DNA of 64,000 nucleotides from an uncultured Acetobacteraceae bacterium. Its GTDB lineage: Bacteria > Acidobacteriota > Terriglobia > Terriglobales > Acidobacteriaceae. A program made the position numbers and the translations under genes. Below, piece after piece: positions 1 through 64,000 of this stretch. Location: contig CAZZZL010000011.1 in the NCBI GenBank assembly GCA_964658655.1, positions 15,774-79,773 on the forward strand. Reading direction: 5' to 3'. The notes beneath the pieces are model-generated. The model worked only from the letters and a program-made list of their open reading frames with translations. It had not been told where the DNA came from and made no database searches. Each line of letters opens with the position of its first letter. Positions within the stretch are counted from its first letter, which is position 1.

Positions 1-605
1 GGCCGCGTCATGTGCTGTCGGCCGTGCGACTGTTCAGCCGCATGTTGAATCAGCCCACGCTGCATAATGCCGATGATCGCAATCAGTAGCCCCGCGAGCA
101 CGCCTACTACCAGCGCAGGCTTGTAGCCACGGGACAGGGCAGCGGCAGTCGCGGCGGAGCCGAGCATGCCACCCAAGCTCCACACGCCGTGGAAGAGAGA
201 AATGGTGCGGCGGCCCATCTGCTTTTCGACGACCACTCCCTGCGAGTTCATGGCGACATCCATCGATGCGCCTGAAAGTCCAAGCAGCAGGAGGCCGACG
301 GCCATGATCCACGGGGCCGGCGCAATCACTGCCAGGGTGAGTGCAAGGGGCATCAGGCAGCCGCCGATGACGACCACGCGTTTGCTGCCGATCTTTGAGG
401 TGAGCCAGCCGGCCAGCGGCATAGCGAGTGTCGCGCCGCAGCCGCCGGCAAGCAGGATGGCGCCAAGCTGCGCCGGGTTCAGGCCAAGCTCACGCGCCTT
501 GTCCGGCACATGCGGCACCCATCCGCCAATAACACTGCCATTGACGAAAAAGCAGGCCGCGACTGCGATGCGGGCGCGAGTGGCGCTGGTAGAGTCAGCC
601 GCCAA
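1..605 (-). CDS. MFS transporter, N-terminal ~200 aa (3' end lies beyond the left edge of the window)
   Basis: A minus-strand frame is open from TTG 605..603 to position 3. It is absent from the ORF track because there is no stop in the window. My translation gives six hydrophobic helices (RIAVAACFFVNGSVIGGW, LGAILLAGGCGATLAMPLAGWL, VVVIGGCLMPLALTLAVI, WIMAVGLLLLGLSGASMDVAM, ISLFHGVWSLGGMLGSAA, ALVVGVLAGLLIAIIGIM). The basic loop SKIGSKR follows TM2, as in MFS_1. Confidence 0.6.
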   Translation of the reverse strand, partial: MAADSTSATRARIAVAACFFVNGSVIGGWVPHVPDKARELGLNPAQLGAILLAGGCGATLAMPLAGWLTSKIGSKRVVVIGGCLMPLALTLAVIAPAPWIMAVGLLLLGLSGASMDVAMNSQGVVVEKQMGRRTISLFHGVWSLGGMLGSAATAAALSRGYKPALVVGVLAGLLIAIIGIMQRGLIQHAAEQSHGRQHMTR

Positions 606-785
606 TCAGTGGCTCGTGCGGATGTTGTACAGCAGGAAGAAGACGAGGGCGAAGCCGCCAAGCAAAGAGACCAGGATGAACCCGCCGAGCGCGACCGAGA
701 CCTGGCGCTCTTTCTCCGGTGCCGGGCGTGTGATGCCGAAGGTGCCAATAAACACTTCGGACAGGTAAATGAGCAGGCGCATCAT
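606..785 (-). CDS. possible 59-aa two-helix membrane peptide, upstream of and in frame with the MFS gene
   Basis: ATG ATG at 785..780 and TGA at 608..606. Translation: MMRLLIYLSEVFIGTFGITRPAPEKERQVSVALGGFILVSLLGGFALVFFLLYNIRTSH. It is just under the apparent 60-aa cutoff of the track. No family recognised. Confidence 0.3.
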   Translation of the reverse strand: MMRLLIYLSEVFIGTFGITRPAPEKERQVSVALGGFILVSLLGGFALVFFLLYNIRTSH

Positions 786-978
786 CCTGTCTCTAGGGTA
801 CGGTACTTACGGTCAGGGCGCACGCGCTACGCGATCTCGATAGTGATTTCAGACATTACAGGTCGCGCCTGAACGCCCGGCCATTAAACAGTCCGACGCA
901 ACCTGCAGGCCTGCCCGGCGACACAGGGTTCTACCGACGGAAGCATGAACGCGCGGCGTGCCCGCCCGTAACGGTGAG

Positions 979-2115
979 TTAGAGGTTGCCGCGGGTTTCC
1001 TGTTCGCGTTCGATTGCCTCGAAGAGTGCCTTGAAATTGCCTTTGCCGAAGGAACGGCTGCCTTTGCGCTGGATGATCTCGTAGAAAAGCGTTGGACGGT
1101 CTTCCACAGGACGCGTGAAAATCTGCAGCATGTAACCTTCATCGTCGCGATCGACCAGGATGCCCAGCTTTTCAAGCTCCTCGATCGGTTCATCAATCTT
1201 GCCCATGCGCGTCTGCAGATCGGTGTAGTAAGCATGTGGGACTTTCAGGAATTCGATGCCCTGGTGTTGCAACTGGGTGACGGTCGCGATGATGTCATCG
1301 GTCGCGAGGGCCAGGTGCTGGATGCCGGGGCCATGATAGTACTCCAGGTATTCTTCGATCTGCGACTTGCGACGACCTTCCGCAGGCTCATTAATGGGGA
1401 ATTTTACGCGGCCATTGCCGTTGGCCATCACTTTGGACATAAGGGCGGAGTATTCCGTCGAGATGTCGGCGTCATCGAAGTGCTGATACAGGGAAAAGCC
1501 CATGATGTCCCCGTAGTAGTCGACCCAGCGGTTCATCTCGTTCCAGCCAACGTTTCCGACCATGTGATCGATGTGCAGCAGGCCAGTCGGGCGGGCCAGC
1601 GGATCGGTGGCAACGGCGCGATAGCCGGGCAAAAATGGTCCTGTATAGCGGCTGCGGTCGACAAAGGTGTGGACCGTGTCGCCATAGGCGGCGATGGTCG
1701 CCAGGTGAACCGTACCGTGCTCGTCTTTCATTTCGAAGGGTTCGCGGACACTGCGAGCGCCGCGCTTCGTCGTCTCGCGCCAGGATTGGCGAGCGTCATC
1801 CACCCAGAGCGCCACGTCACGGACACCGTCGCCATGGCGATGGATGTGGTCGGCAATCTCGCCGGCCGGGCGCAGCGGCGTAGTGAGCACAAAACGGATC
1901 TTGCCTTGCTGCAGCACATAAGACGCGCGGTCGCGCTGACCGGTCTCCGGACCGGCGTAGGCCACCAGGCTCATGCCGAACGCGACGCGGTAGAAGTATG
2001 CAGCCTGGCGGGCATTGCCAACGTAGAACTCGACATGATCGGTGCCATTAAGGGGTAGGAAATCCTTGGCCGTCTGCACCTCGGGGTGCTGACGGCGATC
2101 AATCGTGGTTGCCAT
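979..2115 (-). CDS. hppD: 4-hydroxyphenylpyruvate dioxygenase
   Basis: 378-aa ORF with two VOC-fold halves and the characteristic C-terminal SFGKGNFKALFEAIEREQ motif. ATG at 2115..2113 is preceded by AGGAG. Confidence 0.95.
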   Translation of the reverse strand: MATTIDRRQHPEVQTAKDFLPLNGTDHVEFYVGNARQAAYFYRVAFGMSLVAYAGPETGQRDRASYVLQQGKIRFVLTTPLRPAGEIADHIHRHGDGVRDVALWVDDARQSWRETTKRGARSVREPFEMKDEHGTVHLATIAAYGDTVHTFVDRSRYTGPFLPGYRAVATDPLARPTGLLHIDHMVGNVGWNEMNRWVDYYGDIMGFSLYQHFDDADISTEYSALMSKVMANGNGRVKFPINEPAEGRRKSQIEEYLEYYHGPGIQHLALATDDIIATVTQLQHQGIEFLKVPHAYYTDLQTRMGKIDEPIEELEKLGILVDRDDEGYMLQIFTRPVEDRPTLFYEIIQRKGSRSFGKGNFKALFEAIEREQETRGNL

Positions 2116-2631
2116 GTTCTATACTCCTGGCCCGTATTCGAGCTGATTTGGTTCGTGGCTCATGCGCGGAAGCAGTTGTGCTCGCGACCCATCACCATAT
2201 ATCAGTGCTGTGACGCCTGACTAGGGGCTTGCCGACGGCGTAGGGCGTACTGCGGATCTATACTTACGGGTCGATCGCTCGCGATGCGTAGCAACCCCGG
2301 ATGGCTGTTCCAAAGATGGTATACAGGTGACAATGCAGGGGCTAAGCTGTACTGTCCTTTCAGCGCATGTTGGACGCCCCAGCGCCTTAAAGAAGGCCCT
2401 CCTTGGCCGATGATCCGCCTTTCTATCCGCAGAAGACAAAAAAGACGGGTCCCACGATTCAATCTGCCTTCACTGCTATCGAACCGTTCGCTCGGATAAG
2501 GAGCAGGATCTTGCGACGAGCGAGCGCTGTTATACCTGCGACCCGCGGGATACGCAGAGCCGGGCACGGAAATAGGCTTCAGCGTTTGCTACCGCACTGA
2601 CAAAAAAGTCTAAGAGTGAAAGCCTTGGTTC

Positions 2632-2790
2632 ATGATTGAGCCGCATGTAGTAAACGTGGACCGGATGAACGGGGACGTGGTCGTAAGTTTCGAAGACGGG
2701 GTCATTGCCCTGTATCCGGCCGCCCTGCTTCGAAGCATTCTGTCGCAGGCCCAGGTGTTTCCTGAAGCCGACGAAGAACCAGAAGACTGA
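2632..2790 (+). CDS. hypothetical small acidic-tailed protein (52 aa), not in ORF track
   Basis: ATG 2632 to TGA 2788-2790. Translation: MIEPHVVNVDRMNGDVVVSFEDGVIALYPAALLRSILSQAQVFPEADEEPED. It has a balanced, protein-like composition, unlike the Arg-rich frames around it. The protein-like stretch in antisense ORF 2530..3051 is its shadow. No strong SD. Confidence 0.35.
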   Translation: MIEPHVVNVDRMNGDVVVSFEDGVIALYPAALLRSILSQAQVFPEADEEPED

Positions 2791-2843
2791 TTCGCTGCGA
2801 CCAGCCAGACTTTTCAGGAGCGCGGCGCGGGACTTGATTTCTC

Positions 2844-3506
2844 CTAGAAGATGTCTGCGTATGCGAAGGGCCGCTCGCTGTGGCTGGTCCAGAAGTATCT
2901 CAGGATGATGACACTCGCAATGGCCGCATAGGCACACCAGAGCGATGTGAACGCGAAGCGCCGCACGGCGATGACGATCATCAGAATACCAAGGTTGACG
3001 GCGCCGAAAAGGATCATTGCGCGCACCTTGGAGAAGAAGAGCGATCCGCACGTAGCAATCACGTAGAGGATGGCAAGAGTGGTGTTGTTAGTCGCCGGGT
3101 TAATGTAAACAATACTGTTCTGCTGCACGTAGATATTCAACGGGTACGCCGCCAGTCCCCACAGCATGTAGAGCGTTGTCCCGCCGCCAAGGATGACGAA
3201 CGGCAGCATACGCATACGGCTGGCGCGATCCGGTTCGAACCAGAAAACGCTCAGCGGCAGCAGTAACGGAAGCAGGCCCTGCGCATAAATCACGAACGCC
3301 GCACCCATGTTGTGCGTGATGGTCGGTGACAGGATTCCGTCGAGCCCGAGCCAGACGAATCCCTCGATGAACTGGTGGAAGGCGAAAAGAGTTGGCAGCG
3401 CGGCAAAAAGCAATTCGCGCCGATGCCTTACGCGGGTGAGCGTGACCACGCCGATCGCTCCCAGTACGCCGCTGCCAACAAAGTTCGCTGCTGCTGAAAA
3501 GCACAT
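2844..3506 (-). CDS. multi-pass integral membrane protein (DUF6629-like), function unknown
   Basis: The track ORF 2844..3539 begins at GTG. The first ATG (3506..3504) gives MCFSAAANFVGSGVLGAIGVVTL followed by about 7 hydrophobic segments (FHQFIEGFVWLG etc). Confidence 0.65.
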   Translation of the reverse strand: MCFSAAANFVGSGVLGAIGVVTLTRVRHRRELLFAALPTLFAFHQFIEGFVWLGLDGILSPTITHNMGAAFVIYAQGLLPLLLPLSVFWFEPDRASRMRMLPFVILGGGTTLYMLWGLAAYPLNIYVQQNSIVYINPATNNTTLAILYVIATCGSLFFSKVRAMILFGAVNLGILMIVIAVRRFAFTSLWCAYAAIASVIILRYFWTSHSERPFAYADIF

Positions 3507-3612
3507 GGCCGATCCGCCCCTCTTGCCCGCTGCAATCACTATGACGCAAAAGCGTCTACAGAGTGCTCGGAAATGAAGCCCTTAGAATCGGAATGAGGGC
3601 ACAGCTACAGAC

Positions 3613-4650
3613 ATGCAGATAGGGATTGATAGTTTTGCGGCTCGAATTGTAGATCCAGTGACGAATGTCCTGCTTTCGCCGGTCGAACGGATGCAGAATC
3701 TGCTTGAAGAGATGGAGCTGGCCGACCAGGTGGGGCTCGACGTCTTCGGGATCGGTGAACACCATCGGGCGGAGTTTCTCGACTCTGCGCCGGCCGTCAT
3801 TCTGGCTGCCGCTGCAACGCGTACGAAGTCCATCCGCCTGGCGGCTGCGGTGAAAGTGTTGAGCGCCGATGACCCGGTGCGGGTGTTTCAGGAGTTTGCG
3901 ACGCTCGACCTGATTTCGCATGGGCGCGCTGAAATTGTCGTGGGGCGCGGCTCGTTTATCGAGTCATTCCCGTTGTTTGGACTGCCTTTCGAGGACTATG
4001 ACTCGCTTTTTACCGAGAAGCTCGACCTGCTGCTGAATATTCGCGAGAACACGCATGTCCACTGGTCTGGCAAGCATCGTCCAGCGCTGACCGGGCAGGC
4101 GGTGTTTCCGCGGCCGCTGCAGGAGACGTTGCCGATCTGGCTGGGCGTCGGCGGGACCCCGCAATCGTTCGCCCGCGCCGGCGCGCTTGGTCTTCCGCTG
4201 ATGGTGGCGATCATTGGCGGGGAGCCGCACCGCTTCCGGCCGCTCATCGATCTGTATCGCGAAGCAGCAAAGCGCGCCGGGCATGCCCCGGAGAAGCTGA
4301 TCGTTGGCATCCACTCCATTGGCTTCGCCGGCGATACGACGCAGCAGGCCGCGGACGACTTCTTTCCGGGCTACGCACAGACCTTCACGCAGATCGGCAA
4401 GGAGCGCGGCTGGCCGCCCACCACCCGCTCTCAATTTGACGCACTGCGCGGGCCGACCGGCGCCTTGATCGTCGGGGATGCTGAAACGGTGGCGGCCAAG
4501 ATGCTGTATGAGCACGAGGCTCTTGGCGGTTTGTCCAGGATGACCTTTCAGATGGGCGTTTCGATGATGTCCCATGCAAAGATGATGCACGCCATCGAAA
4601 TCCTCGGAACCAAGGTTGCGCCGATCATTCGCAAGGAACTCGGGCGCTAG
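3613..4650 (+). CDS. LLM-class (luciferase-like) flavin-dependent oxidoreductase
   Basis: 345 aa. The N-terminal IGIDSF...[14 protein letters not shown]...[11 protein letters not shown]...[29 protein letters not shown] is typical of the bacterial luciferase-like monooxygenase family. Confidence 0.85.
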
Positions 4651-4730
4651 AAGCTGCGAGGGTTGACTTTGTCCTGTTGCGGATGCCAAGCTTTAGAGTT
4701 TTGTAGAGGACGCATTCTGGAAGGGAAGTA

Positions 4731-5507
4731 ATGGCGACAGATTTGGGTCAACTGCCAGGCGTGGCGATTTCGGATGAACGACTGGCAGCGGCGCGACCTT
4801 ACCTGATCGATCAGGACTGGTCTGCCTACACGCCAGCACAGCATGCAGTCTGGACCGAGCTTGTGAGCCGGCGCATGCCGGAGCTCGAGATGCATGCATG
4901 CGCCGAGTACCTCGATGGCTTCGAGCGCATCGGTCTCCGCAAGGACGCCATTCCTGACCTGGCCGCGGTCAACCGCCGCCTGGGTCCGCGTACCGGCTGG
5001 AGTGCACGGCCCGTGAGCGGCTATCTTCCGGCGCCTGCGTTCTTCGAAATGCTCGCGACCCGCCAGTTTCCCACGACCATCAGTATCCGCGGTATAGAGT
5101 CGCTCGAGTACATTCCTGAGCCGGATATCTTTCACGATGTATTCGGCCATGTGCCCATGCACGCGCATCCGGTCTTCGCCGATTTCCTGCAGCACTATGG
5201 ACAGGTATGTACACAGCTGACGACAGAAGAGGACCTGTTGAAGATGGGTCGGCTCTTCTGGTTTACCGTCGAGTTCGGCGTGATCCGCCAGCAGGGCGAG
5301 ATCAAGCTGTACGGCAGCGGATTGATCTCGTCGCATGGCGAAGCAAGGTACGTCGTCGAAGGCGGACCAGAGATCAGGCCGTTCAACCTGGATGCCGTGA
5401 TGGCCCAGGACTTTTCCATCTCCGAGATGCAGCAGATTCTGTTTGCCGTCGAGTCGTTTGAAGAGATCTATGAGGCGACGGAGGAAGCCGAGCGAAGGCT
5501 GGGCTAG
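4731..5507 (+). CDS. phhA: phenylalanine 4-hydroxylase (pterin-dependent aromatic amino acid hydroxylase)
   Basis: 258 aa. Carries the iron-ligand motif PEPDIFHDVFGHVPMHAHPVFADF and the downstream FWFTVEFG...KLYGSGLISS. Confidence 0.9.
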   Translation: MATDLGQLPGVAISDERLAAARPYLIDQDWSAYTPAQHAVWTELVSRRMPELEMHACAEYLDGFERIGLRKDAIPDLAAVNRRLGPRTGWSARPVSGYLPAPAFFEMLATRQFPTTISIRGIESLEYIPEPDIFHDVFGHVPMHAHPVFADFLQHYGQVCTQLTTEEDLLKMGRLFWFTVEFGVIRQQGEIKLYGSGLISSHGEARYVVEGGPEIRPFNLDAVMAQDFSISEMQQILFAVESFEEIYEATEEAERRLG

Positions 5508-5607
5508 TCTGCAACTGCGGATGTGCCGTTTAGGCCGTCAGGCGATCCATTGTTACAGGATGGAAGGTTTTCGCTGATTGGGAAATCGCCTGCAACTTTA
5601 GATACAC

Positions 5608-6342
5608 ATGCAGAACTTTCTCTATCGAAAACAGGGGTCCATGCGAGAGAATGCAGCAGGAGTCAGAACATTGCCGCGTATTCACTTTCACCAGCAACTG
5701 GAAGACCTGAAGAGCAAACTGCTCGCGATGGCTGCGCTCGCGCAGCAGGCAGCCGAGTCGTCGGTGGAAGCCTACCTCCAGCGCGACCGCGGACTCTGCG
5801 AATATGTCTGGGAAAACGAAGCAGCGATCAACCTGGCCCACCGTGAAGTAGACGAGATGGCCTATGAGCTGCTCGCAAAAGAGCAACCGATGGCAGTTGA
5901 CCTGCGTTTCCTGCTCGCCGTCATCAAGATCAACGGAGATCTCGAGCGCATCGGCGACCAGTCCATGAGCATTGCCCAGCGCACGATCGATCTGCTGGAT
6001 ACCGAGAGTGTTCATCTTCCCGTGGACATTGCGGGGATGGGAAGCTATGCGGGAAAGATGATCCGTAAGGCGATCCAATCGCTGCTCGACGCTGATGCGG
6101 TGACGGCGGAAGCCGTGATCGCAATGGATGACGAGATCGACCGCATGAACCGGATGGCGCACGAGGATCTGACAGAAGTGATGTTGAAGCGTCCCGACGC
6201 GAGCCTGCAGATTCTGAACGCGATTGTGATTGCGCGCAACCTGGAGAGGGTAGCCGACCACGCGACGAATATCGCGATGGATGTGATTTTCTGGGTGAGA
6301 GGTGCCGACGTGCGGCACCAGATCAGCCTGGCCGTCGATTAA
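5608..6342 (+). CDS. phoU: phosphate signalling complex protein PhoU (start may be the internal ATG at 5641)
   Basis: Two-repeat PhoU architecture: HFHQQLEDLKSKLL..., REVDEMAYELLAKEQPMAVDLRF, INGDLERIGDQ in the first repeat; IARNLERVADHATNIA in the second. Confidence 0.85.
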   Translation: MQNFLYRKQGSMRENAAGVRTLPRIHFHQQLEDLKSKLLAMAALAQQAAESSVEAYLQRDRGLCEYVWENEAAINLAHREVDEMAYELLAKEQPMAVDLRFLLAVIKINGDLERIGDQSMSIAQRTIDLLDTESVHLPVDIAGMGSYAGKMIRKAIQSLLDADAVTAEAVIAMDDEIDRMNRMAHEDLTEVMLKRPDASLQILNAIVIARNLERVADHATNIAMDVIFWVRGADVRHQISLAVD

Positions 6343-6451
6343 GTCTCTGTCTCGCGCGACAAACAAGCAGGTTAGAAGGTTTGCCCAGGCAGGAATGTCA
6401 CGGTTGAAACCCCCCCGGTGCGCTTGCCCCTGCGCGATCCCCGGTGATTCA

Positions 6452-6826
6452 TCACGCGATCAGGCGGCCGGAGATCACTCCCAGGTAAACGGCGACATAA
6501 CCAACGACGACACTCAGGCCGACATTCAGGAGTGCCACACCAATCTGCCCCTGCGTCGCTTTCGCAAACGTCTCATATTCGAATGTGGAGAAGGTAGTGT
6601 AGGCGCCGACGAAGCCGACTGGCAGCAGCAGGCGCCAGACAGGGTTGATGCTGGTTCGTTCGTCGAGCACCGTGATCAACAGTCCGATCAGGAAGCATCC
6701 GCTGACATTGATGGCAAACGTGCCATAAGGAAAACGCGTGCCAAAACGGGCGTAGATGAGGTTTCCGAGCCAGTAGCGGGCGATGGCTCCTGCCGCGCCA
6801 CCGAGGGCTATCCAGAGATATTTCAT
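6452..6826 (-). CDS. crcB: fluoride ion channel CrcB/FluC
   Basis: 124 aa with four TM segments. GGAAGAIARYWL...FPYGTFAINVSGCFLIGLL...VGFVGAYTTFSTF is diagnostic of CrcB. Confidence 0.9.
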   Translation of the reverse strand: MKYLWIALGGAAGAIARYWLGNLIYARFGTRFPYGTFAINVSGCFLIGLLITVLDERTSINPVWRLLLPVGFVGAYTTFSTFEYETFAKATQGQIGVALLNVGLSVVVGYVAVYLGVISGRLIA

Positions 6827-6998
6827 CAGTGTGCTCGATCTCCTCGTTCAAAACATTGAAACTGTATATTCACGAAGGGTCAAGGCGGTAGCGTCGGGTA
6901 TTCCGCCGGTGAATGCTTTGCAACGCAATTGTCGCAGAGGCATTCCAACTGCTTTGCGACAGGTACAGGTCAGGTCATTCAAGGGATCAGGAGAAACG

Positions 6999-7721
6999 AT
7001 GCAGTCTGGGCAAATGATTCTTGCAGGAAACAAGAAAAGCCACCGGGAGTGGCGATCCAGATCACCGCGGTGCATGGCGATGTTCGCAGTCCTCACGGCG
7101 GCAGTCTCGACGATGAGTCACGCCCAGGCGCAGACGGCTGCCGCCGGTTCGCCTTCAGGCACAGCGAGCGCGAACACAGTAACAATCCATCTTGATCCCG
7201 AGGCGACGACGATCCGTTTCACGCTGAAGTCACTTCTGCACAGTGCGCGTGGAACGTTCAAACTGAAGGGCGGCGATGTCGTCACTAATCCTGCGACGGG
7301 TCTGGCCCAGGGCGAAGTGTTGATTGACGCGGCAAGCGTTTCGACCGGCGACGCGGGACGCGACGAAAAGTGGCGCAAAGACATTCTAGGCAGCACGACG
7401 TACCCGGCGATCATCTTCCACCCCACAAAAATCGAAGGAATGAAGGCCGCTAAGACCGCACAGCAATTAAAGGCCAGCGGAACGTTAACGGTGAGAGGCC
7501 AGGATCACCCGGTGGACATGATCCTGACGATGACCGCAGACGGAAAGAACGTCACCCTGTCGACGCACTTCGTTATCCCCTACGTGCAGTGGGGATTGCA
7601 GCAGGCGTCCGCGGGCATCGTCCGTTACGACAGGCAGATCGTGCTGGACGTGGATGCAAAAGGTTTTTTGAAAAATGAAACAGCAGTGCCTTCCGCGCCG
7701 CCTGCGGCTGATTCTCAGTAG
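6999..7721 (+). CDS. YceI-family (polyisoprenoid-binding-like) secreted protein
   Basis: The track ORF starts at 6783 and overlaps crcB. ATG 6999 follows AGGAGA. A signal-like AMFAVLTAAVSTMSHAQA is present. YceI motifs: IDAASVSTGDAGRDEKWRKDILGSTTYPAIIF and SGTLTVRG. Confidence 0.8.
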   Translation: MQSGQMILAGNKKSHREWRSRSPRCMAMFAVLTAAVSTMSHAQAQTAAAGSPSGTASANTVTIHLDPEATTIRFTLKSLLHSARGTFKLKGGDVVTNPATGLAQGEVLIDAASVSTGDAGRDEKWRKDILGSTTYPAIIFHPTKIEGMKAAKTAQQLKASGTLTVRGQDHPVDMILTMTADGKNVTLSTHFVIPYVQWGLQQASAGIVRYDRQIVLDVDAKGFLKNETAVPSAPPAADSQ

Positions 7722-7734
7722 CTGACTTCAACAG

Positions 7735-7770
7735 AATGCCCCATTCCGCCTCGCAGGGATGGGGCATTCC
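7735..7770. terminator. perfect 11-bp inverted repeat between convergent genes (possible bidirectional terminator)
   Basis: GAATGCCCCAT (7735-7745) pairs with ATGGGGCATTC (7760-7770) across a 14-nt loop. It lies 14 nt after the yceI-like stop. No flanking T-run, so it is not a canonical intrinsic terminator. Confidence 0.45.
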
Positions 7771-7796
7771 TGTCAGCGCTAAAGACCCGGACGGCC

Positions 7797-8072
7797 CTAC
7801 AGGTAGAACTGCCGGATCGCGTCATAAACATACATGCCAAGGATCGCGGCCGACATGGCGCAGGCTCCGACCGCAAAGGCTTTGACTGCGGGCTGAATTT
7901 TACGCATGCGCTGCAGGAGCATGTCCTGTTCATCATGCTGGTGTTTGGAGGACTCGTCGAGGAACAGGCAATCTTCCTCATAACGGGTAAGGGTTCCGCG
8001 ATAAATGAGGAGGGCCAGGAGTGCGACTGTGATTCCGGCCCACACCATCCAGAGAAGCGACATCAGTGTCAT
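7797..8072 (-). CDS. hypothetical small membrane protein (91 aa, TM helix at each end)
   Basis: ATG at 8072..8070. MTLMSLLWMVWAGITVALLALLIY ... AFAVGACAMSAAILGMYVY. No family recognised. Confidence 0.5.
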   Translation of the reverse strand: MTLMSLLWMVWAGITVALLALLIYRGTLTRYEEDCLFLDESSKHQHDEQDMLLQRMRKIQPAVKAFAVGACAMSAAILGMYVYDAIRQFYL

Positions 8073-8331
8073 AGAGCACCTCGGATTGAGCGTTCAAGCC
8101 GGTCCGGGTGCCGGACGGTCAAAAGCATGCCGTCCAGCAGAGGGGCCGTTCGGACTCGCACTATAGTCCTAAAAAATAACGATTGGGAAGTGATTTATAG
8201 GCACATCGCGCACCCTGGGGTAAGCATCACACTGCAGGCACAGCCGCCGGTATTGAATCACCAGAATGGAAGCACGCAGAGGAGAGTCGATGAACTTGAC
8301 AGCTGCCGCTAAGTCTCACTTTTTGAGGGAG

Positions 8332-8751
8332 ATGACCAGGGTATGGATGCCTGCGCTTCTGCTGCTCGGGTTGCAGGGCTGTGACGGTAATCCACCGACC
8401 CACCAGCAGGTACAGCAGCAGGCCGCGCAAACGACCGTTGCCGTGAAGCAGGATGCCAAAGCTGCCGTCGAAGCCACCCGAAAGGCTGCGGCTAATGCCG
8501 AGGCGGACGTTAATGACGTAGCCAGCGGGGTCAAGCAGGGGCTGCACGAGGACACTGCTAAGCCGGGCGACAAGATCAATCTCAACACGGCTACGCTGGT
8601 AGAACTCGCGATGCTGCCCGGCGTTTCCTTTACAAAGGCTGGGGACATCATCAAAAAGCGCCCCTATGTCCGCGAGCACGACCTGGTGAGCCGCGGTGTC
8701 TTGTCTGAAGCGGAATACAGCAAGATTGAACCGCAAATTACGGTTGAGTAG
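8332..8751 (+). CDS. ComEA-like helix-hairpin-helix lipoprotein
   Basis: Track ORF 8266..8751. The internal ATG 8332 gives MTRVWMPALLLLGLQGC (lipobox LQGC). The C-terminal INLNTATLVELAMLPGVSFTKAGDIIKKRPY is an HhH_3/ComEA-type motif. Confidence 0.7.
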   Translation: MTRVWMPALLLLGLQGCDGNPPTHQQVQQQAAQTTVAVKQDAKAAVEATRKAAANAEADVNDVASGVKQGLHEDTAKPGDKINLNTATLVELAMLPGVSFTKAGDIIKKRPYVREHDLVSRGVLSEAEYSKIEPQITVE

Positions 8752-8900
8752 CCGCGGTGTCCCTCTCTAATAGAGGCGCCCGATTTTGAGTCGTGAGCCA
8801 CGCCCGGGCATCGAAGTGTTACAGAGTTTGCGAGCTGCTTGTATTGGGAGCGCACGCGGGCTAAACTTGAAGTTAGTTTGTTCTATCCAGGAGGATACGC

Positions 8901-9317
8901 ATGGCAACAGCTGCAGAAGCAATAGTTTCAGGAAGCCAGACCGGGCACCAGCACCAGGGTCCGGAAATCGCAGAACTGAAGACTGCGGCAGCCCCGCTCG
9001 TGCTGACCCCTTCAGCCACTGCCAAAGTGCGTGAAATCATGGCGACCCAGGATCCCCTGCCGGCCGGTCTTCGCATCGGTGTGGTTGGCGGCGGATGCTC
9101 AGGGTTTCAGTACTCCATGTCCTTTGAGAATCAGCAGGGCATGATGGACAAGGTCTACGGCTTCGAAGATATCAAGGTTTTCGTAGACGCGACCTCGCTC
9201 ATGTACCTCAAGGGCTGCGTGGTCGACTACGTCGAGACACTCGAAGCGGCCGGGTTCAAGTTCGAGAACCCTAACACCAAGAGCACTTGCGGCTGCGGTT
9301 CGTCCTTCAGCGCATAA
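8901..9317 (+). CDS. HesB/IscA/ErpA-family iron-sulfur cluster insertion protein
   Basis: Motifs LRIGVVGGGCSGFQY and a C-terminal STCGCGSSF. AGGAGG lies upstream of ATG 8901. There is an N-terminal extension of about 30 aa. Confidence 0.9.
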   Translation: MATAAEAIVSGSQTGHQHQGPEIAELKTAAAPLVLTPSATAKVREIMATQDPLPAGLRIGVVGGGCSGFQYSMSFENQQGMMDKVYGFEDIKVFVDATSLMYLKGCVVDYVETLEAAGFKFENPNTKSTCGCGSSFSA

Positions 9318-9335
9318 CCCGTTCTTTTCTCTCTG

Positions 9336-9366
9336 AAAAAGCCTCGCTTGGCTGCGGGGCTTTTTT
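9336..9366. terminator. rho-independent, probably bidirectional terminator
   Basis: AAAAA-GCCTCGC-TTGGCT-GCGGGGC-TTTTTT: a 7-bp GC-rich stem (one G-U), a 6-nt loop, an A-run on one side and a T-run on the other. It sits between convergent genes. Confidence 0.75.
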
Positions 9367-9389
9367 GCGTCCATTTTCAATTGCAGGAT

Positions 9390-10376
9390 CTACGTTGTCA
9401 GCAGAACCTTACCCGCATGCTGCCCCTGCTCGAAGTAACGGTGAGCGTCGGCAACTTTCTCCATGGGGAAGGTGCGGTCGACCACGGGCAGGATGCGCCC
9501 CTTTACGACGAACGGCCATAATGTGGCTTCAAGGGCGTCGCGCAACTCACCTTTTTCCTCGATGGAGCGCGAGCGCAGCGTCGATCCGGTAATGATGAGT
9601 CGCTTCTGCATAATTTTCAGCAAGTTAAGCCGCACATCCACGCCACGCGCATAGGCAATGTGCGTCAACCTGCCGCGCGTGGCGAGCAGGTCGATATGCA
9701 CTGGAAAGTAGTCGCCGCCGATCATGTCGAGGATCACATTGACGCCTCCAGGCGCTGCCCATTCTCGTACGGCCGATGACCAGTCGTCGTTATAGGAGAA
9801 GGCAGCATCGGCGCCGAGTGTGCGGCAAAGCTGCAGCTTGTCGGCCGTACTCGCCGTCGCGGCCACGCGCACGTCGAGCACGTGAGCAGCCTGGATAGCA
9901 AAGCTGCCTATGCCGCTGGTACCGCCCTGGATTAGTAAACTTTCGCCGGCACGAACCAGCGGCTCATGAAAGAGGTTCGCCCACACAGTGAATGCAGCTT
10001 CAGGCAGACCTGCACAATCGACCAGCGAAAGATTCTCGGGAACAGGCAGGCATTGCACGGCAGGAACTGCGCAATATTCTGCGTAGCCTCCGCCGGCCAG
10101 AAGTGCACAGACACGGTCGCCGACATGCCAGCGCTCGACGTCCGCGCCCACTTCGGCGATGTGGCCGGAAACCTCCATGCCGATCGTGTTCGAGGCGCCC
10201 AGCGGCGGAGGGTAGTTGCCGTTCCGCTGGTGGATGTCTGCGCGATTCAGGCCCGCTGCCGCGACCTTGATGAGTACTTCCTGGCTGCGGATGATCGGCA
10301 TGGGGATCGTCCCCAGGCTGAGCTGTTCCGGTCCGCCCTGCTGCTTCGCGATGACGGCACGCATAGTCACGCTCAT
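9390..10376 (-). CDS. NAD(P)H:quinone oxidoreductase, zinc-independent MDR (PIG3/Qor-like)
   Basis: MRAVIAKQQGGPEQL...EVLIKVAAAGLNRADIHQRNGNYPPPLGASNTIGMEVSG and LIQGGTSGIGSFAIQ (Rossmann motif). Confidence 0.85.
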   Translation of the reverse strand: MSVTMRAVIAKQQGGPEQLSLGTIPMPIIRSQEVLIKVAAAGLNRADIHQRNGNYPPPLGASNTIGMEVSGHIAEVGADVERWHVGDRVCALLAGGGYAEYCAVPAVQCLPVPENLSLVDCAGLPEAAFTVWANLFHEPLVRAGESLLIQGGTSGIGSFAIQAAHVLDVRVAATASTADKLQLCRTLGADAAFSYNDDWSSAVREWAAPGGVNVILDMIGGDYFPVHIDLLATRGRLTHIAYARGVDVRLNLLKIMQKRLIITGSTLRSRSIEEKGELRDALEATLWPFVVKGRILPVVDRTFPMEKVADAHRYFEQGQHAGKVLLTT

Positions 10377-10379
10377 AGC

Positions 10380-11084
10380 CTACTCCGCAATATCGACCGC
10401 AGTCGCACTCATGGCAAACGGATTGAAGTTCGCTTTGTCATCGAACGCATCGGCTCCTTCCTTCTTCTTGAGGAATGAGACGACCGCGTAGGTGAGCGGC
10501 GTGGCCAGAACTTCATACGCAACCTTGGTGAGATAGGACGAAATAATGATGGAGCGGATGAGCGCCGGCTGCGATCCCCAGAACGCGATGAGGATCACGA
10601 TCATGGTGTCGACCGCCTGTCCCGTGACGGTCGAACCGATGGTCCGCGTCCAGAGCCAGCGGCCCCGGGTCAGGATCTTCAACTTAGCAAGTGTGTAGGA
10701 GTTCGTGAACTCGCCTACCCAGTAGGCGATGAGGCTGGCGACTGCGAAGCGCGGCACCAGGCCGAAGACAATCTCGAAGGCTTGCTGATTTTTCCACGCA
10801 GGCGCGGAGGGCATGGCAACAACCAGCTCTCCCATTCCATCGAGAAGCAGCGTCGCGAAGAATCCCAGCCAGATGGCGCGTCGCGAGGCAGCATAACCGT
10901 AGATCTCAGTACAGATATCGCCGAAGATGTACGTGATGGGGAAGAGAAGCTGTGCGCCGCTGACGTTAAGTGTCGCGAAGTGACCGAGATGAATCTGGCA
11001 GATTTTTGGACCGACCAGGTTCGAGATCAGCAGGACAACCACGAAGCCGAGAGTGAGTGTATCCAGGTATTTGTAACGTCGCAT
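10380..11084 (-). CDS. yhhQ: queuosine-precursor transporter (YhhQ/DUF165 family)
   Basis: 234 aa. LLFPITYIFGDICTEIYGYAASRRAIWLGFF and FTNSYTLAKLK are typical of YhhQ. Its stop lies 3 nt before the Qor-like start. Confidence 0.8.
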   Translation of the reverse strand: MRRYKYLDTLTLGFVVVLLISNLVGPKICQIHLGHFATLNVSGAQLLFPITYIFGDICTEIYGYAASRRAIWLGFFATLLLDGMGELVVAMPSAPAWKNQQAFEIVFGLVPRFAVASLIAYWVGEFTNSYTLAKLKILTRGRWLWTRTIGSTVTGQAVDTMIVILIAFWGSQPALIRSIIISSYLTKVAYEVLATPLTYAVVSFLKKKEGADAFDDKANFNPFAMSATAVDIAE

Positions 11085-11146
11085 GCGTTTGGTAGCTCGA
11101 TTGTCGCCGCTATGAGATGTTTTGCAAACTGGAATCGCTGCAACTT

Positions 11147-11692
11147 TTACTCCGGTGTGCTTCTCAGCAAGTCGAGAGACTCATTCGCTTCATCGACTCC
11201 TGGCTGCACGCCGGCCGACGCATAGAGGGCACGCGCCTCGTGCCACAGATGCGAACAGGCCATGCGATCTCCCCGGACGTACTGGAGCCGGGCATAGCCT
11301 GCTACGGTGTTGGCCAGATCGAGCACGGGCGTATCGCTGCGCTTCCGATAGATGCTCAGTGCCTCTTCGTAGTGCGGAAGACCCTCTTCGTGGTCAGCCA
11401 GGTCGTAATGGATGTCGCCAACATGGCGGATGGTATGTGCCAGGCGGAGAGGTTGATCGAGGGTGCGAAAGACTTCGACGGCGCGCAGATAATGCTGACG
11501 CGCCGAGTCGAGGTCACCGAGGTCGCGATCGACTTTACCGATACCAACGAGTGACTCGGCCTGCGCTGCACGATCGCAGTTATCCTGCGCTGCATGCAGG
11601 GCTGCAGCGAATTGCAGTCGCGCATCCTTCAGACCGCCGTCCTGATAGATCGCCCGGGCCTTTTGCACCAGCTCGTCGGCAGGTGTATCCAT
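11147..11692 (-). CDS. tetratricopeptide-repeat protein
   Basis: 181 aa of repeated about 40-aa units (AESLVGIGKVDRDLGDLDSARQHYLRAVEVF / AHTIRHVGDIHYDLADHEEGLPHYEEALSIY). Confidence 0.7.
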   Translation of the reverse strand: MDTPADELVQKARAIYQDGGLKDARLQFAAALHAAQDNCDRAAQAESLVGIGKVDRDLGDLDSARQHYLRAVEVFRTLDQPLRLAHTIRHVGDIHYDLADHEEGLPHYEEALSIYRKRSDTPVLDLANTVAGYARLQYVRGDRMACSHLWHEARALYASAGVQPGVDEANESLDLLRSTPE

Positions 11693-11727
11693 GGAAGCAG
11701 CTTACTCCTGCTACCGTTGCTCCGGCT

Positions 11728-14700
11728 CTACGGGACCTCGATGCTCGCAGGAGTGACATTCCAGCCGCGCAGTGCAATTTTCGCAGCGCCATGCACCTGA
11801 TCTTCGGGCGCCTTGACGACGACGTCGGCCGATTCACCCGGCAGCAGAGAAATATAGTTGTCGCTGAAATAGGCAGGCAGGATGCGGCTGCCGTCCGATG
11901 CATTTTCCAGAGTCAGCTTGCTCTCGAGCGCGACTGTCGTGCCCGGATTTTGCAAGTGGACGTGGATCTGTACTTCGCGGTTCTCTTTCGTCTCAGTTGC
12001 GGTTACATGAAGCGCCATCTGCGGCAGGCGGGCCAGGGCCCGGTAATCCTTGTCCACGCCCGCGAGCCAGTAAAAATTCGTAGCGACGATCGCACCGGAA
12101 GTGTTTTTCAACTCCAGTCGAACCAGCACGACACCTTGGGCAAACAGCGGTGCCAGGTCGAGCCTGAAGGCCTGTGTAGCGGCATTGGCTTTGGCATCGA
12201 GTGCAAGATCACGGCTCAATAACAGACGATTGTCGAGGGAATAGACCTTCGCCGAGAGTGTCAAAGCGGGCGTCGCGGTGGGCGTGGTGTTGATGACCGC
12301 GACATCGTAGTTTGACAGGTCGATCTGCACATGGAGCGGCTCGCATGCTTTCTGGGTTCCGTAAAACGAGGCCTGCGTATCGTAGTCGGAGCTCAGGATC
12401 TCCCACATATTGCTGGGCCACGCCGGCTGGGTCATCCACAACATGCGACCGCTGTTGGGAGTCCACAGGTGCGCATTCATGCCTTCGAAGATGGCGCGGT
12501 GATCGACATAGTTCAGCATCTGCGCCTTGCGTTCAAAATCTTCGAGACTGCTGGGCGCTCCGAACTCGGTCTCGATCTGTTCCATGAACGGCGCCGCTGC
12601 ACCGTTCCCCTGCTGATGCCAGTCGTGGTAGGCCCAGGCGTCGCTGACCGGCCATTGGTCTGCCTTCGGAATCCAGTGCTGAAAGGATTCGAGTGTCGAG
12701 AAAGACGGCGTACCGGTTTCGACCGAGAAGCCGTGGTTCAGCTTGTTAAAGTAATCAGCGGGATTCTGATACCTGTACGGTCCACTGTCCTGCAGGTTCA
12801 CTCGGTTGGAACTCGGCGAATAGTAGCGCGTGCCGTCAAGCGTATGCGTGAGTTCGGCCAACCCGTCATTGAGGATCGGCTGCGGCACGCCCTCATTGCG
12901 GCCACACCACATCACGATGGATGGATGATTACGGAAGCGGAGGATGGTATCTTTCGCGTTACCGAGAAAGAGTGCGGGATCGGCTGGTTCGGTGTTGTAG
13001 TCCTCGGTCGAATCCCAGAAATCATTCCACACCATCAGGCCGTATTCGTCCGCAAGATCGAAAAATGTGCTCTCGGTATTCTGCCCGACCCAGTTGCGGA
13101 TGATGTTAATATTCGCGTCACGATGCAGGCGGAAGTAAGGCTCGAGGCGTTCGCGCGATACTCGTTTGCGCGAGTCATCCATGCCCCAGTTGCCGCCGCG
13201 CGCTGCGATGCGGACGCCATTCACTTTCAGGATAAGATACGGCGCTCCCTGCTTGTCCGCCATGGTGGTGAATGCAGGCGAAGCGTCCTGACCGGCGGCG
13301 ATTGACGATGCCCATCCGCCGGGAATCTGGCGCATACCATCATGGGTCACATCGACGACAGAAGCTTTTGTCGTACGCGCGAGTTGTGGAGAATATTCGA
13401 CACGCCGCAGCTGGCCGGTGTTGTCGAGAAGGCTCAGCTCATAGGTCACCTCGCGAATGCCGAACCGCAGTTGCTTCGTGTCCGACGCCGTACCGTTGCT
13501 CGCGAAGCTGAGCTTCAGATGGTATAGCTCAGGCCTGCCGTAGCCGTTGGGCCACCACAAACGAGGATGCTGCACATTCAATTGCGCGAACTCAGCCGAC
13601 GTGAGTTCGATGGAGTTTTCGCCGGGCTCGAGGCGTACCTTTTTCTCGATGGACACGCCCTCGAATGCTGCGGTCAGCGTGCCGCTTGCTGCTTCCGGTG
13701 ATGTGTTGCGGAGCGGCACGGTAATGTCGACTTTGGCGGAGTTGGTGTCAGGCAAGGGGAGAGTCGTCACGACCAGCGGATCGCCGATCCTGACGCTGCC
13801 CGTGGCAACGAGTTTTACATCCTGCCATATGCCACTGTCGCGATCACGAATACCGGGAATCCAATCCCAGCCCTCTGTCGCGACAAACGTGGGGCCGTCA
13901 AGGCACATCAGTCCGCCATTATCGCCGGGGCCGCCCTTGATCGATTCTTCATTCGGAATGCCAGGATGGGGCGGCGGCGAAATGCGCACAGCGAGCGCGT
14001 TGCTCTCGCCCGGTTTCAGGATGCCGGTCACGTCGAATACGCCGCGGATAAACGCACCTTTGACCGTGCCGAGCTCATGGCCATTGAGCCAGACATCGGC
14101 CTGATAGTTGATGCCCTCAAAGATGAGCGACAGCTTCTGGTCATTTGAAAGTTTCGGGCCGGTGAACTCGGAGCGATACCAGTAATCCTGCTTGTTCAGG
14201 CTCTCCGGGATAGCCATGTTATTGAGGCCGTAATCAGGATCGGGATAGATGCCGCGATCGATCATCGTCGTCAGTACGGTGCCGGGCACGGTCGCGGGCA
14301 TCCACGCTTTATCGGCGTGGAAACCGGGCGCAGCGATGTTGGCGCCGTCGGCAGAAACCTTCGGAGCCTCGGCGAGTTTCCACCCGCCGCTCAGCGTCCA
14401 CTGATTCGCAGCATCTTCACGCAGGGTGGTCTTTGCCGGCGGAAGCGGTGCAGCGACAGGCGTCGAAAAGCCGGCGGCGGAGGTGGGCAGTGTCCAGGGG
14501 TCCTGCGGCGCACGGTAGCCCGCCTGTCCACGCGTCTGCACCGGCCAGGGCTTTGAGCCTTCTTCAAACTGGATCGTCGCGTAATCCGGTGCCTGCTTGT
14601 CCAGGACGGCTATCGCCTGGGCACTGAGTACCGGCCGCTGGATGGTAAACGCAGCAATCAGGCCGCCGAAGTGCGGGCGCTCGGGCAGCACATCGCCGCC

Positions 14701-15240
14701 ATGCCGGGGCGGCGGCCACGCACTGCCATCGGGTGCCAGTTCGATGACCGGCGCGACAGCAGCGTAGATGAGTTTGCCATCGGTGAGTTCGACGCCGTCA
14801 TCGAATAGGCGAACGACAGAACCGTCAAATGTAGCCGCGATAAAATGCCACGACCCTGGCGTCAGTGCCGTGCTGGTGTTCAGCACATTGCCATCACCGA
14901 GACGGAAGGCAAGCTTGCCGTCCATGATCGCGAAGTAGCGCGAATCCTCTGCGAGCGGGTCGCCAATGCCCGCAATCAATGTCGGGCTCCCGGTTGCGAT
15001 AGAGGGCCGCACCCATGCGGACATGGTCCACGTCGCCGAAGCTTCCAGCAGCGTGTCATGCTCGGGGATCGGCTTCTGCAGTCCTGCGCCACCGGCCAGA
15101 AATCTGCCGTTGTAGGGGCCGTATGAGCCGACATAGCTGGTGACATCGGCCGCGGTGAGCGGCGGCATCGTCTGGGCTGAAATTACGACCGGAACAAGAG
15201 CGAGCAGTGCAGCGAGGGACTTGCGGATATGCTGAATCAT
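11728..15240 (-). CDS. secreted glycoside hydrolase family 2 (exo-beta-glucosaminidase/beta-mannosidase-like) with N-terminal LamG/concanavalin-like domain
   Basis: The track ORF runs to 15303. ATG 15240 gives the signal peptide MIQHIRKSLAALLALVPVVISAQT. LamG-like region about 14535-15060 (WHFIAATFDGSVVRLFDDGV). GH2 core: VWLNGHELG, EGWDWIPGIRDRDSGIWQDV, IIRNWVGQN, HPSIVMWCGRNEG, FSVETG. Confidence 0.85.
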   Translation of the reverse strand: MIQHIRKSLAALLALVPVVISAQTMPPLTAADVTSYVGSYGPYNGRFLAGGAGLQKPIPEHDTLLEASATWTMSAWVRPSIATGSPTLIAGIGDPLAEDSRYFAIMDGKLAFRLGDGNVLNTSTALTPGSWHFIAATFDGSVVRLFDDGVELTDGKLIYAAVAPVIELAPDGSAWPPPRHGGDVLPERPHFGGLIAAFTIQRPVLSAQAIAVLDKQAPDYATIQFEEGSKPWPVQTRGQAGYRAPQDPWTLPTSAAGFSTPVAAPLPPAKTTLREDAANQWTLSGGWKLAEAPKVSADGANIAAPGFHADKAWMPATVPGTVLTTMIDRGIYPDPDYGLNNMAIPESLNKQDYWYRSEFTGPKLSNDQKLSLIFEGINYQADVWLNGHELGTVKGAFIRGVFDVTGILKPGESNALAVRISPPPHPGIPNEESIKGGPGDNGGLMCLDGPTFVATEGWDWIPGIRDRDSGIWQDVKLVATGSVRIGDPLVVTTLPLPDTNSAKVDITVPLRNTSPEAASGTLTAAFEGVSIEKKVRLEPGENSIELTSAEFAQLNVQHPRLWWPNGYGRPELYHLKLSFASNGTASDTKQLRFGIREVTYELSLLDNTGQLRRVEYSPQLARTTKASVVDVTHDGMRQIPGGWASSIAAGQDASPAFTTMADKQGAPYLILKVNGVRIAARGGNWGMDDSRKRVSRERLEPYFRLHRDANINIIRNWVGQNTESTFFDLADEYGLMVWNDFWDSTEDYNTEPADPALFLGNAKDTILRFRNHPSIVMWCGRNEGVPQPILNDGLAELTHTLDGTRYYSPSSNRVNLQDSGPYRYQNPADYFNKLNHGFSVETGTPSFSTLESFQHWIPKADQWPVSDAWAYHDWHQQGNGAAAPFMEQIETEFGAPSSLEDFERKAQMLNYVDHRAIFEGMNAHLWTPNSGRMLWMTQPAWPSNMWEILSSDYDTQASFYGTQKACEPLHVQIDLSNYDVAVINTTPTATPALTLSAKVYSLDNRLLLSRDLALDAKANAATQAFRLDLAPLFAQGVVLVRLELKNTSGAIVATNFYWLAGVDKDYRALARLPQMALHVTATETKENREVQIHVHLQNPGTTVALESKLTLENASDGSRILPAYFSDNYISLLPGESADVVVKAPEDQVHGAAKIALRGWNVTPASIEVP

Positions 15241-15324
15241 GGGTGGACTCGTATGCAGTTCATTGGCGGCGAAGAGAGACGCATGTCCTTCGACTTCGCT
15301 CACGGTGACAAATTCAGACCCGGG

Positions 15325-16866
15325 TTAGTTGAGCACTACACCCGGGCCGCTCGGTGCATCTTCTGATGTGAATGTGCTGGCAGGCAGGCCGTCTTTGTTG
15401 AAGAGCGTTGCCTGCGGAGCATTCTCCCAGGCATACCGCACATAACGCGGATGCTGTACGGCTGAACTCGTAACTATCACAGTATCGCCATCAATTTTCG
15501 CACTGGCTGCAGTAAAGTGATGATCTTCGCCGGCCACTTCAAAGCCCGGTAAAGCGCTCGCCTTCGAAACGAGTCTGCCGGCCGTGTGGTCGAAAAGCAC
15601 GCGGATCCCGTCTTTTTCAGGAACAGCCTGCTTGAACAGCGGACCGGAGAAATCCACTTGCTCCCCATAGGCTAATGCGCGACCGGCAAGAGCGAGTCGT
15701 GCGGCGACTGTCTGCTTGTCGGCCGGATGTACGTTGTCAGGCTCACCCACATCCAGCGTGACGGTCATTGCTGTATTGCCAATCGCAAGCGTACGGCGCT
15801 GCTGGTCGCGGAGCATGCCCCAGTCTTCTTTGGGACTGGACCTGAAACTGGAAATCTGTACGAACAGGAAAGGGAAGTTGCCCTCCTGCCACTGCCGGCG
15901 CCAGTCGGTGATCATGGTCGAAAAGACCTTGCTGTACAGATAGGCGCTGGCATGAGGGCTGTTGCTTTCGCCTTGGTACCAGATGACGCCCTTGATGCCG
16001 TAAGGCGTCGCCGGCGCAATCATGCCGTTGAACAGTCCGGCAGGTGCCCATGAATCCAGATTGGGATGCCATGAATGCTGGGGAGCAGGCTTGCCCGCCT
16101 GTTTTGCTGCTTCGTCCTCACGTTTTTCCGCTGCAATGGCAGCGTCTTTATCCTGCTGCGTCGCGGCAAGGCGAGACCACGTGTGGAAGACCGGCATCAG
16201 CGATGCGTCGGCGGAGAGACTGCCCAGGCTGGCCCAGCTTTCTACTGGCGTACCGCCCCAGGTGGAGTCGATGATGCCGACCGCCACATGCTCTTTCTCG
16301 GAAATTTCACGAGCGTAGAAATAAGCGACGGCAGAAAAGGTCGCCGCTGTTTCCGGCGTGCAGGTGGTCCATGTTGCAGGCTGATCGTCAACCGGATACA
16401 TCGAGGCATGGTTGGGAATATGCAGCAGACGCAGATTGGGATGATTTGCCGCGGCGATTTCCTGCGGACCATTCTTCAGGACAGCCGAACCCGGAAATCC
16501 GTTCAGCGGCAGTTCCATATTCGACTGGCCGGATGCAAACCATACATCGCCGATCAACAAATCGCTGACCGTGACAGTGCTGCTGCCCTTGACTGTAAGA
16601 TCAAACGGGCCGCCGGCCTTTTCGGGTTGGAGATATACGCTGAACTTCCCGAGTGCATCGGCAGTGCCGTCCACATGCTGCTGATGCAGCGAGACGGTGA
16701 TCGCTTCGCCGGGATCGGCCCACCCCCAGATGTGGATCGGCGCATCGCGCTGCAGGACAGCGTGGTCACTGATGATCTTGGGCAGGCGAACTTCAGCGCG
16801 GAGCAGGCCGCAGGAACACAGCAGAAAAAGTGGCAGAGCGCGCAATGAGATTTTTGAAAATATCAT
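15325..16866 (-). CDS. sialate O-acetylesterase-like SGNH hydrolase (DUF303/SASA)
   Basis: Signal peptide, then ISDHAVLQRD...IWGWA...LIGDVWFASGQSNMELPL (GQSNM catalytic Ser block) and VIWYQGESN. Confidence 0.85.
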   Translation of the reverse strand: MIFSKISLRALPLFLLCSCGLLRAEVRLPKIISDHAVLQRDAPIHIWGWADPGEAITVSLHQQHVDGTADALGKFSVYLQPEKAGGPFDLTVKGSSTVTVSDLLIGDVWFASGQSNMELPLNGFPGSAVLKNGPQEIAAANHPNLRLLHIPNHASMYPVDDQPATWTTCTPETAATFSAVAYFYAREISEKEHVAVGIIDSTWGGTPVESWASLGSLSADASLMPVFHTWSRLAATQQDKDAAIAAEKREDEAAKQAGKPAPQHSWHPNLDSWAPAGLFNGMIAPATPYGIKGVIWYQGESNSPHASAYLYSKVFSTMITDWRRQWQEGNFPFLFVQISSFRSSPKEDWGMLRDQQRRTLAIGNTAMTVTLDVGEPDNVHPADKQTVAARLALAGRALAYGEQVDFSGPLFKQAVPEKDGIRVLFDHTAGRLVSKASALPGFEVAGEDHHFTAASAKIDGDTVIVTSSAVQHPRYVRYAWENAPQATLFNKDGLPASTFTSEDAPSGPGVVLN

Positions 16867-17005
16867 TCGAACATTTCCTCAATCTGCCCGGGGACGCATG
16901 GAGGCGAATAACTTCCGCGTCACCGGGACGGCTGCTTAAATGTGAATGGTAACGGTAACATGCCCGTCGCGGATTTGTCTTCCGCTTAAGACCACTCTGA
17001 GCCCG

Positions 17006-18856
17006 CTATTGCAGGCTCAGTTCGATCTGCTTCGTTTCCGGATTGATGCTGGCCAGCTTGAAGCTGCGCACCTGCCCGCTAGCCACCGATTGCGAGCTGG
17101 TCGCTGCCGGTGCATTGCCTTTCCATCGCGCTTTCAGCATGGAACTAAGCGCCGAAAGGTCGGGCTTGTCGGAAGCGGCACTCGACCCGTCACCGCCTGT
17201 CGCCGCCGGCAGCTTGCATGTCCCGAAGATACCTTCGCCGAGCTCAACTCGGGCCACATCATTCTTGATATCCACGATGCGCGCAGTGACCACGTCGCCG
17301 ACCTTGCGCTCGGCCATGTATTCATCGAGACTGGTCGGAATCAGCCGCTTCATGCTCAGGCGGAACTGGCGCTTTTCGCGGTCAATTTCGATGACCTGCG
17401 TTTGTACGACCTGGCCAACGCGCAGGACATCCTGCGGGTGCTCGATGCGCTTCTCTGCGCTGATCTCGCTAACGTGCACCATGCCTTCGACGCCCTCTGC
17501 AATCTGGACGAATGCGCCGAACTTGGTGAAGCTGGTCACCGGACCATCAACCACTGAACCTACGTGATATTTATCAAGGACTTCAACCCACGGATCGCCG
17601 GCGGTCTGCTTGATGCCGAGGGACATCCGGCGCTCCGGCACCTGGATGCCCAGGATGACAGCTTCCACGCGCTCCCCCGGTTTCAGCATGTCCGAAGCCT
17701 TGCGGACTTTTCTTGCCCAGGACATTTCGGAGAGGTGCACCATGCCCTCGATGCCCGGTTCGAGCTCGACAAAGGCGCCGAAATCCGCGACGCGGGTAAT
17801 GGTTCCGTGCACCCGATCGCCGACTTTGTAGCGCTCAGCCGCGCTATCCCATGGCTGCGGCAGCAGCTGCTTCATGCCGACAGAAAGGCGACGCTTTTCC
17901 GCATCGATCTTGAGGATCCGGACCTCGACCTGCTGACCCACCTCGACCACATCCGAAGGCTTGCTGACACGCGTCCAGGCCATGTCGCCAATGTGCAGCA
18001 GGGCGTCGATGCCGCCGATGTCGACGAAAGCGCCATACTCCGCCAGGCTTCGGACGGTCGCAGTTACAGTGTCGCCTTCCTTAATTTCCGAGTATCTCTG
18101 CTCCCGCGTGGCCTGCTGCTCCAGTTCGAGCACAGCGCGGCGATCTACCACTACGTCCTCATCGGCCACGTCGAGCTTCAAAATGCGGCAACGAATCTCC
18201 TGGCCGACCAGCTTCTCGAGTTCTGCTGCGTCCCGTGTACCGCTGCGTGACGCCGGCATAAACGCGCGTATGCCCACATCGACTGACGCGCCGCCCTTGA
18301 TGGTGGCGGTGACGGTCCCCATGATGATGGACTGGTCTGCAAATGCAGCTTCGAAGGCGCTCCAGTCTTTCGGCGTTTCAATCTTCTGCAATACAACGTC
18401 GTAATATCCTTCAGGATTGCGGCCTTTGACCGAAACCAGCATCCTGTCGGCCGCCTTGACAGTCGCGGCTGCGGTGCCAAGTGCTGTCAGCGGCAGAATG
18501 CCTTCTGTCTTGAAGCCGATATCGAGCAGTACCGCGTCTGCCGTCACCGTGACAACAGTGGCGTTGATTTGCGAGCTTCCGCCCTGGCCCTTCGATCCGC
18601 CCTGCTGGCCGCTTCTACCTTCACCGCCACGCTTGGAATGGCTCTTCTCAAAGTCCTTGAGGATCTGGCTGAAGTCTTCTGACTCTTCTGCTTCGGGCAG
18701 CAGCGCAGGTCCGCTAGCGGGTACGGCAGCAACCTCCTCGCGGGTCGAAGTTTCTGGGCTCAGGGTGGAAGTGGAATCGGCGGGGTTGGCAACTTCTGAA
18801 ATGGGATTTTCTATGGACATGGGAGGCTCAAAACTATTCTGGCACACTCCGGGCAT
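17006..18856 (-). CDS. rpsA: 30S ribosomal protein S1 (alternative start ATG at 18820)
   Basis: 616 aa with six S1/OB repeats (e.g. GTVTATIKGGASVDVG, ATVRSLAEYGAFVDIGG, GTITRVADFGAFVEL, GPVTSFTKFGAFVQI). They are preceded by an acidic/Gly-rich N-terminal region of about 95 aa. Confidence 0.9.
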   Translation of the reverse strand: MPGVCQNSFEPPMSIENPISEVANPADSTSTLSPETSTREEVAAVPASGPALLPEAEESEDFSQILKDFEKSHSKRGGEGRSGQQGGSKGQGGSSQINATVVTVTADAVLLDIGFKTEGILPLTALGTAAATVKAADRMLVSVKGRNPEGYYDVVLQKIETPKDWSAFEAAFADQSIIMGTVTATIKGGASVDVGIRAFMPASRSGTRDAAELEKLVGQEIRCRILKLDVADEDVVVDRRAVLELEQQATREQRYSEIKEGDTVTATVRSLAEYGAFVDIGGIDALLHIGDMAWTRVSKPSDVVEVGQQVEVRILKIDAEKRRLSVGMKQLLPQPWDSAAERYKVGDRVHGTITRVADFGAFVELEPGIEGMVHLSEMSWARKVRKASDMLKPGERVEAVILGIQVPERRMSLGIKQTAGDPWVEVLDKYHVGSVVDGPVTSFTKFGAFVQIAEGVEGMVHVSEISAEKRIEHPQDVLRVGQVVQTQVIEIDREKRQFRLSMKRLIPTSLDEYMAERKVGDVVTARIVDIKNDVARVELGEGIFGTCKLPAATGGDGSSAASDKPDLSALSSMLKARWKGNAPAATSSQSVASGQVRSFKLASINPETKQIELSLQ

Positions 18857-19060
18857 GGGAGTTGGAGCGTGGCGCTCGTCTCGTTTAATCGGAGTGTGCC
18901 GTCGAGCTGTCCCGGCTGGATCGCGGAGACATGGAGTTCATTGCAGCGCTCCGAGCGAACCTGCCGAGTTGGCATGACTGGAATGGGCGAGTTTGACTGT
19001 GGCACAGGACTGTATTCCGGCATCGAATCGGTTTACGCTCGTTGGCAAGGAGTTTCAGGA

Positions 19061-20122
19061 TTGTCGGATTTTGATAAGGTGCTTGCGGCATGGCAGGCTG
19101 CAACAGCGGCTGATGAGGATTATGTGCTGGCGTCCATTGTGGCGGTGGAGGGCTCGTCGTATCGCAAGCCTGGCGCGCGCATGATCCTGACGCGCAGCGG
19201 CCGCAGGGCGGGGACCATCAGCGGCGGTTGCCTGGAGGCCGAGGTCACCAAACAGGCCTGGTGGCTGACGGAAAATGGGCCAATTTTGAAGGCCTACTCC
19301 ACTTCCTTCGAGATGGATGATGCCATCGACGGTACGGTACCGTACGGCTTGGGTTGCGGCGGGACTGTGCACCTGCTGCTGGAGCGCCGCGCGACGGCCG
19401 ATCCGTTTCTCAGGAGACTCCACCAGGCTTTTATCGAGCGCACGCCACTTGCCTGCAGTCTTGTGCTCACGGGACCCGGTGCAGGTGAGCGTGGATTCAT
19501 CGATAGCGGCCTGTCGACGCTGCGTGATCTCGCGGCAGAAGCGCTGAACAGCGGGCTATCCACAACGGCATCTATCCACCTTCACGCAAACCCGGCGAAT
19601 GTCTTTGCGGAGTTCATCCCGGCGCGCTGCGGCCTGTTCATATTCGGTGCGGGCGATGACGCGCAGCCGCTGGTACGCCAGGCGAATACGATGGGCTGGC
19701 AGGTCACCGTCGCGGACGGCCGATCCCACCTTGCCACTGCTGGTCGCTTTCCAGAGGCAGACCACGTAGTGGTACTGATTGATTCTGACGTTTCCTTATT
19801 GAGGCTGAGGGAAACGGATGCAGCCGTCGTGATGACACACAGCTTTGAACAGGATAAAAAAATTCTGGTGCAGTTGCTGCAGAGGGAACTGCTGTACCGG
19901 GGAGCGCTTGGGCCGCGTTATCGCACTGCTGACCTGCTGAAATATGCTGTCGGCCAGGTCGGCGGTACAACTACCGGGTGGATGCAAAAACTGCACGCGC
20001 CGGTCGGGCTGGACCTGGGGGGAGACGGCCCGGCAAGCATCGCGCTGTCGATCGTGGCGGACATCCAGGCAACTCTCCGGCAAAGGCCGGTCGTCCGGCA
20101 GCCGCAACTGCGCAATGCCTGA
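19061..20122 (+). CDS. XdhC/CoxI-family molybdoenzyme maturation factor
   Basis: The track ORF starts at 18869, only 13 nt from the rpsA start. An in-frame TTG at 19061 has AAGGAG at 19047-19052. Motifs: YVLASIVAVEGSSYRKPGARM, GTISGGCLE, and the C-terminal Rossmann half LFIFGAGDDAQPL. Confidence 0.8.
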   Translation: MSDFDKVLAAWQAATAADEDYVLASIVAVEGSSYRKPGARMILTRSGRRAGTISGGCLEAEVTKQAWWLTENGPILKAYSTSFEMDDAIDGTVPYGLGCGGTVHLLLERRATADPFLRRLHQAFIERTPLACSLVLTGPGAGERGFIDSGLSTLRDLAAEALNSGLSTTASIHLHANPANVFAEFIPARCGLFIFGAGDDAQPLVRQANTMGWQVTVADGRSHLATAGRFPEADHVVVLIDSDVSLLRLRETDAAVVMTHSFEQDKKILVQLLQRELLYRGALGPRYRTADLLKYAVGQVGGTTTGWMQKLHAPVGLDLGGDGPASIALSIVADIQATLRQRPVVRQPQLRNA

Positions 20123-20300
20123 GCAGTCCAGACCAATTTGGAACAGCCGTCGTTTTATTTTGAAAAACAGCAATTTGCCGCTGGCATTCTGCGGTGCCGT
20201 TGGATGAGGATGATCGCAGTCCTGATGTTCGGGTGACCAGCGGATAGCGACGATGTCGCCAACTCTGTTGCGTATGCCGGCGCGGGGTGAAGGCGGCGCA

Positions 20301-21452
20301 ATGATCTTCCATGTACTTCCCGAAGTTGAGCCGTTTTCTGAACAGAATGGCGGCTCGTTATCGCGCTGGGCTGCCAACATCCTGCGCGACGATACGGCCC
20401 AGATCGTCTGCCCTTCCTCCGACGGTACGTGGAACTTCCGGGCTGATCGGATTCATAGAAATCGCGGTATGCAACTGTATGGCGTGGCATTGAAAAAACG
20501 CGAGTTTCGCCTGCGCACGGCGCTACGTGTTCCCATCATGCAGTGGTTACTGCGGGGCCTGGCCAACCGGCTGACAGAGGAAGATGTGCTGTACATTCAC
20601 AATCGCCCTGAGTATCTGCTGGCCCTGGGCAGATATGCCCATAAGCGGGCCCGCTTCAAGGTAGTCCTGCACATGCACAACGATCACCTGAGAAACCTGA
20701 ATCCGAACGAAAGCGCGACGCTGCGACCAGATCTCACAGTATTCAACAGCCGTTTTCTCGAAGGTCTCGGGCGCTGCCTGGTGCCGCATATCGGGCGCAC
20801 TGCCGTCATGTACAACGGCGCGGATGAGCATAGCTTTCATCCTGCGGCTGCCACAGTTGTTCCGATCACACCGACTGTACTGTTTGTGGGCCGGCTGGTG
20901 CCGGAAAAGGGTGTGCATGTACTACTTGAGGCCATGCGACTCCTGTCCCAGCAGGGCGTGCGCCTGCAGGCAAAGATTATAGGGAGTGCAGGGTTTGGCG
21001 AGGGTCGCTCGTCGCCATACGCAGATGCAGTGCGCAGAAGCTGTCCGGACAACACGACCTTTATTCCGCACATGGCCGGCGACCGCCTGGCAGAACAATT
21101 TCGCGGGGCATCCATCTTCTGCTGTCCCTCCACCTGGGAAGAACCCTTCGGCATGGTGAATGTGGAAGCGATGGCTTCGGGGCTTCCCGTCGTAGCCTCG
21201 GCGGTCGGCGGCATTCCTGAAATCTTTACGCGGGGTGGAGGATTGCTGGTTCGAAGGAATTCTGCCGTTGAGCTGGCGACCGCTCTCCGGTCGCTTGCAG
21301 AAAACGAGCCGGAACGTGCCAGGCTGGGAGCGCAGGCCTACTGCATTTTCCAGCAGCGCTTTCGCTGGAGCGTTCTCTACCAGGAATATCTCGGCCTGAT
21401 GCATTCCCTGCAGACCATCAGCATGTACCAAGCGTCGGCGGTCGCGAGCTGA
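20301..21452 (+). CDS. glycosyltransferase family 4 (GT-B, Glycos_transf_1)
   Basis: ATG 20301 gives MIFHVLPE. EX7E block: CCPSTWEEPFGMVNVEAMASGLPVVAS. Confidence 0.85.
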   Translation: MIFHVLPEVEPFSEQNGGSLSRWAANILRDDTAQIVCPSSDGTWNFRADRIHRNRGMQLYGVALKKREFRLRTALRVPIMQWLLRGLANRLTEEDVLYIHNRPEYLLALGRYAHKRARFKVVLHMHNDHLRNLNPNESATLRPDLTVFNSRFLEGLGRCLVPHIGRTAVMYNGADEHSFHPAAATVVPITPTVLFVGRLVPEKGVHVLLEAMRLLSQQGVRLQAKIIGSAGFGEGRSSPYADAVRRSCPDNTTFIPHMAGDRLAEQFRGASIFCCPSTWEEPFGMVNVEAMASGLPVVASAVGGIPEIFTRGGGLLVRRNSAVELATALRSLAENEPERARLGAQAYCIFQQRFRWSVLYQEYLGLMHSLQTISMYQASAVAS

Positions 21453-21453
21453 T

Positions 21454-22632
21454 CTATTTTTCGCGGCGATGCCTGTTCATTGGCACCACGTGAACGGTCA
21501 CATCCCGCACTTCGGAAAGAAAGCGATTGATCACCGAACCCCGAAGGAGGATATCCCAGCGTGACCGCGCCGACTGACCGAACACGACGTGGGACAGGTT
21601 CTCCTGCTTGGCAAAGTCGATCAGTGCGTTCGAGACATTCTTGCTCTTCAGCACGACTATTTTCGCGCCAAGTTCGCGGCCGGCGCGCTGATACTCTTCC
21701 ATGCGATGCGCCGCTTCCTGGTCGCTATGGCGAGCGTCAAAATCGGGTGATTCAACCCGGACAACATACCAATCGCTCGAGAGCCTTCCCGCCAGGCGTG
21801 CACCGAGGCGCAGCAGACGATCAGCCCCAGGCCGGGGGGTCAGGCAGACCATCACCTTCTCCGGCATCGGCGCCTGTTCCAGGCCCTGGTTGCGCCGATA
21901 TTCGGCAGCGCGCGTGCCGACTTCCTCTGCCGTCGTTCGCAGGGCAAGCTCGCGCAGCATGTTCAGGTTGCCCTTCCGGAAGAAATTCGACAGCGCCTGC
22001 TCCACTTTTTCCGGCGCGTAGATCTTACCCTGGCGCAGCCGCAGGCGCAGCTCTTCAACCGTGATATCGACGTTCACGACTTCGTCCGCGCGCTTGAGAA
22101 TACTGTCCGGGACAGTCTCGCGGATCTGCGTGTTCGCCGACCGGGCGACCGCGTCATTCAGCGTCTCGATATGCTGAATATTGACGGCAGTCATCACGTT
22201 AATGCCGGCGTCCAGCAGTTCCAGCACGTCTTCGTAACGTTTGCGATTACGTGATCCCGGGACATTGGTATGCGCCAGCTCATCGACGATGCAGGTATGC
22301 GGATGCCTCGCGAGAATGGCGTCAAGATCCATCTCGTGCAACTTGACCGAGCGGTACGCAATCTCTTTCTGCGGGATGATCTCGATGTTCTGAATCATTG
22401 CCTGCGTATCTGCGCGGCCATGCGTTTCGATCAGGCCGATGACGACATCGATGCCCTGCTTGGTGAGCAGGTGCGCGTCTTCGAGCATCTGGTAGGTTTT
22501 CCCTACGCCAGGTGCCGCACCGATGTAGACGCGGAGCTTCGCCGGTTCACGCGTGATCAGTGGCGCCACTTCCTGCAGGTTGCGTGGCTCAGTGTCGGGA
22601 ATCTTCAGTTCGGTCGGCTTGATCGGCTCCAT
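21454..22632 (-). CDS. stand-alone KdpD N-terminal sensor domain plus Usp domain protein (no transmembrane or kinase part)
   Basis: LRVYIGAAPGVGKTYQML (P-loop), VVIGLIETHGRADT, IVDELAHTNVPGSRNRKRYEDVLELLDAGINVMTAVNIQHIETLND, then a Usp-like KVMVCLTPRPGADRLLRLGARLA...VVFGQS. It ends at residue 392. Confidence 0.85.
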   Translation of the reverse strand: MEPIKPTELKIPDTEPRNLQEVAPLITREPAKLRVYIGAAPGVGKTYQMLEDAHLLTKQGIDVVIGLIETHGRADTQAMIQNIEIIPQKEIAYRSVKLHEMDLDAILARHPHTCIVDELAHTNVPGSRNRKRYEDVLELLDAGINVMTAVNIQHIETLNDAVARSANTQIRETVPDSILKRADEVVNVDITVEELRLRLRQGKIYAPEKVEQALSNFFRKGNLNMLRELALRTTAEEVGTRAAEYRRNQGLEQAPMPEKVMVCLTPRPGADRLLRLGARLAGRLSSDWYVVRVESPDFDARHSDQEAAHRMEEYQRAGRELGAKIVVLKSKNVSNALIDFAKQENLSHVVFGQSARSRWDILLRGSVINRFLSEVRDVTVHVVPMNRHRREK

Positions 22633-24140
22633 CAGCCCACCTCGACGATGTGGCGGCTCATGGCTGGTACGCCAGACGGCAAAATGAAGGAAACGGTCGT
22701 GCCCTGGCCCAATTTGCTTTCAATCAGCACCTGGCCGCTTTGTAATTCGATCAGCCGGCGCACCAGTGCAAGTCCTAGACCGGTGCCGCCGATGCCGCCA
22801 TCGCTGGTTGCCTGCCCGGATCCTTCGACGAATCGTCCAAAAATGCGCGGCAGGCGACTGGCCTCGATACCGCGGCCGGTGTCGCGTACAAAGAACTGCA
22901 CGCGGTCGGCAGTCTCCTCTGCTTCGAGCGTGATCGAGCCGCCGGCAGGGGTGTAACGCAGTGCATTCACGATCAGGTTGTCCATCACACTGCGCATGGC
23001 GCGTCGATCTGCCAGGACAGGCGACAGGTCCGCAAAAGCCTTGATCTGAATCTCAACCTGCTGTTTGCGTGCTTCATCCCGATGGCGGTTGCTGGCGTCC
23101 TGCAGAAGGTCGATCGGGCGCAGCCGTTCAAGCCGAAGATCGCGCCGGCCGCTGTCGATCTCTGCCACGTCAATCAGGTCGGCCATCAGATCGTTCAGGC
23201 TTTCGACCGACTGCTGTACCCCTTCGAGCAGGTCGGTCTGCAGAGGGCGGAGCTCGCCGGCAAAGCCACGCAACATCGCATACAGGCCGAGCCTCGCCGA
23301 TTCGAGCGGGTCGCGCAACTTCTCCGACGCAACAGAGATGAACCGGCTTTTGAAGCGGTCCAGGTCCTGCAATTCCGTCATATCTTCAAGCACACTCACG
23401 GCGCCAAGTAATTTGCCGTCGGCATCGCGCATGGGCGTCGTGCGCAGACGGTATGACTTGTCGGCATTGCCGATGCGCATCGGGAGAACGGCATTCTCGC
23501 CTTCGGTCGTTCCTGAGGAAAAGACCGGGCGCTGCATGGAGACGGCATTGCGCACCGCTTCGAGAATCCGTTCGCCGCCCGGGGTATTGGTCAGTGCCAT
23601 GCGGTCGCCTGCTGCTTCACCCAGAATGCTGTCGGCGGCATGGTTCAGCTTCAGAACATGGCCGCGCGCATCGGTGACAATGATGGGCTCGAAGATGGAT
23701 TGAACAATGGCATCGGAAAGCTGTAACTCCATCTGCCGGCGGCCCTGCTCAGTCTCGCGCAGATCGCGCAGACGGACTGCCATGCGGTTCACCTCGGTCG
23801 CGATTGTGCCGAGTTCGTCGCGATGGCTCCACTCAATACGCTGATCGAGATTTCCCTGGGCAATGGAACGCGCGGCGGCTGCAGCTGCACGCAATGGCTG
23901 GAGCACCAGGAAGGCTGTGGCCAGGGCGACGAAGAAGGCAATGAAAACGATGATGGATGCCGCGACGCGCACGTGATGCGCCAGTACATCGCGTGTCGCA
24001 ATGGCCGCCTCGCGTGTCAGATGACCGTGGTCGAGCGCAACAGAGTGGCTGAGGGCAGCGCCCGCAAAGATACCCGCTCCTGCCGTCAGGGCGAGGAGGA
24101 GGGTGAGGCCGAAGATCAAGCGACGGGGCAGACTCAGCAT
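22632..24140 (-). CDS. membrane HAMP-PAS histidine-kinase-like protein lacking the H-box histidine
   Basis: Two TM segments, HAMP (IAQGNLDQRIEWSHRDELGTIATEVNRMAVRL) and PAS. The DHp has FISVASEKLRDPL in place of SHELRTPL. The CA domain is intact (DNLIVNALRY, VRDTGRGI, GGTGLGLALV). Its stop overlaps the KdpD-N start (ATGA at 22630-22634). Confidence 0.85.
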   Translation of the reverse strand: MLSLPRRLIFGLTLLLALTAGAGIFAGAALSHSVALDHGHLTREAAIATRDVLAHHVRVAASIIVFIAFFVALATAFLVLQPLRAAAAAARSIAQGNLDQRIEWSHRDELGTIATEVNRMAVRLRDLRETEQGRRQMELQLSDAIVQSIFEPIIVTDARGHVLKLNHAADSILGEAAGDRMALTNTPGGERILEAVRNAVSMQRPVFSSGTTEGENAVLPMRIGNADKSYRLRTTPMRDADGKLLGAVSVLEDMTELQDLDRFKSRFISVASEKLRDPLESARLGLYAMLRGFAGELRPLQTDLLEGVQQSVESLNDLMADLIDVAEIDSGRRDLRLERLRPIDLLQDASNRHRDEARKQQVEIQIKAFADLSPVLADRRAMRSVMDNLIVNALRYTPAGGSITLEAEETADRVQFFVRDTGRGIEASRLPRIFGRFVEGSGQATSDGGIGGTGLGLALVRRLIELQSGQVLIESKLGQGTTVSFILPSGVPAMSRHIVEVG

Positions 24141-24218
24141 AAGACCGTGTGTTTCCAGTCTAAGGGATAGCGCCGCTGTGAGAAGAAAAGAAGCGCAGCG
24201 ACAGGGTCCCGCTGCAGC

Positions 24219-26462
24219 CTAGTGCGCCATAGGCATCTTCATCGTGGACGCAGCACGCGTATCGAATGTCATGGTTTTCAGGTGGACGGGCACCAATGCT
24301 GCATCACCCTCGCGCAGGCGCAATCTTTGATTGACCGCAACGTCCCTGAACACCTGCGCGGCCCCGCTCGGCCAGCGCACCGCAATGCTTTTAACGCTGG
24401 CGGCCTGGCCGACACCGATATGCTGCCGCAGCGGATTGCCACCAAAACTGGACCCGTAGCCGACTGTCCGGTAGATGGTGCGTTCGTGTCCAGCATCGAC
24501 AACCGTTACGGCAAGGGTCGCACCAATTGCGGCCCGGTTGCTCTTCGTTCCTTCCAGTTCGAGCGACACCCAATGGTTTTTGCAGCCAGGATTCTTGTAA
24601 AGCACGCTCTGATACAGATCGCCGGGAAAGGCTCCGCCCATCTCTTCGAACACATCTTCGCAGCCGTTGTTCTCTATGTCGCCGAACGCAATCGCATGAC
24701 CCTTCTGCAGGTGGCCGAAGCCGCCTGTAGTTGTGATGTCCTGAAAATTCGCGCCGCCGGCATTACGAAACATGCGATTGGGAAGCAACGCTTCGTAGCT
24801 CGATTCGCCAGTGCCGAGATAGACATCAAGCCAGCCATCGTTGTCGAGGTCGCCGAAATTTGCACCCATCACCATGATGGCGCGATCGAGATGCGTCTGT
24901 TTCGCGACATCGGTAAAAGTGCCGTCATGATTATTGTGGTAAAGTCGCGGCGTCTCCGCATGGAAGGGCTGGTTGAGTTCGAACGCGCCAACATCCTGCA
25001 TGGAGTGCGTCGAATAGCCGGCAGAAAAGATATCGGGCCAGCCATCGTTGTCGTAATCAAAGAACCAGGTCGCAAAGCTGTTCGACTGCTGCGCGACGCC
25101 GGCTTGTTGCGCCACATCTGTGAACTTCCACACGCCATTGCCGGATTTGTCCGGGCCATCATTGCGCAGCAGGTGATTGTGGCCGTACATCACGGAGACA
25201 TAAAGATCCGGCCGTCCATCCTTGTTAAAGTCGCCCCACGCTACACCCTTCACAAAACCGAGATTGCTGATGCCACTCGCGCCCGCCACTTCCGTAAATG
25301 TCCCGTTGCCGTTGTTATGGAAGAGCTGGGAAGGATGCGGATCGTCAGAAGTCGACTCATGCCCGACGAACAGGTCGAGGAATCCGTCGTTGTCGTAATC
25401 AGCCCACGCAGCCGTCTGTGTCGGATGCAGTGACAGCAGTCCCGCTGCTTCGGTCACATCGTCAAATGTGCCATTGCCGTTGTTCTTGAGCAGGGAAATG
25501 GGATAGGCCCCGTACTTGCCCCACCAGCCGCCGCGCAGCACCAGCACATCGGGATGGCTGTCGTTGTTATAGTCGGTGACGACAAGATTCAGGCCGCCGG
25601 TCTCGCCGGTGAGTCCTGCTTCGCGCGTCCGATCGGTGAAAGTACCGTCGCCGTTGTTGTGAAAGAAATGCAGCTGGTCGTTCGGGCCTGACGACGAGAC
25701 CATTACATCGAGCAGTCCGTCGCCATCGAAATCCTCGAGGATTGCGCCGCCGGAGTGGCCGGTGACGGCGAGGCCGGCGGCCGGTGCGACATCGAGAAAG
25801 TCGCCGAGATCAGCCTCGGAGCGGAACAAGTCTTCTTTCACCAGCCATTGCTTCGGCACGTCCTGCGGATAACGTCCAAGCTGCATGTAGGCGACATTCA
25901 AAAGCCAACGCGCCTCGAAGTCTTTCGGGTTCATATCGAGCAGAATGGAAAATTCACGTACAGCCCCTTCAGCCCCTCGTTGCAACTGGTGGATGCCCGA
26001 TCCGTGGATTGGAAAGATGCACGACTTCTGGCCATGCATGGCAGCGCAGTTTTCCTGCTCGCCGAGTCGCAGATAGCTCATGGCGAGTGCCAGGTGGACC
26101 TTTGTGTCGAATGGCGGCGCGTTGATGGCGTCCTTCAATTCAGGATTGCCCAGCATCGCTTCAAGGGTGGCGACTGCCCCGGCACTGTCGCCTGCGCGCA
26201 ATTGCTGCTCGGCCATCTGCTCGCCCACCAGCACCTGGTCGACTGGCCTCAACCTGCGCGTTGCGAGAAGCTGCCTGTAGTAGGCAGCCTGCTGATCGGC
26301 CTTGTTCGGATCGATGCGCCAGTCCGTTTTCGCAAAGGTCTCAGCCAGCAGCGCAGCCATCTTTTTGGTGCCGGCAGACTGGTAGAACGGTCCGGGTGTG
26401 GCCTGCGCATCTATACGCGCGCTGAAAAGCAGCAGCATAAAACCGCACCAGCCTGCAATCAT
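24219..26462 (-). CDS. CRTAC1-family secreted protein: N-terminal TPR, FG-GAP/VCBS repeats, C-terminal ASPIC/UnbV domain
   Basis: ATG 26462 gives a signal-like MIAGWCGFMLLLFSARIDAQA. Repeated DxDGDGxxD blocks (EDFDGDGLLDV, DYNNDSHPDV, DYDNDGFLDL, DFNKDGRPDL, DYDNDGWPDI, DLDNDGWLDV). The C-terminus HWVSLELEGTKSNRAAIGA...VRWPSG is UnbV_ASPIC-like. Confidence 0.85.
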   Translation of the reverse strand: MIAGWCGFMLLLFSARIDAQATPGPFYQSAGTKKMAALLAETFAKTDWRIDPNKADQQAAYYRQLLATRRLRPVDQVLVGEQMAEQQLRAGDSAGAVATLEAMLGNPELKDAINAPPFDTKVHLALAMSYLRLGEQENCAAMHGQKSCIFPIHGSGIHQLQRGAEGAVREFSILLDMNPKDFEARWLLNVAYMQLGRYPQDVPKQWLVKEDLFRSEADLGDFLDVAPAAGLAVTGHSGGAILEDFDGDGLLDVMVSSSGPNDQLHFFHNNGDGTFTDRTREAGLTGETGGLNLVVTDYNNDSHPDVLVLRGGWWGKYGAYPISLLKNNGNGTFDDVTEAAGLLSLHPTQTAAWADYDNDGFLDLFVGHESTSDDPHPSQLFHNNGNGTFTEVAGASGISNLGFVKGVAWGDFNKDGRPDLYVSVMYGHNHLLRNDGPDKSGNGVWKFTDVAQQAGVAQQSNSFATWFFDYDNDGWPDIFSAGYSTHSMQDVGAFELNQPFHAETPRLYHNNHDGTFTDVAKQTHLDRAIMVMGANFGDLDNDGWLDVYLGTGESSYEALLPNRMFRNAGGANFQDITTTGGFGHLQKGHAIAFGDIENNGCEDVFEEMGGAFPGDLYQSVLYKNPGCKNHWVSLELEGTKSNRAAIGATLAVTVVDAGHERTIYRTVGYGSSFGGNPLRQHIGVGQAASVKSIAVRWPSGAAQVFRDVAVNQRLRLREGDAALVPVHLKTMTFDTRAASTMKMPMAH

Positions 26463-26649
26463 CAGTCGTGATCGCCGGCAATGCCGCTCTCGTGTTGCTC
26501 CGCGCTCGAAAAAACAGTCCATCAGCGAAGACTATCGGTCAATCAATGCACCTTAGGCAAGCACCATCGACAGGCCAACCAGCTCAGGTTCCGGCGTGTC
26601 CCGGCTGCGAGGCGGTGTGCTCGCAGCCGAGCAATCCTCTCCCTTGACC

Positions 26650-27684
<1,035 letters not shown>

Positions 27685-27759
27685 TTAAGCTTAGTGCCCG
27701 GACTGTTATGAGACTAGACTGCTATCATTTGTCAGAGTCATGAGTAAAATGCATGAATC

Positions 27760-28644
27760 ATGAAGAATGAGCTCGGTGAACTGGCTGCGTTCGCGATGGT
27801 CGCGGAAGAACGAAGCTTTACCCGTGCCGCCGGTCGAATCGGCATTTCACAGTCGGCGCTCAGCCACTCGATGCGGGGGCTGGAAAAACGACTTGGCCTG
27901 CAGCTTTTGGCCCGGACGACACGAAGTGTCTCGCCTACGGCTGCCGGCATGGCGCTTCTTGAAGAACTTGCTCCTGCCCTGGAGCGTATCGAGAGGTCGC
28001 TGGCAGAGGCGCGGCAACAGAGAGAGAAGCCTGCAGGCCGTATCCGGCTGATTATTCCCCGAACCGCCGTCAAGGTGGTCCTGTTGCCAAAACTGGCCAG
28101 GTTCGCAGAACTTTATCCCGAGATCGTCCTTGAGGTCACGACCTCGAATGATCCTGTCGATCTTGTCGCCGGACAATATGATGCCGGGGTACAGATTGGA
28201 GAATTTATTCAGCGGGAGATGATCGCGGTGCGTGTCAGCAGCGATATGCGCCTGGCGGTTGTCGGCTCGCCTGAATACTTCAAGAGCCGCTCCCTTCCCC
28301 GGACGCCGCGCGACCTGAAAGACCATGCATGCATCGGCTTTCGATTTCAGAGCGGCATGTATCGATGGGAGTTCGAGAAGGGCCGGAAAGCCCTGACCGT
28401 GAATCCGCAGGGGCCCGTCACCTTTGATGATCCCGACCTCGTGATGCGCGCTGTGTTGAGAGGGATCGGCATCGGCACCGCGTTGGAAGAACCCCTTGCG
28501 GGGCTGATCGCCGAGGGTCGCCTTGTGCAGGTCCTGAAGGACTGGTGCCCGGTGTTCCCGGGATACTTTCTCTACTATCCGAGCCGACGCAATCAGCCGG
28601 CAGCGCTCGCCAGCCTGATCAGCACGCTGCGGATATCAGAGTAA
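27760..28644 (+). CDS. LysR-family transcriptional regulator, divergent from the AKR gene
   Basis: N-terminal wHTH LAAFAMVAEERSFTRAAGRIGISQSALSHSMRGLEKRLGLQLLARTTRSV plus a LysR substrate-binding domain. Confidence 0.9.
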   Translation: MKNELGELAAFAMVAEERSFTRAAGRIGISQSALSHSMRGLEKRLGLQLLARTTRSVSPTAAGMALLEELAPALERIERSLAEARQQREKPAGRIRLIIPRTAVKVVLLPKLARFAELYPEIVLEVTTSNDPVDLVAGQYDAGVQIGEFIQREMIAVRVSSDMRLAVVGSPEYFKSRSLPRTPRDLKDHACIGFRFQSGMYRWEFEKGRKALTVNPQGPVTFDDPDLVMRAVLRGIGIGTALEEPLAGLIAEGRLVQVLKDWCPVFPGYFLYYPSRRNQPAALASLISTLRISE

Positions 28645-28670
28645 CGACAGCGATCGATCAACACGCAGTA

Positions 28671-31193
28671 CTACTTTTTTGCGGCGGCCGAGCGCTGGCG
28701 CGCGTCCTCGAGCAGGGCATCATACCGCGGGTCGCCGCTGAGTGATTTGAAGCTGGCACTCGCCACCATTTCATCTTCGTCGGTGAAGGGCAGATCGTGG
28801 TCTACCGCGTCCTTCAGAATGGTCAGCGCTTCATCCTTTTTCCCCTGCAGGGCATAGCACTCGCCGAGGGCGTAGGCAGTCTCGGCCGTATCCGGATCGT
28901 CATGACCGAGGACGCGCAGCCTTGTCGCATAGGCTTCTCGCAGGAACTTTTCTGACTCTGGATAATGCCCTTCGGCGGTCAGCACTTCACCCACGGCGAC
29001 CATGGCTGCCTGGGTGTCGGAATGGTCGTTGCCGAGCGTTCTCTGCAGTGCTTCCAGAGATTGACGCGCTAGCACTTCAGCTTCAGGCAGCTTGCCCTCC
29101 AGTCGCAGAACATCGGCCAGGTTGCCGGCTGTGACCAGCGTCGACCTGTGGTCGGGGCCGAGCTTTTTGCGCTTGGCCTCGAGCGTCTCGCGGAACATGG
29201 CTTCCGCTTCGGGATAACGCTTCTCCTGCGTAAGAGTGAGGGCAAGATTGCCCTCGCTGAGCAACGTTGTCGGGTGGTCCGGGCCGAGCACCTTTCGTTC
29301 GCCATCCACGACTTCACGAAAAGTCTTCTCCGCTTCGGCGTACTTCTTTTCCTGCAGCAGGGTCGCACCCAGGTTGCCTTCTGTCTTGAGCGTCGTGAGA
29401 TGATCGGCCCCGAGACTGTCCCGGTTCATTTCAAAGGTCTCGCGAAACGCTTTTTCCGCTTCCGCAAACTTGCCCTGGTAGGCAAGATCGATTGCGAGAT
29501 TCCCTGCGAGCGATTTCGTAAGTTCATCGGCAGGGCCGAATTTTCTGCGTGCAATTTCGAGGGCCGGTGCATTCTCTTTTTCTGCATCCGGATAGCGGCC
29601 CAGGTCCGCCAGCGCCATACCCAGTGTCATCATGGAGGCCACGGTACCCCGGTCTTCCGGTCCGTTCACGCGGCGACTGGCTTCGACCTCCTCCCGCGCC
29701 AGCTTCTCCGATTCAGCATAGTGGCTCTCTTCATTCAATACGGTCGCCAGTGCATCCATCGAACGCAATGTATCGCGATTATTTTTTCCGAACAGCTGGG
29801 TCCTCGTCGCCAGCGCCTGTCGGGTGAGTGACTCGGCCTGCGGATACAGCCCGAGCTCCTTGTATACCGTTCCCATCACCTGCATCAGCTGGGCCTGGAG
29901 GATCGGGTCCTGTGCGAGACCGCTCTTGATCTGTGTCGACGCCTTATCCAGAACCTCGCGCACACGGATGTCATTGCCGCGCGCCTGGCCGGGGTCCGAC
30001 ACCTTGAACATGTTCGTCATGAAGTCGGAGATACGATCGGCGCGGTCGCGTTCACGCCGGATGCGTCGCAGCTGGACAGCCTCGGTCGCGGCGAAGGCCA
30101 GCAGCAGCAGGACAGCCGTCGCCGCAAGGGCCACGCCAACACGATGGCGGCGAATGTATTTTCGTGCGCGATATGCAGCGCTTGGCGTATGCGCATTGAC
30201 CGGCTCGTCGCGCAGGTAGCGGCGCAGGTCTTCGGCAAGTTCATGCGGGGATGCGTAGCGGCGTCCACGATCTTTCTCAAGCGCCTTGAGCGCGATGGCA
30301 TCCGGGTCGCCATGCAGTTGCCGCGTGAGCGTCGACAAATCGGTCGAGCGATTTTTCGCGGTCGATGTGGAGAGGTCACCCGACGTCCGCAGCTTGGTAC
30401 TTGGCCGGGGTGCGTCGTCCTCTCGCAGGCTGCGCAGACCCTCGTCATACGCCAGCTTGTTGAGGTTCAAAGGCAGTGCGCCGACGAGCAGCTCATACAA
30501 AACGACGCCGAGCGAATACACATCGCTGCGCGTATCGATATCGTGGCCGGAAGAGTCGGCCTGCTCCGGACTCATGTAGCCGAGCGTCCCGATGACCGCA
30601 CCCAGTTGTGTATACATGGTGTCGCCACCGAGGCGATGCGAGGTTGCCTTGGCAACGCCGAAATCGATGATCCGCGGTACTGGTATTCCATCGACTTCCG
30701 TCACGAGGATGTTTGAGGGTTTCAGATCGCGATGGATGATCGCCTTCTGATGCGCATGCTGGACGCCTTCGCAGACCAGCACAAACAGCTCCATGCGCTG
30801 CCGCATCGACAGGCGATGGCGATCGCAATATGTCGTGATGGGCGAACCGGCGACATATTCCATCACGAAGTAAGGACGTCCTTCGATGGTCGAGCCCGCG
30901 TCGTACACCTTGGCGATGGCCGGGTGGTCCATCATCGCCAGGGCCTGCCGTTCAGACTCGAAGCGAGCAACGACCTCGCGCGTATCCATGCCGGCCTTGA
31001 TCAGCTTGACAGCTACCCGGCGGCGCACCGGCTCCTTCTGCTCAGCCAGCCAGACTTCGCCCATGCCGCCCTGACCGATGAGCTGGATCAGGTGATAGGG
31101 ACCGATGACCAGAGTTGTCGGCAGGGACATCGCATCGGGCACCGAAGATGAAAGCTGCGTCTCTTCGTTTCCGCTGGATGGGTGCGTGGACAT
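28671..31193 (-). CDS. Hanks-type Ser/Thr protein kinase with one TM helix and a long C-terminal TPR array
   Basis: GQGGMGEVWLA, VAVKLIK, IIHRDLKPSNILV, DFGVAKA, GTLGYMSPEQ. TM helix VGVALAATAVLLLLAFAA. It is followed by about 10 TPR units. Confidence 0.9.
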   Translation of the reverse strand: MSTHPSSGNEETQLSSSVPDAMSLPTTLVIGPYHLIQLIGQGGMGEVWLAEQKEPVRRRVAVKLIKAGMDTREVVARFESERQALAMMDHPAIAKVYDAGSTIEGRPYFVMEYVAGSPITTYCDRHRLSMRQRMELFVLVCEGVQHAHQKAIIHRDLKPSNILVTEVDGIPVPRIIDFGVAKATSHRLGGDTMYTQLGAVIGTLGYMSPEQADSSGHDIDTRSDVYSLGVVLYELLVGALPLNLNKLAYDEGLRSLREDDAPRPSTKLRTSGDLSTSTAKNRSTDLSTLTRQLHGDPDAIALKALEKDRGRRYASPHELAEDLRRYLRDEPVNAHTPSAAYRARKYIRRHRVGVALAATAVLLLLAFAATEAVQLRRIRRERDRADRISDFMTNMFKVSDPGQARGNDIRVREVLDKASTQIKSGLAQDPILQAQLMQVMGTVYKELGLYPQAESLTRQALATRTQLFGKNNRDTLRSMDALATVLNEESHYAESEKLAREEVEASRRVNGPEDRGTVASMMTLGMALADLGRYPDAEKENAPALEIARRKFGPADELTKSLAGNLAIDLAYQGKFAEAEKAFRETFEMNRDSLGADHLTTLKTEGNLGATLLQEKKYAEAEKTFREVVDGERKVLGPDHPTTLLSEGNLALTLTQEKRYPEAEAMFRETLEAKRKKLGPDHRSTLVTAGNLADVLRLEGKLPEAEVLARQSLEALQRTLGNDHSDTQAAMVAVGEVLTAEGHYPESEKFLREAYATRLRVLGHDDPDTAETAYALGECYALQGKKDEALTILKDAVDHDLPFTDEDEMVASASFKSLSGDPRYDALLEDARQRSAAAKK

Positions 31194-31357
31194 GTTTAGC
31201 GACCGCCGCTCGGCAACAGGAACAGTGGAAACGACTCCGCAGATTGTGTGAGCGCCTGCATGTGCGCTTCACTATACGCACCAGCGATGCAGCCAAACCA
31301 GCGTTTTCTGGAGGTCCACGATGAAATTGCTGTGTCGCCTTCGACCGTAACCACCCT

Positions 31358-33238
31358 CTAAAGCCGCTGGTAGCGCGCCAGAATTTCCGCCAGTGTGACA
31401 GTGCCTTCCAGAGTTCCGCGCGCCGCGCGATTCTGAATGGGCAGGATGGACCATCGCGCGAGATGAGGAATCGCACTATCGATCGGCATATCCGGGAACA
31501 GGTTTGGCGCCCGCTCGGTTGGAATGGCCTTCACCACCTGAACATCCGGACCATGCGACGAGGCCGCCTCCCGTAGATCTGCGCGCGTCATGACGAACCA
31601 GCTGCCGTCTTCCATGCGCAGGAAAAACGCAGGCGATTTCGAATCTTCAATCTGCTGCTCGACGGACCCCAGGGTGTCCGAGCCGGAATAAATCGGTAGG
31701 TTATTGGGGCGCAGCGCATCTTCAAGATGCAGGCCGACTTCCTCACGTTGTTCCTCCATCGACGGCAGGTTCAGGCCATCCTGATGCGTGAAGACCTCGA
31801 AGATCGGCGTCGGCTGCAGCGAGCGAGAGAGCAGGTAGGCAATGGTGTTTGCGAGAATGACCGGCAGGATGATGGAGTAGTTGCCACTCACCTCCAGCAC
31901 CATGAACACAGACGTCAATGGTGCTCGCAAAAAGCCCGCGAACAGGACGCCCATGCCGACCAGCGCGTAGGAGCCGATCGATATCGGCAGGTGCGGGAAG
32001 TAGAACTTCTCGAATGTCCCTGTTGCGGCTCCGAGCATGGCTCCGGTAAACAGTGTCGGCGCGAACATGCCGCCCGGGGTGCCGCTGGAAAACGAGACCG
32101 TGGTTGCGAGAATTTTGAAGGCAGCCAGTGCGAGCAGGAAGTGCCAGGTGAACTGGCCGTGGATGGCCTGGTCCATCACCTCGTAGCCAGGGCCCATGAC
32201 CTGCGGAAAGCCGAAATAGCCGATCAGTCCGACAATCAGCCCTGCGACTGCGGGCTGCAGGTAGAACGTCCAAGTGGGCAGGTTGCGCAGCTTGGGTCGC
32301 AAAGACTTTAAGGCGCGTGAAAACACTGATGCCGACAGCCCGCCAACGACACCAAGCAGCGCATAGGCGAGCAGCTCGCGGCTATCGCTGATAGTGACAG
32401 ACGGGATACGGAACATCGGCTCCGATCCCCAGAAGGTACGCGCCACCACGACTGCCGAAATAGCGGAAAGGACGACCGAGCCGAGGACCGCGGCACTCCA
32501 CTGGCCGATGACTTCTTCAATCACAAACAGGATCGCCGAAACCGGCGCATTGAATGCCGCAGCCAGGCCGGCAGCGGCGCCGATGGGCGCAAACACGCGC
32601 AGACGCTGCCGCGATAAGCGCAGCTTGCGGCTGACAATCGAAGCGACTCCCGCGCCGATCTGCAGCGACGGATCTTCGGGTCCCAGCGAGAAGCCGCCGC
32701 CAATGGCGAGTGCGGCCGTGATGAATTTGCCGATGACTGTCTTGAACGAAATAAAGCCGTTGTAGATATAGAGCGCGGCTTTGGTCTGGTTGACTCCTGA
32801 TCCACGCGCAGCCGGGAAGAACTGCTGCACCAGGAAGGCCACCAGCAGACCCATTCCCGTCGGGACGAAAATCAGCCGCAACTGGCCGGGGTGCGGTGAC
32901 GAACCAAGCGACAGGATCTGTACCCATGAGATTGCAATGCGGAATGAGACGACCAGCAATCCCGAGATGACGCCGATGAAGATGGAGAGCACCAGGAACA
33001 ACCGCTCATCACGGGTAGGCGCAAGCTTCTGAATATCCATCTGCTCGGGCAGCGCCTGCACCGGCTCGCGCAGCTCCGACTCCGGCACCAGCGGCTTTGA
33101 AATTGCCTCGCCGCCCGCAGGATTGGGTAGGGGTTCTTCCGGGGAGGTCATCTCCGCTGCTTCGGACGTGTTTTCCGCGGTCACAATCGTCCGTCCCCGG
33201 TCCGTCGCGCGGTTATTCTCCATCGCGCCTTCACTCAT
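31358..33238 (-). CDS. ClC-family chloride channel/antiporter with C-terminal CBS-like region (alternative start 33223)
   Basis: ARGSGVNQTK, GPEDPSLQIGAG, GMFAPTLFTGAMLG. About 10 TM segments plus a soluble C-terminal tail of about 150 aa. Confidence 0.9.
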   Translation of the reverse strand: MSEGAMENNRATDRGRTIVTAENTSEAAEMTSPEEPLPNPAGGEAISKPLVPESELREPVQALPEQMDIQKLAPTRDERLFLVLSIFIGVISGLLVVSFRIAISWVQILSLGSSPHPGQLRLIFVPTGMGLLVAFLVQQFFPAARGSGVNQTKAALYIYNGFISFKTVIGKFITAALAIGGGFSLGPEDPSLQIGAGVASIVSRKLRLSRQRLRVFAPIGAAAGLAAAFNAPVSAILFVIEEVIGQWSAAVLGSVVLSAISAVVVARTFWGSEPMFRIPSVTISDSRELLAYALLGVVGGLSASVFSRALKSLRPKLRNLPTWTFYLQPAVAGLIVGLIGYFGFPQVMGPGYEVMDQAIHGQFTWHFLLALAAFKILATTVSFSSGTPGGMFAPTLFTGAMLGAATGTFEKFYFPHLPISIGSYALVGMGVLFAGFLRAPLTSVFMVLEVSGNYSIILPVILANTIAYLLSRSLQPTPIFEVFTHQDGLNLPSMEEQREEVGLHLEDALRPNNLPIYSGSDTLGSVEQQIEDSKSPAFFLRMEDGSWFVMTRADLREAASSHGPDVQVVKAIPTERAPNLFPDMPIDSAIPHLARWSILPIQNRAARGTLEGTVTLAEILARYQRL

Positions 33239-34490
33239 GCATCTGCTCCGCCTGCATGTCAGACAGGCTGGGTACCTCGGCCAGTCTCAGCAGGATGGCG
33301 TCATCGCCGGTTGGGCTGCCGCAGGCCTTTGCCGTCGCCAGTTCAGTATCGTTGATGAGCTTGCGCTCCTTCTCCTGGGCAACCGGATCGACCGCCAGGC
33401 CGGCCACAGTCAGGTGCTCGGGTTCGGCCTGCCAGCGTGTCGAAACCGCTGCCAGCCCGGCTCCTGCCGCATCAGGCGAACCGCCAAGCTGACCACCTAT
33501 CTGTGAGTCGCCTTTCGCCTGGAGACAGGCTTCCATCCGCCGTCGAGCAATCTCGCGGTCATTGATCAATCGTGTCGCCAGCATCGTCGTGGAGGTCGCA
33601 GTCAATGGGTCCAGCACGATGATGCGGCCGATACGATGCAACTGATCCTGATCCATCTGGCGCAGCTCTGCACTTCGGTGCACATAGGACGGCACATTCA
33701 TCGACTTCTGCAGGTAGCGATACGCCGCAGCATAATCGCCGACTCCATAGCTCGTATCCGCAGCCCCCTGGAGAGCCGTAAAGTCTTCCGGATGCTGTGC
33801 CAGCAGCTGGCGGTAAAGTTCGAGGGCATCGACAGGGAAGTGCGACTCAACCAGCAGGCCGGCAATTTTCAGCTGCACTTCAAGATCGCTTGAAGGCGCA
33901 TTGCCGGAGGCGACCAGCAGTTCGGAGCGAGCCTGGTCGAACGATCCGCGGGAGATCAGGTAGCGTACCAATTCAAGCCGTGTCTCACGGCGCCTGATGT
34001 AGCCATCGCCTTCCCAATTGCCGTAGATCGCGGCATGAAAGTCCTGCTTGGCCAGGTCTTCGTTGCCGGCACGCGCGGCCAGCCGGGCCAGTTGAAGATT
34101 GATCTCCCCGCTGCCGGGCTCGGCCTCACGGAGAGTGTTGAAGTAGGCCGTTGCCTCCTGAATGCGTCCCGCAGAAGCCAGCGCGGAGGCCAGGGCGATC
34201 TCCATCTGCCGTTCTCCGGCCGGCGGCGCATAGAGCAGTGCGGACCGGAAGTCGTTGATGGCTACGATGGGTTGTTGCGCGTTCAACGCAGCTTTACCAC
34301 GACTAAACCAGCGATTCGCCAGCTCTTCCCGATGATCCGAATAGGATTTAAAAAGGAAGTGGGTGGCGACGGCAAGCAGTATGGTGATGAAAAGGACTGA
34401 CAGCAGCGCTACTGCGTCTTTAAAGACCAGCGCTCTCACCTGGTGACGCTCAATCGGACTAAGGTGAGATTTAAAGGCGGGAATCTGCAT
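33231..34490 (-). CDS. membrane-anchored TPR-repeat protein
   Basis: One N-terminal TM helix (AVALLSVLFITILLAVATHFLF) followed by TPR-like repeats. Its stop overlaps the longest ClC ORF by 8 nt. Confidence 0.65.
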   Translation of the reverse strand: MQIPAFKSHLSPIERHQVRALVFKDAVALLSVLFITILLAVATHFLFKSYSDHREELANRWFSRGKAALNAQQPIVAINDFRSALLYAPPAGERQMEIALASALASAGRIQEATAYFNTLREAEPGSGEINLQLARLAARAGNEDLAKQDFHAAIYGNWEGDGYIRRRETRLELVRYLISRGSFDQARSELLVASGNAPSSDLEVQLKIAGLLVESHFPVDALELYRQLLAQHPEDFTALQGAADTSYGVGDYAAAYRYLQKSMNVPSYVHRSAELRQMDQDQLHRIGRIIVLDPLTATSTTMLATRLINDREIARRRMEACLQAKGDSQIGGQLGGSPDAAGAGLAAVSTRWQAEPEHLTVAGLAVDPVAQEKERKLINDTELATAKACGSPTGDDAILLRLAEVPSLSDMQAEQMHE

Positions 34491-34695
34491 AAAGCGGTTT
34501 CAGAACTTTCAACACGTGGCGGAGCTGGCGTTTCTATTAGGTTACAGGACGATAGCGGGATAAACACAAACAGCAGCGAACGCCCTATTCCACGGAATTT
34601 GGGCGTAAATTAGCAGAAAACAACGTATAGACGTAATTGGCATCTCTCTGTAAAGCCGATCATTGACAAGAACAATAGATGCAAAGGAGCACCAA

Positions 34696-35745
34696 ATGGA
34701 ACGGCGCAGCTTTATCAAACAGGCAGCAGCTACGGCGGCACTCGCGAGCGTGGAAAAAGCGATCGGCCAGCCGGGCGACAAAGCGGCGTCCCTTCAGGGA
34801 GCAGCCGCGCGCACACCCGCGCCGATTGTCGCGACCGTGAATGGCATCGGGCGGCGTAAGCTCGGCCGCGCGGATGCGGAAGTCTCCATCATCGGTATCG
34901 GCGGCTATCATCTCGGCTTGCCCAGTGTCACCGAGCAGGACGCCATTCACATCATCCGGACAGCGCTCGATAGCGGCATCAACTTCCTCGATAACTGCTG
35001 GGATTACAACGACGGCGTGAGCGAGCAGCGCATGGGCAAGGCGCTGGCCGACGGCTATCGCCAGAAGGCGTTTCTGATGACGAAAATCGACGGCCGCACC
35101 GGCCCGGCTGCGACGCAGCAGCTCGAACAATCAATGTCTCGCCTGAAGACCGATCACATCGACCTGGTGCAAATCCACGAAGTCATTCGTATGACAGATC
35201 CAGAGCAGGCGTTCCAGCCCGGCAACGTGATCGATGTTTTGAAGCAGGCGCGCAAAGACGGAAAGATTCGTTTCATCGGCTTCACCGGTCATAAGAGTCC
35301 GGAGATGCATCTACACATGATCGAAATCGCAGACCGGCATGGATTTACCTTCGATACCGCCCAATTCCCGGTCAATGCGCTGGACGAGCACTATGACAGC
35401 TTTGGTCAGAAGGTGATACCGGTTGCTCACCAGCATGGCATGGCCGTACTGGGGATGAAGCCACTGAGCAATGGCGCAATCCTGAAGACCAACGCAGTAT
35501 CAGCAGTCGATGCGCTTCATTATGCCATGAGCGTACCTGTGACTATTACAATCACGGGCTGCGAGTCGATCGCTAACCTGGAACAGGCGCTCGGCGTCGC
35601 CAGAAACTTCAAGCCCATGGATGTGCAGCAGAAAATGGCTGTCCTGCAGAAGGTCGCTCCGTCTGCCATGGCCGGCGAGTTCGAGCGGTATAAAGTGTCG
35701 CATATCTATGACGGCACAATTAACAATCCGCAATGGCTGGGATGA
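34696..35745 (+). CDS. aldo/keto reductase with twin-arginine (Tat) signal peptide
   Basis: AAGGAG precedes ATG 34696. MERRSFIKQAAATAALASV is an RRxF[IL]K Tat motif. AKR core: NFLDNCWDYNDG, FLMTKI, DLVQIHEV, FIGFTGH. Confidence 0.85.
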   Translation: MERRSFIKQAAATAALASVEKAIGQPGDKAASLQGAAARTPAPIVATVNGIGRRKLGRADAEVSIIGIGGYHLGLPSVTEQDAIHIIRTALDSGINFLDNCWDYNDGVSEQRMGKALADGYRQKAFLMTKIDGRTGPAATQQLEQSMSRLKTDHIDLVQIHEVIRMTDPEQAFQPGNVIDVLKQARKDGKIRFIGFTGHKSPEMHLHMIEIADRHGFTFDTAQFPVNALDEHYDSFGQKVIPVAHQHGMAVLGMKPLSNGAILKTNAVSAVDALHYAMSVPVTITITGCESIANLEQALGVARNFKPMDVQQKMAVLQKVAPSAMAGEFERYKVSHIYDGTINNPQWLG

Positions 35746-36632
35746 CTATGAGGAATGCTACGCAATCGGCGGTTGAAACTGCTGCGGTGCAAGGCAGGCG
35801 TGCCTCACTGGAAGCAATACTCCGCGCATACGGCAGTATGATGGTTGCTTATTCCGGCGGCGTCGATTCTGCCTATCTCGCCTACGCCGCCTGCGAAGCC
35901 CTGGGCCGGGAAAATGTTCTGGCGGTGCTGGCAGATTCGCCCAGCCTGGCCCGCAGCCAGATGCGCGATGCAGTTGCCTTTGCTGAAGAGCAGAGGATCC
36001 CGTTGCTTGTGGTCGAGACCAACGAGATGGAGCAGGAAGCTTACACGCGCAACGATGCGCAACGTTGCTTCCATTGCAAGGATGAACTATTCGACGTACT
36101 GGAGCGCAAGCGAATCGAAACCGATTTCGCAACAGTTGTCTACGGTCTGAATGCAGACGACACTAGGGACTATCGACCTGGTCACGGCGCTGCGAACAAG
36201 CACAGCGTGAAGGCACCGCTGGCCGAGGCCTCACTCACCAAGGAGGACGTCCGGCAACTTGCAGCAGAGGCTGGACTGCGCGTCTGGGACAAGCCTGCAT
36301 CGGCATGCCTGTCCTCACGCATCGAGTATGGCCGCAAGGTAACGCCCGAAGCGCTGGAACAGGTCGAGTCCGCGGAAGAGGCGTTGCGCGACCTGGGCAT
36401 GATTCGCTTTCGTGTTCGTCATCATGGAACGGTCGCCCGCATCGAGATTGCACCCGAAGAAATGGCGCAATGGTTGTCGCCGCAGCACTTTAAAACGATC
36501 AGCGACCGCGTACGGGCATGCGGATTTCAATTCGTGTCTGTCGACTGCGATGGCTACCGGTCAGGTGCCATGAATGAGGTGCTGCCGTTTTCAGTATTGC
36601 TTGCAGCCTCTGAAGGAAAACGAACCGCATGA
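35742..36632 (+). CDS. larE: LarE, PP-loop ATP-dependent sulfur transferase of nickel-pincer nucleotide biosynthesis
   Basis: PP-loop VAYSGGVDSAYL, then CFHCKDELF and KPASACLSSRIEYG. ATG 35742 overlaps the AKR stop (ATGA). The track start 35733 is also possible. Confidence 0.85.
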   Translation: MTMRNATQSAVETAAVQGRRASLEAILRAYGSMMVAYSGGVDSAYLAYAACEALGRENVLAVLADSPSLARSQMRDAVAFAEEQRIPLLVVETNEMEQEAYTRNDAQRCFHCKDELFDVLERKRIETDFATVVYGLNADDTRDYRPGHGAANKHSVKAPLAEASLTKEDVRQLAAEAGLRVWDKPASACLSSRIEYGRKVTPEALEQVESAEEALRDLGMIRFRVRHHGTVARIEIAPEEMAQWLSPQHFKTISDRVRACGFQFVSVDCDGYRSGAMNEVLPFSVLLAASEGKRTA

Positions 36633-37996
36633 GAATTGCTTATCTTGAATGCTTCGCCGGTATCGCCGGTGATATGTTTCTTGGTGCCCTGGTCGATGCC
36701 GGTGTCGAGCCGGCTCTGCTGCAGGCCGCTGCCGACTCTCTGAAACTTGGTGTGCAACTTGAATTTAAGAAGGTCGATCGCAGCGGCATCCAGTCCACGA
36801 AGGCCCGAGTTCTACTGAACGGAGTCCAAGCTGAGGACGCTGGTGATGTCCAGGGCCATGTCCATGAGCACGCCGAAACGCACGAGCACTCGCATACGCA
36901 CGTCGACGATCAAGGCCATTCTCATACCCACACCCACTCGCATTCGCATAGTCATGAGCATGTGCACGGACGCAGTCTGTCAGAGATCCGTCACCTGATC
37001 GGCCACGCATCGATCACAGCGCGGGCCAAAGAGATCGCATTGCTGGCGTTCAATCGGCTTGGTACTGCAGAGGCAAAAATTCACGGCATGCCGATCGAGA
37101 ATGTTCATTTCCACGAAGTCGGCGCGGTGGATGCCATCATTGATATCGTCTGTGGCGCAGTGGGCGCTGATGCCCTCGATGTCGATGCATGGTACTGCTC
37201 CTCTATCAATACAGGCTCAGGATTTGTGGATTGTGCACACGGCCGCTTTCCCGTTCCAGCGCCCGCGACGCTTGAACTTCTGCAGGGCATGCCGGTTTAC
37301 AGTGAAGGCCCTGCCAAAGAGATGACCACTCCGACCGGCGCAGCACTGGTGAGCGCGCTTTCCTGCCGGTTTGAGCCAGTGAAAGCATTACGCAGTGACC
37401 GGACAGGCTATGGAGCGGGTTCCCGCAATCCGGAACGATTTCCCAACGTGCTGCGTCTCCGTGTCGGCACTACCGAAACCGTTAGCGATGCACAGGAGAC
37501 CAGTTCCGATCTAAACGATACAGTCACTGTGCTTGAATGCGCGATTGATGACGGCACGCCCGAGCTTCTGGCGCATTCTGCTCAACTCGTGATGGAGCAT
37601 GGCGCCCTCGACGTCATGCAGCAGCCCGCGGCAATGAAGAAGGGGCGCCTCGGAACGTTGTTCACAGTCATCTGCAGGCCCGCAGACGCGGACCACATGA
37701 ACCACCTGCTTTTACGCGAGACCTCGACGCTGGGCATTCGTTTTCGTAATGAACAGCGGACAATCCTGCAGCGGAGCATCGTAGACGTGTCTACTGATTA
37801 CGGTGTCATCCGCGTGAAAGTCGGCAGCAGTAATGACCAGATTGTCAATACTGCGCCCGAGTTTGAGGATTGCCGCAAAGCAGCCGTAACGCATAACGTT
37901 CCGCTTAAGCAAGTGATGCAGGCCGCTCTTATCGCCTATGCCATGCAGGCCCAAACTGATTCAGACGCTCACCACGTCGCTGCAGGTTTCCGATGA
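36629..37996 (+). CDS. larC: LarC, nickel insertion (cyclometallase) protein, DUF111 family
   Basis: MRIAYLECFAGIAGDMFLGALVDAG, a His-rich tract HVHEHAETHEHSHTHVDDQGHSHTHTHSHSHSHEHVHG (about 36845-36975), HFHEVGAVDAIIDIV. A single uninterrupted ORF. ATGA overlap with larE. Confidence 0.9.
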   Translation: MRIAYLECFAGIAGDMFLGALVDAGVEPALLQAAADSLKLGVQLEFKKVDRSGIQSTKARVLLNGVQAEDAGDVQGHVHEHAETHEHSHTHVDDQGHSHTHTHSHSHSHEHVHGRSLSEIRHLIGHASITARAKEIALLAFNRLGTAEAKIHGMPIENVHFHEVGAVDAIIDIVCGAVGADALDVDAWYCSSINTGSGFVDCAHGRFPVPAPATLELLQGMPVYSEGPAKEMTTPTGAALVSALSCRFEPVKALRSDRTGYGAGSRNPERFPNVLRLRVGTTETVSDAQETSSDLNDTVTVLECAIDDGTPELLAHSAQLVMEHGALDVMQQPAAMKKGRLGTLFTVICRPADADHMNHLLLRETSTLGIRFRNEQRTILQRSIVDVSTDYGVIRVKVGSSNDQIVNTAPEFEDCRKAAVTHNVPLKQVMQAALIAYAMQAQTDSDAHHVAAGFR

Positions 37997-38802
37997 GGTC
38001 CGACGTACTACTTTCTCTTCTCGAACAGGTGAAGTCCGGAGCCACTTCACCACACACCGCAGCAGAGCAGTTATCGCAGATATCTGTAGAGGACGCCGGC
38101 TTCGCCAAGATCGACCATCACCGGTCGCTGCGTATCGGTATGCCTGAGGTGATCTACGCAGCCGGTAAAACTCCGGAGCAGGTCGCCGAGATTTTTCTTC
38201 GCATGTCGCGCTCAGGCGAAAGTGTTCTGGCCACGCGAGCCTCTTCGGATGCGTGGCATGCGGTGCATCGAGCGGTACCCGAAGCTGTGTATCACACGAT
38301 GGCAAGGATCATCGGACTCAAGGGTAATGCAGCGCTGCCGCAAGCCCGTAAAATTGCCGTCGTCAGCGCCGGCACCAGCGATATGCCGGTTGCCGAAGAA
38401 GCCGCATTGACAGCGGAGTACATGGGCATAGACGTTGACCGGGTGTATGACGTCGGCGTAGCCGGTCTGCATAGAATCCTTGCGCAACAGAACCTGTTAC
38501 GAACTGCGAGTGCCGTGATCGTCTGCGCCGGTATGGAAGGCGCGCTGCCAAGCGTGGTCGGTGGGCTGGTCGGCGTCCCGGTCATCGCTGTTCCAACCAG
38601 TGTTGGCTATGGCGCTGCGTTTGGCGGAGTGGCTGCGCTGCTTGGCATGTTGAACTCCTGCTCCCCCAATGTGACAGTCGTCAATATCGATAACGGATTT
38701 GGTGCGGCCTACATCGCCACGATGATTGCCCGTGCGGGATGCGCATCCGAAGAACATGAAGCCCTAGATTCGCCGGAGATGATGCAGTCCATTGATTCTT
38801 GA
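37993..38802 (+). CDS. larB: LarB, pyridinium-3,5-biscarboxylic acid mononucleotide synthase (AIR-carboxylase-like)
   Basis: KIAVVSAGTSDMPVAEEAALTAEYMGI, AGMEGALPSVVGGLV..PVIAVPTSVGYG. ATGA overlap with larC. Confidence 0.9.
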   Translation: MRSDVLLSLLEQVKSGATSPHTAAEQLSQISVEDAGFAKIDHHRSLRIGMPEVIYAAGKTPEQVAEIFLRMSRSGESVLATRASSDAWHAVHRAVPEAVYHTMARIIGLKGNAALPQARKIAVVSAGTSDMPVAEEAALTAEYMGIDVDRVYDVGVAGLHRILAQQNLLRTASAVIVCAGMEGALPSVVGGLVGVPVIAVPTSVGYGAAFGGVAALLGMLNSCSPNVTVVNIDNGFGAAYIATMIARAGCASEEHEALDSPEMMQSIDS

Positions 38803-39382
38803 TCGGCTGAAACGAGAGACCTCCGAACTTCACCTGGCAACGGAAGCCGCCATGCCTTTTAATGATCCTACGTTTGACTTGACCGCATATCGCCGGCTAT
38901 TGCTGCGCACCTATGGATTTTTCGCCACGTGGGAAAATGCGGCTTCGCATGTAGAAGATCCAGCCATCAAGTCGCTGCTTCAGGATCGATCCCGTCTGAA
39001 GGACCTTCAATACGATCTTCAGTGGCTTGAAGAGCCACTACCAGGCGAAGTGTTGCCGATGGACCGTTTGCCGGACTTCAGCAGTCCGGCAAATCTGCTG
39101 GGCTCCATGTACGTCACCGAGGGATCGACCCTTGGAGGACAGGTGATTGCGCGAATGCTTGAAAGAAAGCTTGAGCTCGCACACGGTAATGGTAATTCTT
39201 TTTTTGTTGGACATGGCCCGGCGACCGGGAACCGCTGGAAAGCGTTCTGCCGATTTCTCGTCGACTGGTCCAGCGCTCATCCTGGCGCAGAAGACGCGAT
39301 GGTCCGCGCAGCGTGCAAGACTTTTGAAGCTTACAAATCCTGGGTCGGCAGCACCGTTAAACAGGGGGCCGCGCCGCTATGA
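38792..39382 (+). CDS. bphO: biliverdin-producing heme oxygenase (BphO-type)
   Basis: TTG start. LKRETSELHLATE carries the proximal His context. GSMYVTEGSTLGGQVI is the heme-oxygenase signature. It overlaps the larB end by 11 nt and the bphP start by ATGA. Confidence 0.8.
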   Translation: MILDRLKRETSELHLATEAAMPFNDPTFDLTAYRRLLLRTYGFFATWENAASHVEDPAIKSLLQDRSRLKDLQYDLQWLEEPLPGEVLPMDRLPDFSSPANLLGSMYVTEGSTLGGQVIARMLERKLELAHGNGNSFFVGHGPATGNRWKAFCRFLVDWSSAHPGAEDAMVRAACKTFEAYKSWVGSTVKQGAAPL

Positions 39383-41655
39383 GCGTAACGCAGGCCCAGT
39401 TGACTTCGTGTGACCGCGAACCAATTCATGTACCGGGGAGTATTCAGCCGCACGGGTTTCTTCTGGCGTTGGACTTAAACACTTTGAGTGTGCAGGCCGC
39501 CAGCGAAACAGCTGTAACGTATCTTGGCAAGCCCTTGTCTGAGATCATCGGTCGCACAGTCGGCGAATTGCTTGACGCCGATTTTCGTCGGCAGTTTGAA
39601 CAGCGCATTACGATCGTTAAGGAGACTTTTCAAGCGCGCTGGCTGTTCACCATGGCGCTGCCAGGCGTTTCGTGCGCGGATGAGTTTGAAGTGATTGCTC
39701 ACCTGACGAACGAGGAAGTTATTTTGGAATTCGAACGCATATCAGGATCATTTGATTTCCAATCGCTTGATGCCGAGCTCTACAAAATCATAGCGGACAC
39801 GCAGACGCTTGGATCTGCCGAGCAGATAGGCGAGCTCGCGGTGCGGGAGATTCGCCGCATTACCGGCTTCGATCGAACACTCATGTATCGTTTCGACGCG
39901 GATGGACACGGCACCACGATTGCCGAAGTCACGAATGAACGGTTGCCTTCCTATCTACATCTTCGCTTTCCGGCTTCTGACATTCCTGTTCAGGCGCGCC
40001 GTCTCTATGTCATGAACCGCATCAGGATCATCCCCGATGTGGACTACACACCATCGGTCATAGTTTCAGGTGAGGTGCCGGGCGATATGCCGGCGTCCAT
40101 CGATCTTTCGGGGTCTGTGCTGCGCAGTGTCTCGCCTGTCCATCGCGAATACATGCGGAATATGGGCACGCGCAGTTCGATGTCCATCTCAGTTGTGATA
40201 AACAACCAGTTGTGGGGCCTCATTTCCTGCCATCATGCCACCCCGAGGTTTGTCCCGTTTCGTTTACGCTCAGCTTGCGAATTCCTGGTGCAGATACTTT
40301 CCACGCAGCTCGCAGCGCAACTACGCGCGGCGGAATTATCAAAGACGATTCAACTTAAGAGCGTGCAGCAGAGGCTGCTGACGCATATGGCGGCGGAGGA
40401 GTCCTACATCGACGGGCTTGCAAGGTATCCGGATGACCTGCTGGAACTGACCGAAGCGAATGGCGCTGCGATCGTCGTCGGCGAGACATGCCGACTGATC
40501 GGGAGCACCCCTTCAAAGGATGAGGTGTTGTCGCTCGCAGCCTTCTTCGAAAAGCGAGGACATGATGACAGTTTTTCAACGGATCAGTCAGCCACGCTAT
40601 TGCCTGAAGCCGCAGCCTGGAATGCGAGCGCGAGCGGTGTGCTCGCCATTTTCATTTCCAAAATTCATCGTACGGTCGTCTTGTGGTTCCGGCCGGAGCT
40701 GGTCAAAACAGTGAAGTGGGCTGGGAATCCCGCCAAGCCGATGGAGGCAGAGGGCGACAACAAGATTCAGCCCAGGCACTCGTTCGCGGAGTGGTCCGAG
40801 AGCGTTCGCGGTCGCTCGGCACCGTGGTCGCAAGAGGTGCTTGCAGCGGCCGGCGAACTGCGTATGGCCATCCTCGAAGTGGTGCTTAAGCAGGCGGAAG
40901 AAATGGCCGACATGGCAAATAATCTCCGCTCGGCGAACCAGGAACTCGAAGCCTTTTCCTACTCGGTTTCACACGACCTCCGTGCTCCGTTCCGGCACAT
41001 CACGGGCTTCTCACAGCTGCTGCTCGAACTGGAAGCTGACAGCCTTTCGCCCACGGGGAAACGGTATGTCAATACAATCGTTGATTCGGCAAAGTTCGCC
41101 GGCCAGTTAGTCGATAGCCTGTTGAACTTTTCACGCATAGCCCGTTCAAGCATGACCCTGATGCCTGTAGATTTGCATTCGGTATTTGAGGAGCAGTGGC
41201 ACGATCTGATGAGCGTTGAGGGCGCCGGCCGATCCATCGAGTATGCGTTGGGGCAACTTCCGATAGTGCGCGGCGATCTTACCCTGCTGCGACAGGTTGC
41301 CCGGAATCTGCTTTCCAATGCGGTCAAATATACGCGAAACAGGCCGATCGCGCATGTCACCGTGTCCTCCGTAGTGAAAGGGCTGGAGCATGTCATCAGC
41401 ATCGCCGACGACGGAGCAGGCTTTGATCAGGCATACGAAGGAAAACTGTTCGGCGTCTTCCAGCGTTTACATCGTAGCGAAGACTTTGAGGGGACTGGTA
41501 TAGGGCTTGCGAATGTCCGTAGAATCATTTCGAGACATGGTGGCAGGACCTGGGCGACAGGCCAGGTAGGTGTGGGTGCAACATTCTTTTTCACGCTGCC
41601 GGCTACGGTCGTTGCGACCGATGAGCCCGACGCGCTGACCGAAGAAACGCCATGA
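39379..41655 (+). CDS. bphP: bacteriophytochrome histidine kinase (PAS-GAF-PHY-HisKA-HATPase)
   Basis: N-terminal TSCDREPIHVPGSIQPHGFLL, with the biliverdin-attachment Cys11 at 39409-39411. GAF: RSVSPVHREYMRNMG, WGLISCHH. H-box SYSVSHDLRAPFRHI. CA domain: NLLSNAVKY, DDGAGF, GTGIGLA. Confidence 0.9.
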   Translation: MSVTQAQLTSCDREPIHVPGSIQPHGFLLALDLNTLSVQAASETAVTYLGKPLSEIIGRTVGELLDADFRRQFEQRITIVKETFQARWLFTMALPGVSCADEFEVIAHLTNEEVILEFERISGSFDFQSLDAELYKIIADTQTLGSAEQIGELAVREIRRITGFDRTLMYRFDADGHGTTIAEVTNERLPSYLHLRFPASDIPVQARRLYVMNRIRIIPDVDYTPSVIVSGEVPGDMPASIDLSGSVLRSVSPVHREYMRNMGTRSSMSISVVINNQLWGLISCHHATPRFVPFRLRSACEFLVQILSTQLAAQLRAAELSKTIQLKSVQQRLLTHMAAEESYIDGLARYPDDLLELTEANGAAIVVGETCRLIGSTPSKDEVLSLAAFFEKRGHDDSFSTDQSATLLPEAAAWNASASGVLAIFISKIHRTVVLWFRPELVKTVKWAGNPAKPMEAEGDNKIQPRHSFAEWSESVRGRSAPWSQEVLAAAGELRMAILEVVLKQAEEMADMANNLRSANQELEAFSYSVSHDLRAPFRHITGFSQLLLELEADSLSPTGKRYVNTIVDSAKFAGQLVDSLLNFSRIARSSMTLMPVDLHSVFEEQWHDLMSVEGAGRSIEYALGQLPIVRGDLTLLRQVARNLLSNAVKYTRNRPIAHVTVSSVVKGLEHVISIADDGAGFDQAYEGKLFGVFQRLHRSEDFEGTGIGLANVRRIISRHGGRTWATGQVGVGATFFFTLPATVVATDEPDALTEETP

Positions 41656-41674
41656 GATCGACTGAGGAGAGTAC

Positions 41675-42136
41675 GTGTTAAAGCCCATATTGTTGGTCGA
41701 GGACAATCCACGCGACCTGGAATTAAGCCTGGCGGCGCTTGAGAAGAGCAAGCTCGCGAATGAAGTCATCGTGGCACGCGATGGGGAGGAAGCACGCGAT
41801 TATCTTTTCCGGAGAGGCGAGCATCACGATCGTTCCACCGGTCTGCCTGCAGTCGTATTGCTCGATCTGAAGCTGCCGAAAATCGATGGTCTGGAACTGC
41901 TCGCGATGATCCGTCAGGACGAAGCGCTGTCTAATCTGCCGGTCGTCATGCTGACATCGTCACGCGAAGAACGCGACGTCATCAGCAGCTACAAGTTGAA
42001 GGTCAACGCTTTTGTGGTGAAGCCGGTAGAGTTCAGTGAGTTTATACAAGCTATCCAGGACCTGGGCGTATTCTGGGCCGTTCTGAATGAGCCGCCGCCA
42101 GGCAGTCTGAGGGTCTTTCGCGATGGAAGTGTCTAG
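41675..42136 (+). CDS. single-domain CheY-like response regulator
   Basis: GAGGAG lies 5 nt before GTG 41675. ILLVEDNPRDLEL, VVLLDLKLPKIDG, VVMLTSS, NAFVVKP. Confidence 0.9.
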   Translation: MLKPILLVEDNPRDLELSLAALEKSKLANEVIVARDGEEARDYLFRRGEHHDRSTGLPAVVLLDLKLPKIDGLELLAMIRQDEALSNLPVVMLTSSREERDVISSYKLKVNAFVVKPVEFSEFIQAIQDLGVFWAVLNEPPPGSLRVFRDGSV

Positions 42137-43658
42137 GCCCGCGCAGTCTACAGGCGGTCGCAATGTCGACCTGTTAATCCTCGAAGACAACGCGATGGAT
42201 GTCGAGCTCGCACTTGCCCATCTTGGAAAGGCGGGCTTCGGAGTCAATGCTTTTGTTGCTACGACCCGGCAGGAGTTTGTTGATCTTCTTGAGGCCCGTA
42301 ATTATGACCTGATCCTTTCTGACTATGCTCTCCCTGACTTCGATGGCGCGACTGCGCTGCGCATGGCGAAGTCACGTTTTCCCCGCGTGCCAGTCATCGT
42401 TGTTTCTGGACGCCTCGGAGAAGAGATCGCTATCGATACGCTGCACCTCGGAGCGACCGACTATGTTTTGAAGCAGCGCATTGAACGCCTGGTTCCTGCA
42501 GTTAAGCGAGCGCTTGCCGAGGCAGATGAACATGCCACACGGCTCCGCGCCGAGGCGCGTGCACGCGAGAGCGAGGACCGCTTTCAACAGCTCACCAATA
42601 ACCTGCCGCAGATGGTCTGGACCACGGATAACTACGGCAACATCACTTACGCAAACGATGCGTGGCAGCGCGCTATCCCGGCAAACATCAAGCACTGGCG
42701 TGATCCATCCATCCTGCACCCCGATGATCTGAACCGCTGCGTTGAGGCTGCCAAAGTGGCCGGCCGCACCCGTCAGCCCTTTTCAATAGAGTGCCGGTAC
42801 CTGCACCAGGGCGACGGTATCTATCACTGGAGCCTGCTGAGGGCGGTTCCCTTTGACAGCTCTGAAGGCACACCTGCATGGCTGGGTACGGCTACCGATC
42901 TGCATGAACAGAAGCTGCGTGAAGAGTCCTTCCGCACCGCGGAGAAACTCGCCGTCACCGGGCGAATGGCAGCGTCGATTGCGCATGAGATCAACAATCC
43001 GCTTGAATCGCTCATGAACCTGGTTTTTCTTTTGCAGGCAGATCAGCAGATAGCCGGCAATGCTCGCAAGTATCTGGATATGGCTGAGCAGGAACTGGAG
43101 CGCGTTTCGCTCATCGTCAAGAAGACGCTGCAGTTTTATCGCGAACCCGAGACGGTTTCCCAGGTCGATGCCCTCGAGTTATTTGAAGGCGTGATCCACA
43201 TGTTCCAGGGTCGACTGAGTGGCAAGAAGATTCAGATCGAGGCAATCGTACCTGATAAAGTTACGTTTACAGCAGTGTCCGGTGAAATTCGACAGGTCAT
43301 TGTGAATCTTGTAGCGAATTCGATTGACGCTGTCGAAACCGAGGGTCGCATCGAACTCCATGCGCGGACATATCTGCAGGAAACCTTCGAGGGCCAGGGC
43401 CGGCGTGCGATGGCTGAGTTGACGGTGACTGACAACGGCATCGGCATTACCCATGAACAGGCGGAACAACTTTTTCAACCCTTCGTTTCAACCAAGGGCG
43501 CGCACGGAACGGGTCTTGGCCTATGGGTATCGCGGGGCCTGGTTGAGAAAAACGGTGGAACACTCCAGCTTGAAACTCGCCGACAGGATGGCGCCTCGAC
43601 GACAGTCGCCACCACCCTTCTGCCGGTGGAAGCTATCGAAGCTGGCGGCGATACTTAG
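42123..43658 (+). CDS. receiver-PAS-histidine kinase hybrid
   Basis: REC: LILEDNAMDVEL, LILSDYALPDFDG. PAS: QMVWTTDNYGNITYAN. H-box ASIAHEINNPL. CA domain: VNLVANSIDA, DNGIGI, GTGLGLWV. It overlaps the RR gene by 14 nt. Confidence 0.85.
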   Translation: MEVSRPAQSTGGRNVDLLILEDNAMDVELALAHLGKAGFGVNAFVATTRQEFVDLLEARNYDLILSDYALPDFDGATALRMAKSRFPRVPVIVVSGRLGEEIAIDTLHLGATDYVLKQRIERLVPAVKRALAEADEHATRLRAEARARESEDRFQQLTNNLPQMVWTTDNYGNITYANDAWQRAIPANIKHWRDPSILHPDDLNRCVEAAKVAGRTRQPFSIECRYLHQGDGIYHWSLLRAVPFDSSEGTPAWLGTATDLHEQKLREESFRTAEKLAVTGRMAASIAHEINNPLESLMNLVFLLQADQQIAGNARKYLDMAEQELERVSLIVKKTLQFYREPETVSQVDALELFEGVIHMFQGRLSGKKIQIEAIVPDKVTFTAVSGEIRQVIVNLVANSIDAVETEGRIELHARTYLQETFEGQGRRAMAELTVTDNGIGITHEQAEQLFQPFVSTKGAHGTGLGLWVSRGLVEKNGGTLQLETRRQDGASTTVATTLLPVEAIEAGGDT

Positions 43659-43813
43659 CCGCTTGTGACCTTGAGGAAGGTGCGGCCGCGATATTCCGAA
43701 CATGCCTACGCACTTCCTGTGGCATGGTGTATCGTCGTCGAATGTTTGACACAGTAAGCCTGTTGAATTGAATGTTTAATTACACTTTTTAGTTTGAAGG
43801 GAAGATTCTGGAC

Positions 43814-45757
43814 ATGCGGTTGATCAGGCAGGGCGCGATATTCATCGTGCCCGCAACACTTTGCTTTCTTGCCGCGTTATCGGGCATCGCCCAGGATCCC
43901 GCACAGCCCCCGGCTGAAGACTACGTCAAGGCACACTACACAAAGTATGAATACAGGATCCCGATGCGTGACGGGGTCAAGCTGTTTACGTCCGTCTACG
44001 TGCCGAAAGACATGTCGATCACCTATCCGATCATGATGGATCGCACGCCCTATTCTGTCGCCCCGTATGGTGAAGATCAGTACAAGAAGAGCCTTGGCCC
44101 GTCGGACGAATTTGAGAAGGCCGGTTACATCTTTGTCTACCAGGATGTACGCGGCCGATACGAGTCGGAAGGCGAGTTTATCGAGATGCGTCCGCACATC
44201 GATAACAAGTCTTCCTCGAAGGATGTCGACGACGCCTCAGACATGTATGACTCGGTTGAATATCTTCTGAAGCATTTGCCGGATAACAATGGGAAGGTCG
44301 GCATCTGGGGCATTTCCTACCCCGGTTTTTACACCTCCGCGAGCATCATCGATTCGCATCCAGCCATCAAGGCAGCCAGTCCCCAGGCGCCGATGACAAA
44401 TCTTTTTATGGGCGATGATGCTTATCATGGTGGCGCATTCATGCTCGCGGCCAACTTTGGCTTCTACGCAAATTTCCTTCCGCAGAAGAATCCCATCAGC
44501 GCAGTCGATGCTGAAAAGGTGATCCCGTTCGATGCCGGGACACCGGACGACTACGAGTTTTATCTCAAGGCTGGCGCGACTGAAAACCTGGCCACCCACT
44601 ATCTCAAGAATGGGAACTGGCTCTTCAATGACCAGCTCCATCACACCACGTACGACGATTACTGGAAGGCCCGCAACCTTGCCCCGCATATGAAGAATGT
44701 TCACTGCGCCGTGATGGTTGTCGGTGGCTGGTATGACGCTGAGGATCTTTCCGGCCCGTGGAGAACCTGGGAATCCATCGGCAAATTAAACCCTGGAACA
44801 GTGGACACCATTGTCGAGGGGCCGTGGGTGCATGGCGGCTGGGCGCGCTCTGACGGCGATCACCTAGGCGACGCAACCTTCAATGCGAAGACGGGTGAGT
44901 ATTTTCGGAAGAACATCCAGTTTCCGTTTTTCGAGTATTACCTCAAAGGCAAGGGTGACGCGCTGCCGAAAGCTTATATGTTTGAGACCGGCACAAATGT
45001 GTGGCGTAAATACGACGCGTGGCCGCCGAAGAACGCCGCGACAAAGACGCTTTATTTTCATGCAGACGGCAAGCTCTCCTTCGAGCCGCCGACCGCTGCA
45101 GAAGCTTCGGCGAGCAGGTTCGATGCATATGTAAGTGACCCTGCTCACCCAGTGCCCTTCGTCGATTACACGACGGACACTGTTCCGCAGCGCTACATGG
45201 TCGATGACCAGCGTTTCGCTTCGCGACGTCCGGATGTGCTGGTGTATGAAACCGAACCGCTCGAGGAAGACGTGACCATAGCTGGTCCTATCACGCCGAA
45301 GCTAAAGATTGCATCGAGCTCGACTGACGCGGATTTTGTCGTGAAGCTGATCGACGTTTATCCGAACGATTATCCGGATGCACCCGAAACCTCGACCGGC
45401 AATAAGCGGATACTGAGTGCTCCTCCGCTGCATATGGGCGGCTATCAGCAATTGCTGCGCGGCGAACCCATGCGTGCAAAGTTTCGCGAAAGTTGGGAGA
45501 AGCCTTCAGCCTTGAAGCCTGGCGAGACGACCGAGGTCGACTTCAGCATGCCTGACCTCGACCACACTTTCCGGCAGGGCCATCGCATCATGGTGCAGGT
45601 GCAGAGCTCCTGGTTTCCGCTCGTCGATCGAAACCCACAGACTTTTGTCGATATCCCGCATGCCCTCCCGAAAGATTTTGTAAAGGCTACAGAACAGATC
45701 TATCGCGCACCAGATGCGGCTTCCGGCGTGGACGTGATGGTCGTGCCGCAGCCGTAG
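43814..45757 (+). CDS. CocE/NonD-family (S15 X-Pro dipeptidyl-peptidase-like) secreted hydrolase
   Basis: Signal peptide. IPMRDGVKLFTSVYVP, MDRTPY, YIFVYQDVRGRYESEG, GIWGISYPG (nucleophile elbow GxSYxG). C-terminal jelly-roll domain. Confidence 0.85.
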   Translation: MRLIRQGAIFIVPATLCFLAALSGIAQDPAQPPAEDYVKAHYTKYEYRIPMRDGVKLFTSVYVPKDMSITYPIMMDRTPYSVAPYGEDQYKKSLGPSDEFEKAGYIFVYQDVRGRYESEGEFIEMRPHIDNKSSSKDVDDASDMYDSVEYLLKHLPDNNGKVGIWGISYPGFYTSASIIDSHPAIKAASPQAPMTNLFMGDDAYHGGAFMLAANFGFYANFLPQKNPISAVDAEKVIPFDAGTPDDYEFYLKAGATENLATHYLKNGNWLFNDQLHHTTYDDYWKARNLAPHMKNVHCAVMVVGGWYDAEDLSGPWRTWESIGKLNPGTVDTIVEGPWVHGGWARSDGDHLGDATFNAKTGEYFRKNIQFPFFEYYLKGKGDALPKAYMFETGTNVWRKYDAWPPKNAATKTLYFHADGKLSFEPPTAAEASASRFDAYVSDPAHPVPFVDYTTDTVPQRYMVDDQRFASRRPDVLVYETEPLEEDVTIAGPITPKLKIASSSTDADFVVKLIDVYPNDYPDAPETSTGNKRILSAPPLHMGGYQQLLRGEPMRAKFRESWEKPSALKPGETTEVDFSMPDLDHTFRQGHRIMVQVQSSWFPLVDRNPQTFVDIPHALPKDFVKATEQIYRAPDAASGVDVMVVPQP

Positions 45758-45846
45758 CCGGGCCCGCCCCGAAAGGCGTCTGCCACAAAATGCGCATGGT
45801 GCCGTACTATAAACGGTTGCCATTCTATTTGGGCGGCAGGCGACGC

Positions 45847-46668
45847 ATGAAGACGCTGAACGAAGGAAGTATACACTTGCAGCAAAAGTCACAACGAGCG
45901 TGCAGTGCGTTTGGCCTCACAGACAGGGGCCGCGTCCGCAGCGGAAACGAAGACTCATTTTTGTGCCACGAAGACGAAGGCATCTTCGTTGTGTGCGACG
46001 GCATGGGCGGGGCTGCTGCGGGAGAGATCGCGAGCCGCCTGGCCTCGGAAAACGCACACGCCGCCCTGCTTGAATCGGGCGACGAGTCAGACGACGCGAC
46101 GCGCGACCAGTCCGGGAGCACAATTTCCAGTGCCGACACGCGCTTCTCGGAAGAGGACATGCGCTCCGCCGTGGCCGCTGCCAACTCTGCTGTCTTCAGC
46201 CGTGCCGGCAGTGACCGTCGTCTGGAGGGCATGGGTACTACCCTCGTGATGCTTGCCTTGACCGACAATCGCGCCATGATCGCGCATGTAGGAGACAGTC
46301 GCTGTTACCTGTTACGAGGTGGAAGGCTGCAGCGTCTAACAGCTGACCACTCGCTGGTTGAAGAGCAAGTGCGACTCGGGCAGATTACGCGCAGGCAGGC
46401 AGAGCGTTCTGCACTCCAGCACGTCATCACTCGGGCCATTGGCACCGCCGCCGACGTCATGCCTGATGTCCTCGCGACGGATGCGCTTCCCGGCGACATT
46501 TTTCTGCTGGCGTCCGACGGTCTCACCAAGGAATTGAAAGAAGAGGAAGTAGCCGCGCTGCTCGGTCGCAGCGCGTCAGAGCAGTCATTAGCGCAGGGTC
46601 TGGTGCAGGCCGCAAACCTTGCCGGTGGTCGCGACAATATCACTTGTATCGTCGTGCGGGTGCTGTGA
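45847..46668 (+). CDS. PP2C-family Ser/Thr protein phosphatase
   Basis: GLTDRGRVRSGNEDSF, FVVCDGMGGAAAGEIAS, GMGTTLV, HVGDSRCYL, LLASDGL, GGRDNITCIVV. Confidence 0.85.
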   Translation: MKTLNEGSIHLQQKSQRACSAFGLTDRGRVRSGNEDSFLCHEDEGIFVVCDGMGGAAAGEIASRLASENAHAALLESGDESDDATRDQSGSTISSADTRFSEEDMRSAVAAANSAVFSRAGSDRRLEGMGTTLVMLALTDNRAMIAHVGDSRCYLLRGGRLQRLTADHSLVEEQVRLGQITRRQAERSALQHVITRAIGTAADVMPDVLATDALPGDIFLLASDGLTKELKEEEVAALLGRSASEQSLAQGLVQAANLAGGRDNITCIVVRVL

Positions 46669-47516
46669 TGGCAATTGAAAAGATTGGTGTGATCGGCGCC
46701 GGAACCATGGGTAATGGCATCGCGCATGTCTTTGCAAAAAGCGGCTTCACCGTTGTGCTCTGCGAGGTGAATGACCAGGCGCTCGAGCGGGGGCTCGCGT
46801 CAATCCGCACCAACCTGGAGCGTGAAGTTGCCAAAGGCAAACTGACAGAGATCGGACGGACCGACGCACTCGCGCGCATTCACGGAGTGCTCAAGCGCAC
46901 GGCACTCGCCGAGTGTGAGTTAATCGTCGAGGCTGCTACCGAGCGCTTTGAAATCAAGCGTGAGATTTTCCGCGAACTTGATTCCATCACCCCGCCTGAA
47001 ACGATCCTGGCTTCGAATACCTCTTCGCTTTCCATCACGCGGCTGGCGGCGCAGACCAGTCGCCCCGACCATGTGATCGGCATGCATTTCTTCAACCCGG
47101 TCCCGGTCATGACATTGGTGGAAGTCATTCGCGGGTTGCAGACATCACAGGAGACGTTCGACCGCGTGAAGTCTCTCGCTGAACGCCTCGGCAAAGTACC
47201 GGTCGAGGTCAATGATGCTGCCGGCTTTGTCTCCAACCGCGTGCTGATGCCGATGCTGAACGAGGCCATGTTTGCAGTGATGGAAGGTGTCGCAACCGCC
47301 GAGGCGGTGGACCAGGTCTTCCGGCTGGGTATGGCGCACCCGATGGGGCCTCTCACGCTGGCCGATTTCATCGGTCTCGACGTCTGCCTCGACATCATGC
47401 GCGTGCTCGAAGAGGGAATCGGCGATCCCAAGTATCGTCCCTGTCCGCTGCTCATCCGCATGGTGGATGCGGGCTGGCTGGGGCGAAAATCCGGCCGCGG
47501 TTTCTATACCTACTAG
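46668..47516 (+). CDS. hbd: 3-hydroxybutyryl-CoA (3-hydroxyacyl-CoA) dehydrogenase
   Basis: KIGVIGAGTMGNGIAHVFA, ASNTSSLSIT, HFFNPVPVMTLVEV, GFVSNRVL, PMGPLTLADFIGLD. ATG 46668 shares one base with the PP2C stop (TGATG). Confidence 0.9.
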   Translation: MAIEKIGVIGAGTMGNGIAHVFAKSGFTVVLCEVNDQALERGLASIRTNLEREVAKGKLTEIGRTDALARIHGVLKRTALAECELIVEAATERFEIKREIFRELDSITPPETILASNTSSLSITRLAAQTSRPDHVIGMHFFNPVPVMTLVEVIRGLQTSQETFDRVKSLAERLGKVPVEVNDAAGFVSNRVLMPMLNEAMFAVMEGVATAEAVDQVFRLGMAHPMGPLTLADFIGLDVCLDIMRVLEEGIGDPKYRPCPLLIRMVDAGWLGRKSGRGFYTY

Positions 47517-47563
47517 CTAACTTTTTGCGGGATGAAATGTGCGGTCGGTCTTACCATGAGTCC

Positions 47564-48454
47564 ATGGAAGATCTGGCCGAGCGTGCCATCGCTGCAACCG
47601 TAGAGGTGGCTGCGCGATATGGCCTTGAGGGCCTGTCTCCACAGCTGCTTAAAGACGGAAGTAACGCCATGATCCACCTGGCGCCGGCACCCGTCGTCGC
47701 CCGCGTACCATCGACCAGCGCCTGGCTGCGTCAGCCATCGGAGAAATGGCTGAAACGCGATCTCGACCTGGCAACCTGGCTCTCTGCGCAGGGAGCCGCT
47801 GTCGTCCCGCCGTCCCGGGAGCTGCCACCGGGCCCGCATCTCTCTTCTAAAGCAACGGGATCGATGGCGATGACATTTTGGACTTTTGTCGAGGACGATC
47901 GCACCCAGCCGGCGTCCGATGAAGAGGCCGCTGTCGCGCTGGGTGAACTGCATGCTGCCATGCGCAGCTATCCGGGTGATCTGCCTTTCCTTGGCCCGCT
48001 GCTGGAAGAGTTGCCGCACTGGCTGCACTGGCTCGCACAGCATCACGCCGTTTCGGGCGCGGATCTGATCGCCCTGCGCCAGGCGCATTGGTCGCTCGCG
48101 CCGGCTCTCCAGCACGGAGATACGCGGATTCAGCCCTTGCATGGCGACGCCCATGCCGGCAACCTGCTGCGCACCCGCGATGGTCTTTTGTGGACGGATT
48201 TTGAAGATGCCTGCACCGGCCCCGTTGCATGGGATGTAGCCATCCTGCTGTCGCGAACGCCATCAGCTGGCGACGAGGTACTGCAAAGCTACCCATGTGC
48301 GCCGTCTTGGGATGAACTCGCGCCGTTCGTCCGGGCGCGCGCACTGGAAGCTGTCGTCTACCAGCAGGTGCTGGCCGTCCGCTTTCCCCATCGCGCAGGA
48401 GAAATGGCGCAGGCCATGGCTGCATGGCATCGTACCTGGGAAAGCGTTGGCTGA
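47564..48454 (+). CDS. aminoglycoside/choline-kinase-type phosphotransferase (APH family)
   Basis: The track start is TTG 47525. ATG 47564 gives MEDLAERAI. Catalytic block LHGDAHAGNLLRTRDGLLWTDFEDACTGPVAWDVA. Confidence 0.75.
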   Translation: MEDLAERAIAATVEVAARYGLEGLSPQLLKDGSNAMIHLAPAPVVARVPSTSAWLRQPSEKWLKRDLDLATWLSAQGAAVVPPSRELPPGPHLSSKATGSMAMTFWTFVEDDRTQPASDEEAAVALGELHAAMRSYPGDLPFLGPLLEELPHWLHWLAQHHAVSGADLIALRQAHWSLAPALQHGDTRIQPLHGDAHAGNLLRTRDGLLWTDFEDACTGPVAWDVAILLSRTPSAGDEVLQSYPCAPSWDELAPFVRARALEAVVYQQVLAVRFPHRAGEMAQAMAAWHRTWESVG

Positions 48455-48586
48455 ATTTTTAAATTTGTTACTGGCCTGCCGTCATTCCCGGATTGCCACC
48501 AGGAATCATGCCTGGTTCCAACCTGGGATCGCACCCGATTTTGCACCGCACCAGGGGCAGCAATCCACAAGCATCAGCGGTATGCT

Positions 48587-49558
48587 GTGAAGATGATGCG
48601 CATGACAGTTCTGGCTTCAGGCTCCAAGGGGAACAGCACCCTTGTCTCGAGCAGCCGAACCAAGATACTGGTCGACGCGGGTCTCTCCTGCCGCGAACTG
48701 CTCAAACGTATGCAGGTCGCCGGCGAAGATCCGTCCACTGTCGATGCCATCCTGATCACTCATGAGCATCAGGACCACATCCAGGGCGTTGCTGTGCTGG
48801 CGCGCAAGCTGGGAATCCCTGTCTATTTCACTGAGGCTACGCATCGCGCCTGGACCCGCTGGATGACCCCGCAGAAGCGTGTGACCTACGCTGAATGGCT
48901 GGAGCAACGCAGGCGCGAAGCTGCCGAGCGGCAGGCGGAAGATGCAGATGCGCTTGCAGACCATCTTTCACCCGCGGCCGGTGCCGATCTCTGTGACGAT
49001 ACTGATTCAGCCGGTGACGCGGCCCACGGAACCGCCGCGGCCAGAAATCCCGCAGCACTGCCGTCTGTCCAGTTTTTCGCCGCCGGCCGGGACTTTTCCA
49101 TTGGCGATATCGCCGTCACACCGTTCACCATTCCGCATGATGCCGCTGACCCCGTAGGGTTTGTGTTTGCCGCGGAAGGCGTCAGGATTGGCATCGCGAC
49201 TGACCTCGGCTACATGCCGCCGAATGCGAAACTGGCGCTGCGCGGATGCGATGTACTGATGCTCGAATCGAACCACGACCTGGAAATGTTGCGCGATGGT
49301 CCATATCCCTGGTCCGTCAAGCAGAGAGTGATGTCGCGGGTGGGGCATCTCTCCAACAATGCAGCTGCTGAATTCCTTGAAAAGAACTATGACGGCACAG
49401 CCGCCTACGTTGTACTTGCGCACTTGTCCCAAAGTAACAATCTGCCTGAACTCGCCCGGTTGGCGGCAGAACGTGCACTTTGTGACCGGATGAGCCTGCT
49501 GGCAAACAAATTGCTCCTTGCGGAACAGCATCGGCCACTCGAACCTATCTTGTTGTGA
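48587..49558 (+). CDS. MBL-fold metallo-hydrolase (YycJ/PhnP-like) with an internal acidic insertion
   Basis: VLASGSKGNSTLV, ILITHEHQDHIQG (HxHxDH), HDAADP, GHLSN. An Ala/Asp-rich insert of about 70 aa is encoded at about 48850-49080. The start is uncertain (GTG 48587 or ATG 48602). Confidence 0.8.
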   Translation: MKMMRMTVLASGSKGNSTLVSSSRTKILVDAGLSCRELLKRMQVAGEDPSTVDAILITHEHQDHIQGVAVLARKLGIPVYFTEATHRAWTRWMTPQKRVTYAEWLEQRRREAAERQAEDADALADHLSPAAGADLCDDTDSAGDAAHGTAAARNPAALPSVQFFAAGRDFSIGDIAVTPFTIPHDAADPVGFVFAAEGVRIGIATDLGYMPPNAKLALRGCDVLMLESNHDLEMLRDGPYPWSVKQRVMSRVGHLSNNAAAEFLEKNYDGTAAYVVLAHLSQSNNLPELARLAAERALCDRMSLLANKLLLAEQHRPLEPILL

Positions 49559-49670
49559 TGGTTGGGGTTGGATACCTTATGCACAATTTGTGTTGCAAAA
49601 AACAGGTGTTTTTAGGAGAATCCGGCTGGCGGCTAGAGCATCCTATTGTTACGATAGAGTTACGCGGGTG

Positions 49671-50144
49671 ATGCGAGTGCAAACGACAACAAAAAATACA
49701 AATTGCACAGACCAGGTTGTGGGCGATATCTTGTCCAGCTGGCGCTATGACATTTCCGGGATTTCGCGGAGCATGCGTGGCGACTATGAAATGCACCTGT
49801 CCAGTTGCCCCCACTGCCTTTCCCGGCAGCGGCTTCATCGGACCATCGATGTCGTTCTGATTGGCTTGAGCACAATTTCGACGGCGGCCTTTCTACTGGC
49901 CCTCGCGATTATCCACCGAGTCGAATTCCTGCAGAAGTGGGCTCTGATGAATTTCCACCTCTGGCAGCGCGACATCGTGCTGACAATGCAGGCGGCAGCA
50001 GTAGCAGGGCTCCTGGTTTCGCTCATGACTTGGATTCTGGTTGCAATTGCGACTCCCGCTCCTGTCTACCTTACTGATATGGCGTTGTCCTCAGCGCGCG
50101 GGTATCAGGATGGTCACACCAAGCGTTCGCGTAAGGCTGCCTAG
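49671..50144 (+). CDS. putative zf-HC2 anti-sigma-factor-like membrane protein
   Basis: The track ORF starts at 49518 inside the MBL gene. ATG 49671 follows an AT-rich spacer. HLSSCPHC (H-x3-C-x2-C) at 49794-49817. Three predicted TM helices follow. Confidence 0.5.
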   Translation: MRVQTTTKNTNCTDQVVGDILSSWRYDISGISRSMRGDYEMHLSSCPHCLSRQRLHRTIDVVLIGLSTISTAAFLLALAIIHRVEFLQKWALMNFHLWQRDIVLTMQAAAVAGLLVSLMTWILVAIATPAPVYLTDMALSSARGYQDGHTKRSRKAA

Positions 50145-50189
50145 GTCAAACCGCTGCCAACAGCTGATCAGGCGAATTATCGTTCCCGA

Positions 50190-50771
50190 TTGCGGGAGTA
50201 TCTAGCCCAGAACGCCAATCCACCACACAAATTCGGCCACCAGCCTCGGCTATACCGACTAGCCGCCCTGATAGGATCGGGCACCGTCTTTGACGACGAC
50301 GTCGTTTACGCTGCAGCGTGGCTACATGATCTTGGCGTCTTTATCGGCCACCGGCCGGACGATCCTGGTCTGCTGCGAAGCTGGGACCATGTCGTCTACA
50401 CAACAGGTAAAGCGCCGGAACTGCTCACCTCGATGGGATTTCCAGCAGGAAAGATACCGGCTGTGCTGGATGTCATCCGCACCCATCAGCCCCACGATGA
50501 TCCGCAGACGATCGAGGGTGTGCTGGTGCGCGACGCCGATATCCTGGAGCAGCTGGGAGCTATCGGCATTCTGAGAACGGCCTCCAAGCTGGGCAGTGAT
50601 GACCGCTTCCGGCTTTTTGCAGACGCTGAGAAATCGCTCAGGCGCGCACTGGCAGAACTTCCGGGCAGCATTCGGCTGGATGCGACGCGCCGGCTGGCCC
50701 AGCCTAGGATCGCCGCGCTGGAGGCATTCCTGGCCGCGCTCGAAAACGAGGCGCAGGGCGAACTCGGCTGA
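50190..50771 (+). CDS. HD-domain metal-dependent phosphohydrolase
   Basis: AAWLHDLGVF (HD dyad), VIRTHQPHDDP, VRDADILEQLGAIG. TTG start; there is no nearby ATG. Confidence 0.7.
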   Translation: MREYLAQNANPPHKFGHQPRLYRLAALIGSGTVFDDDVVYAAAWLHDLGVFIGHRPDDPGLLRSWDHVVYTTGKAPELLTSMGFPAGKIPAVLDVIRTHQPHDDPQTIEGVLVRDADILEQLGAIGILRTASKLGSDDRFRLFADAEKSLRRALAELPGSIRLDATRRLAQPRIAALEAFLAALENEAQGELG

Positions 50772-50801
50772 ACCATTCAGCTCGCCATCATTCGAAACTT
50801 C

Positions 50802-51716
50802 CTACGGTTGCGCTGTCTGCATGGCACCGGTCAGCTGGTGCACCGCGCTGACGTGCTCATGCGCGCACCAGGATTCCAGTCCCTTCGCGATCCGTTCAGT
50901 CGCCCGCGGATCGGCATAGCTGGCGGTGCCGATCTGCACAGCGGTCGCGCCGGCCAGCATAAATTCAACTGCATCTTCTGCCCGCATGATGCCGCCCATG
51001 CCAAGAATCGGAATCGAAACAGAGCGCCACGCCTCGTAGACCATTCTTACCGCGATCGGGCGAATAGCCGGCCCGGACAGGCCGGCGGTGATGTTCGCGA
51101 TATGTGGTCTCCGCGTCTTGATATCAATCGACAGCGACAGGAACGTGTTGACCAGTGAGAGTGCGCTGGCCCCGGCGTCCTGTGCAATGCGCGCCATACT
51201 GCTGATCGACGTCACATTAGGCGACAGTTTCACGATCAGCGGTCGTTTCGCAATCGCTGCCGCTTCTGATACAAGCTGGCGCAGCAGGTAACCGTCTGTG
51301 CCGAAAACCTGTCCGCCATGATGCGTGTTGGGACACGAAGCGTTCAATTCATACCCCATGATTCCCGGCGCGCCATTCAATGCGTCGATCACCGCAACGT
51401 AGTCCTCGATAGTGAATCCGAAGACATTCACAATGCAGGCGGTTCCGGGATAGATCGCCAGCCGTGGCAGCTTGTCCTTCAGGAATGCGGTGACGCCAAT
51501 GTTCTGCAGACCGATGGCGTTCATCATGCCGGACGAAGTTTCAATGATGCGCGGCGCGGCATTGCCCGCCATAGGCTCCCGGGAGATTCCCTTGGTGACG
51601 AAGCCGCCGATCTTCTCCAGATTCACAATGTCGTCGAATTCGATGCCATAACCAAAAGTGCCACTGGCGGCGACAATTGGATTTCGTAGCTCGAAGCCGC
51701 AGAATGGGACCCGCAT
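50802..51716 (-). CDS. pyrD: dihydroorotate dehydrogenase, class 1
   Basis: The track start 51728 is TTG. ATG 51716 gives MRVPFCGFELRNPIVAASGTFGYG. Also GGFVTKGIS, NAIGLQNIG, ELNASCPN, VKLSPNV, GLSGPAIRPIA, GMGGI. Confidence 0.9.
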   Translation of the reverse strand: MRVPFCGFELRNPIVAASGTFGYGIEFDDIVNLEKIGGFVTKGISREPMAGNAAPRIIETSSGMMNAIGLQNIGVTAFLKDKLPRLAIYPGTACIVNVFGFTIEDYVAVIDALNGAPGIMGYELNASCPNTHHGGQVFGTDGYLLRQLVSEAAAIAKRPLIVKLSPNVTSISSMARIAQDAGASALSLVNTFLSLSIDIKTRRPHIANITAGLSGPAIRPIAVRMVYEAWRSVSIPILGMGGIMRAEDAVEFMLAGATAVQIGTASYADPRATERIAKGLESWCAHEHVSAVHQLTGAMQTAQP

Positions 51717-51724
51717 GTCTGTCT

Positions 51725-53653
51725 TCAAGGCTTGGGCTCGGGCGATTCGACAACTGGAGCGTCTGGTGTTGACGTTGCATCCGGCGCACTCTTGCCCGCG
51801 CGCGGATGGCGTCCGGCACGCGGTAGCGGCGCCACGGGTATCGGCCGGACCGCTTGCGTCAGTACGTGGCCGACTGCTGCCGACGGCTGGTTGACGCCAA
51901 GCAGGGAAGCCAGGGTTGCGGCAAGGTCCACCGGCTCCACGCGACCATGGTAGGTGCCCGGGTTGAAGGGCGCGCCAAAGAACGCCAGGGGCACATGGCG
52001 ATCGTAGGAATACGGGGTGTAGTGATTAGTGCCGCCGCCATTGCCGTAGTGCTCGATCTCGTAGGCCTCCGGGATCACCATCACATACCAGCCGCCATTC
52101 GGGCTGTAGCTTTGCGCCATCAGCGTGCCGAACTCGCTCGGCGGCAGCTGGCCGGCAGCCAGCTCCAGCCGCGTGAACACATGCATGGCAAAGGGCTTGG
52201 GCGCATAGCGGGTTGGCGGCGCTGGCGGAGGTTCGACCGGCTCCGCTGGCGCCGACGACTCCGCCTTGACGGCCGGCTTCACTGGTGCAGACCGGGTCGG
52301 CCTCGGCTTCGTCTTGGATGTCTTCACCGGCACCGCTGCCTCGGGAGCTGCCGCCGTCTCCTTGTACGGGACAGGCGTCAGCACAGCCGTGGGGACCGGG
52401 CTGATAGCTTCGAATGCAGGTTCAACCGCGTTCTGTACAGCCTGCTCTGCCTCGAGCTCGTTGATACCGGCGACCTGGAAAGAGGGGATATTCAATGAGA
52501 GGTAGGGCAGTCCCTGCTTTGGAAGGATGTAGACGACCTTCTCTCCCGGCGAGAACTTGGCGTTCATCGCCTCATTGAGGTTGGCCGTCAGCTTGGCCAT
52601 ATCGATTTCCGCTGCCGGCATGCCGAGAGTCGCAGCCTGCGCGGGAACCGGGGCGATCCCGTGATCTGCCGAGAGCGCAATCCAGACATTCCCCAGGCCG
52701 CCGTCGATATTCTTCTCGAGCCAGGTGAAGAAGCTGTCAAGCTGCGTGTCCAGGGTATCGACCATTATCCGCTGTTCCGGTGAATCCGGGCCGAAAGTGT
52801 GGCCGGAGATGTCCGGACCCGAGATACTGATTGTCACCATGTCAGTCGTTGCGTGCTTGCCCAGCTGTTCATTGGCGATGAGCGCCTTCGCAAAGTCGAG
52901 TTCGTACGAGTTAGCCGCCGGCGTTTTGCCGACAGACTCGTAGAAATCGCCCTGCTTCGTCACGCCGGCTTCCTGCATGGCCTCTTCCGCACGGTCGCTG
53001 CCATTGAAGGCAACGGCCCATTTGGGCAGCTCGTTCATGTAGAACGACGAGGTGATGAAGCTTCCCGATTTGCCGTCGATCCAGAACGCTCCATTGGCAG
53101 CAGCGCCGGCGGGCAGGATCGACGCCCTGTCCTTGAGCGAGACGCCATATACGAGGGAATGACCGTTGGTGGCCATGCGCAGTTCGTCACCTACCGTCGA
53201 AGCGCGCAGGTTGCGCGGTGACGACCCGGTGGTGGTGCCGCTCGCATTTACCAGGCCCACCAGGTGATACCGTTCATCCTCGACCGAGGTAACGGCGTGG
53301 TCTTTGTTGCGGGCCAGGTCCCACCATTCGTTTGAATTGATGCCATGGCCGTCTGTATACGCGCCCGTCCCGATGGTTGAATGCCCCGGCGCTGTCTTCG
53401 TGTTTGCGTAGTTGTAATAGCAGTCGGGAAAATAGGCACCGTGGTCCAGGAACAGCTTGAAACCGCGGCCTTTCAGGTCATCGCGATACCGCTCCAGGTA
53501 GTCTTCACGAAACTGGTCAATCACCAGGATGATAACCAGCTTCGGCTTGCCATCATAGGCGCTGGCCGAGGCCACCGGAGTGACGGGCAGACTGATCAGG
53601 AAGACCTGCGTGACGACCAGGGCGAGGGAGAAGAAGCGCTTCAGTTTCGACAT
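51725..53653 (-). CDS. secreted alkaline-phosphatase-superfamily protein (nucleotide pyrophosphatase/phosphodiesterase type)
   Basis: ATG 53653 gives the signal peptide MSKLKRFFSLALVVTQVFLISLPV. VIILVIDQFREDY, TKTAPGHSTIGTGAYTDGHG (nucleophile Thr block), SADHG. It has a Pro/Ala-rich insert and tail. Confidence 0.8.
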   Translation of the reverse strand: MSKLKRFFSLALVVTQVFLISLPVTPVASASAYDGKPKLVIILVIDQFREDYLERYRDDLKGRGFKLFLDHGAYFPDCYYNYANTKTAPGHSTIGTGAYTDGHGINSNEWWDLARNKDHAVTSVEDERYHLVGLVNASGTTTGSSPRNLRASTVGDELRMATNGHSLVYGVSLKDRASILPAGAAANGAFWIDGKSGSFITSSFYMNELPKWAVAFNGSDRAEEAMQEAGVTKQGDFYESVGKTPAANSYELDFAKALIANEQLGKHATTDMVTISISGPDISGHTFGPDSPEQRIMVDTLDTQLDSFFTWLEKNIDGGLGNVWIALSADHGIAPVPAQAATLGMPAAEIDMAKLTANLNEAMNAKFSPGEKVVYILPKQGLPYLSLNIPSFQVAGINELEAEQAVQNAVEPAFEAISPVPTAVLTPVPYKETAAAPEAAVPVKTSKTKPRPTRSAPVKPAVKAESSAPAEPVEPPPAPPTRYAPKPFAMHVFTRLELAAGQLPPSEFGTLMAQSYSPNGGWYVMVIPEAYEIEHYGNGGGTNHYTPYSYDRHVPLAFFGAPFNPGTYHGRVEPVDLAATLASLLGVNQPSAAVGHVLTQAVRPIPVAPLPRAGRHPRAGKSAPDATSTPDAPVVESPEPKP

Positions 53654-53748
53654 GCCAGCATCAGTATCGCAAATCGATTGCAGGGGTGGGAATCTTTTGG
53701 CCGTCTGCCAGAGCTTCGGCAATGCTGTGATGTTCTAAAGTAGTAGAG

Positions 53749-55071
53749 ATGCTTGATCTTGCGTTCGTACGGGGCAACCTCCCCCTGGTAGAAGAGAAAT
53801 TGCGTGCCCGCGGCATGGAACCGGCTGTTGTGCTGGGCGATTTTCAGGCGCTCGATACGCTGCGCCGCGAACGCATTACCGAGGCTGAACAGTTGAAGGC
53901 GCAGCGCAATGCGTTGAGTGTTGAAGTGGGCAAGCTCAAAAAGGCTGGTCAGGACGCTTCCCCGGTCATGGATCAGACCCGGGCGCTGAAAGACCAGGCA
54001 GATGAGCTCGAAAAAGCTGCTGCGGTCTCAGAAGAAACTCTGCGTACGTTGCTGGCCAGTCTTCCGAACCTCCCGGCAGACGACGTCCCAATCGGTAAGT
54101 CCGAGCATGATAACGTCATCGTCTCCACCTGGGGCGAGCCGCCAGCGTTCGACTTTACGCCAAAGCCGCATTGGGAACTCGGCGAAACACTCGGCATCCT
54201 TGACATGCAGCGTGGCGCAAAGATCAGCGGCGCACGCTTCCCGGTCTATTGGGCGCAGGGAGCGCAACTCGAGCGGGCGCTGGCCAACTTCATGATCGAT
54301 GTTCATACGACAGAGCACGGCTATGGCGAAGTAATGCCGCCGGTCGTCGTCAACAGTCGCTCGCTGTATGGGACAGGCCAGTTGCCCAAGTTTGCAGATG
54401 ATCTTTTCCGCTGCGCCGACCCTGACGGCTACACACCCGGGGTGCTGCGCGATAACGATCATTGGCTGATCCCGACGGCAGAAGTACCGGTCACTAACCT
54501 GTACCGCGATGAGATTCTCGATGACGCCGTGCTGCCCGTTTCGCTGACGGCGTACACGCCCTGCTTCCGATCCGAAGCCGGCTCCTATGGCAAAGATGTG
54601 CGCGGCATCATCCGCGTCCACCAGTTTCAGAAAGTGGAGCTGGTAAAGTTCGTTCGACCGGAAGAATCCGAGGCCGAGCACGAGCAGCTGACCGGCCACG
54701 CTGAGAGCATTCTGCAGCGATTGGAATTGCCTTATCGCAAGATGCTCCTGTGTACCGGCGATATGGGATTCAGTTCGCAAAAGACGTATGACCTGGAGGT
54801 CTGGCTGCCGGGCCAGGGACTCTACCGCGAGATTTCCTCGTGCTCGAATTTTGGAGCGTTCCAGGCCCGGCGTGCGAATATCCGCTATCGCCCCGAGGGC
54901 AAGAACAAGAGCGAGTTCCTGCATACGTTGAACGGCAGCGCACTTGCTGTCGGCCGTACGTGGCTTGCAATTCTTGAAAATTATCAGCAGGCCGACGGCA
55001 ACATTCGCGTGCCCGACGTGCTTGTACCCTACATGCGCGGCGAGACGATCATAAAATGTCGAAAGAAGTGA
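53749..55071 (+). CDS. serS: seryl-tRNA synthetase
   Basis: 440 aa. N-terminal coiled-coil arm, class II motifs (FPVYWAQGAQLERALANFM, LIPTAEVPVTNL, YTPCFRSEAGSYGKDVRGIIRVHQFQKVE, GDMGFSSQKTYDLEVW, SSCSNFGAFQARR, LNGSALAVGRT). Confidence 0.95.
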   Translation: MLDLAFVRGNLPLVEEKLRARGMEPAVVLGDFQALDTLRRERITEAEQLKAQRNALSVEVGKLKKAGQDASPVMDQTRALKDQADELEKAAAVSEETLRTLLASLPNLPADDVPIGKSEHDNVIVSTWGEPPAFDFTPKPHWELGETLGILDMQRGAKISGARFPVYWAQGAQLERALANFMIDVHTTEHGYGEVMPPVVVNSRSLYGTGQLPKFADDLFRCADPDGYTPGVLRDNDHWLIPTAEVPVTNLYRDEILDDAVLPVSLTAYTPCFRSEAGSYGKDVRGIIRVHQFQKVELVKFVRPEESEAEHEQLTGHAESILQRLELPYRKMLLCTGDMGFSSQKTYDLEVWLPGQGLYREISSCSNFGAFQARRANIRYRPEGKNKSEFLHTLNGSALAVGRTWLAILENYQQADGNIRVPDVLVPYMRGETIIKCRKK

Positions 55072-55078
55072 GGTTGCA

Positions 55079-55534
55079 TTGAGCCTGTTGAAGAAGTACC
55101 TGTTCTGGACATATGAACGCGGCAGCTTTCACTATGACGTGATGGTGACGTTGATCCTGATGTTCATTTTCATCTCGCCGCACTTCATCGATTTCGGAGA
55201 CCGTCCGGTCATGGAAGAGCATGTGCACGGCCAGGACGTGATGGTGCAGGCCAGTGCCGGCGGCGTCCTCGTCTACCAGGTAAGTGCGCAGGCCGCGAAA
55301 CAGGTGGGCGTCGCCTCCGTGGATGGACTCACGCTTCAACAGGAACTCGCCGGCACCATCGAGCCGATTGCCGGCCCCGTAGTGGTTGATCGCTACGACA
55401 CGCTGCGTGATGCCAACGGAAAGATTGAGGCATACAAAGTCTTCGCACACCGTGCGGCTGCCACCGCCTCGCCATCTGCTGAACAAATTCCCGCCAGCGG
55501 AGCGGCCAAGCCATCGGCTGTTTCCGTCCAATAA
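55079..55534 (+). CDS. hypothetical protein with one N-terminal TM helix
   Basis: TTG 55079 is 5 nt after GAGGT. HYDVMVTLILMFIFISPHFI. No family recognised. Confidence 0.45.
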   Translation: MSLLKKYLFWTYERGSFHYDVMVTLILMFIFISPHFIDFGDRPVMEEHVHGQDVMVQASAGGVLVYQVSAQAAKQVGVASVDGLTLQQELAGTIEPIAGPVVVDRYDTLRDANGKIEAYKVFAHRAAATASPSAEQIPASGAAKPSAVSVQ

Positions 55535-55537
55535 GAG

Positions 55538-56242
55538 ATGAACATGATTGACTTCCTTGGTGCACGTGCAAAATACAGTTTCGCTGCGGTCGCTTTGGCC
55601 GTTTCCGCCGCAGTAGCGTCAGCACAGAGCTGCGATTTGGATAAGACGCTCGCGCAGATGGACACCGCCTCAGCCCAGTTCAAGAGCCTGCAGGCAGACT
55701 TTGTCTGGGACCAGTACCAGGCAGTCGTACAGGAAGACGATAAACAGTCCGGCACGACATACTTTCTGAAGCAGAAGAGCACGACCACCATGGCTGCGGA
55801 CATTCAGCAGCCCGCACCGAAAAAGCTGACATTTGATGGCAGCAATTTCACCATCTATACGCCGGCCACGAATGAAGAATTGATCTACTCCGTCGCAAAA
55901 AACAAGGACATGGTCGAGGGCTTCTTAACGCTCGGCTTCGGCGGCAGCGGCACCGATCTCAAGAAGAGCTGGGATGTCACCTGCGCCGGCACGGAGATCA
56001 TCGACGGTGTCCCGACAGTGAAACTTGACCTGGTCTCGAAACAGGACAGCGTCAAAAATATGTTCAGCAAGGTCACAATCTGGATCGACCCGACGCGCGC
56101 CATCAGCCTTAAACAGGTCTTCAACCAGTCCTCCGGCGACAAACGTACCAACACCTTCACCAACATCAAGCTCAACAGCAATATCAGCAGCAGCGAGTTC
56201 AAAGTGAAGACCGCCCCCAACCCGTCCATCACCCGCAAATAG
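55538..56242 (+). CDS. LolA-like outer-membrane lipoprotein carrier/sorting family protein
   Basis: Signal peptide AAVALAVSAAVASAQS. LQADFVWDQY...GTTYFLK...KLTFDGSNFTIYTP is a LolA-fold-like pattern. This is a weak call made by eye. Confidence 0.55.
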   Translation: MNMIDFLGARAKYSFAAVALAVSAAVASAQSCDLDKTLAQMDTASAQFKSLQADFVWDQYQAVVQEDDKQSGTTYFLKQKSTTTMAADIQQPAPKKLTFDGSNFTIYTPATNEELIYSVAKNKDMVEGFLTLGFGGSGTDLKKSWDVTCAGTEIIDGVPTVKLDLVSKQDSVKNMFSKVTIWIDPTRAISLKQVFNQSSGDKRTNTFTNIKLNSNISSSEFKVKTAPNPSITRK

Positions 56243-56367
56243 GTACTGGCCGTGCGGGCGTCGGCGCCTTTGGCGCTAAAGATATGCTTCCGTTGGTCGC
56301 ATCTTTTTGCGGCTGGGTTTGCTGCGTGACGCACCGCTGATTGGCGATGCTACTGAACTCCTGATTT

Positions 56368-56392
56368 GTCATCCTGAGCGAAGCCGAAGGAT
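56368..56392. repeat. short REP-like hairpin element (GTCATCCTGAGCGAAGCCGAAGGAT)
   Basis: ATCCT/AGGAT stem around a GAGCGAAGCCGA loop. From memory, it resembles the GTCATCCTGAGCGAAGCGAAGGA-type intergenic hairpin common in Acidobacteria, Bacteroidetes and Chloroflexi genomes. It produces the spurious CHPERSRRI peptide in ORF 56307..56837. Confidence 0.35.
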
Positions 56393-56430
56393 TTGCATTC
56401 CTCCACCAGCCACGATCATCGGCAGCAGTC

Positions 56431-57861
56431 TCACCGAGACATCAAGCCCGCCTCATTACGCGCAAAGCCCACCCGGCAGCGCGCGAACGCCGCCGAAGCC
56501 CAGGCAATCACAAACGGAAATCCTTCGATCGTGTAGCGCGCCTCAGGAGCTTCAATCGTCGCCAGCAGTACATCGCGAAGCAGAAGATAACCGAGCATCG
56601 CAGCAATCAGGCGCACCTCTCCTCGATGACGCCAGCGGAGCAATCCGACGCCCGCAGCTACCATGTAGAACAGGTTCAATGCACCATAGCCCGTTGCGAA
56701 GATTGTCTCTCCATTGTGCTTGTCGTACTGCCACCATCGGAGTTCGATGTTCAGGTTTTCGACGCGTGGCCGCAGCCACATATCGGTCACCCGTAATGCC
56801 GGCAGCCACGCGTAATAACGCAGCGGATGCGCCTTGATCCTCTCCGCTGCAAGCTTTGCGAATGCGTCATCCATCGCTGGCGAAAGAGTCGTCGTCTCGT
56901 TGTACGAATTGAACAGCGCGGTAGTTTGTTGTTTCTGTGCGGGTGAATCGAAGGCGCGACTGGGTAGCGCATCGAGCGACATTGCATCGGCATTCACATT
57001 CCAATAGATCTCGTAGGTCGACGTAAATTCAGCCGCCCAGGTCTTGATCCACCGGTTGAATCCGGGGTCAGTCGGCTCGCCGGGATCCGTCGCATACCGC
57101 GGCGCCAGCGGCTGAATCAAATGGAAGGTGTGCCAGTTGCGATACGTCCAGGCAATGAACGGCAGAACTGAAAGCAGTCCGCAAAGCGTCGCCAGTTTGA
57201 CTGCTCTGGGTAGACCGAGTGCCGGGAAGCCGAGCACAGACCTGCGTCCGTAAAAAATGATCGCGGGGAAAAAGGCGATCGGCAGCAGCGCGCCGTCCGG
57301 ACGCAAAAGCGTCAGGTAGCTCCACGAAAACGCGCACAGCGCGACTGCCAGTGCGCCGGGCTTTGTGAGCAGACGTACCAGTCCCAGCATCGCGACGGAA
57401 ATACAGAAGAGCGTCAAGGTCTCCGTCAGGGGAGCAGCCGTGTAGTTCGCGGTAAACGGGCAGAGCGTGCCGAGAAAAAGTGCGATCCAGGCGGCGCGGC
57501 GCGAACAAAGCTGGTCGACAAAACGCGCAATCAGGACACAGGTCAGAAGATCAATGGCTATCTGCAGGAACAGCACGGCGTGATAATGCTCCATGCCGAA
57601 GACCACGAAGCATGCGGCTAGAAACAGCGGGTAGCCAGGCAGTCGGATGAGCGTCGGCTGCAGTTCAATGCCGCCCGGCGTACTGATGCTCCTCCCGTAA
57701 ACGCTGTGCTGCAGCCAGTTTTTGGCGATGTCGCCATAGATGAGCCCGTCGCCATTCACCTGCGCCCACTCGGCGTAAAAGTACAGTCGCAGCGCCGCGC
57801 CCAGCACCAGGGCCAGCAGCAACAGGAGCCAGGAGCGCGCACGCAAACCTTGCATATCCAT
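56431..57861 (-). CDS. ArnT/PMT-like (GT39/GT83-type) membrane glycosyltransferase
   Basis: 476 aa with about 11 TM segments. The N-terminal RLYFYAEWAQVNGDGLIYGDIAKNW and LPGYPLFLAACF loops are typical of the dolichyl/undecaprenyl-phosphate-sugar dependent GT-C fold. Confidence 0.75.
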   Translation of the reverse strand: MDMQGLRARSWLLLLLALVLGAALRLYFYAEWAQVNGDGLIYGDIAKNWLQHSVYGRSISTPGGIELQPTLIRLPGYPLFLAACFVVFGMEHYHAVLFLQIAIDLLTCVLIARFVDQLCSRRAAWIALFLGTLCPFTANYTAAPLTETLTLFCISVAMLGLVRLLTKPGALAVALCAFSWSYLTLLRPDGALLPIAFFPAIIFYGRRSVLGFPALGLPRAVKLATLCGLLSVLPFIAWTYRNWHTFHLIQPLAPRYATDPGEPTDPGFNRWIKTWAAEFTSTYEIYWNVNADAMSLDALPSRAFDSPAQKQQTTALFNSYNETTTLSPAMDDAFAKLAAERIKAHPLRYYAWLPALRVTDMWLRPRVENLNIELRWWQYDKHNGETIFATGYGALNLFYMVAAGVGLLRWRHRGEVRLIAAMLGYLLLRDVLLATIEAPEARYTIEGFPFVIAWASAAFARCRVGFARNEAGLMSR

Positions 57862-57932
57862 GCATCATACAGAGGCTTCCGGATGCAGCAACCGCTGACG
57901 CACCCGCATGATTCCTGTAAGCTTTGGGAAGA

Positions 57933-60900
57933 ATGAACCGCCAGATTTTCTCCGATCCCAACCGCAAACGCTGGAAGAGAATACGTCGCGTTTTTGATGT
58001 GACGGCGATCGTGTCGACGATCGTGCTGGTGGCTTTTTTTCTGAATGTCCTGCGCCGCGAGAAGCTGCCGGAACTTTTATTTCCGCAGCAGAAGCGCAAT
58101 TACAAGGCATTGCATGAGCGTCAGCCAGAACTGAAGGCGAAGAACGCGCGGCCGGCCCGACGCAAGTCCAATCGCAAGCCGTCGGACATTCCGCTGAACT
58201 CAGGTGAAGGCCTGCGTGCGGCTTATTATGTCGACGATGACCCGGCCAGCTACTCGTCCTTCAAGGCGCACATTCACCAGATCGATATCCTGTTTCCCGT
58301 CTGGCTGCACGCCTTCGATCCCGATGGAAACCTGATGGCATCGACCGCTCTCTACCCTGCCTCGAATTATCGTGTGGTCGATGCGAACGGCACAGTGCAC
58401 GGTGTCGATCCGCAGAACAAAGTGCGCGACGCTATCGCGGCAGCTAAAGAAGATACGGAAATCTTTCCGCTCATCAGCAATTATGACGCGGTGCGCGGCG
58501 ACTGGCAGCCGGTGATTGGCCAGATGCTGCTCAATCCACAGGCTCGCCTGAACCTGCGCACACAGCTGGACAAATTTCTTGCTGCCAACCCTTCGTATCG
58601 TGGCATCTCGCTCGACTTTGAAGAAATTCCCGACGAAGCCAAGGACAGCTATCAACTATTCATCGGCGAACTGTACAGCGACTTTCACAGCCGCGGCCGC
58701 AACCTTCGCCTCTATGTAAACACGCCGACGAGTGTTCCCGATTCCGAGCTGAAGTTTGTCGCACAGAATAGCGACGGCATCCTGTTGATGAATTACGACC
58801 AGCACGAAAACACCTCGGAGCCTGGTCCGATTGCCGCGCAGGACTGGTTTGAAAACAATCTGCAGCGCGTGCTCAAGGTTGTTCCCAAAGAAAAAATCAT
58901 CTGCGCCATCGGCAACTATGCCTATGACTGGCAGGTGCCGCTTCCTGTAAAAGGCAAGCCGGAAAAGGGTGCGCCGAAGGTCCTCGACGTCAGCTCACTG
59001 CATGTGCAGGAAGCATGGCAGGAGGCCTCCGATGCAGGCGCGGACGTTCATCTTGAAGGCGATGAACTCAATGCGCACTTTGCTTTTGATGATGAGGATG
59101 CAAAGGTCCGGCACCAGGTGTGGATGCTCGATGCCGTAACCGCGTTGAATGAAATGCGCGCGGCGAGGGCAATGGGTATTCAGACGTTTTCGCTGTGGGT
59201 TCTGGGCGAAGAGGATCCGTCGATCTGGTCGGTCTGGGACCATCCCAATGGAGCGACTGCTCCTCAATTATTGAAGGCTGTGCCGCCTGGACAATCAGTC
59301 AACACCGACGGCCAGGGCGACATCCTGCAGATCACGCAGACTCCCAGCCCAGGCGCGCGTACCGTCAATATGGATGAGGAAAACGTCACCATCACTGATG
59401 AGCACATGGTGACGTATCCGCAGGCCTACGGCATCCAGTATTTCGGATACAAGCCAGGAGAAGTCGCGCTCACCTTCGACGATGGACCCGATCCGACGTG
59501 GACACCGCGTGTGCTCAAGATTCTGAAAGACAAGGGTGTCACCGGAACATTTTTCGTGATTGGCGAAGAAGCACAGGACCATGTCGGCCTGCTGAAGCAA
59601 TACATCAGGCAGGGCCACATCGTCGGCAATCACACGCTGACGCATCCCGACATCAGCGAAATTTCACCGCGACAACTCGAGCTTGAGATCAACTGGACCG
59701 AGCGTCTGTTTGCCAGCAAGCTTGGGCTGCGGCCACTCTTCTTTCGTCCTCCTTACTCCATCGACCAGGAGCCGGATACAAACGATCAGGCCGCACCCGC
59801 TTACCAGATTCAACAGATGGGCTACACCATCATCGGGGACAAGATCGACACCGATGACTGGGACGAACATCCCCGCAAAAGCCCGCAGGAAATTACGCGG
59901 CGTGTCTTCGAGCAGCTGGATTCATTCAAGACGCGACCCGATTTTGCGGGCAGCGTGATCCTGATGCATGATGGCGGCGGCGACCGCTCCGCCACTGTCG
60001 CGGCACTGCCTGTTCTGATTGACGCACTGCGCGCAAAGGGCTACAAGATCGTCAGCGTTCCGGACCTGATGGGGAAGACCGTCGCCGACGTGATGCCGCC
60101 GATCGCGCCCAACGAACGCTGGCAGGCGCGCGTCGATTCGATCGCGTTCTTCTTCATCGCCTTCTTCAGAAACTTTGCAGTCTACATCTTCTTTGTGGGC
60201 GACGTACTCATGAGCGCGCGACTCCTGGTCATCGGTGTACTTGCGCTGATTGATCGTCTGCGCACGCGCAAAGTCCCGATCATTCCTGGCTACATGCCGC
60301 GTGTCGCCGTGCTGGTGCCGGCCTACAACGAAGAAACGGTTATTGTGCGCACCATCCGCTCGGTGCTCAATTCCGACTACGCAAATCTCTATGTCATCGT
60401 GATCGACGATGGTTCGAAGGATCGCACGGCGGAGGTCGCCGCCACTGCCTACGCACCGGAGATTGCCGCTGGAAAGCTGCAGATTCTTACCAAGCCGAAC
60501 GCCGGCAAGGCCGAGGCTTTAAACTATGCCGTCGCGCGTCTTGGCGAAGAAATCTATGTCGGTATCGACGCCGACACTGTAATTGCATCAGACGCTGTGT
60601 CTAAATTGGTCTGCCACTTTACTGATCCGAAAGTCGGGGCTGTCGCCGGCAACGCGCGGGTCGGCAACAAGGTGAACCTGTGGACGCGCTGGCAGGCGCT
60701 GGAGTACATCACCAGTCAGAACTTCGAACGGCGCGCGCTCGACCTGTTCAATGTTGTGACCGTCGTTCCAGGCGCCATTGGCGCATGGCGGACAGCGGCA
60801 GTGCGCCACGGCGGCGGCTATCCCGTCAACACTGTCGCCGAAGATGCTGACCTGACCATGAACCTGATCGAGCAGGGCTATAAGGTCATCTATGAAGATC

Positions 60901-61451
60901 AATCGCTCGCGTTTACAGAGGCGCCGATCAACGCCAGCGGCCTGATGCGCCAGCGCTTTCGCTGGTCGTTTGGAACCCTGCAGGCCATCTTCAAACATAA
61001 AGCGGCCTTCACGAAAAACCGCGCAATGGGCTTCTTCGCACTGCCGAATATCCTGGTGTTCCAGATTCTTCTGCCGCTCGTTTCGCCATTCATTGACCTG
61101 TTCTTCGTAGCCGGCGTGGTGCAGTACATGATAGATCGCCACTTCCATCCCGAGGCCGCAAGTGCAGCCAGCTTCGACAAGCTGCTGCTCTATTTCCTGA
61201 GCTTCCTGGTCATTGACTTTGTGACATCCGCTCTGGCCTTTTCACTCGAGCGTTCGCATCCGGCCAAGAAGGGCGACCGGTGGCTGCTCTTCCATATCTG
61301 GCTGCAGCGATTCGCGTATCGTCAGGTCTTCTCACTGGTCCTTTTCAAGACAGTCAAACGCGCGATCGATGGCAGGCCATTCAATTGGGATAAGATCGAG
61401 CGGACTGCAAAAATGTCAGAGGCAACAGAAAGGATTGCATCTGGTCAGTAA
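57933..61451 (+). CDS. tri-domain exopolysaccharide synthase: TM anchor, GH18-like domain, NodB (CE4) deacetylase, TM segments, PgaC/IcaA-like processive GT2, C-terminal TM bundle
   Basis: The track start 57924 is TTG. ATG 57933 gives MNRQIF. GH18-like region about 58215-59230 (YRGISLDFEEIPDE). CE4 about 59440-60060 (ALTFDDGPDPTWTP, GNHTLTHP, FFRPPY, ILMHDGGG). GT2 about 60290-61000 (VLVPAYNEE, VIVIDDGSKD, GIDADT, VAGNARVGN, VAEDADLT, QRFRWSFG). Confidence 0.85.
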   Translation: MNRQIFSDPNRKRWKRIRRVFDVTAIVSTIVLVAFFLNVLRREKLPELLFPQQKRNYKALHERQPELKAKNARPARRKSNRKPSDIPLNSGEGLRAAYYVDDDPASYSSFKAHIHQIDILFPVWLHAFDPDGNLMASTALYPASNYRVVDANGTVHGVDPQNKVRDAIAAAKEDTEIFPLISNYDAVRGDWQPVIGQMLLNPQARLNLRTQLDKFLAANPSYRGISLDFEEIPDEAKDSYQLFIGELYSDFHSRGRNLRLYVNTPTSVPDSELKFVAQNSDGILLMNYDQHENTSEPGPIAAQDWFENNLQRVLKVVPKEKIICAIGNYAYDWQVPLPVKGKPEKGAPKVLDVSSLHVQEAWQEASDAGADVHLEGDELNAHFAFDDEDAKVRHQVWMLDAVTALNEMRAARAMGIQTFSLWVLGEEDPSIWSVWDHPNGATAPQLLKAVPPGQSVNTDGQGDILQITQTPSPGARTVNMDEENVTITDEHMVTYPQAYGIQYFGYKPGEVALTFDDGPDPTWTPRVLKILKDKGVTGTFFVIGEEAQDHVGLLKQYIRQGHIVGNHTLTHPDISEISPRQLELEINWTERLFASKLGLRPLFFRPPYSIDQEPDTNDQAAPAYQIQQMGYTIIGDKIDTDDWDEHPRKSPQEITRRVFEQLDSFKTRPDFAGSVILMHDGGGDRSATVAALPVLIDALRAKGYKIVSVPDLMGKTVADVMPPIAPNERWQARVDSIAFFFIAFFRNFAVYIFFVGDVLMSARLLVIGVLALIDRLRTRKVPIIPGYMPRVAVLVPAYNEETVIVRTIRSVLNSDYANLYVIVIDDGSKDRTAEVAATAYAPEIAAGKLQILTKPNAGKAEALNYAVARLGEEIYVGIDADTVIASDAVSKLVCHFTDPKVGAVAGNARVGNKVNLWTRWQALEYITSQNFERRALDLFNVVTVVPGAIGAWRTAAVRHGGGYPVNTVAEDADLTMNLIEQGYKVIYEDQSLAFTEAPINASGLMRQRFRWSFGTLQAIFKHKAAFTKNRAMGFFALPNILVFQILLPLVSPFIDLFFVAGVVQYMIDRHFHPEAASAASFDKLLLYFLSFLVIDFVTSALAFSLERSHPAKKGDRWLLFHIWLQRFAYRQVFSLVLFKTVKRAIDGRPFNWDKIERTAKMSEATERIASGQ

Positions 61452-61547
61452 GCGTTCCATCTCTTTGTGTACCCGGTGGTCATTCCCAGATGCCCTGACA
61501 TGTTTACTGTTCTAACCAACCTCTGTTCTGAAGTAGATTAATCGCTT

Positions 61548-62789
61548 ATGCCAGCCGCACCCATTCCAGAGAACGACACTGAACGCCTGGCAACCCTGCG
61601 TCGCTATTCTATTCTCGACACGCTGCCGGAGCAGAGCTACGAAGACCTGACCGCGTTGGCAACGTATGTTTGTGAGACGCCGACCGCACTCATCAGCCTC
61701 GTCGACCAGGAACGGCAATGGTTCAAATCCAGGGTTGGCATAGGTGTCGATGAGACAGAGCGATCGGTCAGCTTTTGTGCGCACACCATCGTCCATCCTG
61801 AAGTACTGGTCGTCGAAGATACGTTTCTCGATGAGCGCTTCGCAAAGAATCCGCTGGTGCTGTCGGGGCCGCACATACGTTTCTACGCCGGCGCGCCGCT
61901 GGTTGCGCCCAATGGCCACGTGCTGGGCACCATCTGCGTTATTGATTCGAAGCCGCGCACTTTAAGTGCTGCGCAGGTGGCTGCCTTGCAATCCCTGTCT
62001 CGCCAGGTCATGGCGCTGCTGGAATCAAGATTGCAGTTGCTTGACAATCAGAAGACCGCGGCGGCGCTGATGCAGAGTGAGAAGCTGGCCGCGGTGGGTC
62101 GTCTCGCCTCGAGCATGGCGCACGAAATCAACAACCCTCTCGAGGCCGTCACCAACCTGCTTTACCTCTCTCGCAATCAGGCGATCGATGAAAACGTAAA
62201 GGCATGGCTTGACCAGGCGGAGATCGAACTGCGCCGCGTCTCCATCATCGCCAACCAGGCACTTCGTTTTCACAAGCAGTCGTCGAATCCTCAGGCCATC
62301 AGCTGCCTCAGTCTGTTTTCGACTACGTTAAGCGTTTATGAAGGGCGCCTGCTCAATGCCGGCATCGTCGTGGAAAAGCGCAAGCGCGCAAATGAACCGG
62401 TGGAGTGCTTTGAAGGGGATATACGGCAGGTACTCAGCAGCCTTGTCACCAACGCCATCGACGCCATGCCGGGCGGCGGTCGTCTGCTCGTACGCAGCCG
62501 CGAGGGTACCGACTGGCGCACCGGTCGCCGCGGCCTGGTGTTGACCATCGCAGATACCGGTACAGGTATCGATAAAGCAACGCAGCGCCGCATGTACGAG
62601 GCATTCTTCACCACAAAAGGCATTGGCGGCTCCGGCCTCGGCCTCTGGATCAGTGCCGACATCATGCAGCGCCATCAAGGGCGCATCCTGATCCGCAGTT
62701 CACAAAATCCGGCCCACCAGGGAACGGTCGTCACACTATTTCTGCCCTTCATTGCGCCGGACCGAAGCCCTGCCACGGCTGTTCCCTGA
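61548..62789 (+). CDS. cytoplasmic GAF-domain sensor histidine kinase
   Basis: IPENDTERLATLRRYSILDT plus a GAF domain (RSVSFCAHTI, FYAGAPLVAPNGHVLGTICVID). H-box SSMAHEINNPL. CA domain: SSLVTNAIDA, ADTGTGI, GSGLGLWI. Confidence 0.85.
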   Translation: MPAAPIPENDTERLATLRRYSILDTLPEQSYEDLTALATYVCETPTALISLVDQERQWFKSRVGIGVDETERSVSFCAHTIVHPEVLVVEDTFLDERFAKNPLVLSGPHIRFYAGAPLVAPNGHVLGTICVIDSKPRTLSAAQVAALQSLSRQVMALLESRLQLLDNQKTAAALMQSEKLAAVGRLASSMAHEINNPLEAVTNLLYLSRNQAIDENVKAWLDQAEIELRRVSIIANQALRFHKQSSNPQAISCLSLFSTTLSVYEGRLLNAGIVVEKRKRANEPVECFEGDIRQVLSSLVTNAIDAMPGGGRLLVRSREGTDWRTGRRGLVLTIADTGTGIDKATQRRMYEAFFTTKGIGGSGLGLWISADIMQRHQGRILIRSSQNPAHQGTVVTLFLPFIAPDRSPATAVP

Positions 62790-62846
62790 AATCAGGCGCG
62801 TTGACATTCTTGGGCAGCCTGCCTGTGGTCGAAAGGCTGCACCCGC

Positions 62847-63803
62847 CTAGACGTCGTTGCCCAGATGGAAGATCGGTTCTACGCCATTCGCCCGCGCCAA
62901 CAGGGCGACCTCTTCATGACGCTCGAGGGGCCGGTAGTTCTGAGCGACATCCATCGCCAGTCGAAAATACTTCTCATCCCCGGGCGGCAGCGCTGCGGTC
63001 ACCGGATGTCCCAGCGTCCAGCGCAGGCCGAGCGATGCTTCTTCCGGAAAAGAGGCAGGCTGGTACCAGCATTTCTCCTGCGGATGATTCTCCTTCTGGT
63101 CAGCCGCCCAGACTGTTTTGGCCATACCCTTCAACGCCAGGATGCCCATATTCTTTTCCTGCGCGCGCTTCAGGATCTGCGGTCCGAAATTTGCCTGCGA
63201 GAACAAGACAAAATTGACCGGAAATAAAACAGTGTCAAACTGGTACCGATCCATGGCTGCCAGCGCCGTCTCCGCCGAGTGCACCGAGAAGCCGATATAC
63301 CGTATCTTGCCCTCTTTTTTTGCCGCCTCCATTGTCTCCATCGCACCTCCCGGCCCCAGCACCTTGTCCAGGTCGGTCATCTTCGTCAGTGCATGGAACT
63401 GGTAGAGGTCCACGTGGTCGGTTTTCAGGAGACGCAGCGATTCCTCGAGTTGCTTACGCGAGTCATCCTTCATGCGGCCTTCGGTCTTGCATGCCAGAAA
63501 ACAGTTTTTCCGGTAGGGGGCAAGCGCCGGTCCGAGGCGCTCCTGCGCATTTCCATAACTTGGCGCTACGTCGAAGTAATTCACGCCACGATCTACGGCC
63601 TCGGCGACGATGTTGCTGGCCGGGCCCTTCTCCTCGTTCATGACGACGATTCCGCCGAAGCCGACGATGGAGAGTTTCTCGCCAGTCCTGCCCAGTGTTC
63701 GCTTCGGGATAGTCTGTGTCGGCGTGGCTGCCGGGGAAAGCTTCGTGCTGGCGGCGGCTGCTGCAGTGAGTGCGCTCTGTTTAAGGAAATCGCGGCGTTC
63801 CAT
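62847..63803 (-). CDS. second aldo/keto reductase with twin-arginine signal peptide
   Basis: The track ORF runs to 63875. ATG 63803 gives MERRDFLKQSALTAAAAAS (Tat motif). AKR core: NYFDVAPSYGNAQ, FLACKT, DLYQFHAL, YIGFSVH. Confidence 0.85.
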   Translation of the reverse strand: MERRDFLKQSALTAAAAASTKLSPAATPTQTIPKRTLGRTGEKLSIVGFGGIVVMNEEKGPASNIVAEAVDRGVNYFDVAPSYGNAQERLGPALAPYRKNCFLACKTEGRMKDDSRKQLEESLRLLKTDHVDLYQFHALTKMTDLDKVLGPGGAMETMEAAKKEGKIRYIGFSVHSAETALAAMDRYQFDTVLFPVNFVLFSQANFGPQILKRAQEKNMGILALKGMAKTVWAADQKENHPQEKCWYQPASFPEEASLGLRWTLGHPVTAALPPGDEKYFRLAMDVAQNYRPLERHEEVALLARANGVEPIFHLGNDV

Positions 63804-64000
63804 AGTGCGGACCTCTCTTGGGGGTGAAGGTCTATCAGGAGCTTTCGCTATTCTTCCAGAGTGCGACCGGCGCACGCAAATCGCTTGGCTCAGTTCAGAT
63901 TCATGCGAAGCGGGCGTTCACATCCCTGCTCGGCAACCCGGGATGCATTGCGCCAGCCGTCTGCTCTACACTTGAAGTGCCATGACGACTGCACAGCTCA

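Follow-up and report, generated by a model that had tools for sequence, protein, structure and literature searches.

A family of His-less histidine-kinase-like proteins in Acidobacteriota encoded beside a stand-alone KdpD serine kinase

A sensor kinase-like protein with glutamate at the phospho-acceptor position

What can a protein with the layout of a sensor histidine kinase do once its phospho-acceptor histidine is gone? The question is raised by a gene in the window (the whole 64,000-nucleotide stretch of DNA analyzed here) whose product carries a degenerate H-box. The gene and its parts are as follows.

22632-24140, minus strand: His-less histidine-kinase-like gene, an ORF of 502 aa with the layout 2TM-HAMP-PAS-DHp-CA
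24051..24119, minus strand: predicted TM helix 1, residues ~8-30 (Kyte-Doolittle >1.6 at 7-14 plus 19)
23901..23987, minus strand: predicted TM helix 2, residues ~52-80 (hydropathy)
23763..23909, minus strand: HAMP domain, residues 78-126 (Pfam PF00672, 45.5 bits)
23370..23714, minus strand: cytoplasmic PAS domain, residues 143-257 (Pfam PAS_4 and PAS)
23148..23351, minus strand: DHp (HisKA) domain, two helices without His, residues 264-331 (Pfam HisKA)
23304..23342, minus strand: degenerate H-box, whose codons from 23342 to 23304 read F-I-S-V-A-S-E-K-L-R-D-P-L (direct reading; register from Pfam, PDB, and pairwise alignments)
23322..23324, minus strand: GAG, Glu273, at the phospho-acceptor His column, which varies within the family
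23319..23321, minus strand: AAG, Lys274, at His+1, where a catalytic Glu/Asp is expected
22674..23009, minus strand: CA (HATPase_c) domain, residues 378-489 (Pfam, 91 bits)
22635..22655, minus strand: C-terminal tail R496-H497-x-x-E500-V-G502, conserved in the Acidobacteriaceae subclade only

The first TM helix is also helical in the AF2 monomer model (mean pLDDT of 63, DHp of <60; used as a basis for secondary structure only), and the loop alignment shows a His-rich periplasmic loop of ~25 residues between the two TM helices. The same model places the DHp helices at residues 255-292 and 298-330 and leaves the C-terminal tail disordered. The PAS domain is strongly conserved family-wide. No NCBIfam model scored above its cut-off for the protein, the best being WalK (212 bits; cut-off, 725) and PnpS (198 bits; cut-off, 400). 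Pfam searches recovered neither DUF4118 nor GAF, and the anti-sigma kinase-type HATPase_c_2 model scored 20.5 bits, under its cut-off of 27.4.

The placement of Glu at the acceptor column by the initial annotation depends on the alignment register, which we examined with several types of alignment. Pfam HisKA matched residues 264-331 over model positions 2-66 of 66 (32.4 bits against a cut-off of 26.9), and there was no Pfam match to HisKA_2, HisKA_3, or HWE. Searches of the PDB with phmmer aligned the H-box FISVASEKLRDPL to FVGNVSYELRTPL of DivL (PDB code 4q20; E = 4e-29) and to FVSNVSHELRTPL of VicK (PDB code 4i5s), setting E273 opposite the DivL Tyr and the VicK His. In pairwise phmmer alignments of residues 251-345 with 150 representatives (one per 50%-identity cluster), the residue opposite E273 is His in nearly all canonical relatives. 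The register held throughout. The His residues of the protein lie at positions 32, 38, 40, 55, 56, 106, 161, 167, 353, and 497, and since every one of them falls outside the DHp helices (~255-330), both helices are His-free, as had been noted; the proposed His-free span of about 95 residues was slightly too long, for the unconserved His353, at the start of the CA domain, lies 80 residues downstream.

The ATP-binding boxes, previously described as intact, proved to be so: in a 31-sequence alignment with a mean column identity of 58%, N392 (N box), D420/G422/G424 (G1), F434/F437 (F), and G452/G454/G456 (G2) are invariant. More than 100 columns of this alignment are invariant; as these include the CA motifs and many DHp residues, the protein is under selection and not decaying.

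Loss of the histidine is a family-wide character

We then surveyed the acceptor column across homologs. His is found there in 0 of 121 sequences (the 120 closest homologs plus the query), which instead have Q (52), D (25), E (23), R (13), K (7), or A (1). A subclade embedded in kdp loci (29 Blastocatellia-type metagenome loci) has A (10), G (8), D (4), S (4), N (2), or E (1), and the acceptor His is likewise missing in the loci of 80 Acidobacteriaceae species. The clade's common mark lies one residue further on, where Lys or Arg occupies His+1 in 121/121 and 29/29 members, giving a diagnostic H-box of the form x-K/R-L-R-x-P-L. Glu at the acceptor column is just the state of the window's own sub-lineage (at least 84% identity). 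The x-K/R clade is monophyletic in a neighbor-joining tree, and its nearest His-bearing relatives, one of which (P0133) is followed by a response regulator, are only 36 to 40% identical. Relatives are encoded in 457 species-level genomes and occur in at least two classes of Acidobacteriota; cultured carriers include Silvibacterium bohemicum S15, Acidobacteriaceae bacterium KBS 83, and Acidipila rosea. The family is best read as a new, so far unnamed and conserved, family of histidine pseudokinases: the histidine kinase fold is kept and the acceptor His is gone in all orthologs.

Measured against a canonical HisKA sensor kinase, the protein has the HisKA-type DHp and the CA boxes and lacks the acceptor His, the His+1 acid, the His+4 Thr/Asn, and an adjacent response regulator. 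At His+4 the window has Asp, and the family as a whole shows T, Q, K, D, G, or N. Judged from these residues, kinase and phosphatase chemistry is abandoned and not mimicked, because Lys/Arg is fixed at His+1 and the Thr/Asn position at His+4 is variable; with all three sites lost, neither autophosphorylation, phosphotransfer, nor phosphatase activity is expected at the usual site. Other residues that might serve the whole family as acceptor were considered and discarded. His497 is present in 118 of the 121 Acidobacteriaceae sequences, but the C-terminal tail that bears it (RHxxEVG) is missing in the kdp-embedded subclade. A His at column 306, in DHp helix 2, is unconserved (53 of 121) and absent from the window, and Ser272 is replaced by Ala in the window's closest relatives.

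The fixed partner is a stand-alone KdpD-N/Usp chain

The decisive context, which the initial annotation had missed, is an obligatory pairing of the His-less gene with a gene for a stand-alone KdpD-N/Usp serine kinase. The features of this partner and of the flanks of the pair are as follows.

21454-22632, minus strand: partner gene, 392 aa, a stand-alone KdpD N-domain (residues 31-238) followed by Usp (residues 257-375)
22495-22521, minus strand: partner Walker A, G38-T46, GAAPGVGKT, identical in PDB 2r8r
22279-22284, minus strand: partner Walker B, D117-E118, in VDELAHTN, identical in PDB 2r8r
22630..22643, minus strand: gene junction, an SD-like GAGGTG and then TGATG, in which the TGA stop and the ATG start of the partner share 1 base
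24194..24216, minus strand: terminator-like hairpin after the upstream FG-GAP/ASPIC gene (consensus match only)

The partner scored 309 bits with Pfam KdpD and 39 bits with Usp and matched PDB 2r8r with an E value of 1e-65. It has both Walker motifs followed by Usp and is devoid of TM, GAF, and DHp-CA regions, as befits a stand-alone KdpD-N/Usp chain; it does not belong to the exact curated NCBIfam subfamily KdpD_non_kinase, since its score of 434 bits lies below the cut-off of 550. The KdpD N-domain is an atypical Walker-type serine kinase that phosphorylates Ser162 of KdpB and thereby switches off the KdpFABC K+ pump, and within full-length KdpD this activity is controlled by the sensing domains (PMC11018627).

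In all Acidobacteriaceae loci (83/83) the next gene downstream, in the same orientation, encodes KdpD-N/Usp, as it does in 23 of the 24 metagenome loci that have downstream sequence. A start codon is possible between -8 and +30 nt from the stop codon in 73 of 92 related loci, with overlap in 31. The two genes are probably cotranscribed, and the hairpin, a consensus match only, suggests that the pair forms its own transcription unit; on the other side, a GT4 gene (20253-21452, plus strand) is convergent to it. The two-gene operon encodes no receiver domain. A scan with the sigma-70 consensus, which is uninformative for Acidobacteria, detected no promoter-like site. That the catalytic residues are missing and the gene pairing is obligatory suggests that the His-less protein functions by protein-protein contact without autokinase activity, and signaling without a His-Asp phosphorelay is most likely.

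Genomic contexts of the pair

The pair occurs in distinct genomic contexts. In Blastocatellia-type loci the gene order is kdpF-A-B-C, His-less kinase-like gene, KdpD-N/Usp, KdpD C-half, and KdpE. The KdpD C-half there is a DUF4118-GAF-HisKA-HATPase protein with a canonical SVSHDLRTPL motif, and as these loci already have a canonical kinase and its regulator, the His-less protein is an extra component. It is not itself a KdpD C-half, for it lacks DUF4118 and GAF and matches KdpD (PDB code 6lgq) only weakly (E = 1e-11). Its DHp-CA region is 27 to 28% identical to the C-half of the same locus (27% in locus L085), a value at which a recent duplication of the C-half can be dismissed.

In all 80 Acidobacteriaceae species, the pair stands apart from kdpFABC, the KdpD C-half, and KdpE (±10 kb around the protein). 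Locus L088 has a second, independently His-less HAMP-PAS kinase-like gene right after KdpD-N in its kdpFABC locus, within 7 kb of which we found no KdpD C-half or KdpE. In this locus and in L091 and L109, a His-less gene lies beside KdpD-N/Usp, with the KdpD C-half and KdpE not adjacent. The conserved unit is therefore the pair and not a two-component system. In the Acidobacteriaceae, 69 of the 80 species loci have an upstream CLC gene with the same orientation, directly adjacent in 22; in the window ~7 kb, with four unrelated genes and the terminator-like hairpin, separates it from the pair. As the pair there is not beside kdp genes and is usually near a CLC transporter gene, its target in this family could differ.

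For the genome-wide kdp content of Acidobacteriota species, we relied on the tables of the 2024 study that established the KdpD N-domain serine kinase (PMC11018627), in which split serine kinase and histidine kinase chains are commonest in Acidobacteriota (31 of 37 species). Diadenylate cyclase is absent from 29 of these 37 species, which makes regulation by c-di-AMP, as demonstrated for the short KdpD of Deinococcus, unlikely in them; the other 8 do possess a cyclase. By the same tables, Acidobacteriota are the main group having the stand-alone chain without chain-borne K+-sensing domains or c-di-AMP, and the paper leaves open how that chain is controlled (PMC11018627). Acidipila rosea has a clear ortholog of the window's partner, KdpE, two KdpD chains, and no cyclase.

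Comparison with known systems

To our knowledge, few histidine pseudokinases have been studied so far, DivL and PsmA among them. DivL of Caulobacter crescentus (PDB code 4q20; PMC4211667), previously named as a precedent for the window's protein, is indeed its closest solved relative by sequence. Like the present family, it combines an upstream PAS with a HisKA-type DHp and a CA domain that lack the acceptor His, and it works by protein contact, with DHp-CA as a binding or sensing surface (PMC4211667). DivL differs, however, in having Tyr at the His column and retaining Glu at +1 (SYELRTPL), where our family has a drifting residue followed by Lys/Arg (E-K in the window), and its partner is the response regulator DivK~P with output through CckA, whereas the fixed genomic partner here is a Walker-type serine kinase. 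The present family belongs to Acidobacteriota and not to the alphaproteobacterial cell-cycle setting of DivL; the two are, as judged by these sequence differences, not orthologs, and their likeness is at the generic HisKA level. PsmA of Streptomyces venezuelae (PMC12963549) is likewise a conserved histidine kinase-like protein whose H-box has neither the His nor the D/ExxT/N phosphatase motif; it has been shown not to autophosphorylate and to act via protein-protein interaction. Unlike our family, it is a hybrid-kinase-like polarisome component that binds DivIVA, and it differs in phylum, architecture, and partner.

Split KdpD systems, including that of Deinococcus radiodurans, consist of a KdpD-N/Usp chain and a TM-GAF-DHpCA histidine kinase chain (PMC11018627, PMC5716572). 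The gene downstream of the His-less one in the window is exactly the former chain, and in the Blastocatellia-type loci the row of genes continues with the KdpD C-half and KdpE, completing the split system. In contrast, the available parts of these descriptions give two chains and no extra His-less HAMP-PAS-DHp-CA gene. Among open-access papers, a scope that provides no proof of novelty, we found no report of kdp loci that contain a His-less kinase. Kinases of the WalK/VicK, PhoR/PnpS, and KinB types share the TM-HAMP-PAS-DHp-CA architecture, but the His-less protein lacks their acceptor His and adjacent response regulator and scores far under the respective cut-offs. RetS of Pseudomonas aeruginosa, which retains a His, targets GacS by way of DHp heteromers. 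This histidine kinase-like protein (PDB codes 6dk7/6dk8), which signals by contact with another kinase, was among the PDB matches (E ~4e-13); for the His-less protein, in contrast, nothing points to heteromers with another histidine kinase.

Proposed function and alternatives

We propose, with a probability of roughly 0.55, that the pseudokinase is a membrane sensor or scaffold for the split KdpD serine kinase and acts on it by contact and not by phosphorelay. It would be anchored in the inner membrane by two TM helices that a short periplasmic loop connects, with the HAMP, PAS, DHp, and CA domains in the cytoplasm, and it would be coproduced with KdpD-N/Usp through translational coupling. The two might assemble into a noncovalent counterpart of full-length KdpD (serine kinase, Usp, membrane sensor, and DHp-CA), in which the pseudokinase would tether the serine kinase at the membrane and gate it in response to cues reaching the TM/HAMP/PAS module and the ATP-bound CA domain. 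Whereas the sequence features, the family-wide loss of the His, the gene pairing, and the kdp-operon context are observed, we infer that the two proteins bind each other, which of them controls the other, and what signal is sensed. The CA ATP pocket and the DHp surface are still strongly selected, and a pure scaffold role leaves the invariant pocket unexplained. On its own, the E. coli KdpD N-domain can phosphorylate KdpB in vitro, and c-di-AMP regulates the short KdpD of D. geothermalis without any such partner (PMC11018627); because both manage alone, a partner is not intrinsically required. The cyclase present in 8 of the 37 Acidobacteriota species and the distance of the Acidobacteriaceae pair from kdp genes also speak against the proposal.

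A more elaborate version, which we regard as tentative and short of probable, casts the His-less protein as the input device that the split KdpD serine kinase of Acidobacteriota has been lacking, with serine kinase action on KdpB as its output and no response regulator involved. It would replace both the TM/GAF K+ sensor of full-length KdpD and the control by c-di-AMP and Usp that short KdpD of the Deinococcus type employs. The invariant Lys/Arg at His+1 and the invariant ATP pocket might then make up a DHp-CA clamp that depends on ATP and switches conformation with no phosphotransfer, and in Acidobacteriaceae the module beside CLC may couple K+ and Cl-/H+ handling in acid-soil bacteria. Should the proposed model be right, it would provide a first case in which a sensor module of the two-component type has been rewired so as to drive a nonhomologous protein kinase.

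Alternatively, the protein could modulate the canonical KdpD C-half/KdpE system, either by binding KdpE, as DivL does DivK~P, or by forming inhibitory kinase heteromers, as RetS does with GacS. Its place in one gene row with KdpD C-half and KdpE in Blastocatellia-type loci, the appearance of DivL and RetS among its solved relatives, and a conserved DHp surface that could bind a regulator are all consistent with such a role. We consider it unlikely, since 27 to 28% identity to the C-half of the same locus does not befit a recent duplicate likely to heterodimerize, and the pair is kept without an adjacent KdpD C-half or KdpE in the 80 Acidobacteriaceae species and in L088, L091, and L109.

It is about equally improbable that the protein is an active kinase with a noncanonical acceptor, be it Ser/Thr on KdpD-N/Usp or KdpB, the His of the KdpD C-half in trans, or its own His497. 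The invariant N, G1, F, and G2 boxes call for a nucleotide-dependent function, His497 is well conserved in Acidobacteriaceae, and GHKL-fold Ser kinases exist (SpoIIAB, RsbW, and PDK/BCKDK). Against this, the His+1 general base is gone, the RHxxEVG tail does not extend to the kdp-embedded subclade, and around the H-box the family has no Ser, Thr, Tyr, or His common to all members. With HATPase_c_2 below its cut-off and a DHp domain present, the protein is also not a Ser/Thr kinase of the SpoIIAB/RsbW type.

Still less probable is that the Acidobacteriaceae pair has been redeployed to the neighboring CLC Cl-/H+ transporter, instead of or besides Kdp. The frequent upstream CLC gene and the detachment from kdpFABC in all 80 species would fit, but family-level synteny alone can explain the adjacency, four genes and a hairpin intervene in the window, and the partner remains 64% identical to kdp-embedded KdpD-N proteins with intact Walker motifs.

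The initial annotation had also suggested, as one option, that Glu273 is a phosphomimetic that locks a once-normal kinase in its "phosphorylated" state. Glu is acidic and is retained in the window's sub-lineage, yet we hold this reading to be very improbable. It fails because the acceptor column varies across the family (any of Q, D, E, R, K, A, G, S, and N), sister lineages using Q, R, K, A, G, S, or N there, whereas Lys or Arg invariably comes next; the neighboring catalytic residues have disappeared as well, and the operon supplies no cognate response regulator. The accompanying view of a nonphosphorelay pseudokinase thus stands, while that of locked-state signaling does not, as the column is not selected for negative charge. 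The weakest reading, that of a decaying gene, an assembly error, or a functionless strain-specific mutation, has the missing His and nothing else in its favor and is refuted by an intact reading frame, relatives in 457 species-level genomes, >100 invariant columns, a GAG codon two base changes from the His codons CAY, and the recovery of 100% of sampled words of the window stretch in two independent moss-metagenome runs (DNA metagenomes only); the observation is real and neither an error nor a strain quirk.

The family is large, ancient, and cleanly defined by its diagnostic H-box and fixed genomic partner, and it furnishes a candidate controller for a stand-alone KdpD serine kinase that has neither chain-borne K+-sensing domains nor c-di-AMP. 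Database labels for its members are at present "KinB" at JGI and just "ATP-binding protein" at NCBI; labels such as "sensor histidine kinase KinB" are corrected by the present finding.

A histidine kinase-like protein without an acceptor histidine

The minus-strand ORF at 22632-24140 encodes a 502-aa histidine kinase (HK)-like protein, in which two N-terminal TM segments, separated by a loop of ~25 residues in the hydropathy profile, precede the following modules.

residues 78-126 (-), HAMP domain (Pfam)
residues 143-257 (-), PAS domain (Pfam)
residues 264-331 (-), HisKA domain (Pfam, 32.4 bits against a cut-off of 26.9)
23322-23324 (-), GAG codon of Glu273, within the ORF
residues 378-489 (-), HATPase_c domain (Pfam, 91 bits)

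The minus-strand codons from 23342 to 23304 read F-I-S-V-A-S-E-K-L-R-D-P-L, and the HisKA profile places E273 in the acceptor column, no other DHp family in Pfam matching the protein. We tested this register separately from Pfam by a phmmer search of the PDB, in which the H-box aligned with FVGNVSYELRTPL of DivL (4q20, the best match; E = 4e-29) and with FVSNVSHELRTPL of VicK, and by pairwise alignments to 150 cluster representatives, in which E273 stands opposite His in nearly all canonical relatives. All His residues of the protein (positions 32, 38, 40, 55, 56, 106, 161, 167, 353, and 497) lie outside the DHp helices (~255-330), the His-free stretch after E273 comprising 79 residues rather than the about 95 first estimated. 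Each of the N, G1, F, and G2 boxes has its motif residues, which do not vary within the family. Thus, His-free DHp helices, a concordant register, and intact ATP-binding boxes confirm what the initial annotation had read from the sequence, namely, a Glu in place of the acceptor His.

Two other segments of the protein are distinctive. The periplasmic loop between TM1 and TM2 (residues 31-57; ~23970-24050, -) is His rich in this lineage (SHS..DHGH..AHH), with His in 25 to 50% of the homologues at several columns, and might serve in pH or metal sensing in acid-soil bacteria. The C-terminal tail R-H-x-x-E-[VA]-G (residues 496-502; 22635-22655, -) is kept in the Acidobacteriaceae subclade (His in 118/121), also in loci where this gene and the next do not overlap. 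The tail, which may serve as a docking peptide, is missing from the kdp-embedded subclade of the Blastocatellia type.

Divergence of the acceptor column

A survey of the protein and its 120 closest homologues (Acidobacteriaceae, 58 to 94% identity) recovered no His at the acceptor column, which is occupied by Q (52), D (25), E (23), R (13), K (7), or A (1). Glu is restricted to the sub-lineage of the window (at least 84% identity), with Gln in the next lineage and Asp, Arg, or Lys in others. In this set, His+1 is always K or R, replacing the catalytic Glu/Asp, and His+4 varies. What is fixed in the family is that the entire catalytic triad of the H-box has been lost. When one genome per species was scanned, 457 genomes contained relatives; the top 80 all belong to Acidobacteriaceae/Terriglobales, with KBS 83, Acidobacterium sp. 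S8, and Silvibacterium bohemicum S15 among them as cultured strains.

In a full-library HMMER search, the x-K/R H-box (any non-conserved residue at the acceptor column, Lys/Arg at His+1) without His extended down to ~43% identity, and the nearest His-bearing proteins, of the FIGVASHELRTPV type, showed 36 to 40% identity. When the DHp-CA region was used to build a neighbour-joining tree, the x-K/R sequences grouped together in a single clade. A second subclade, from metagenomes, shows A (10), G (8), D (4), S (4), N (2), or E (1) at the acceptor column and K/R at His+1 in 29/29; its genome-derived members, P0126 and P0198, are labeled Blastocatellia by NCBI. P0198 (L087 1864-2628; MAG GCA_045807765.1) is the single His-Lys member inside the clade, keeping the acceptor His with Lys at +1 (VASHKMREPL), which may represent either an intermediate state or a reversion. 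Together with its counterparts in L116 and L117, P0198 belongs to the short forms of 240 to 254 aa, consisting of DHp-CA alone without TM, HAMP, or PAS, that lie between kdpC and KdpD-N.

As in DivL and PsmA, the HK fold is probably retained for binding and sensing without the His, but the protein is orthologous to neither: DivL, which acts in the cell-cycle network of alphaproteobacteria, has Y-E at the H-box, and PsmA is a polarisome protein of the hybrid type. Nor is it a KdpD C-terminal half, as it lacks the DUF4118 and GAF domains of the latter. Many members are annotated in JGI as [quoted passage not shown]; NCBI uses "ATP-binding protein" for the His-less members and "sensor histidine kinase" for the sole His-bearing one. 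Since the acceptor His defines a sensor histidine kinase, KinB-type labels are not supported, and the neutral NCBI name is more apt. We conclude that, among the already known histidine pseudokinases, these proteins make up a genuine and conserved family that has not been described so far.

Linkage to a stand-alone KdpD N-domain

The gene directly downstream is unusual and informative as the partner of a pseudokinase family.

21454-22632 (-), stand-alone KdpD N-domain plus Usp (KdpD-N/Usp), overlapping the His-less HK gene by one base (TGATG)

A GAGGTG Shine-Dalgarno-like motif for its start lies within the upstream coding sequence. Its product contains a KdpD N-terminal domain (309 bits) and a Usp domain in Pfam, lacks TM segments, a GAF domain, and a kinase core, and scores 434 bits against the NCBIfam model "KdpD-like non-kinase potassium sensor" (cut-off, 550). 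With a terminator-like hairpin 3' of the upstream FG-GAP gene and a convergent downstream neighbour, the arrangement resembles an operon of just these two genes. The 64-kb window holds no kdp pump gene and no response regulator for the His-less HK.

KdpD-N/Usp directly follows on the same strand in 83/83 Acidobacteriaceae loci, where it is better kept than the His-less HK (74 to 95% versus 58 to 92% identity). A start codon for KdpD-N/Usp is possible at -8 to +30 nt from the stop of the His-less HK gene in 73/92 loci, with overlaps in 31. The Blastocatellia-type order is kdpF-A-B-C, His-less HK, KdpD-N/Usp, a DUF4118-GAF-HisKA-HATPase gene (the KdpD C-terminal half, with canonical SVSHDLRTPL), and KdpE. 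Among 32 metagenome loci, KdpD-N is next in 23 of the 24 whose sequence extends far enough downstream, 15/23 have KdpC in front, and the KdpD C-half and/or KdpE follows in 8/9. Pairing across both groups identifies the His-less HK plus KdpD-N/Usp as the conserved unit. An ordinary response regulator follows P0133, the closest His-bearing relative. In one kdpFABC locus, where neither a KdpD C-half nor KdpE occurs within 7 kb, the gene immediately after KdpD-N encodes P0136 (L088 5811-9595; ALASEQLEEPF), a separate and more degenerate His-less HAMP-PAS-DHp-CA protein; this lineage has the reversed gene order, degenerate H-box and G2 boxes, and a C-terminal extension of ~250 residues with no Pfam match.

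A CLC (Voltage_CLC) gene lies upstream of the His-less HK gene on the same strand in 69 of 80 Acidobacteriaceae species loci, usually preceded by a TPR gene; it is directly adjacent (<400 nt) in 22, with about one gene between in most others. In the window (CLC, 31358-33238, -; TPR, 33231-34490, -), four unrelated genes (~7 kb) intervene.

Functional implications

As Silberberg et al. 2024 (PMC11018627) showed, the KdpD N-domain acts as a serine kinase of an atypical, Walker A/B type; its target is Ser162 of KdpB, and it inhibits KdpFABC at high K+. According to that study, the serine-kinase activity of full-length Escherichia coli KdpD responds to K+ only when lipids surround the protein, and c-di-AMP activates the stand-alone KdpD/Usp of Deinococcus geothermalis. 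The authors also note that Ser kinase and His kinase are most often found on separate chains in Acidobacteriota and Chloroflexota; their tables list split chains in 31/37 Acidobacteriota species and no diadenylate cyclase in 29/37 (PMC11018627). Acidipila rosea has a clear orthologue of the KdpD-N/Usp partner, KdpE, two KdpD chains, and no cyclase. The His-less gene is not mentioned in that study, and among the open-access papers searched we found none tying a pseudokinase to kdp.

We thus have an HK-like membrane protein that lacks the acceptor His, the acid at His+1, and a conserved Thr/Asn at His+4, whose ATP pocket and DHp surface are under strong selection and which is predicted to be co-translated with a KdpD serine-kinase chain. 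We propose, with a probability of about 55%, that the two associate non-covalently to form a counterpart of full-length KdpD, in which the pseudokinase would anchor the serine kinase and gate it according to signals from the TM/HAMP/PAS module and the nucleotide-bound CA domain, the output being KdpB phosphorylation with no phosphorelay. By analogy with established HK structures, the invariant Lys/Arg at His+1 would adjoin the ATP gamma-phosphate upon docking of CA to DHp, which suggests a possible ATP-dependent clamp instead of catalysis. The family would be a direct, testable answer to the open question of how the stand-alone KdpD serine kinase is controlled.

A DivL- or RetS-like role in modulating the KdpD C-half/KdpE system appears unlikely, as the pair persists where it does not adjoin that two-component system and the protein shares only 27% identity with the KdpD C-half. 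The intact CA domain makes an active kinase with an unconventional acceptor attractive, but no candidate acceptor is conserved family-wide, leaving this reading doubtful. A CLC-linked role, applicable to Acidobacteriaceae, we regard as quite improbable. The phosphomimetic lock raised in the initial annotation is very hard to reconcile with relatives bearing Q, D, R, K, A, G, S, or N: a column that accepts Ala, Gly, Lys, and Arg does not mark Glu273 as a phosphomimetic. A relic, strain-specific mutation, or sequencing error can be dismissed, given two codon positions separating GAG from CAY, an intact H-box stretch in two independent moss-metagenome runs, and the 121 sequences without His.

Other genes in the window

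The window also encodes a bacteriophytochrome histidine kinase (39379-41655, +; PAS_2-GAF-PHY-HisKA-HATPase) and, next to it, a receiver-PAS-HisKA-HATPase protein that keeps the acceptor His in its H-box (42123-43658, +; SIAHEINNPL). Also present are a Ser/Thr protein kinase of the eukaryotic type with fused TPR repeats (28671-31193, -) and a PP2C phosphatase (45790-46668, +). Three genes in a row (35733-38802, +), NAD_synthase (LarE-like), Ni_insertion (LarC-like), and AIRC (LarB-like), look like a nickel-pincer cofactor biosynthesis set and are syntenic in related genomes (L001-L003).

Follow-up and report, generated by a model that had tools for sequence, protein, structure and literature searches.

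The closest described relative of the aldo-keto reductase (AKR) studied here, AKR1, is NphT, an NPMN-dependent hydride transferase from Alicyclobacillus that defines the 'His/Lys-motif' AKRs (PDB 9YEB; Semersky et al., Nat Chem 2026, PMC13524815). In AKRs adjoining larBCE without larA, nickel-pincer mononucleotide (NPMN) is held covalently through a lysine while a histidine serves as ligand to nickel, and NphT carries out sugar disproportionation without NAD(P)H (PMC13524815). An NPAD-dependent ornithine cyclodeaminase (Desguin 2025, ref. 22 in PMC13524815) is, as far as it is described there, a non-LarA client traced like AKR1 through gene neighbourhood, but it has another fold, a non-covalent dinucleotide cofactor and another chemistry. 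In the first-pass annotation of the locus, LarA-type racemases and epimerases were the only characterised users of the cofactor, a view now out of date given NphT (PMC13524815) and the cyclodeaminase (Desguin 2025, as cited there). [quoted passage not shown] These differ from AKR1 in their Rossmann fold, their tightly bound NADP and the lack of a dedicated cofactor-biosynthesis operon. Members of the LarA superfamily (PF09861) are likewise clients of the cofactor made by LarB, LarE and LarC, with a lysine thioamide and a histidine ligand to nickel; unlike AKR1, they have an unrelated fold and catalyse intramolecular racemisation or epimerisation of 2-hydroxy acids. To our knowledge, the characterised LarA enzymes are all cytoplasmic.

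AKR1 lies in a 64-kb window, the whole stretch of DNA analysed, and gene identities were tested with Pfam and NCBIfam equivalog models. It is an NphT-type AKR of 349 aa with a Tat signal (34696-35745, forward strand), assigned by PF00248, its match to 9yeb and residue mapping; a Shine-Dalgarno sequence read from the DNA (AAGGAG, 34684-34689, forward strand) leaves its start codon 6 nt downstream. On the same strand follow larE (35742-36632; ATP-dependent sulfur transferase; TIGR00268, 312.9 bits, cut-off 150), larC (36629-37996; nickel-inserting cyclometallase with fused LarC1 and LarC2; PF01969, 453 bits) and larB (37993-38802; NaAD carboxylase/hydrolase; NF033503, 294.9 bits, cut-off 175). 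The two halves of the larC product are recognised by the equivalog models TIGR00299 (LarC1, 204.5 bits) and NF052512 (LarC2, 144.1 bits), and it is rich in His from about residue 75 to about residue 113. LarE is probably of the [4Fe-4S]-dependent catalytic type, because its translation contains SGGVDS and a CxxC...C motif (compared with PMC9283937). The ATGA overlaps originally reported between AKR1 and larE (35742-35745), larE and larC (36629-36632) and larC and larB (37993-37996) were borne out by reading the ORFs and junctions. The start of larE is ambiguous, with in-frame ATGs at 35733, 35742 and 35748, each of which overlaps or abuts the AKR1 stop. The claim that the window holds no LarA ORF also stood within the scope of the scan: PF09861 matched none of the 42 ORFs scanned against Pfam, a set that takes in all non-shadow ORFs of at least 220 aa.

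The operon continues past larB on the same strand with bphO (38792-39382, overlapping larB), bphP (39379-41655, joined to bphO by an ATGA junction), a response regulator (41675-42136) and a hybrid kinase of RR-PAS histidine kinase type (42123-43658), all assigned with Pfam. This extension (38792-43658) is lineage-specific: it occurs in the window and in loci L001 and L164 and is missing from L165 and L166, both of which share the flanks of the window. The ORF list and Pfam revealed no electron-carrier gene in the operon.

NphT is the top PDB sequence match of AKR1, with E=2.3e-21 where the best canonical AKR reaches 2e-15; a family profile gives E=1.5e-34 and 2.2e-23, respectively. Identity to NphT is 34% over 196 residues. 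After correction for a +3 offset between the NphT chain and the numbering of the paper, confirmed at nine positions, NphT residues D47/Y52/K75/H106/T142/H144/I199-K200 align with AKR1 D99/Y104/K130/H161/T197/H199/M254-K255. AKR1 shares with NphT the catalytic tetrad (D99/Y104/K130/H161), the predicted nickel ligand H199 (codon 35290-35292) and the predicted cofactor-tethering lysine K255 (codon 35458-35460), together with the AKR TIM-barrel fold, adjacent larB, larC and larE genes and no larA nearby. Its AF2 model is a TIM barrel (pLDDT 92.1) and places H199 just past strand 5 and K255 just past strand 7, at the barrel's cofactor end. The nickel-ligand histidine is missing from the canonical AKRs 9w6y and 8jwk, aligned residue by residue, and from AKR3, a canonical cytoplasmic AKR of the window (26650-27645, reverse strand) that served as internal negative control; the tethering lysine is likewise missing from 8jwk and AKR3. 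PF00248 matches AKR1 at 114.6 bits over profile positions 2-201 of 291 only, and its match also stops at about position 200 in NphT, in a second NphT-like AKR of the window (AKR2) and in the L025 orthologue, as against positions 2-288 in AKR3 (251.9 bits), a pattern suggestive of remodelling in the dinucleotide-binding third. Two features set AKR1 apart from NphT: in the sequence alignment the W218-Y219 cofactor/substrate loop of NphT is gone, and a conserved C-terminal tail, YKxSxxFDGTxxNPQWLG, has no counterpart in NphT.

The histidine and lysine are both present in 79/79 AKR1-type genes from the fetched loci, and in 68 and 62, respectively, of 70 full-length cluster representatives. Among 52 sequences down to 30% identity, from several phyla, invariance is confined to columns R3, R4, F6, G94, G114, R122, K130, H161, G195, H199 and K255. 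The initial suggestion that this AKR is a LarA-independent nickel-pincer client is therefore well supported at the level of sequence, by the NphT precedent, the top PDB match, and the invariant His/Lys and tetrad. Because it has the cofactor-binding His and Lys of NphT, AKR1 is probably a periplasmic relative of this known nickel-pincer enzyme family.

A further difference from NphT is a 50-residue N-terminal extension bearing a conserved twin-arginine signal; NphT aligns from AKR1 residue 51 onward only and so lacks it. The AKR1 N-terminus reads MERRSFIKQAAATAALAS. The Tat signal peptide predicted for AKR1 spans residues 1 to about 22 (34696-34761, forward strand) and has E-R-R-S-F-I-K at codons 2-8, with the twin arginines at 34702-34707, an Ala-rich h-region next and a candidate A-L-A/S cleavage site after A17. 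In the AF2 model, a helix spanning residues 3-22 gives way to pLDDT values of 53-61, in a low-confidence linker that reaches about residue 50. The RRSFIK signal recognised in the first reading gains support from the invariance of R3, R4 and F6 in the 52 relatives and from signal models at or near their cut-offs: TIGR01409 gives AKR1 15.5 bits, just under the cut-off of 16.7, and matches 12/20 AKR1 relatives at E<=1, while the positional orthologue L025 passes PF10518 (25.4 bits, cut-off 22.7). RRxF is found in 20/20 lar-adjacent AKRs and in 68/79 AKR1-type genes overall; of the eleven genes that lack it, ten are segments for which the tblastn match begins past the N-terminus, and the eleventh (L071) has RK replacing RR.

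AKR2 (62847-63803, reverse strand) also carries a Tat signal (MERRDFLKQ...; PF10518, 18.3 bits). It matches 9yeb over residues 34-307 (E=2.6e-45; next-best PDB match 3e-13) and has the His, Lys and W-Y loop of NphT. It is thus much closer to NphT than is AKR1, with which it shares 32% identity, yet it too bears the export signal, and its sequence makes it a possible further client of the lar operon. AKR3 was rejected as part of the lar system: it is a canonical AKR with the full PF00248 span, Ala/Ser in the His/Lys columns (Ser replacing the lysine) and no RR motif.

Conservation of the AKR-lar adjacency, which had been left as a point to check, is partial. The order AKR-larE-larC-larB recurs at the same ClC-TPR site in 17/80 genome loci anchored on the AKR and in additional loci from metagenomes, spread over four Acidobacteriaceae lineages. 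This order does not extend to many relatives or to any other phylum sampled. When metagenome loci were anchored on LarE (n=50, each with upstream sequence of 1.1 kb or more), the AKR lay directly upstream in 5/50, and about 16/50 had the arrangement ClC-TPR-larECB without an AKR. The same flanks recur, with no AKR, in one close relative whose LarB is 80% identical. Conversely, larE, larB and full-length larC were not found within 10 kb of the nearest AKR1 relatives (L002-L024, 70-82% identity); among these, L003 alone, a Silvibacterium MAG, carries a LarC1-only gene, its AKR lying downstream of genes for FUR, a TonB-dependent receptor, NicO and the LarC1-only protein. AKR1-family members sampled from other phyla likewise have none of these three genes within 8-10 kb. 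Missing adjacency in many relatives is the observation that the first-pass annotation had itself named as speaking against its proposal.

We consider it fairly probable that AKR1 is loaded with the Lar-made cofactor in the cytoplasm, exported by Tat and engaged in redox-neutral hydride shuttling in the periplasm. LarB, LarE (Fe-S type) and LarC would be made from one mRNA with AKR1 and turn NaAD into NPMN in the cytoplasm. Folded AKR1 would receive NPMN through a thioamide link to Lys255, His199 would complete the coordination of nickel, and the holo-enzyme would then leave through Tat by way of the RRSFIK signal. The periplasm has no diffusible NAD(P)H, and there the tethered cofactor would pass hydride between carbonyl and alcohol substrates with the aid of the retained tetrad. 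As we infer it, the net reaction would be redox-neutral, a disproportionation or transhydrogenation with aldoses or aldehydes as substrates. Nickel-pincer cofactors are oxygen-sensitive. NPMN synthesis and loading into NphT were done in an anaerobic chamber (PMC13524815), and survival of the cofactor in an aerobic periplasm is therefore a difficulty for this proposal. The low identity to NphT, the C-terminal tail in place of the missing W218-Y219 loop, the frequent absence of adjacency, the sub-cut-off Tat score of AKR1 with its ill-defined cleavage site, and the chance of a LarA elsewhere in the genome were also counted against it.

It is possible, if improbable, that AKR1 is a Tat-exported enzyme with permanently bound NAD(P)(H) and that the adjacent lar genes are inherited synteny serving some other client, for instance a LarA encoded elsewhere. 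GFOR and AAOR hold non-dissociable NADP. Both are Tat-exported hydride-shuttling oxidoreductases (PMC4628093), most related loci have the lar operon alone, most relatives have the AKR alone, and the larA search covered the 64-kb window, so that a LarA could lie elsewhere in the genome. Against this stand the invariant NphT His/Lys, a pair absent from AKR3 and the residue-aligned canonical AKRs, the position of NphT as best solved relative by sequence, and a dinucleotide-binding third that, as in NphT, escapes the Pfam AKR profile. The same-site adjacency in four lineages and an independent connection, in L003, with nickel uptake and with a LarC1-only gene argue in the same direction. A similarly slim chance attaches to a use of the Lar-made cofactor unlike that in NphT, whether non-covalent, in the NPAD form or in net redox with a periplasmic electron carrier. 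The NphT paper allows for non-covalent binding or NPAD use by AKR homologues (PMC13524815), and the loss of the loop and the distinct C-terminal tail imply a pocket different from that of NphT; however, the tethering lysine is invariant, LarB passes the equivalog model of the AMP-releasing enzyme and the operon lacks an electron-carrier gene. Less likely still is a nickel-pincer-dependent AKR1 that is not released to the periplasm, its RR N-terminus serving as an uncleaved anchor or surviving as a remnant that is non-functional or regulatory. In favour of this, the h-region is short and rich in Ala, cleavage at the best AxA site (A15-L16-A17, before S) would make the signal unusually short and the TIGR01409 score of AKR1 falls just below cut-off, but Tat signals typically have weakly hydrophobic h-regions, orthologues pass PF10518, and invariance of R3, R4 and F6 across phyla is not expected of a remnant.

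The preferred reading remains that of an exported, NphT-like client of the Lar proteins. An AKR as nickel-pincer client is no longer a new idea, having been published in June 2026 (PMC13524815). The main text of that paper makes no mention of Tat, the periplasm or signal peptides, and what the present locus would add to it is the predicted export of NphT-like AKRs.

AKR1, the 349-aa Tat-signal aldo-keto reductase (AKR), is encoded at 34696-35745 on the forward strand, with an AAGGAG sequence six bases before its ATG, and is followed on the same strand by larE (35742-36632), larC (36629-37996) and larB (37993-38802). The first-pass annotation had described AKR1/larE, larE/larC and larC/larB as ATGA-coupled, and the ORF map and junction sequences bear out all three stop/start overlaps. 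Alternative larE starts lie at 35733 or 35748, and every candidate overlaps or abuts the AKR1 stop. The identities of AKR1 and the lar genes hold in Pfam and NCBIfam, and the lar products exceed the NCBIfam equivalog cut-offs: 312.9 bits for LarE (cut-off 150), 294.9 for LarB (175), 204.5 for LarC1 (90) and 144.1 for LarC2 (50). The annotation's second observation, that the window holds no LarA-like ORF, also stands: PF09861 (DUF2088, the LarA domain) matches none of the 42 ORFs scanned with Pfam, which comprise every non-shadow window ORF of at least 220 aa. A LarA elsewhere in the genome would be compatible with AKR1 being a LarA-independent client of the nickel-pincer cofactor.

The larE product carries SGGVDS, a CxxC motif (RCFHC) and a third cysteine (SACLS). 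The catalytic [4Fe-4S] LarE type of Thermotoga has a CxxC...C motif (PMC9283937), and the window LarE is probably, to judge from these motifs, of this type and not the sacrificial Lactiplantibacillus type. The name of the NCBIfam LarE model reads "sacrificial", contrary to this motif content.

Past larB the series of overlapping or near-overlapping genes continues on the forward strand to 43658, with a haem oxygenase (bphO), a bacteriophytochrome (bphP), a response regulator and an RR-PAS hybrid histidine kinase (38792-43658). The larB and bphO genes overlap, and a further ATGA lies at 39379. This phytochrome module is fused to the lar operon only in the window and in the related loci L001 and L164. 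An Rfam search over 34000-44000 at E<=1 returned no riboswitch or other match, and a promoter and terminator scan gave signals at or below shuffle expectation.

Conservation of the AKR-lar adjacency in relatives, which the first-pass annotation had proposed as a check, held only in part. In an AKR-anchored sample of loci from 80 species genomes, larE-larC-larB lies directly downstream of the AKR, at the same ClC-TPR flanking site as in the window, in 17 of 80 loci, including L001, L025-L035, L039, L040 and L052. The AKR of L001 is 93% identical to AKR1. In a neighbour-joining tree the lar-adjacent AKRs fall in four Acidobacteriaceae lineages. The adjacency is missing, however, from many relatives. 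Among the AKRs closest to AKR1 by sequence, those of L002-L024 (70-82% identity) have neither larE, larB nor a full-length larC within 10 kb; a class II aldolase gene stands beside most of these, and several have downstream an altronate/galactarate-dehydratase-like gene, a gluconolactonase-like gene and MsrPQ. No lar genes were found within 10 kb of the AKR in members from other phyla, and the neighbourhoods of distant Tat-AKR representatives contain no lar or nickel genes.

Metagenome loci anchored on LarE give a similar picture: five have the order ClC-TPR-AKR-larECB, about sixteen have ClC-TPR-larECB without the AKR, and both the ClC-TPR site and the AKR are lacking at many more distant LarE genes. 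The site is modular, since it holds AKR-larECB-bphOP in the window and L164, AKR-larECB in many loci, larECB alone in L165 (5756-8807) and the sixteen or so metagenome loci, and larB alone in a Silvibacterium MAG (L172, 7001-7756). The full gene arrangement of the window recurs in L164 (LarB 84% identical), and L165 and L166 (LarB 80% identical) share both flanks but have neither AKR nor phytochrome module. Only the closest relatives of the window share the ATGA overlap between AKR1 and larE; an 11-nt gap separates this pair in L164. Given these counts and losses, the adjacency is recurrent yet far from universal, and its simplest history is an ancestral arrangement followed by repeated loss or relocation. 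Replacement of a lar-adjacent paralogue by AKR1 was considered and rejected: no genome among the 80 loci has two AKR1-type copies, and the tree fits ancestral adjacency.

Another Silvibacterium MAG (L003, also L082, 7860-11050) provides an independent link to nickel. Genes for FUR, a TonB-dependent receptor, the nickel permease NicO, a LarC1-only protein (287 aa, covering positions 1-235 of 375 of PF01969) and an AKR 82% identical to AKR1 stand in a row, followed by the aldolase II gene, the dehydratase gene, the lactonase-like gene and MsrPQ. The occurrence of the AKR and of larBCE parts in different MAGs of one genus hints at co-occurrence at the genus level.

A further comparison comes from NphT, a nickel-pincer-dependent AKR of Alicyclobacillus. 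The premise of the first-pass annotation that LarA-type enzymes are the sole characterised users of the cofactor is outdated, both by NphT (PMC13524815) and by an ornithine cyclodeaminase dependent on the adenine-dinucleotide form (NPAD), as cited there (Desguin 2025, in PMC13524815). Its central claim, an AKR as LarA-independent client, is supported, and was already published and validated for the family through NphT in 2026 (Semersky et al., Nat Chem; PMC13524815). That study used a LarC-anchored survey, retained clusters having LarB and LarE but, within 20 ORFs, no LarA, and counted 427 instances in which a PF00248 protein accompanies such a cluster (PMC13524815). NphT binds the nickel-pincer mononucleotide (NPMN) covalently (+450 Da); in its structure, 9YEB, the cofactor is tethered by Lys200 and the nickel ligated by His144, and the enzyme disproportionates aldoses to lactone and alditol without NAD(P)H (PMC13524815). 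The same study lists 798 AKRs with the His/Lys motif (PMC13524815).

Of the solved structures, 9yeb lies closest to AKR1 in sequence: it scores E=2.3e-21 and the top canonical AKR 2e-15, and a profile built from 20 AKR1 relatives widens the difference (1.5e-34 vs 2.2e-23). In the profile alignment, for which the 9yeb chain numbering was found at nine checked positions to equal the paper numbering +3, the catalytic tetrad of NphT (D47, Y52, K75, H106) is kept in AKR1 as D99, Y104, K130 and H161. T142 corresponds to T197, the nickel ligand H144, which belongs to the G-x-T-G-H motif that follows strand 5, to H199, and I199-K200, with the NPMN-tethering lysine after strand 7, to M254-K255. The His and Lys are both present in 79/79 AKR1-type genes of the fetched loci. 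Among 52 relatives, with identities as low as 30%, the complete list of invariant columns is R3, R4, F6, G94, G114, R122, K130, H161, G195, H199 and K255. The canonical PDB AKRs 9w6y and 8jwk lack the His in a residue-by-residue alignment, and 8jwk also lacks the Lys. The genomic setting, larB, larC and larE beside AKR1 without larA in the window, is that of the NphT type as well.

The PF00248 match of AKR1 (114.6 bits) covers profile positions 2-201 of 291, like that of NphT (2-200) and of the L025 orthologue (2-202). Because the match ends near position 200 in both AKR1 and NphT, the AMP-half-binding third of the NAD(P)H fold appears to be remodelled in AKR1 as in NphT. NphT-type AKRs have a small cofactor cavity with no room for the AMP moiety, and on such a cavity in AKR1 the end point of the Pfam match is indirect evidence. 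AKR1 has neither the full-length profile nor the absence of the His/Lys motif expected of a canonical AKR, and none of the NCBIfam AKR equivalogs comes near its cut-off (best 52.6 bits against 550). Alongside the genetics and motifs of the AKR1 system, the fold is clear: the AF2 model (pLDDT 92.1, pTM 0.88) has eight beta-alpha units, and strands 5 and 7 lead directly into H199 and K255 respectively, both at the barrel's cofactor end. All top Foldseek matches in the PDB are AKRs (TM 0.65-0.73), which confirms the AKR fold only, the library extending to 2026-04-08 and not including 9YEB.

The shuttle of GFOR and AAOR, the periplasmic sugar oxidoreductases of Zymomonas and Caulobacter, uses bound NADP. 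AKR1 might likewise be a GFOR-like Tat-AKR holding bound NAD(P), its synteny with lar being incidental, and the many relatives without adjacent lar genes would sit easily with this. The motif evidence weighs more than adjacency, and with the His/Lys pair kept in every AKR1-type gene and the dinucleotide-binding third apparently altered, we consider a bound-NAD(P) enzyme unlikely.

AKR1 is nevertheless far from identical to NphT. Identity is just 34% over 196 residues, and AKR1 lacks the W218/Y219 pair of the NphT loop that touches cofactor and substrate, its own loop between K255 and helix 270-279 being shorter. AKR1-type proteins also have a conserved C-terminal tail, YKxSxxFDGTxxNPQWLG, without counterpart in NphT; in AKR1 this is residues 320-349, where model confidence falls (pLDDT 81, then 60), and it may cap the cofactor pocket. 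W218/Y219 is not taken as a family criterion in PMC13524815, so its loss marks AKR1 as a divergent subfamily; together with the low identity and the extra tail, this argues that AKR1 belongs to the NphT-type family as such a subfamily and not as a close homologue. The divergence around the pocket, and the remark in PMC13524815 that AKR homologues may bind the cofactor non-covalently or use NPAD, leave some room for a pincer-dependent AKR1 that binds its cofactor non-covalently, uses NPAD or performs net redox chemistry. The invariance of K255 favours tethering, and we hold this variant to be as improbable as bound NAD(P).

A second candidate client of the lar operon, AKR2 (62847-63803, reverse strand), begins with MERRDFLKQSALTAAAAAS (MERRDFLKQ...). 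It is 32% identical to AKR1 and resembles NphT far more than AKR1 does: almost the whole protein aligns to 9yeb, at E=2.6e-45, the next structure standing at 3e-13, and His, Lys and W-Y loop are all present (CWYQP aligned to TWYEP of NphT). Its PF00248 match covers profile positions 21-207. AKR2 is convergent with a GAF histidine kinase gene (61548-62789). AKR3 (26650-27645, reverse strand) serves as an internal negative control: this canonical cytoplasmic AKR has a full-length Pfam match (2-288), no RR motif, Ala in the His column and Ser in the Lys column. A LysR regulator gene (27760-28644, forward strand) is divergent from AKR3. The window thus holds one lar operon, two Tat-signal NphT-like AKRs and one canonical cytoplasmic AKR. 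An aromatic amino-acid catabolism cluster at 979-5507, encoding a 4-hydroxyphenylpyruvate-dioxygenase-like protein, a luciferase-like monooxygenase and a biopterin-dependent hydroxylase, is unrelated to the AKR1-lar finding.

Residues 1-50 of AKR1 form an extension, NphT aligning from residue 51 on. The extension contains E-R-R-S-F-I-K, then an Ala-rich h-region (QAAATAALAS) and a low-confidence linker, which we read as a Tat signal, the defining pattern being S/T-R-R-x-F-L-K ahead of a weakly hydrophobic h-region. RRxF is present in 20/20 lar-adjacent AKRs and in 68/79 overall; ten of the 11 exceptions are tblastn segments that do not reach back to the N-terminus, and in the eleventh, L071, RK replaces RR. 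A Tat-like motif occurs in 45/70 full-length representatives of 50%-identity clusters. On TIGR01409, AKR1 scores 15.5 bits (cut-off 16.7). On PF10518, AKR2 scores 18.3 and the positional orthologue of AKR1 in Acidobacteriaceae bacterium KBS 83 (L025) 25.4 bits, against a cut-off of 22.7, and several AKR1 homologues have a precomputed match. Tat targeting of AKR1 is, as a prediction, well supported; that AKR1 is pincer-dependent yet not actually exported, as its TIGR01409 score might suggest, is the least likely of the alternatives given the conserved RRxF. The main text of PMC13524815 makes no mention of Tat, twin-arginine, periplasm, signal peptide or secreted. One of its examples, A0A2Z5G7U8, is 23.3% identical to NphT and is not among the results of a homologue search started from an Acidipila AKR.

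For AKR1 as an exported NphT-type enzyme, loading, export and chemistry can be proposed by analogy with NphT and general Tat biology. The Lar enzymes would build the nickel-pincer cofactor in the cytoplasm, where AKR1 would fold and be loaded at K255/H199, and the holo-enzyme would then be exported by Tat. In the periplasm the tethered cofactor would take and give hydride via the AKR tetrad, the net result being redox-neutral chemistry on aldoses or aldehydes. The nickel-pincer cofactor is oxygen-sensitive, which would have to be reconciled with an aerobic periplasm. GFOR and AAOR offer a close functional analogy to the proposed role of AKR1, being Tat-exported and running the same kind of periplasmic sugar hydride shuttle (PMC4628093).

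The observation of the first-pass annotation is thus confirmed, and the NphT match, the His/Lys pair and tetrad and the Tat motif support its interpretation at the level of sequence. The identity of the cofactor users in larBCE-without-larA genomes was settled in principle in 2026, so the locus mainly confirms that answer in Acidobacteriaceae. What remains new is a conserved, phylum-spanning Tat-signal branch of predicted nickel-pincer AKRs, the presence of two Tat-signal NphT-like AKR genes in one window, and the modular behaviour of the lar locus. We give an even chance to the joint proposition that an AKR clade represented in Acidobacteriota, Verrucomicrobiota, Myxococcota, Chlamydiota and other phyla is Tat-exported with a covalently tethered nickel-pincer cofactor, forming an NAD(P)-independent periplasmic hydride shuttle of diderms that is convergent with GFOR and comprises the first nickel-pincer enzymes outside the cytoplasm, with one lar operon here feeding at least two exported clients, AKR1 and AKR2. 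An RRxF signal with G-x-T-G-H and M/I-K provides a sequence rule for finding such enzymes. What the locus adds concerns location. With a functional Tat signal, the cofactor would be made and tethered in the cytoplasm before crossing the membrane, which would explain the use of a covalent, self-contained hydride carrier for carbonyl/alcohol redox where NAD(P)H is absent. If true, nickel-pincer enzymology would reach the periplasm of abundant soil bacteria.
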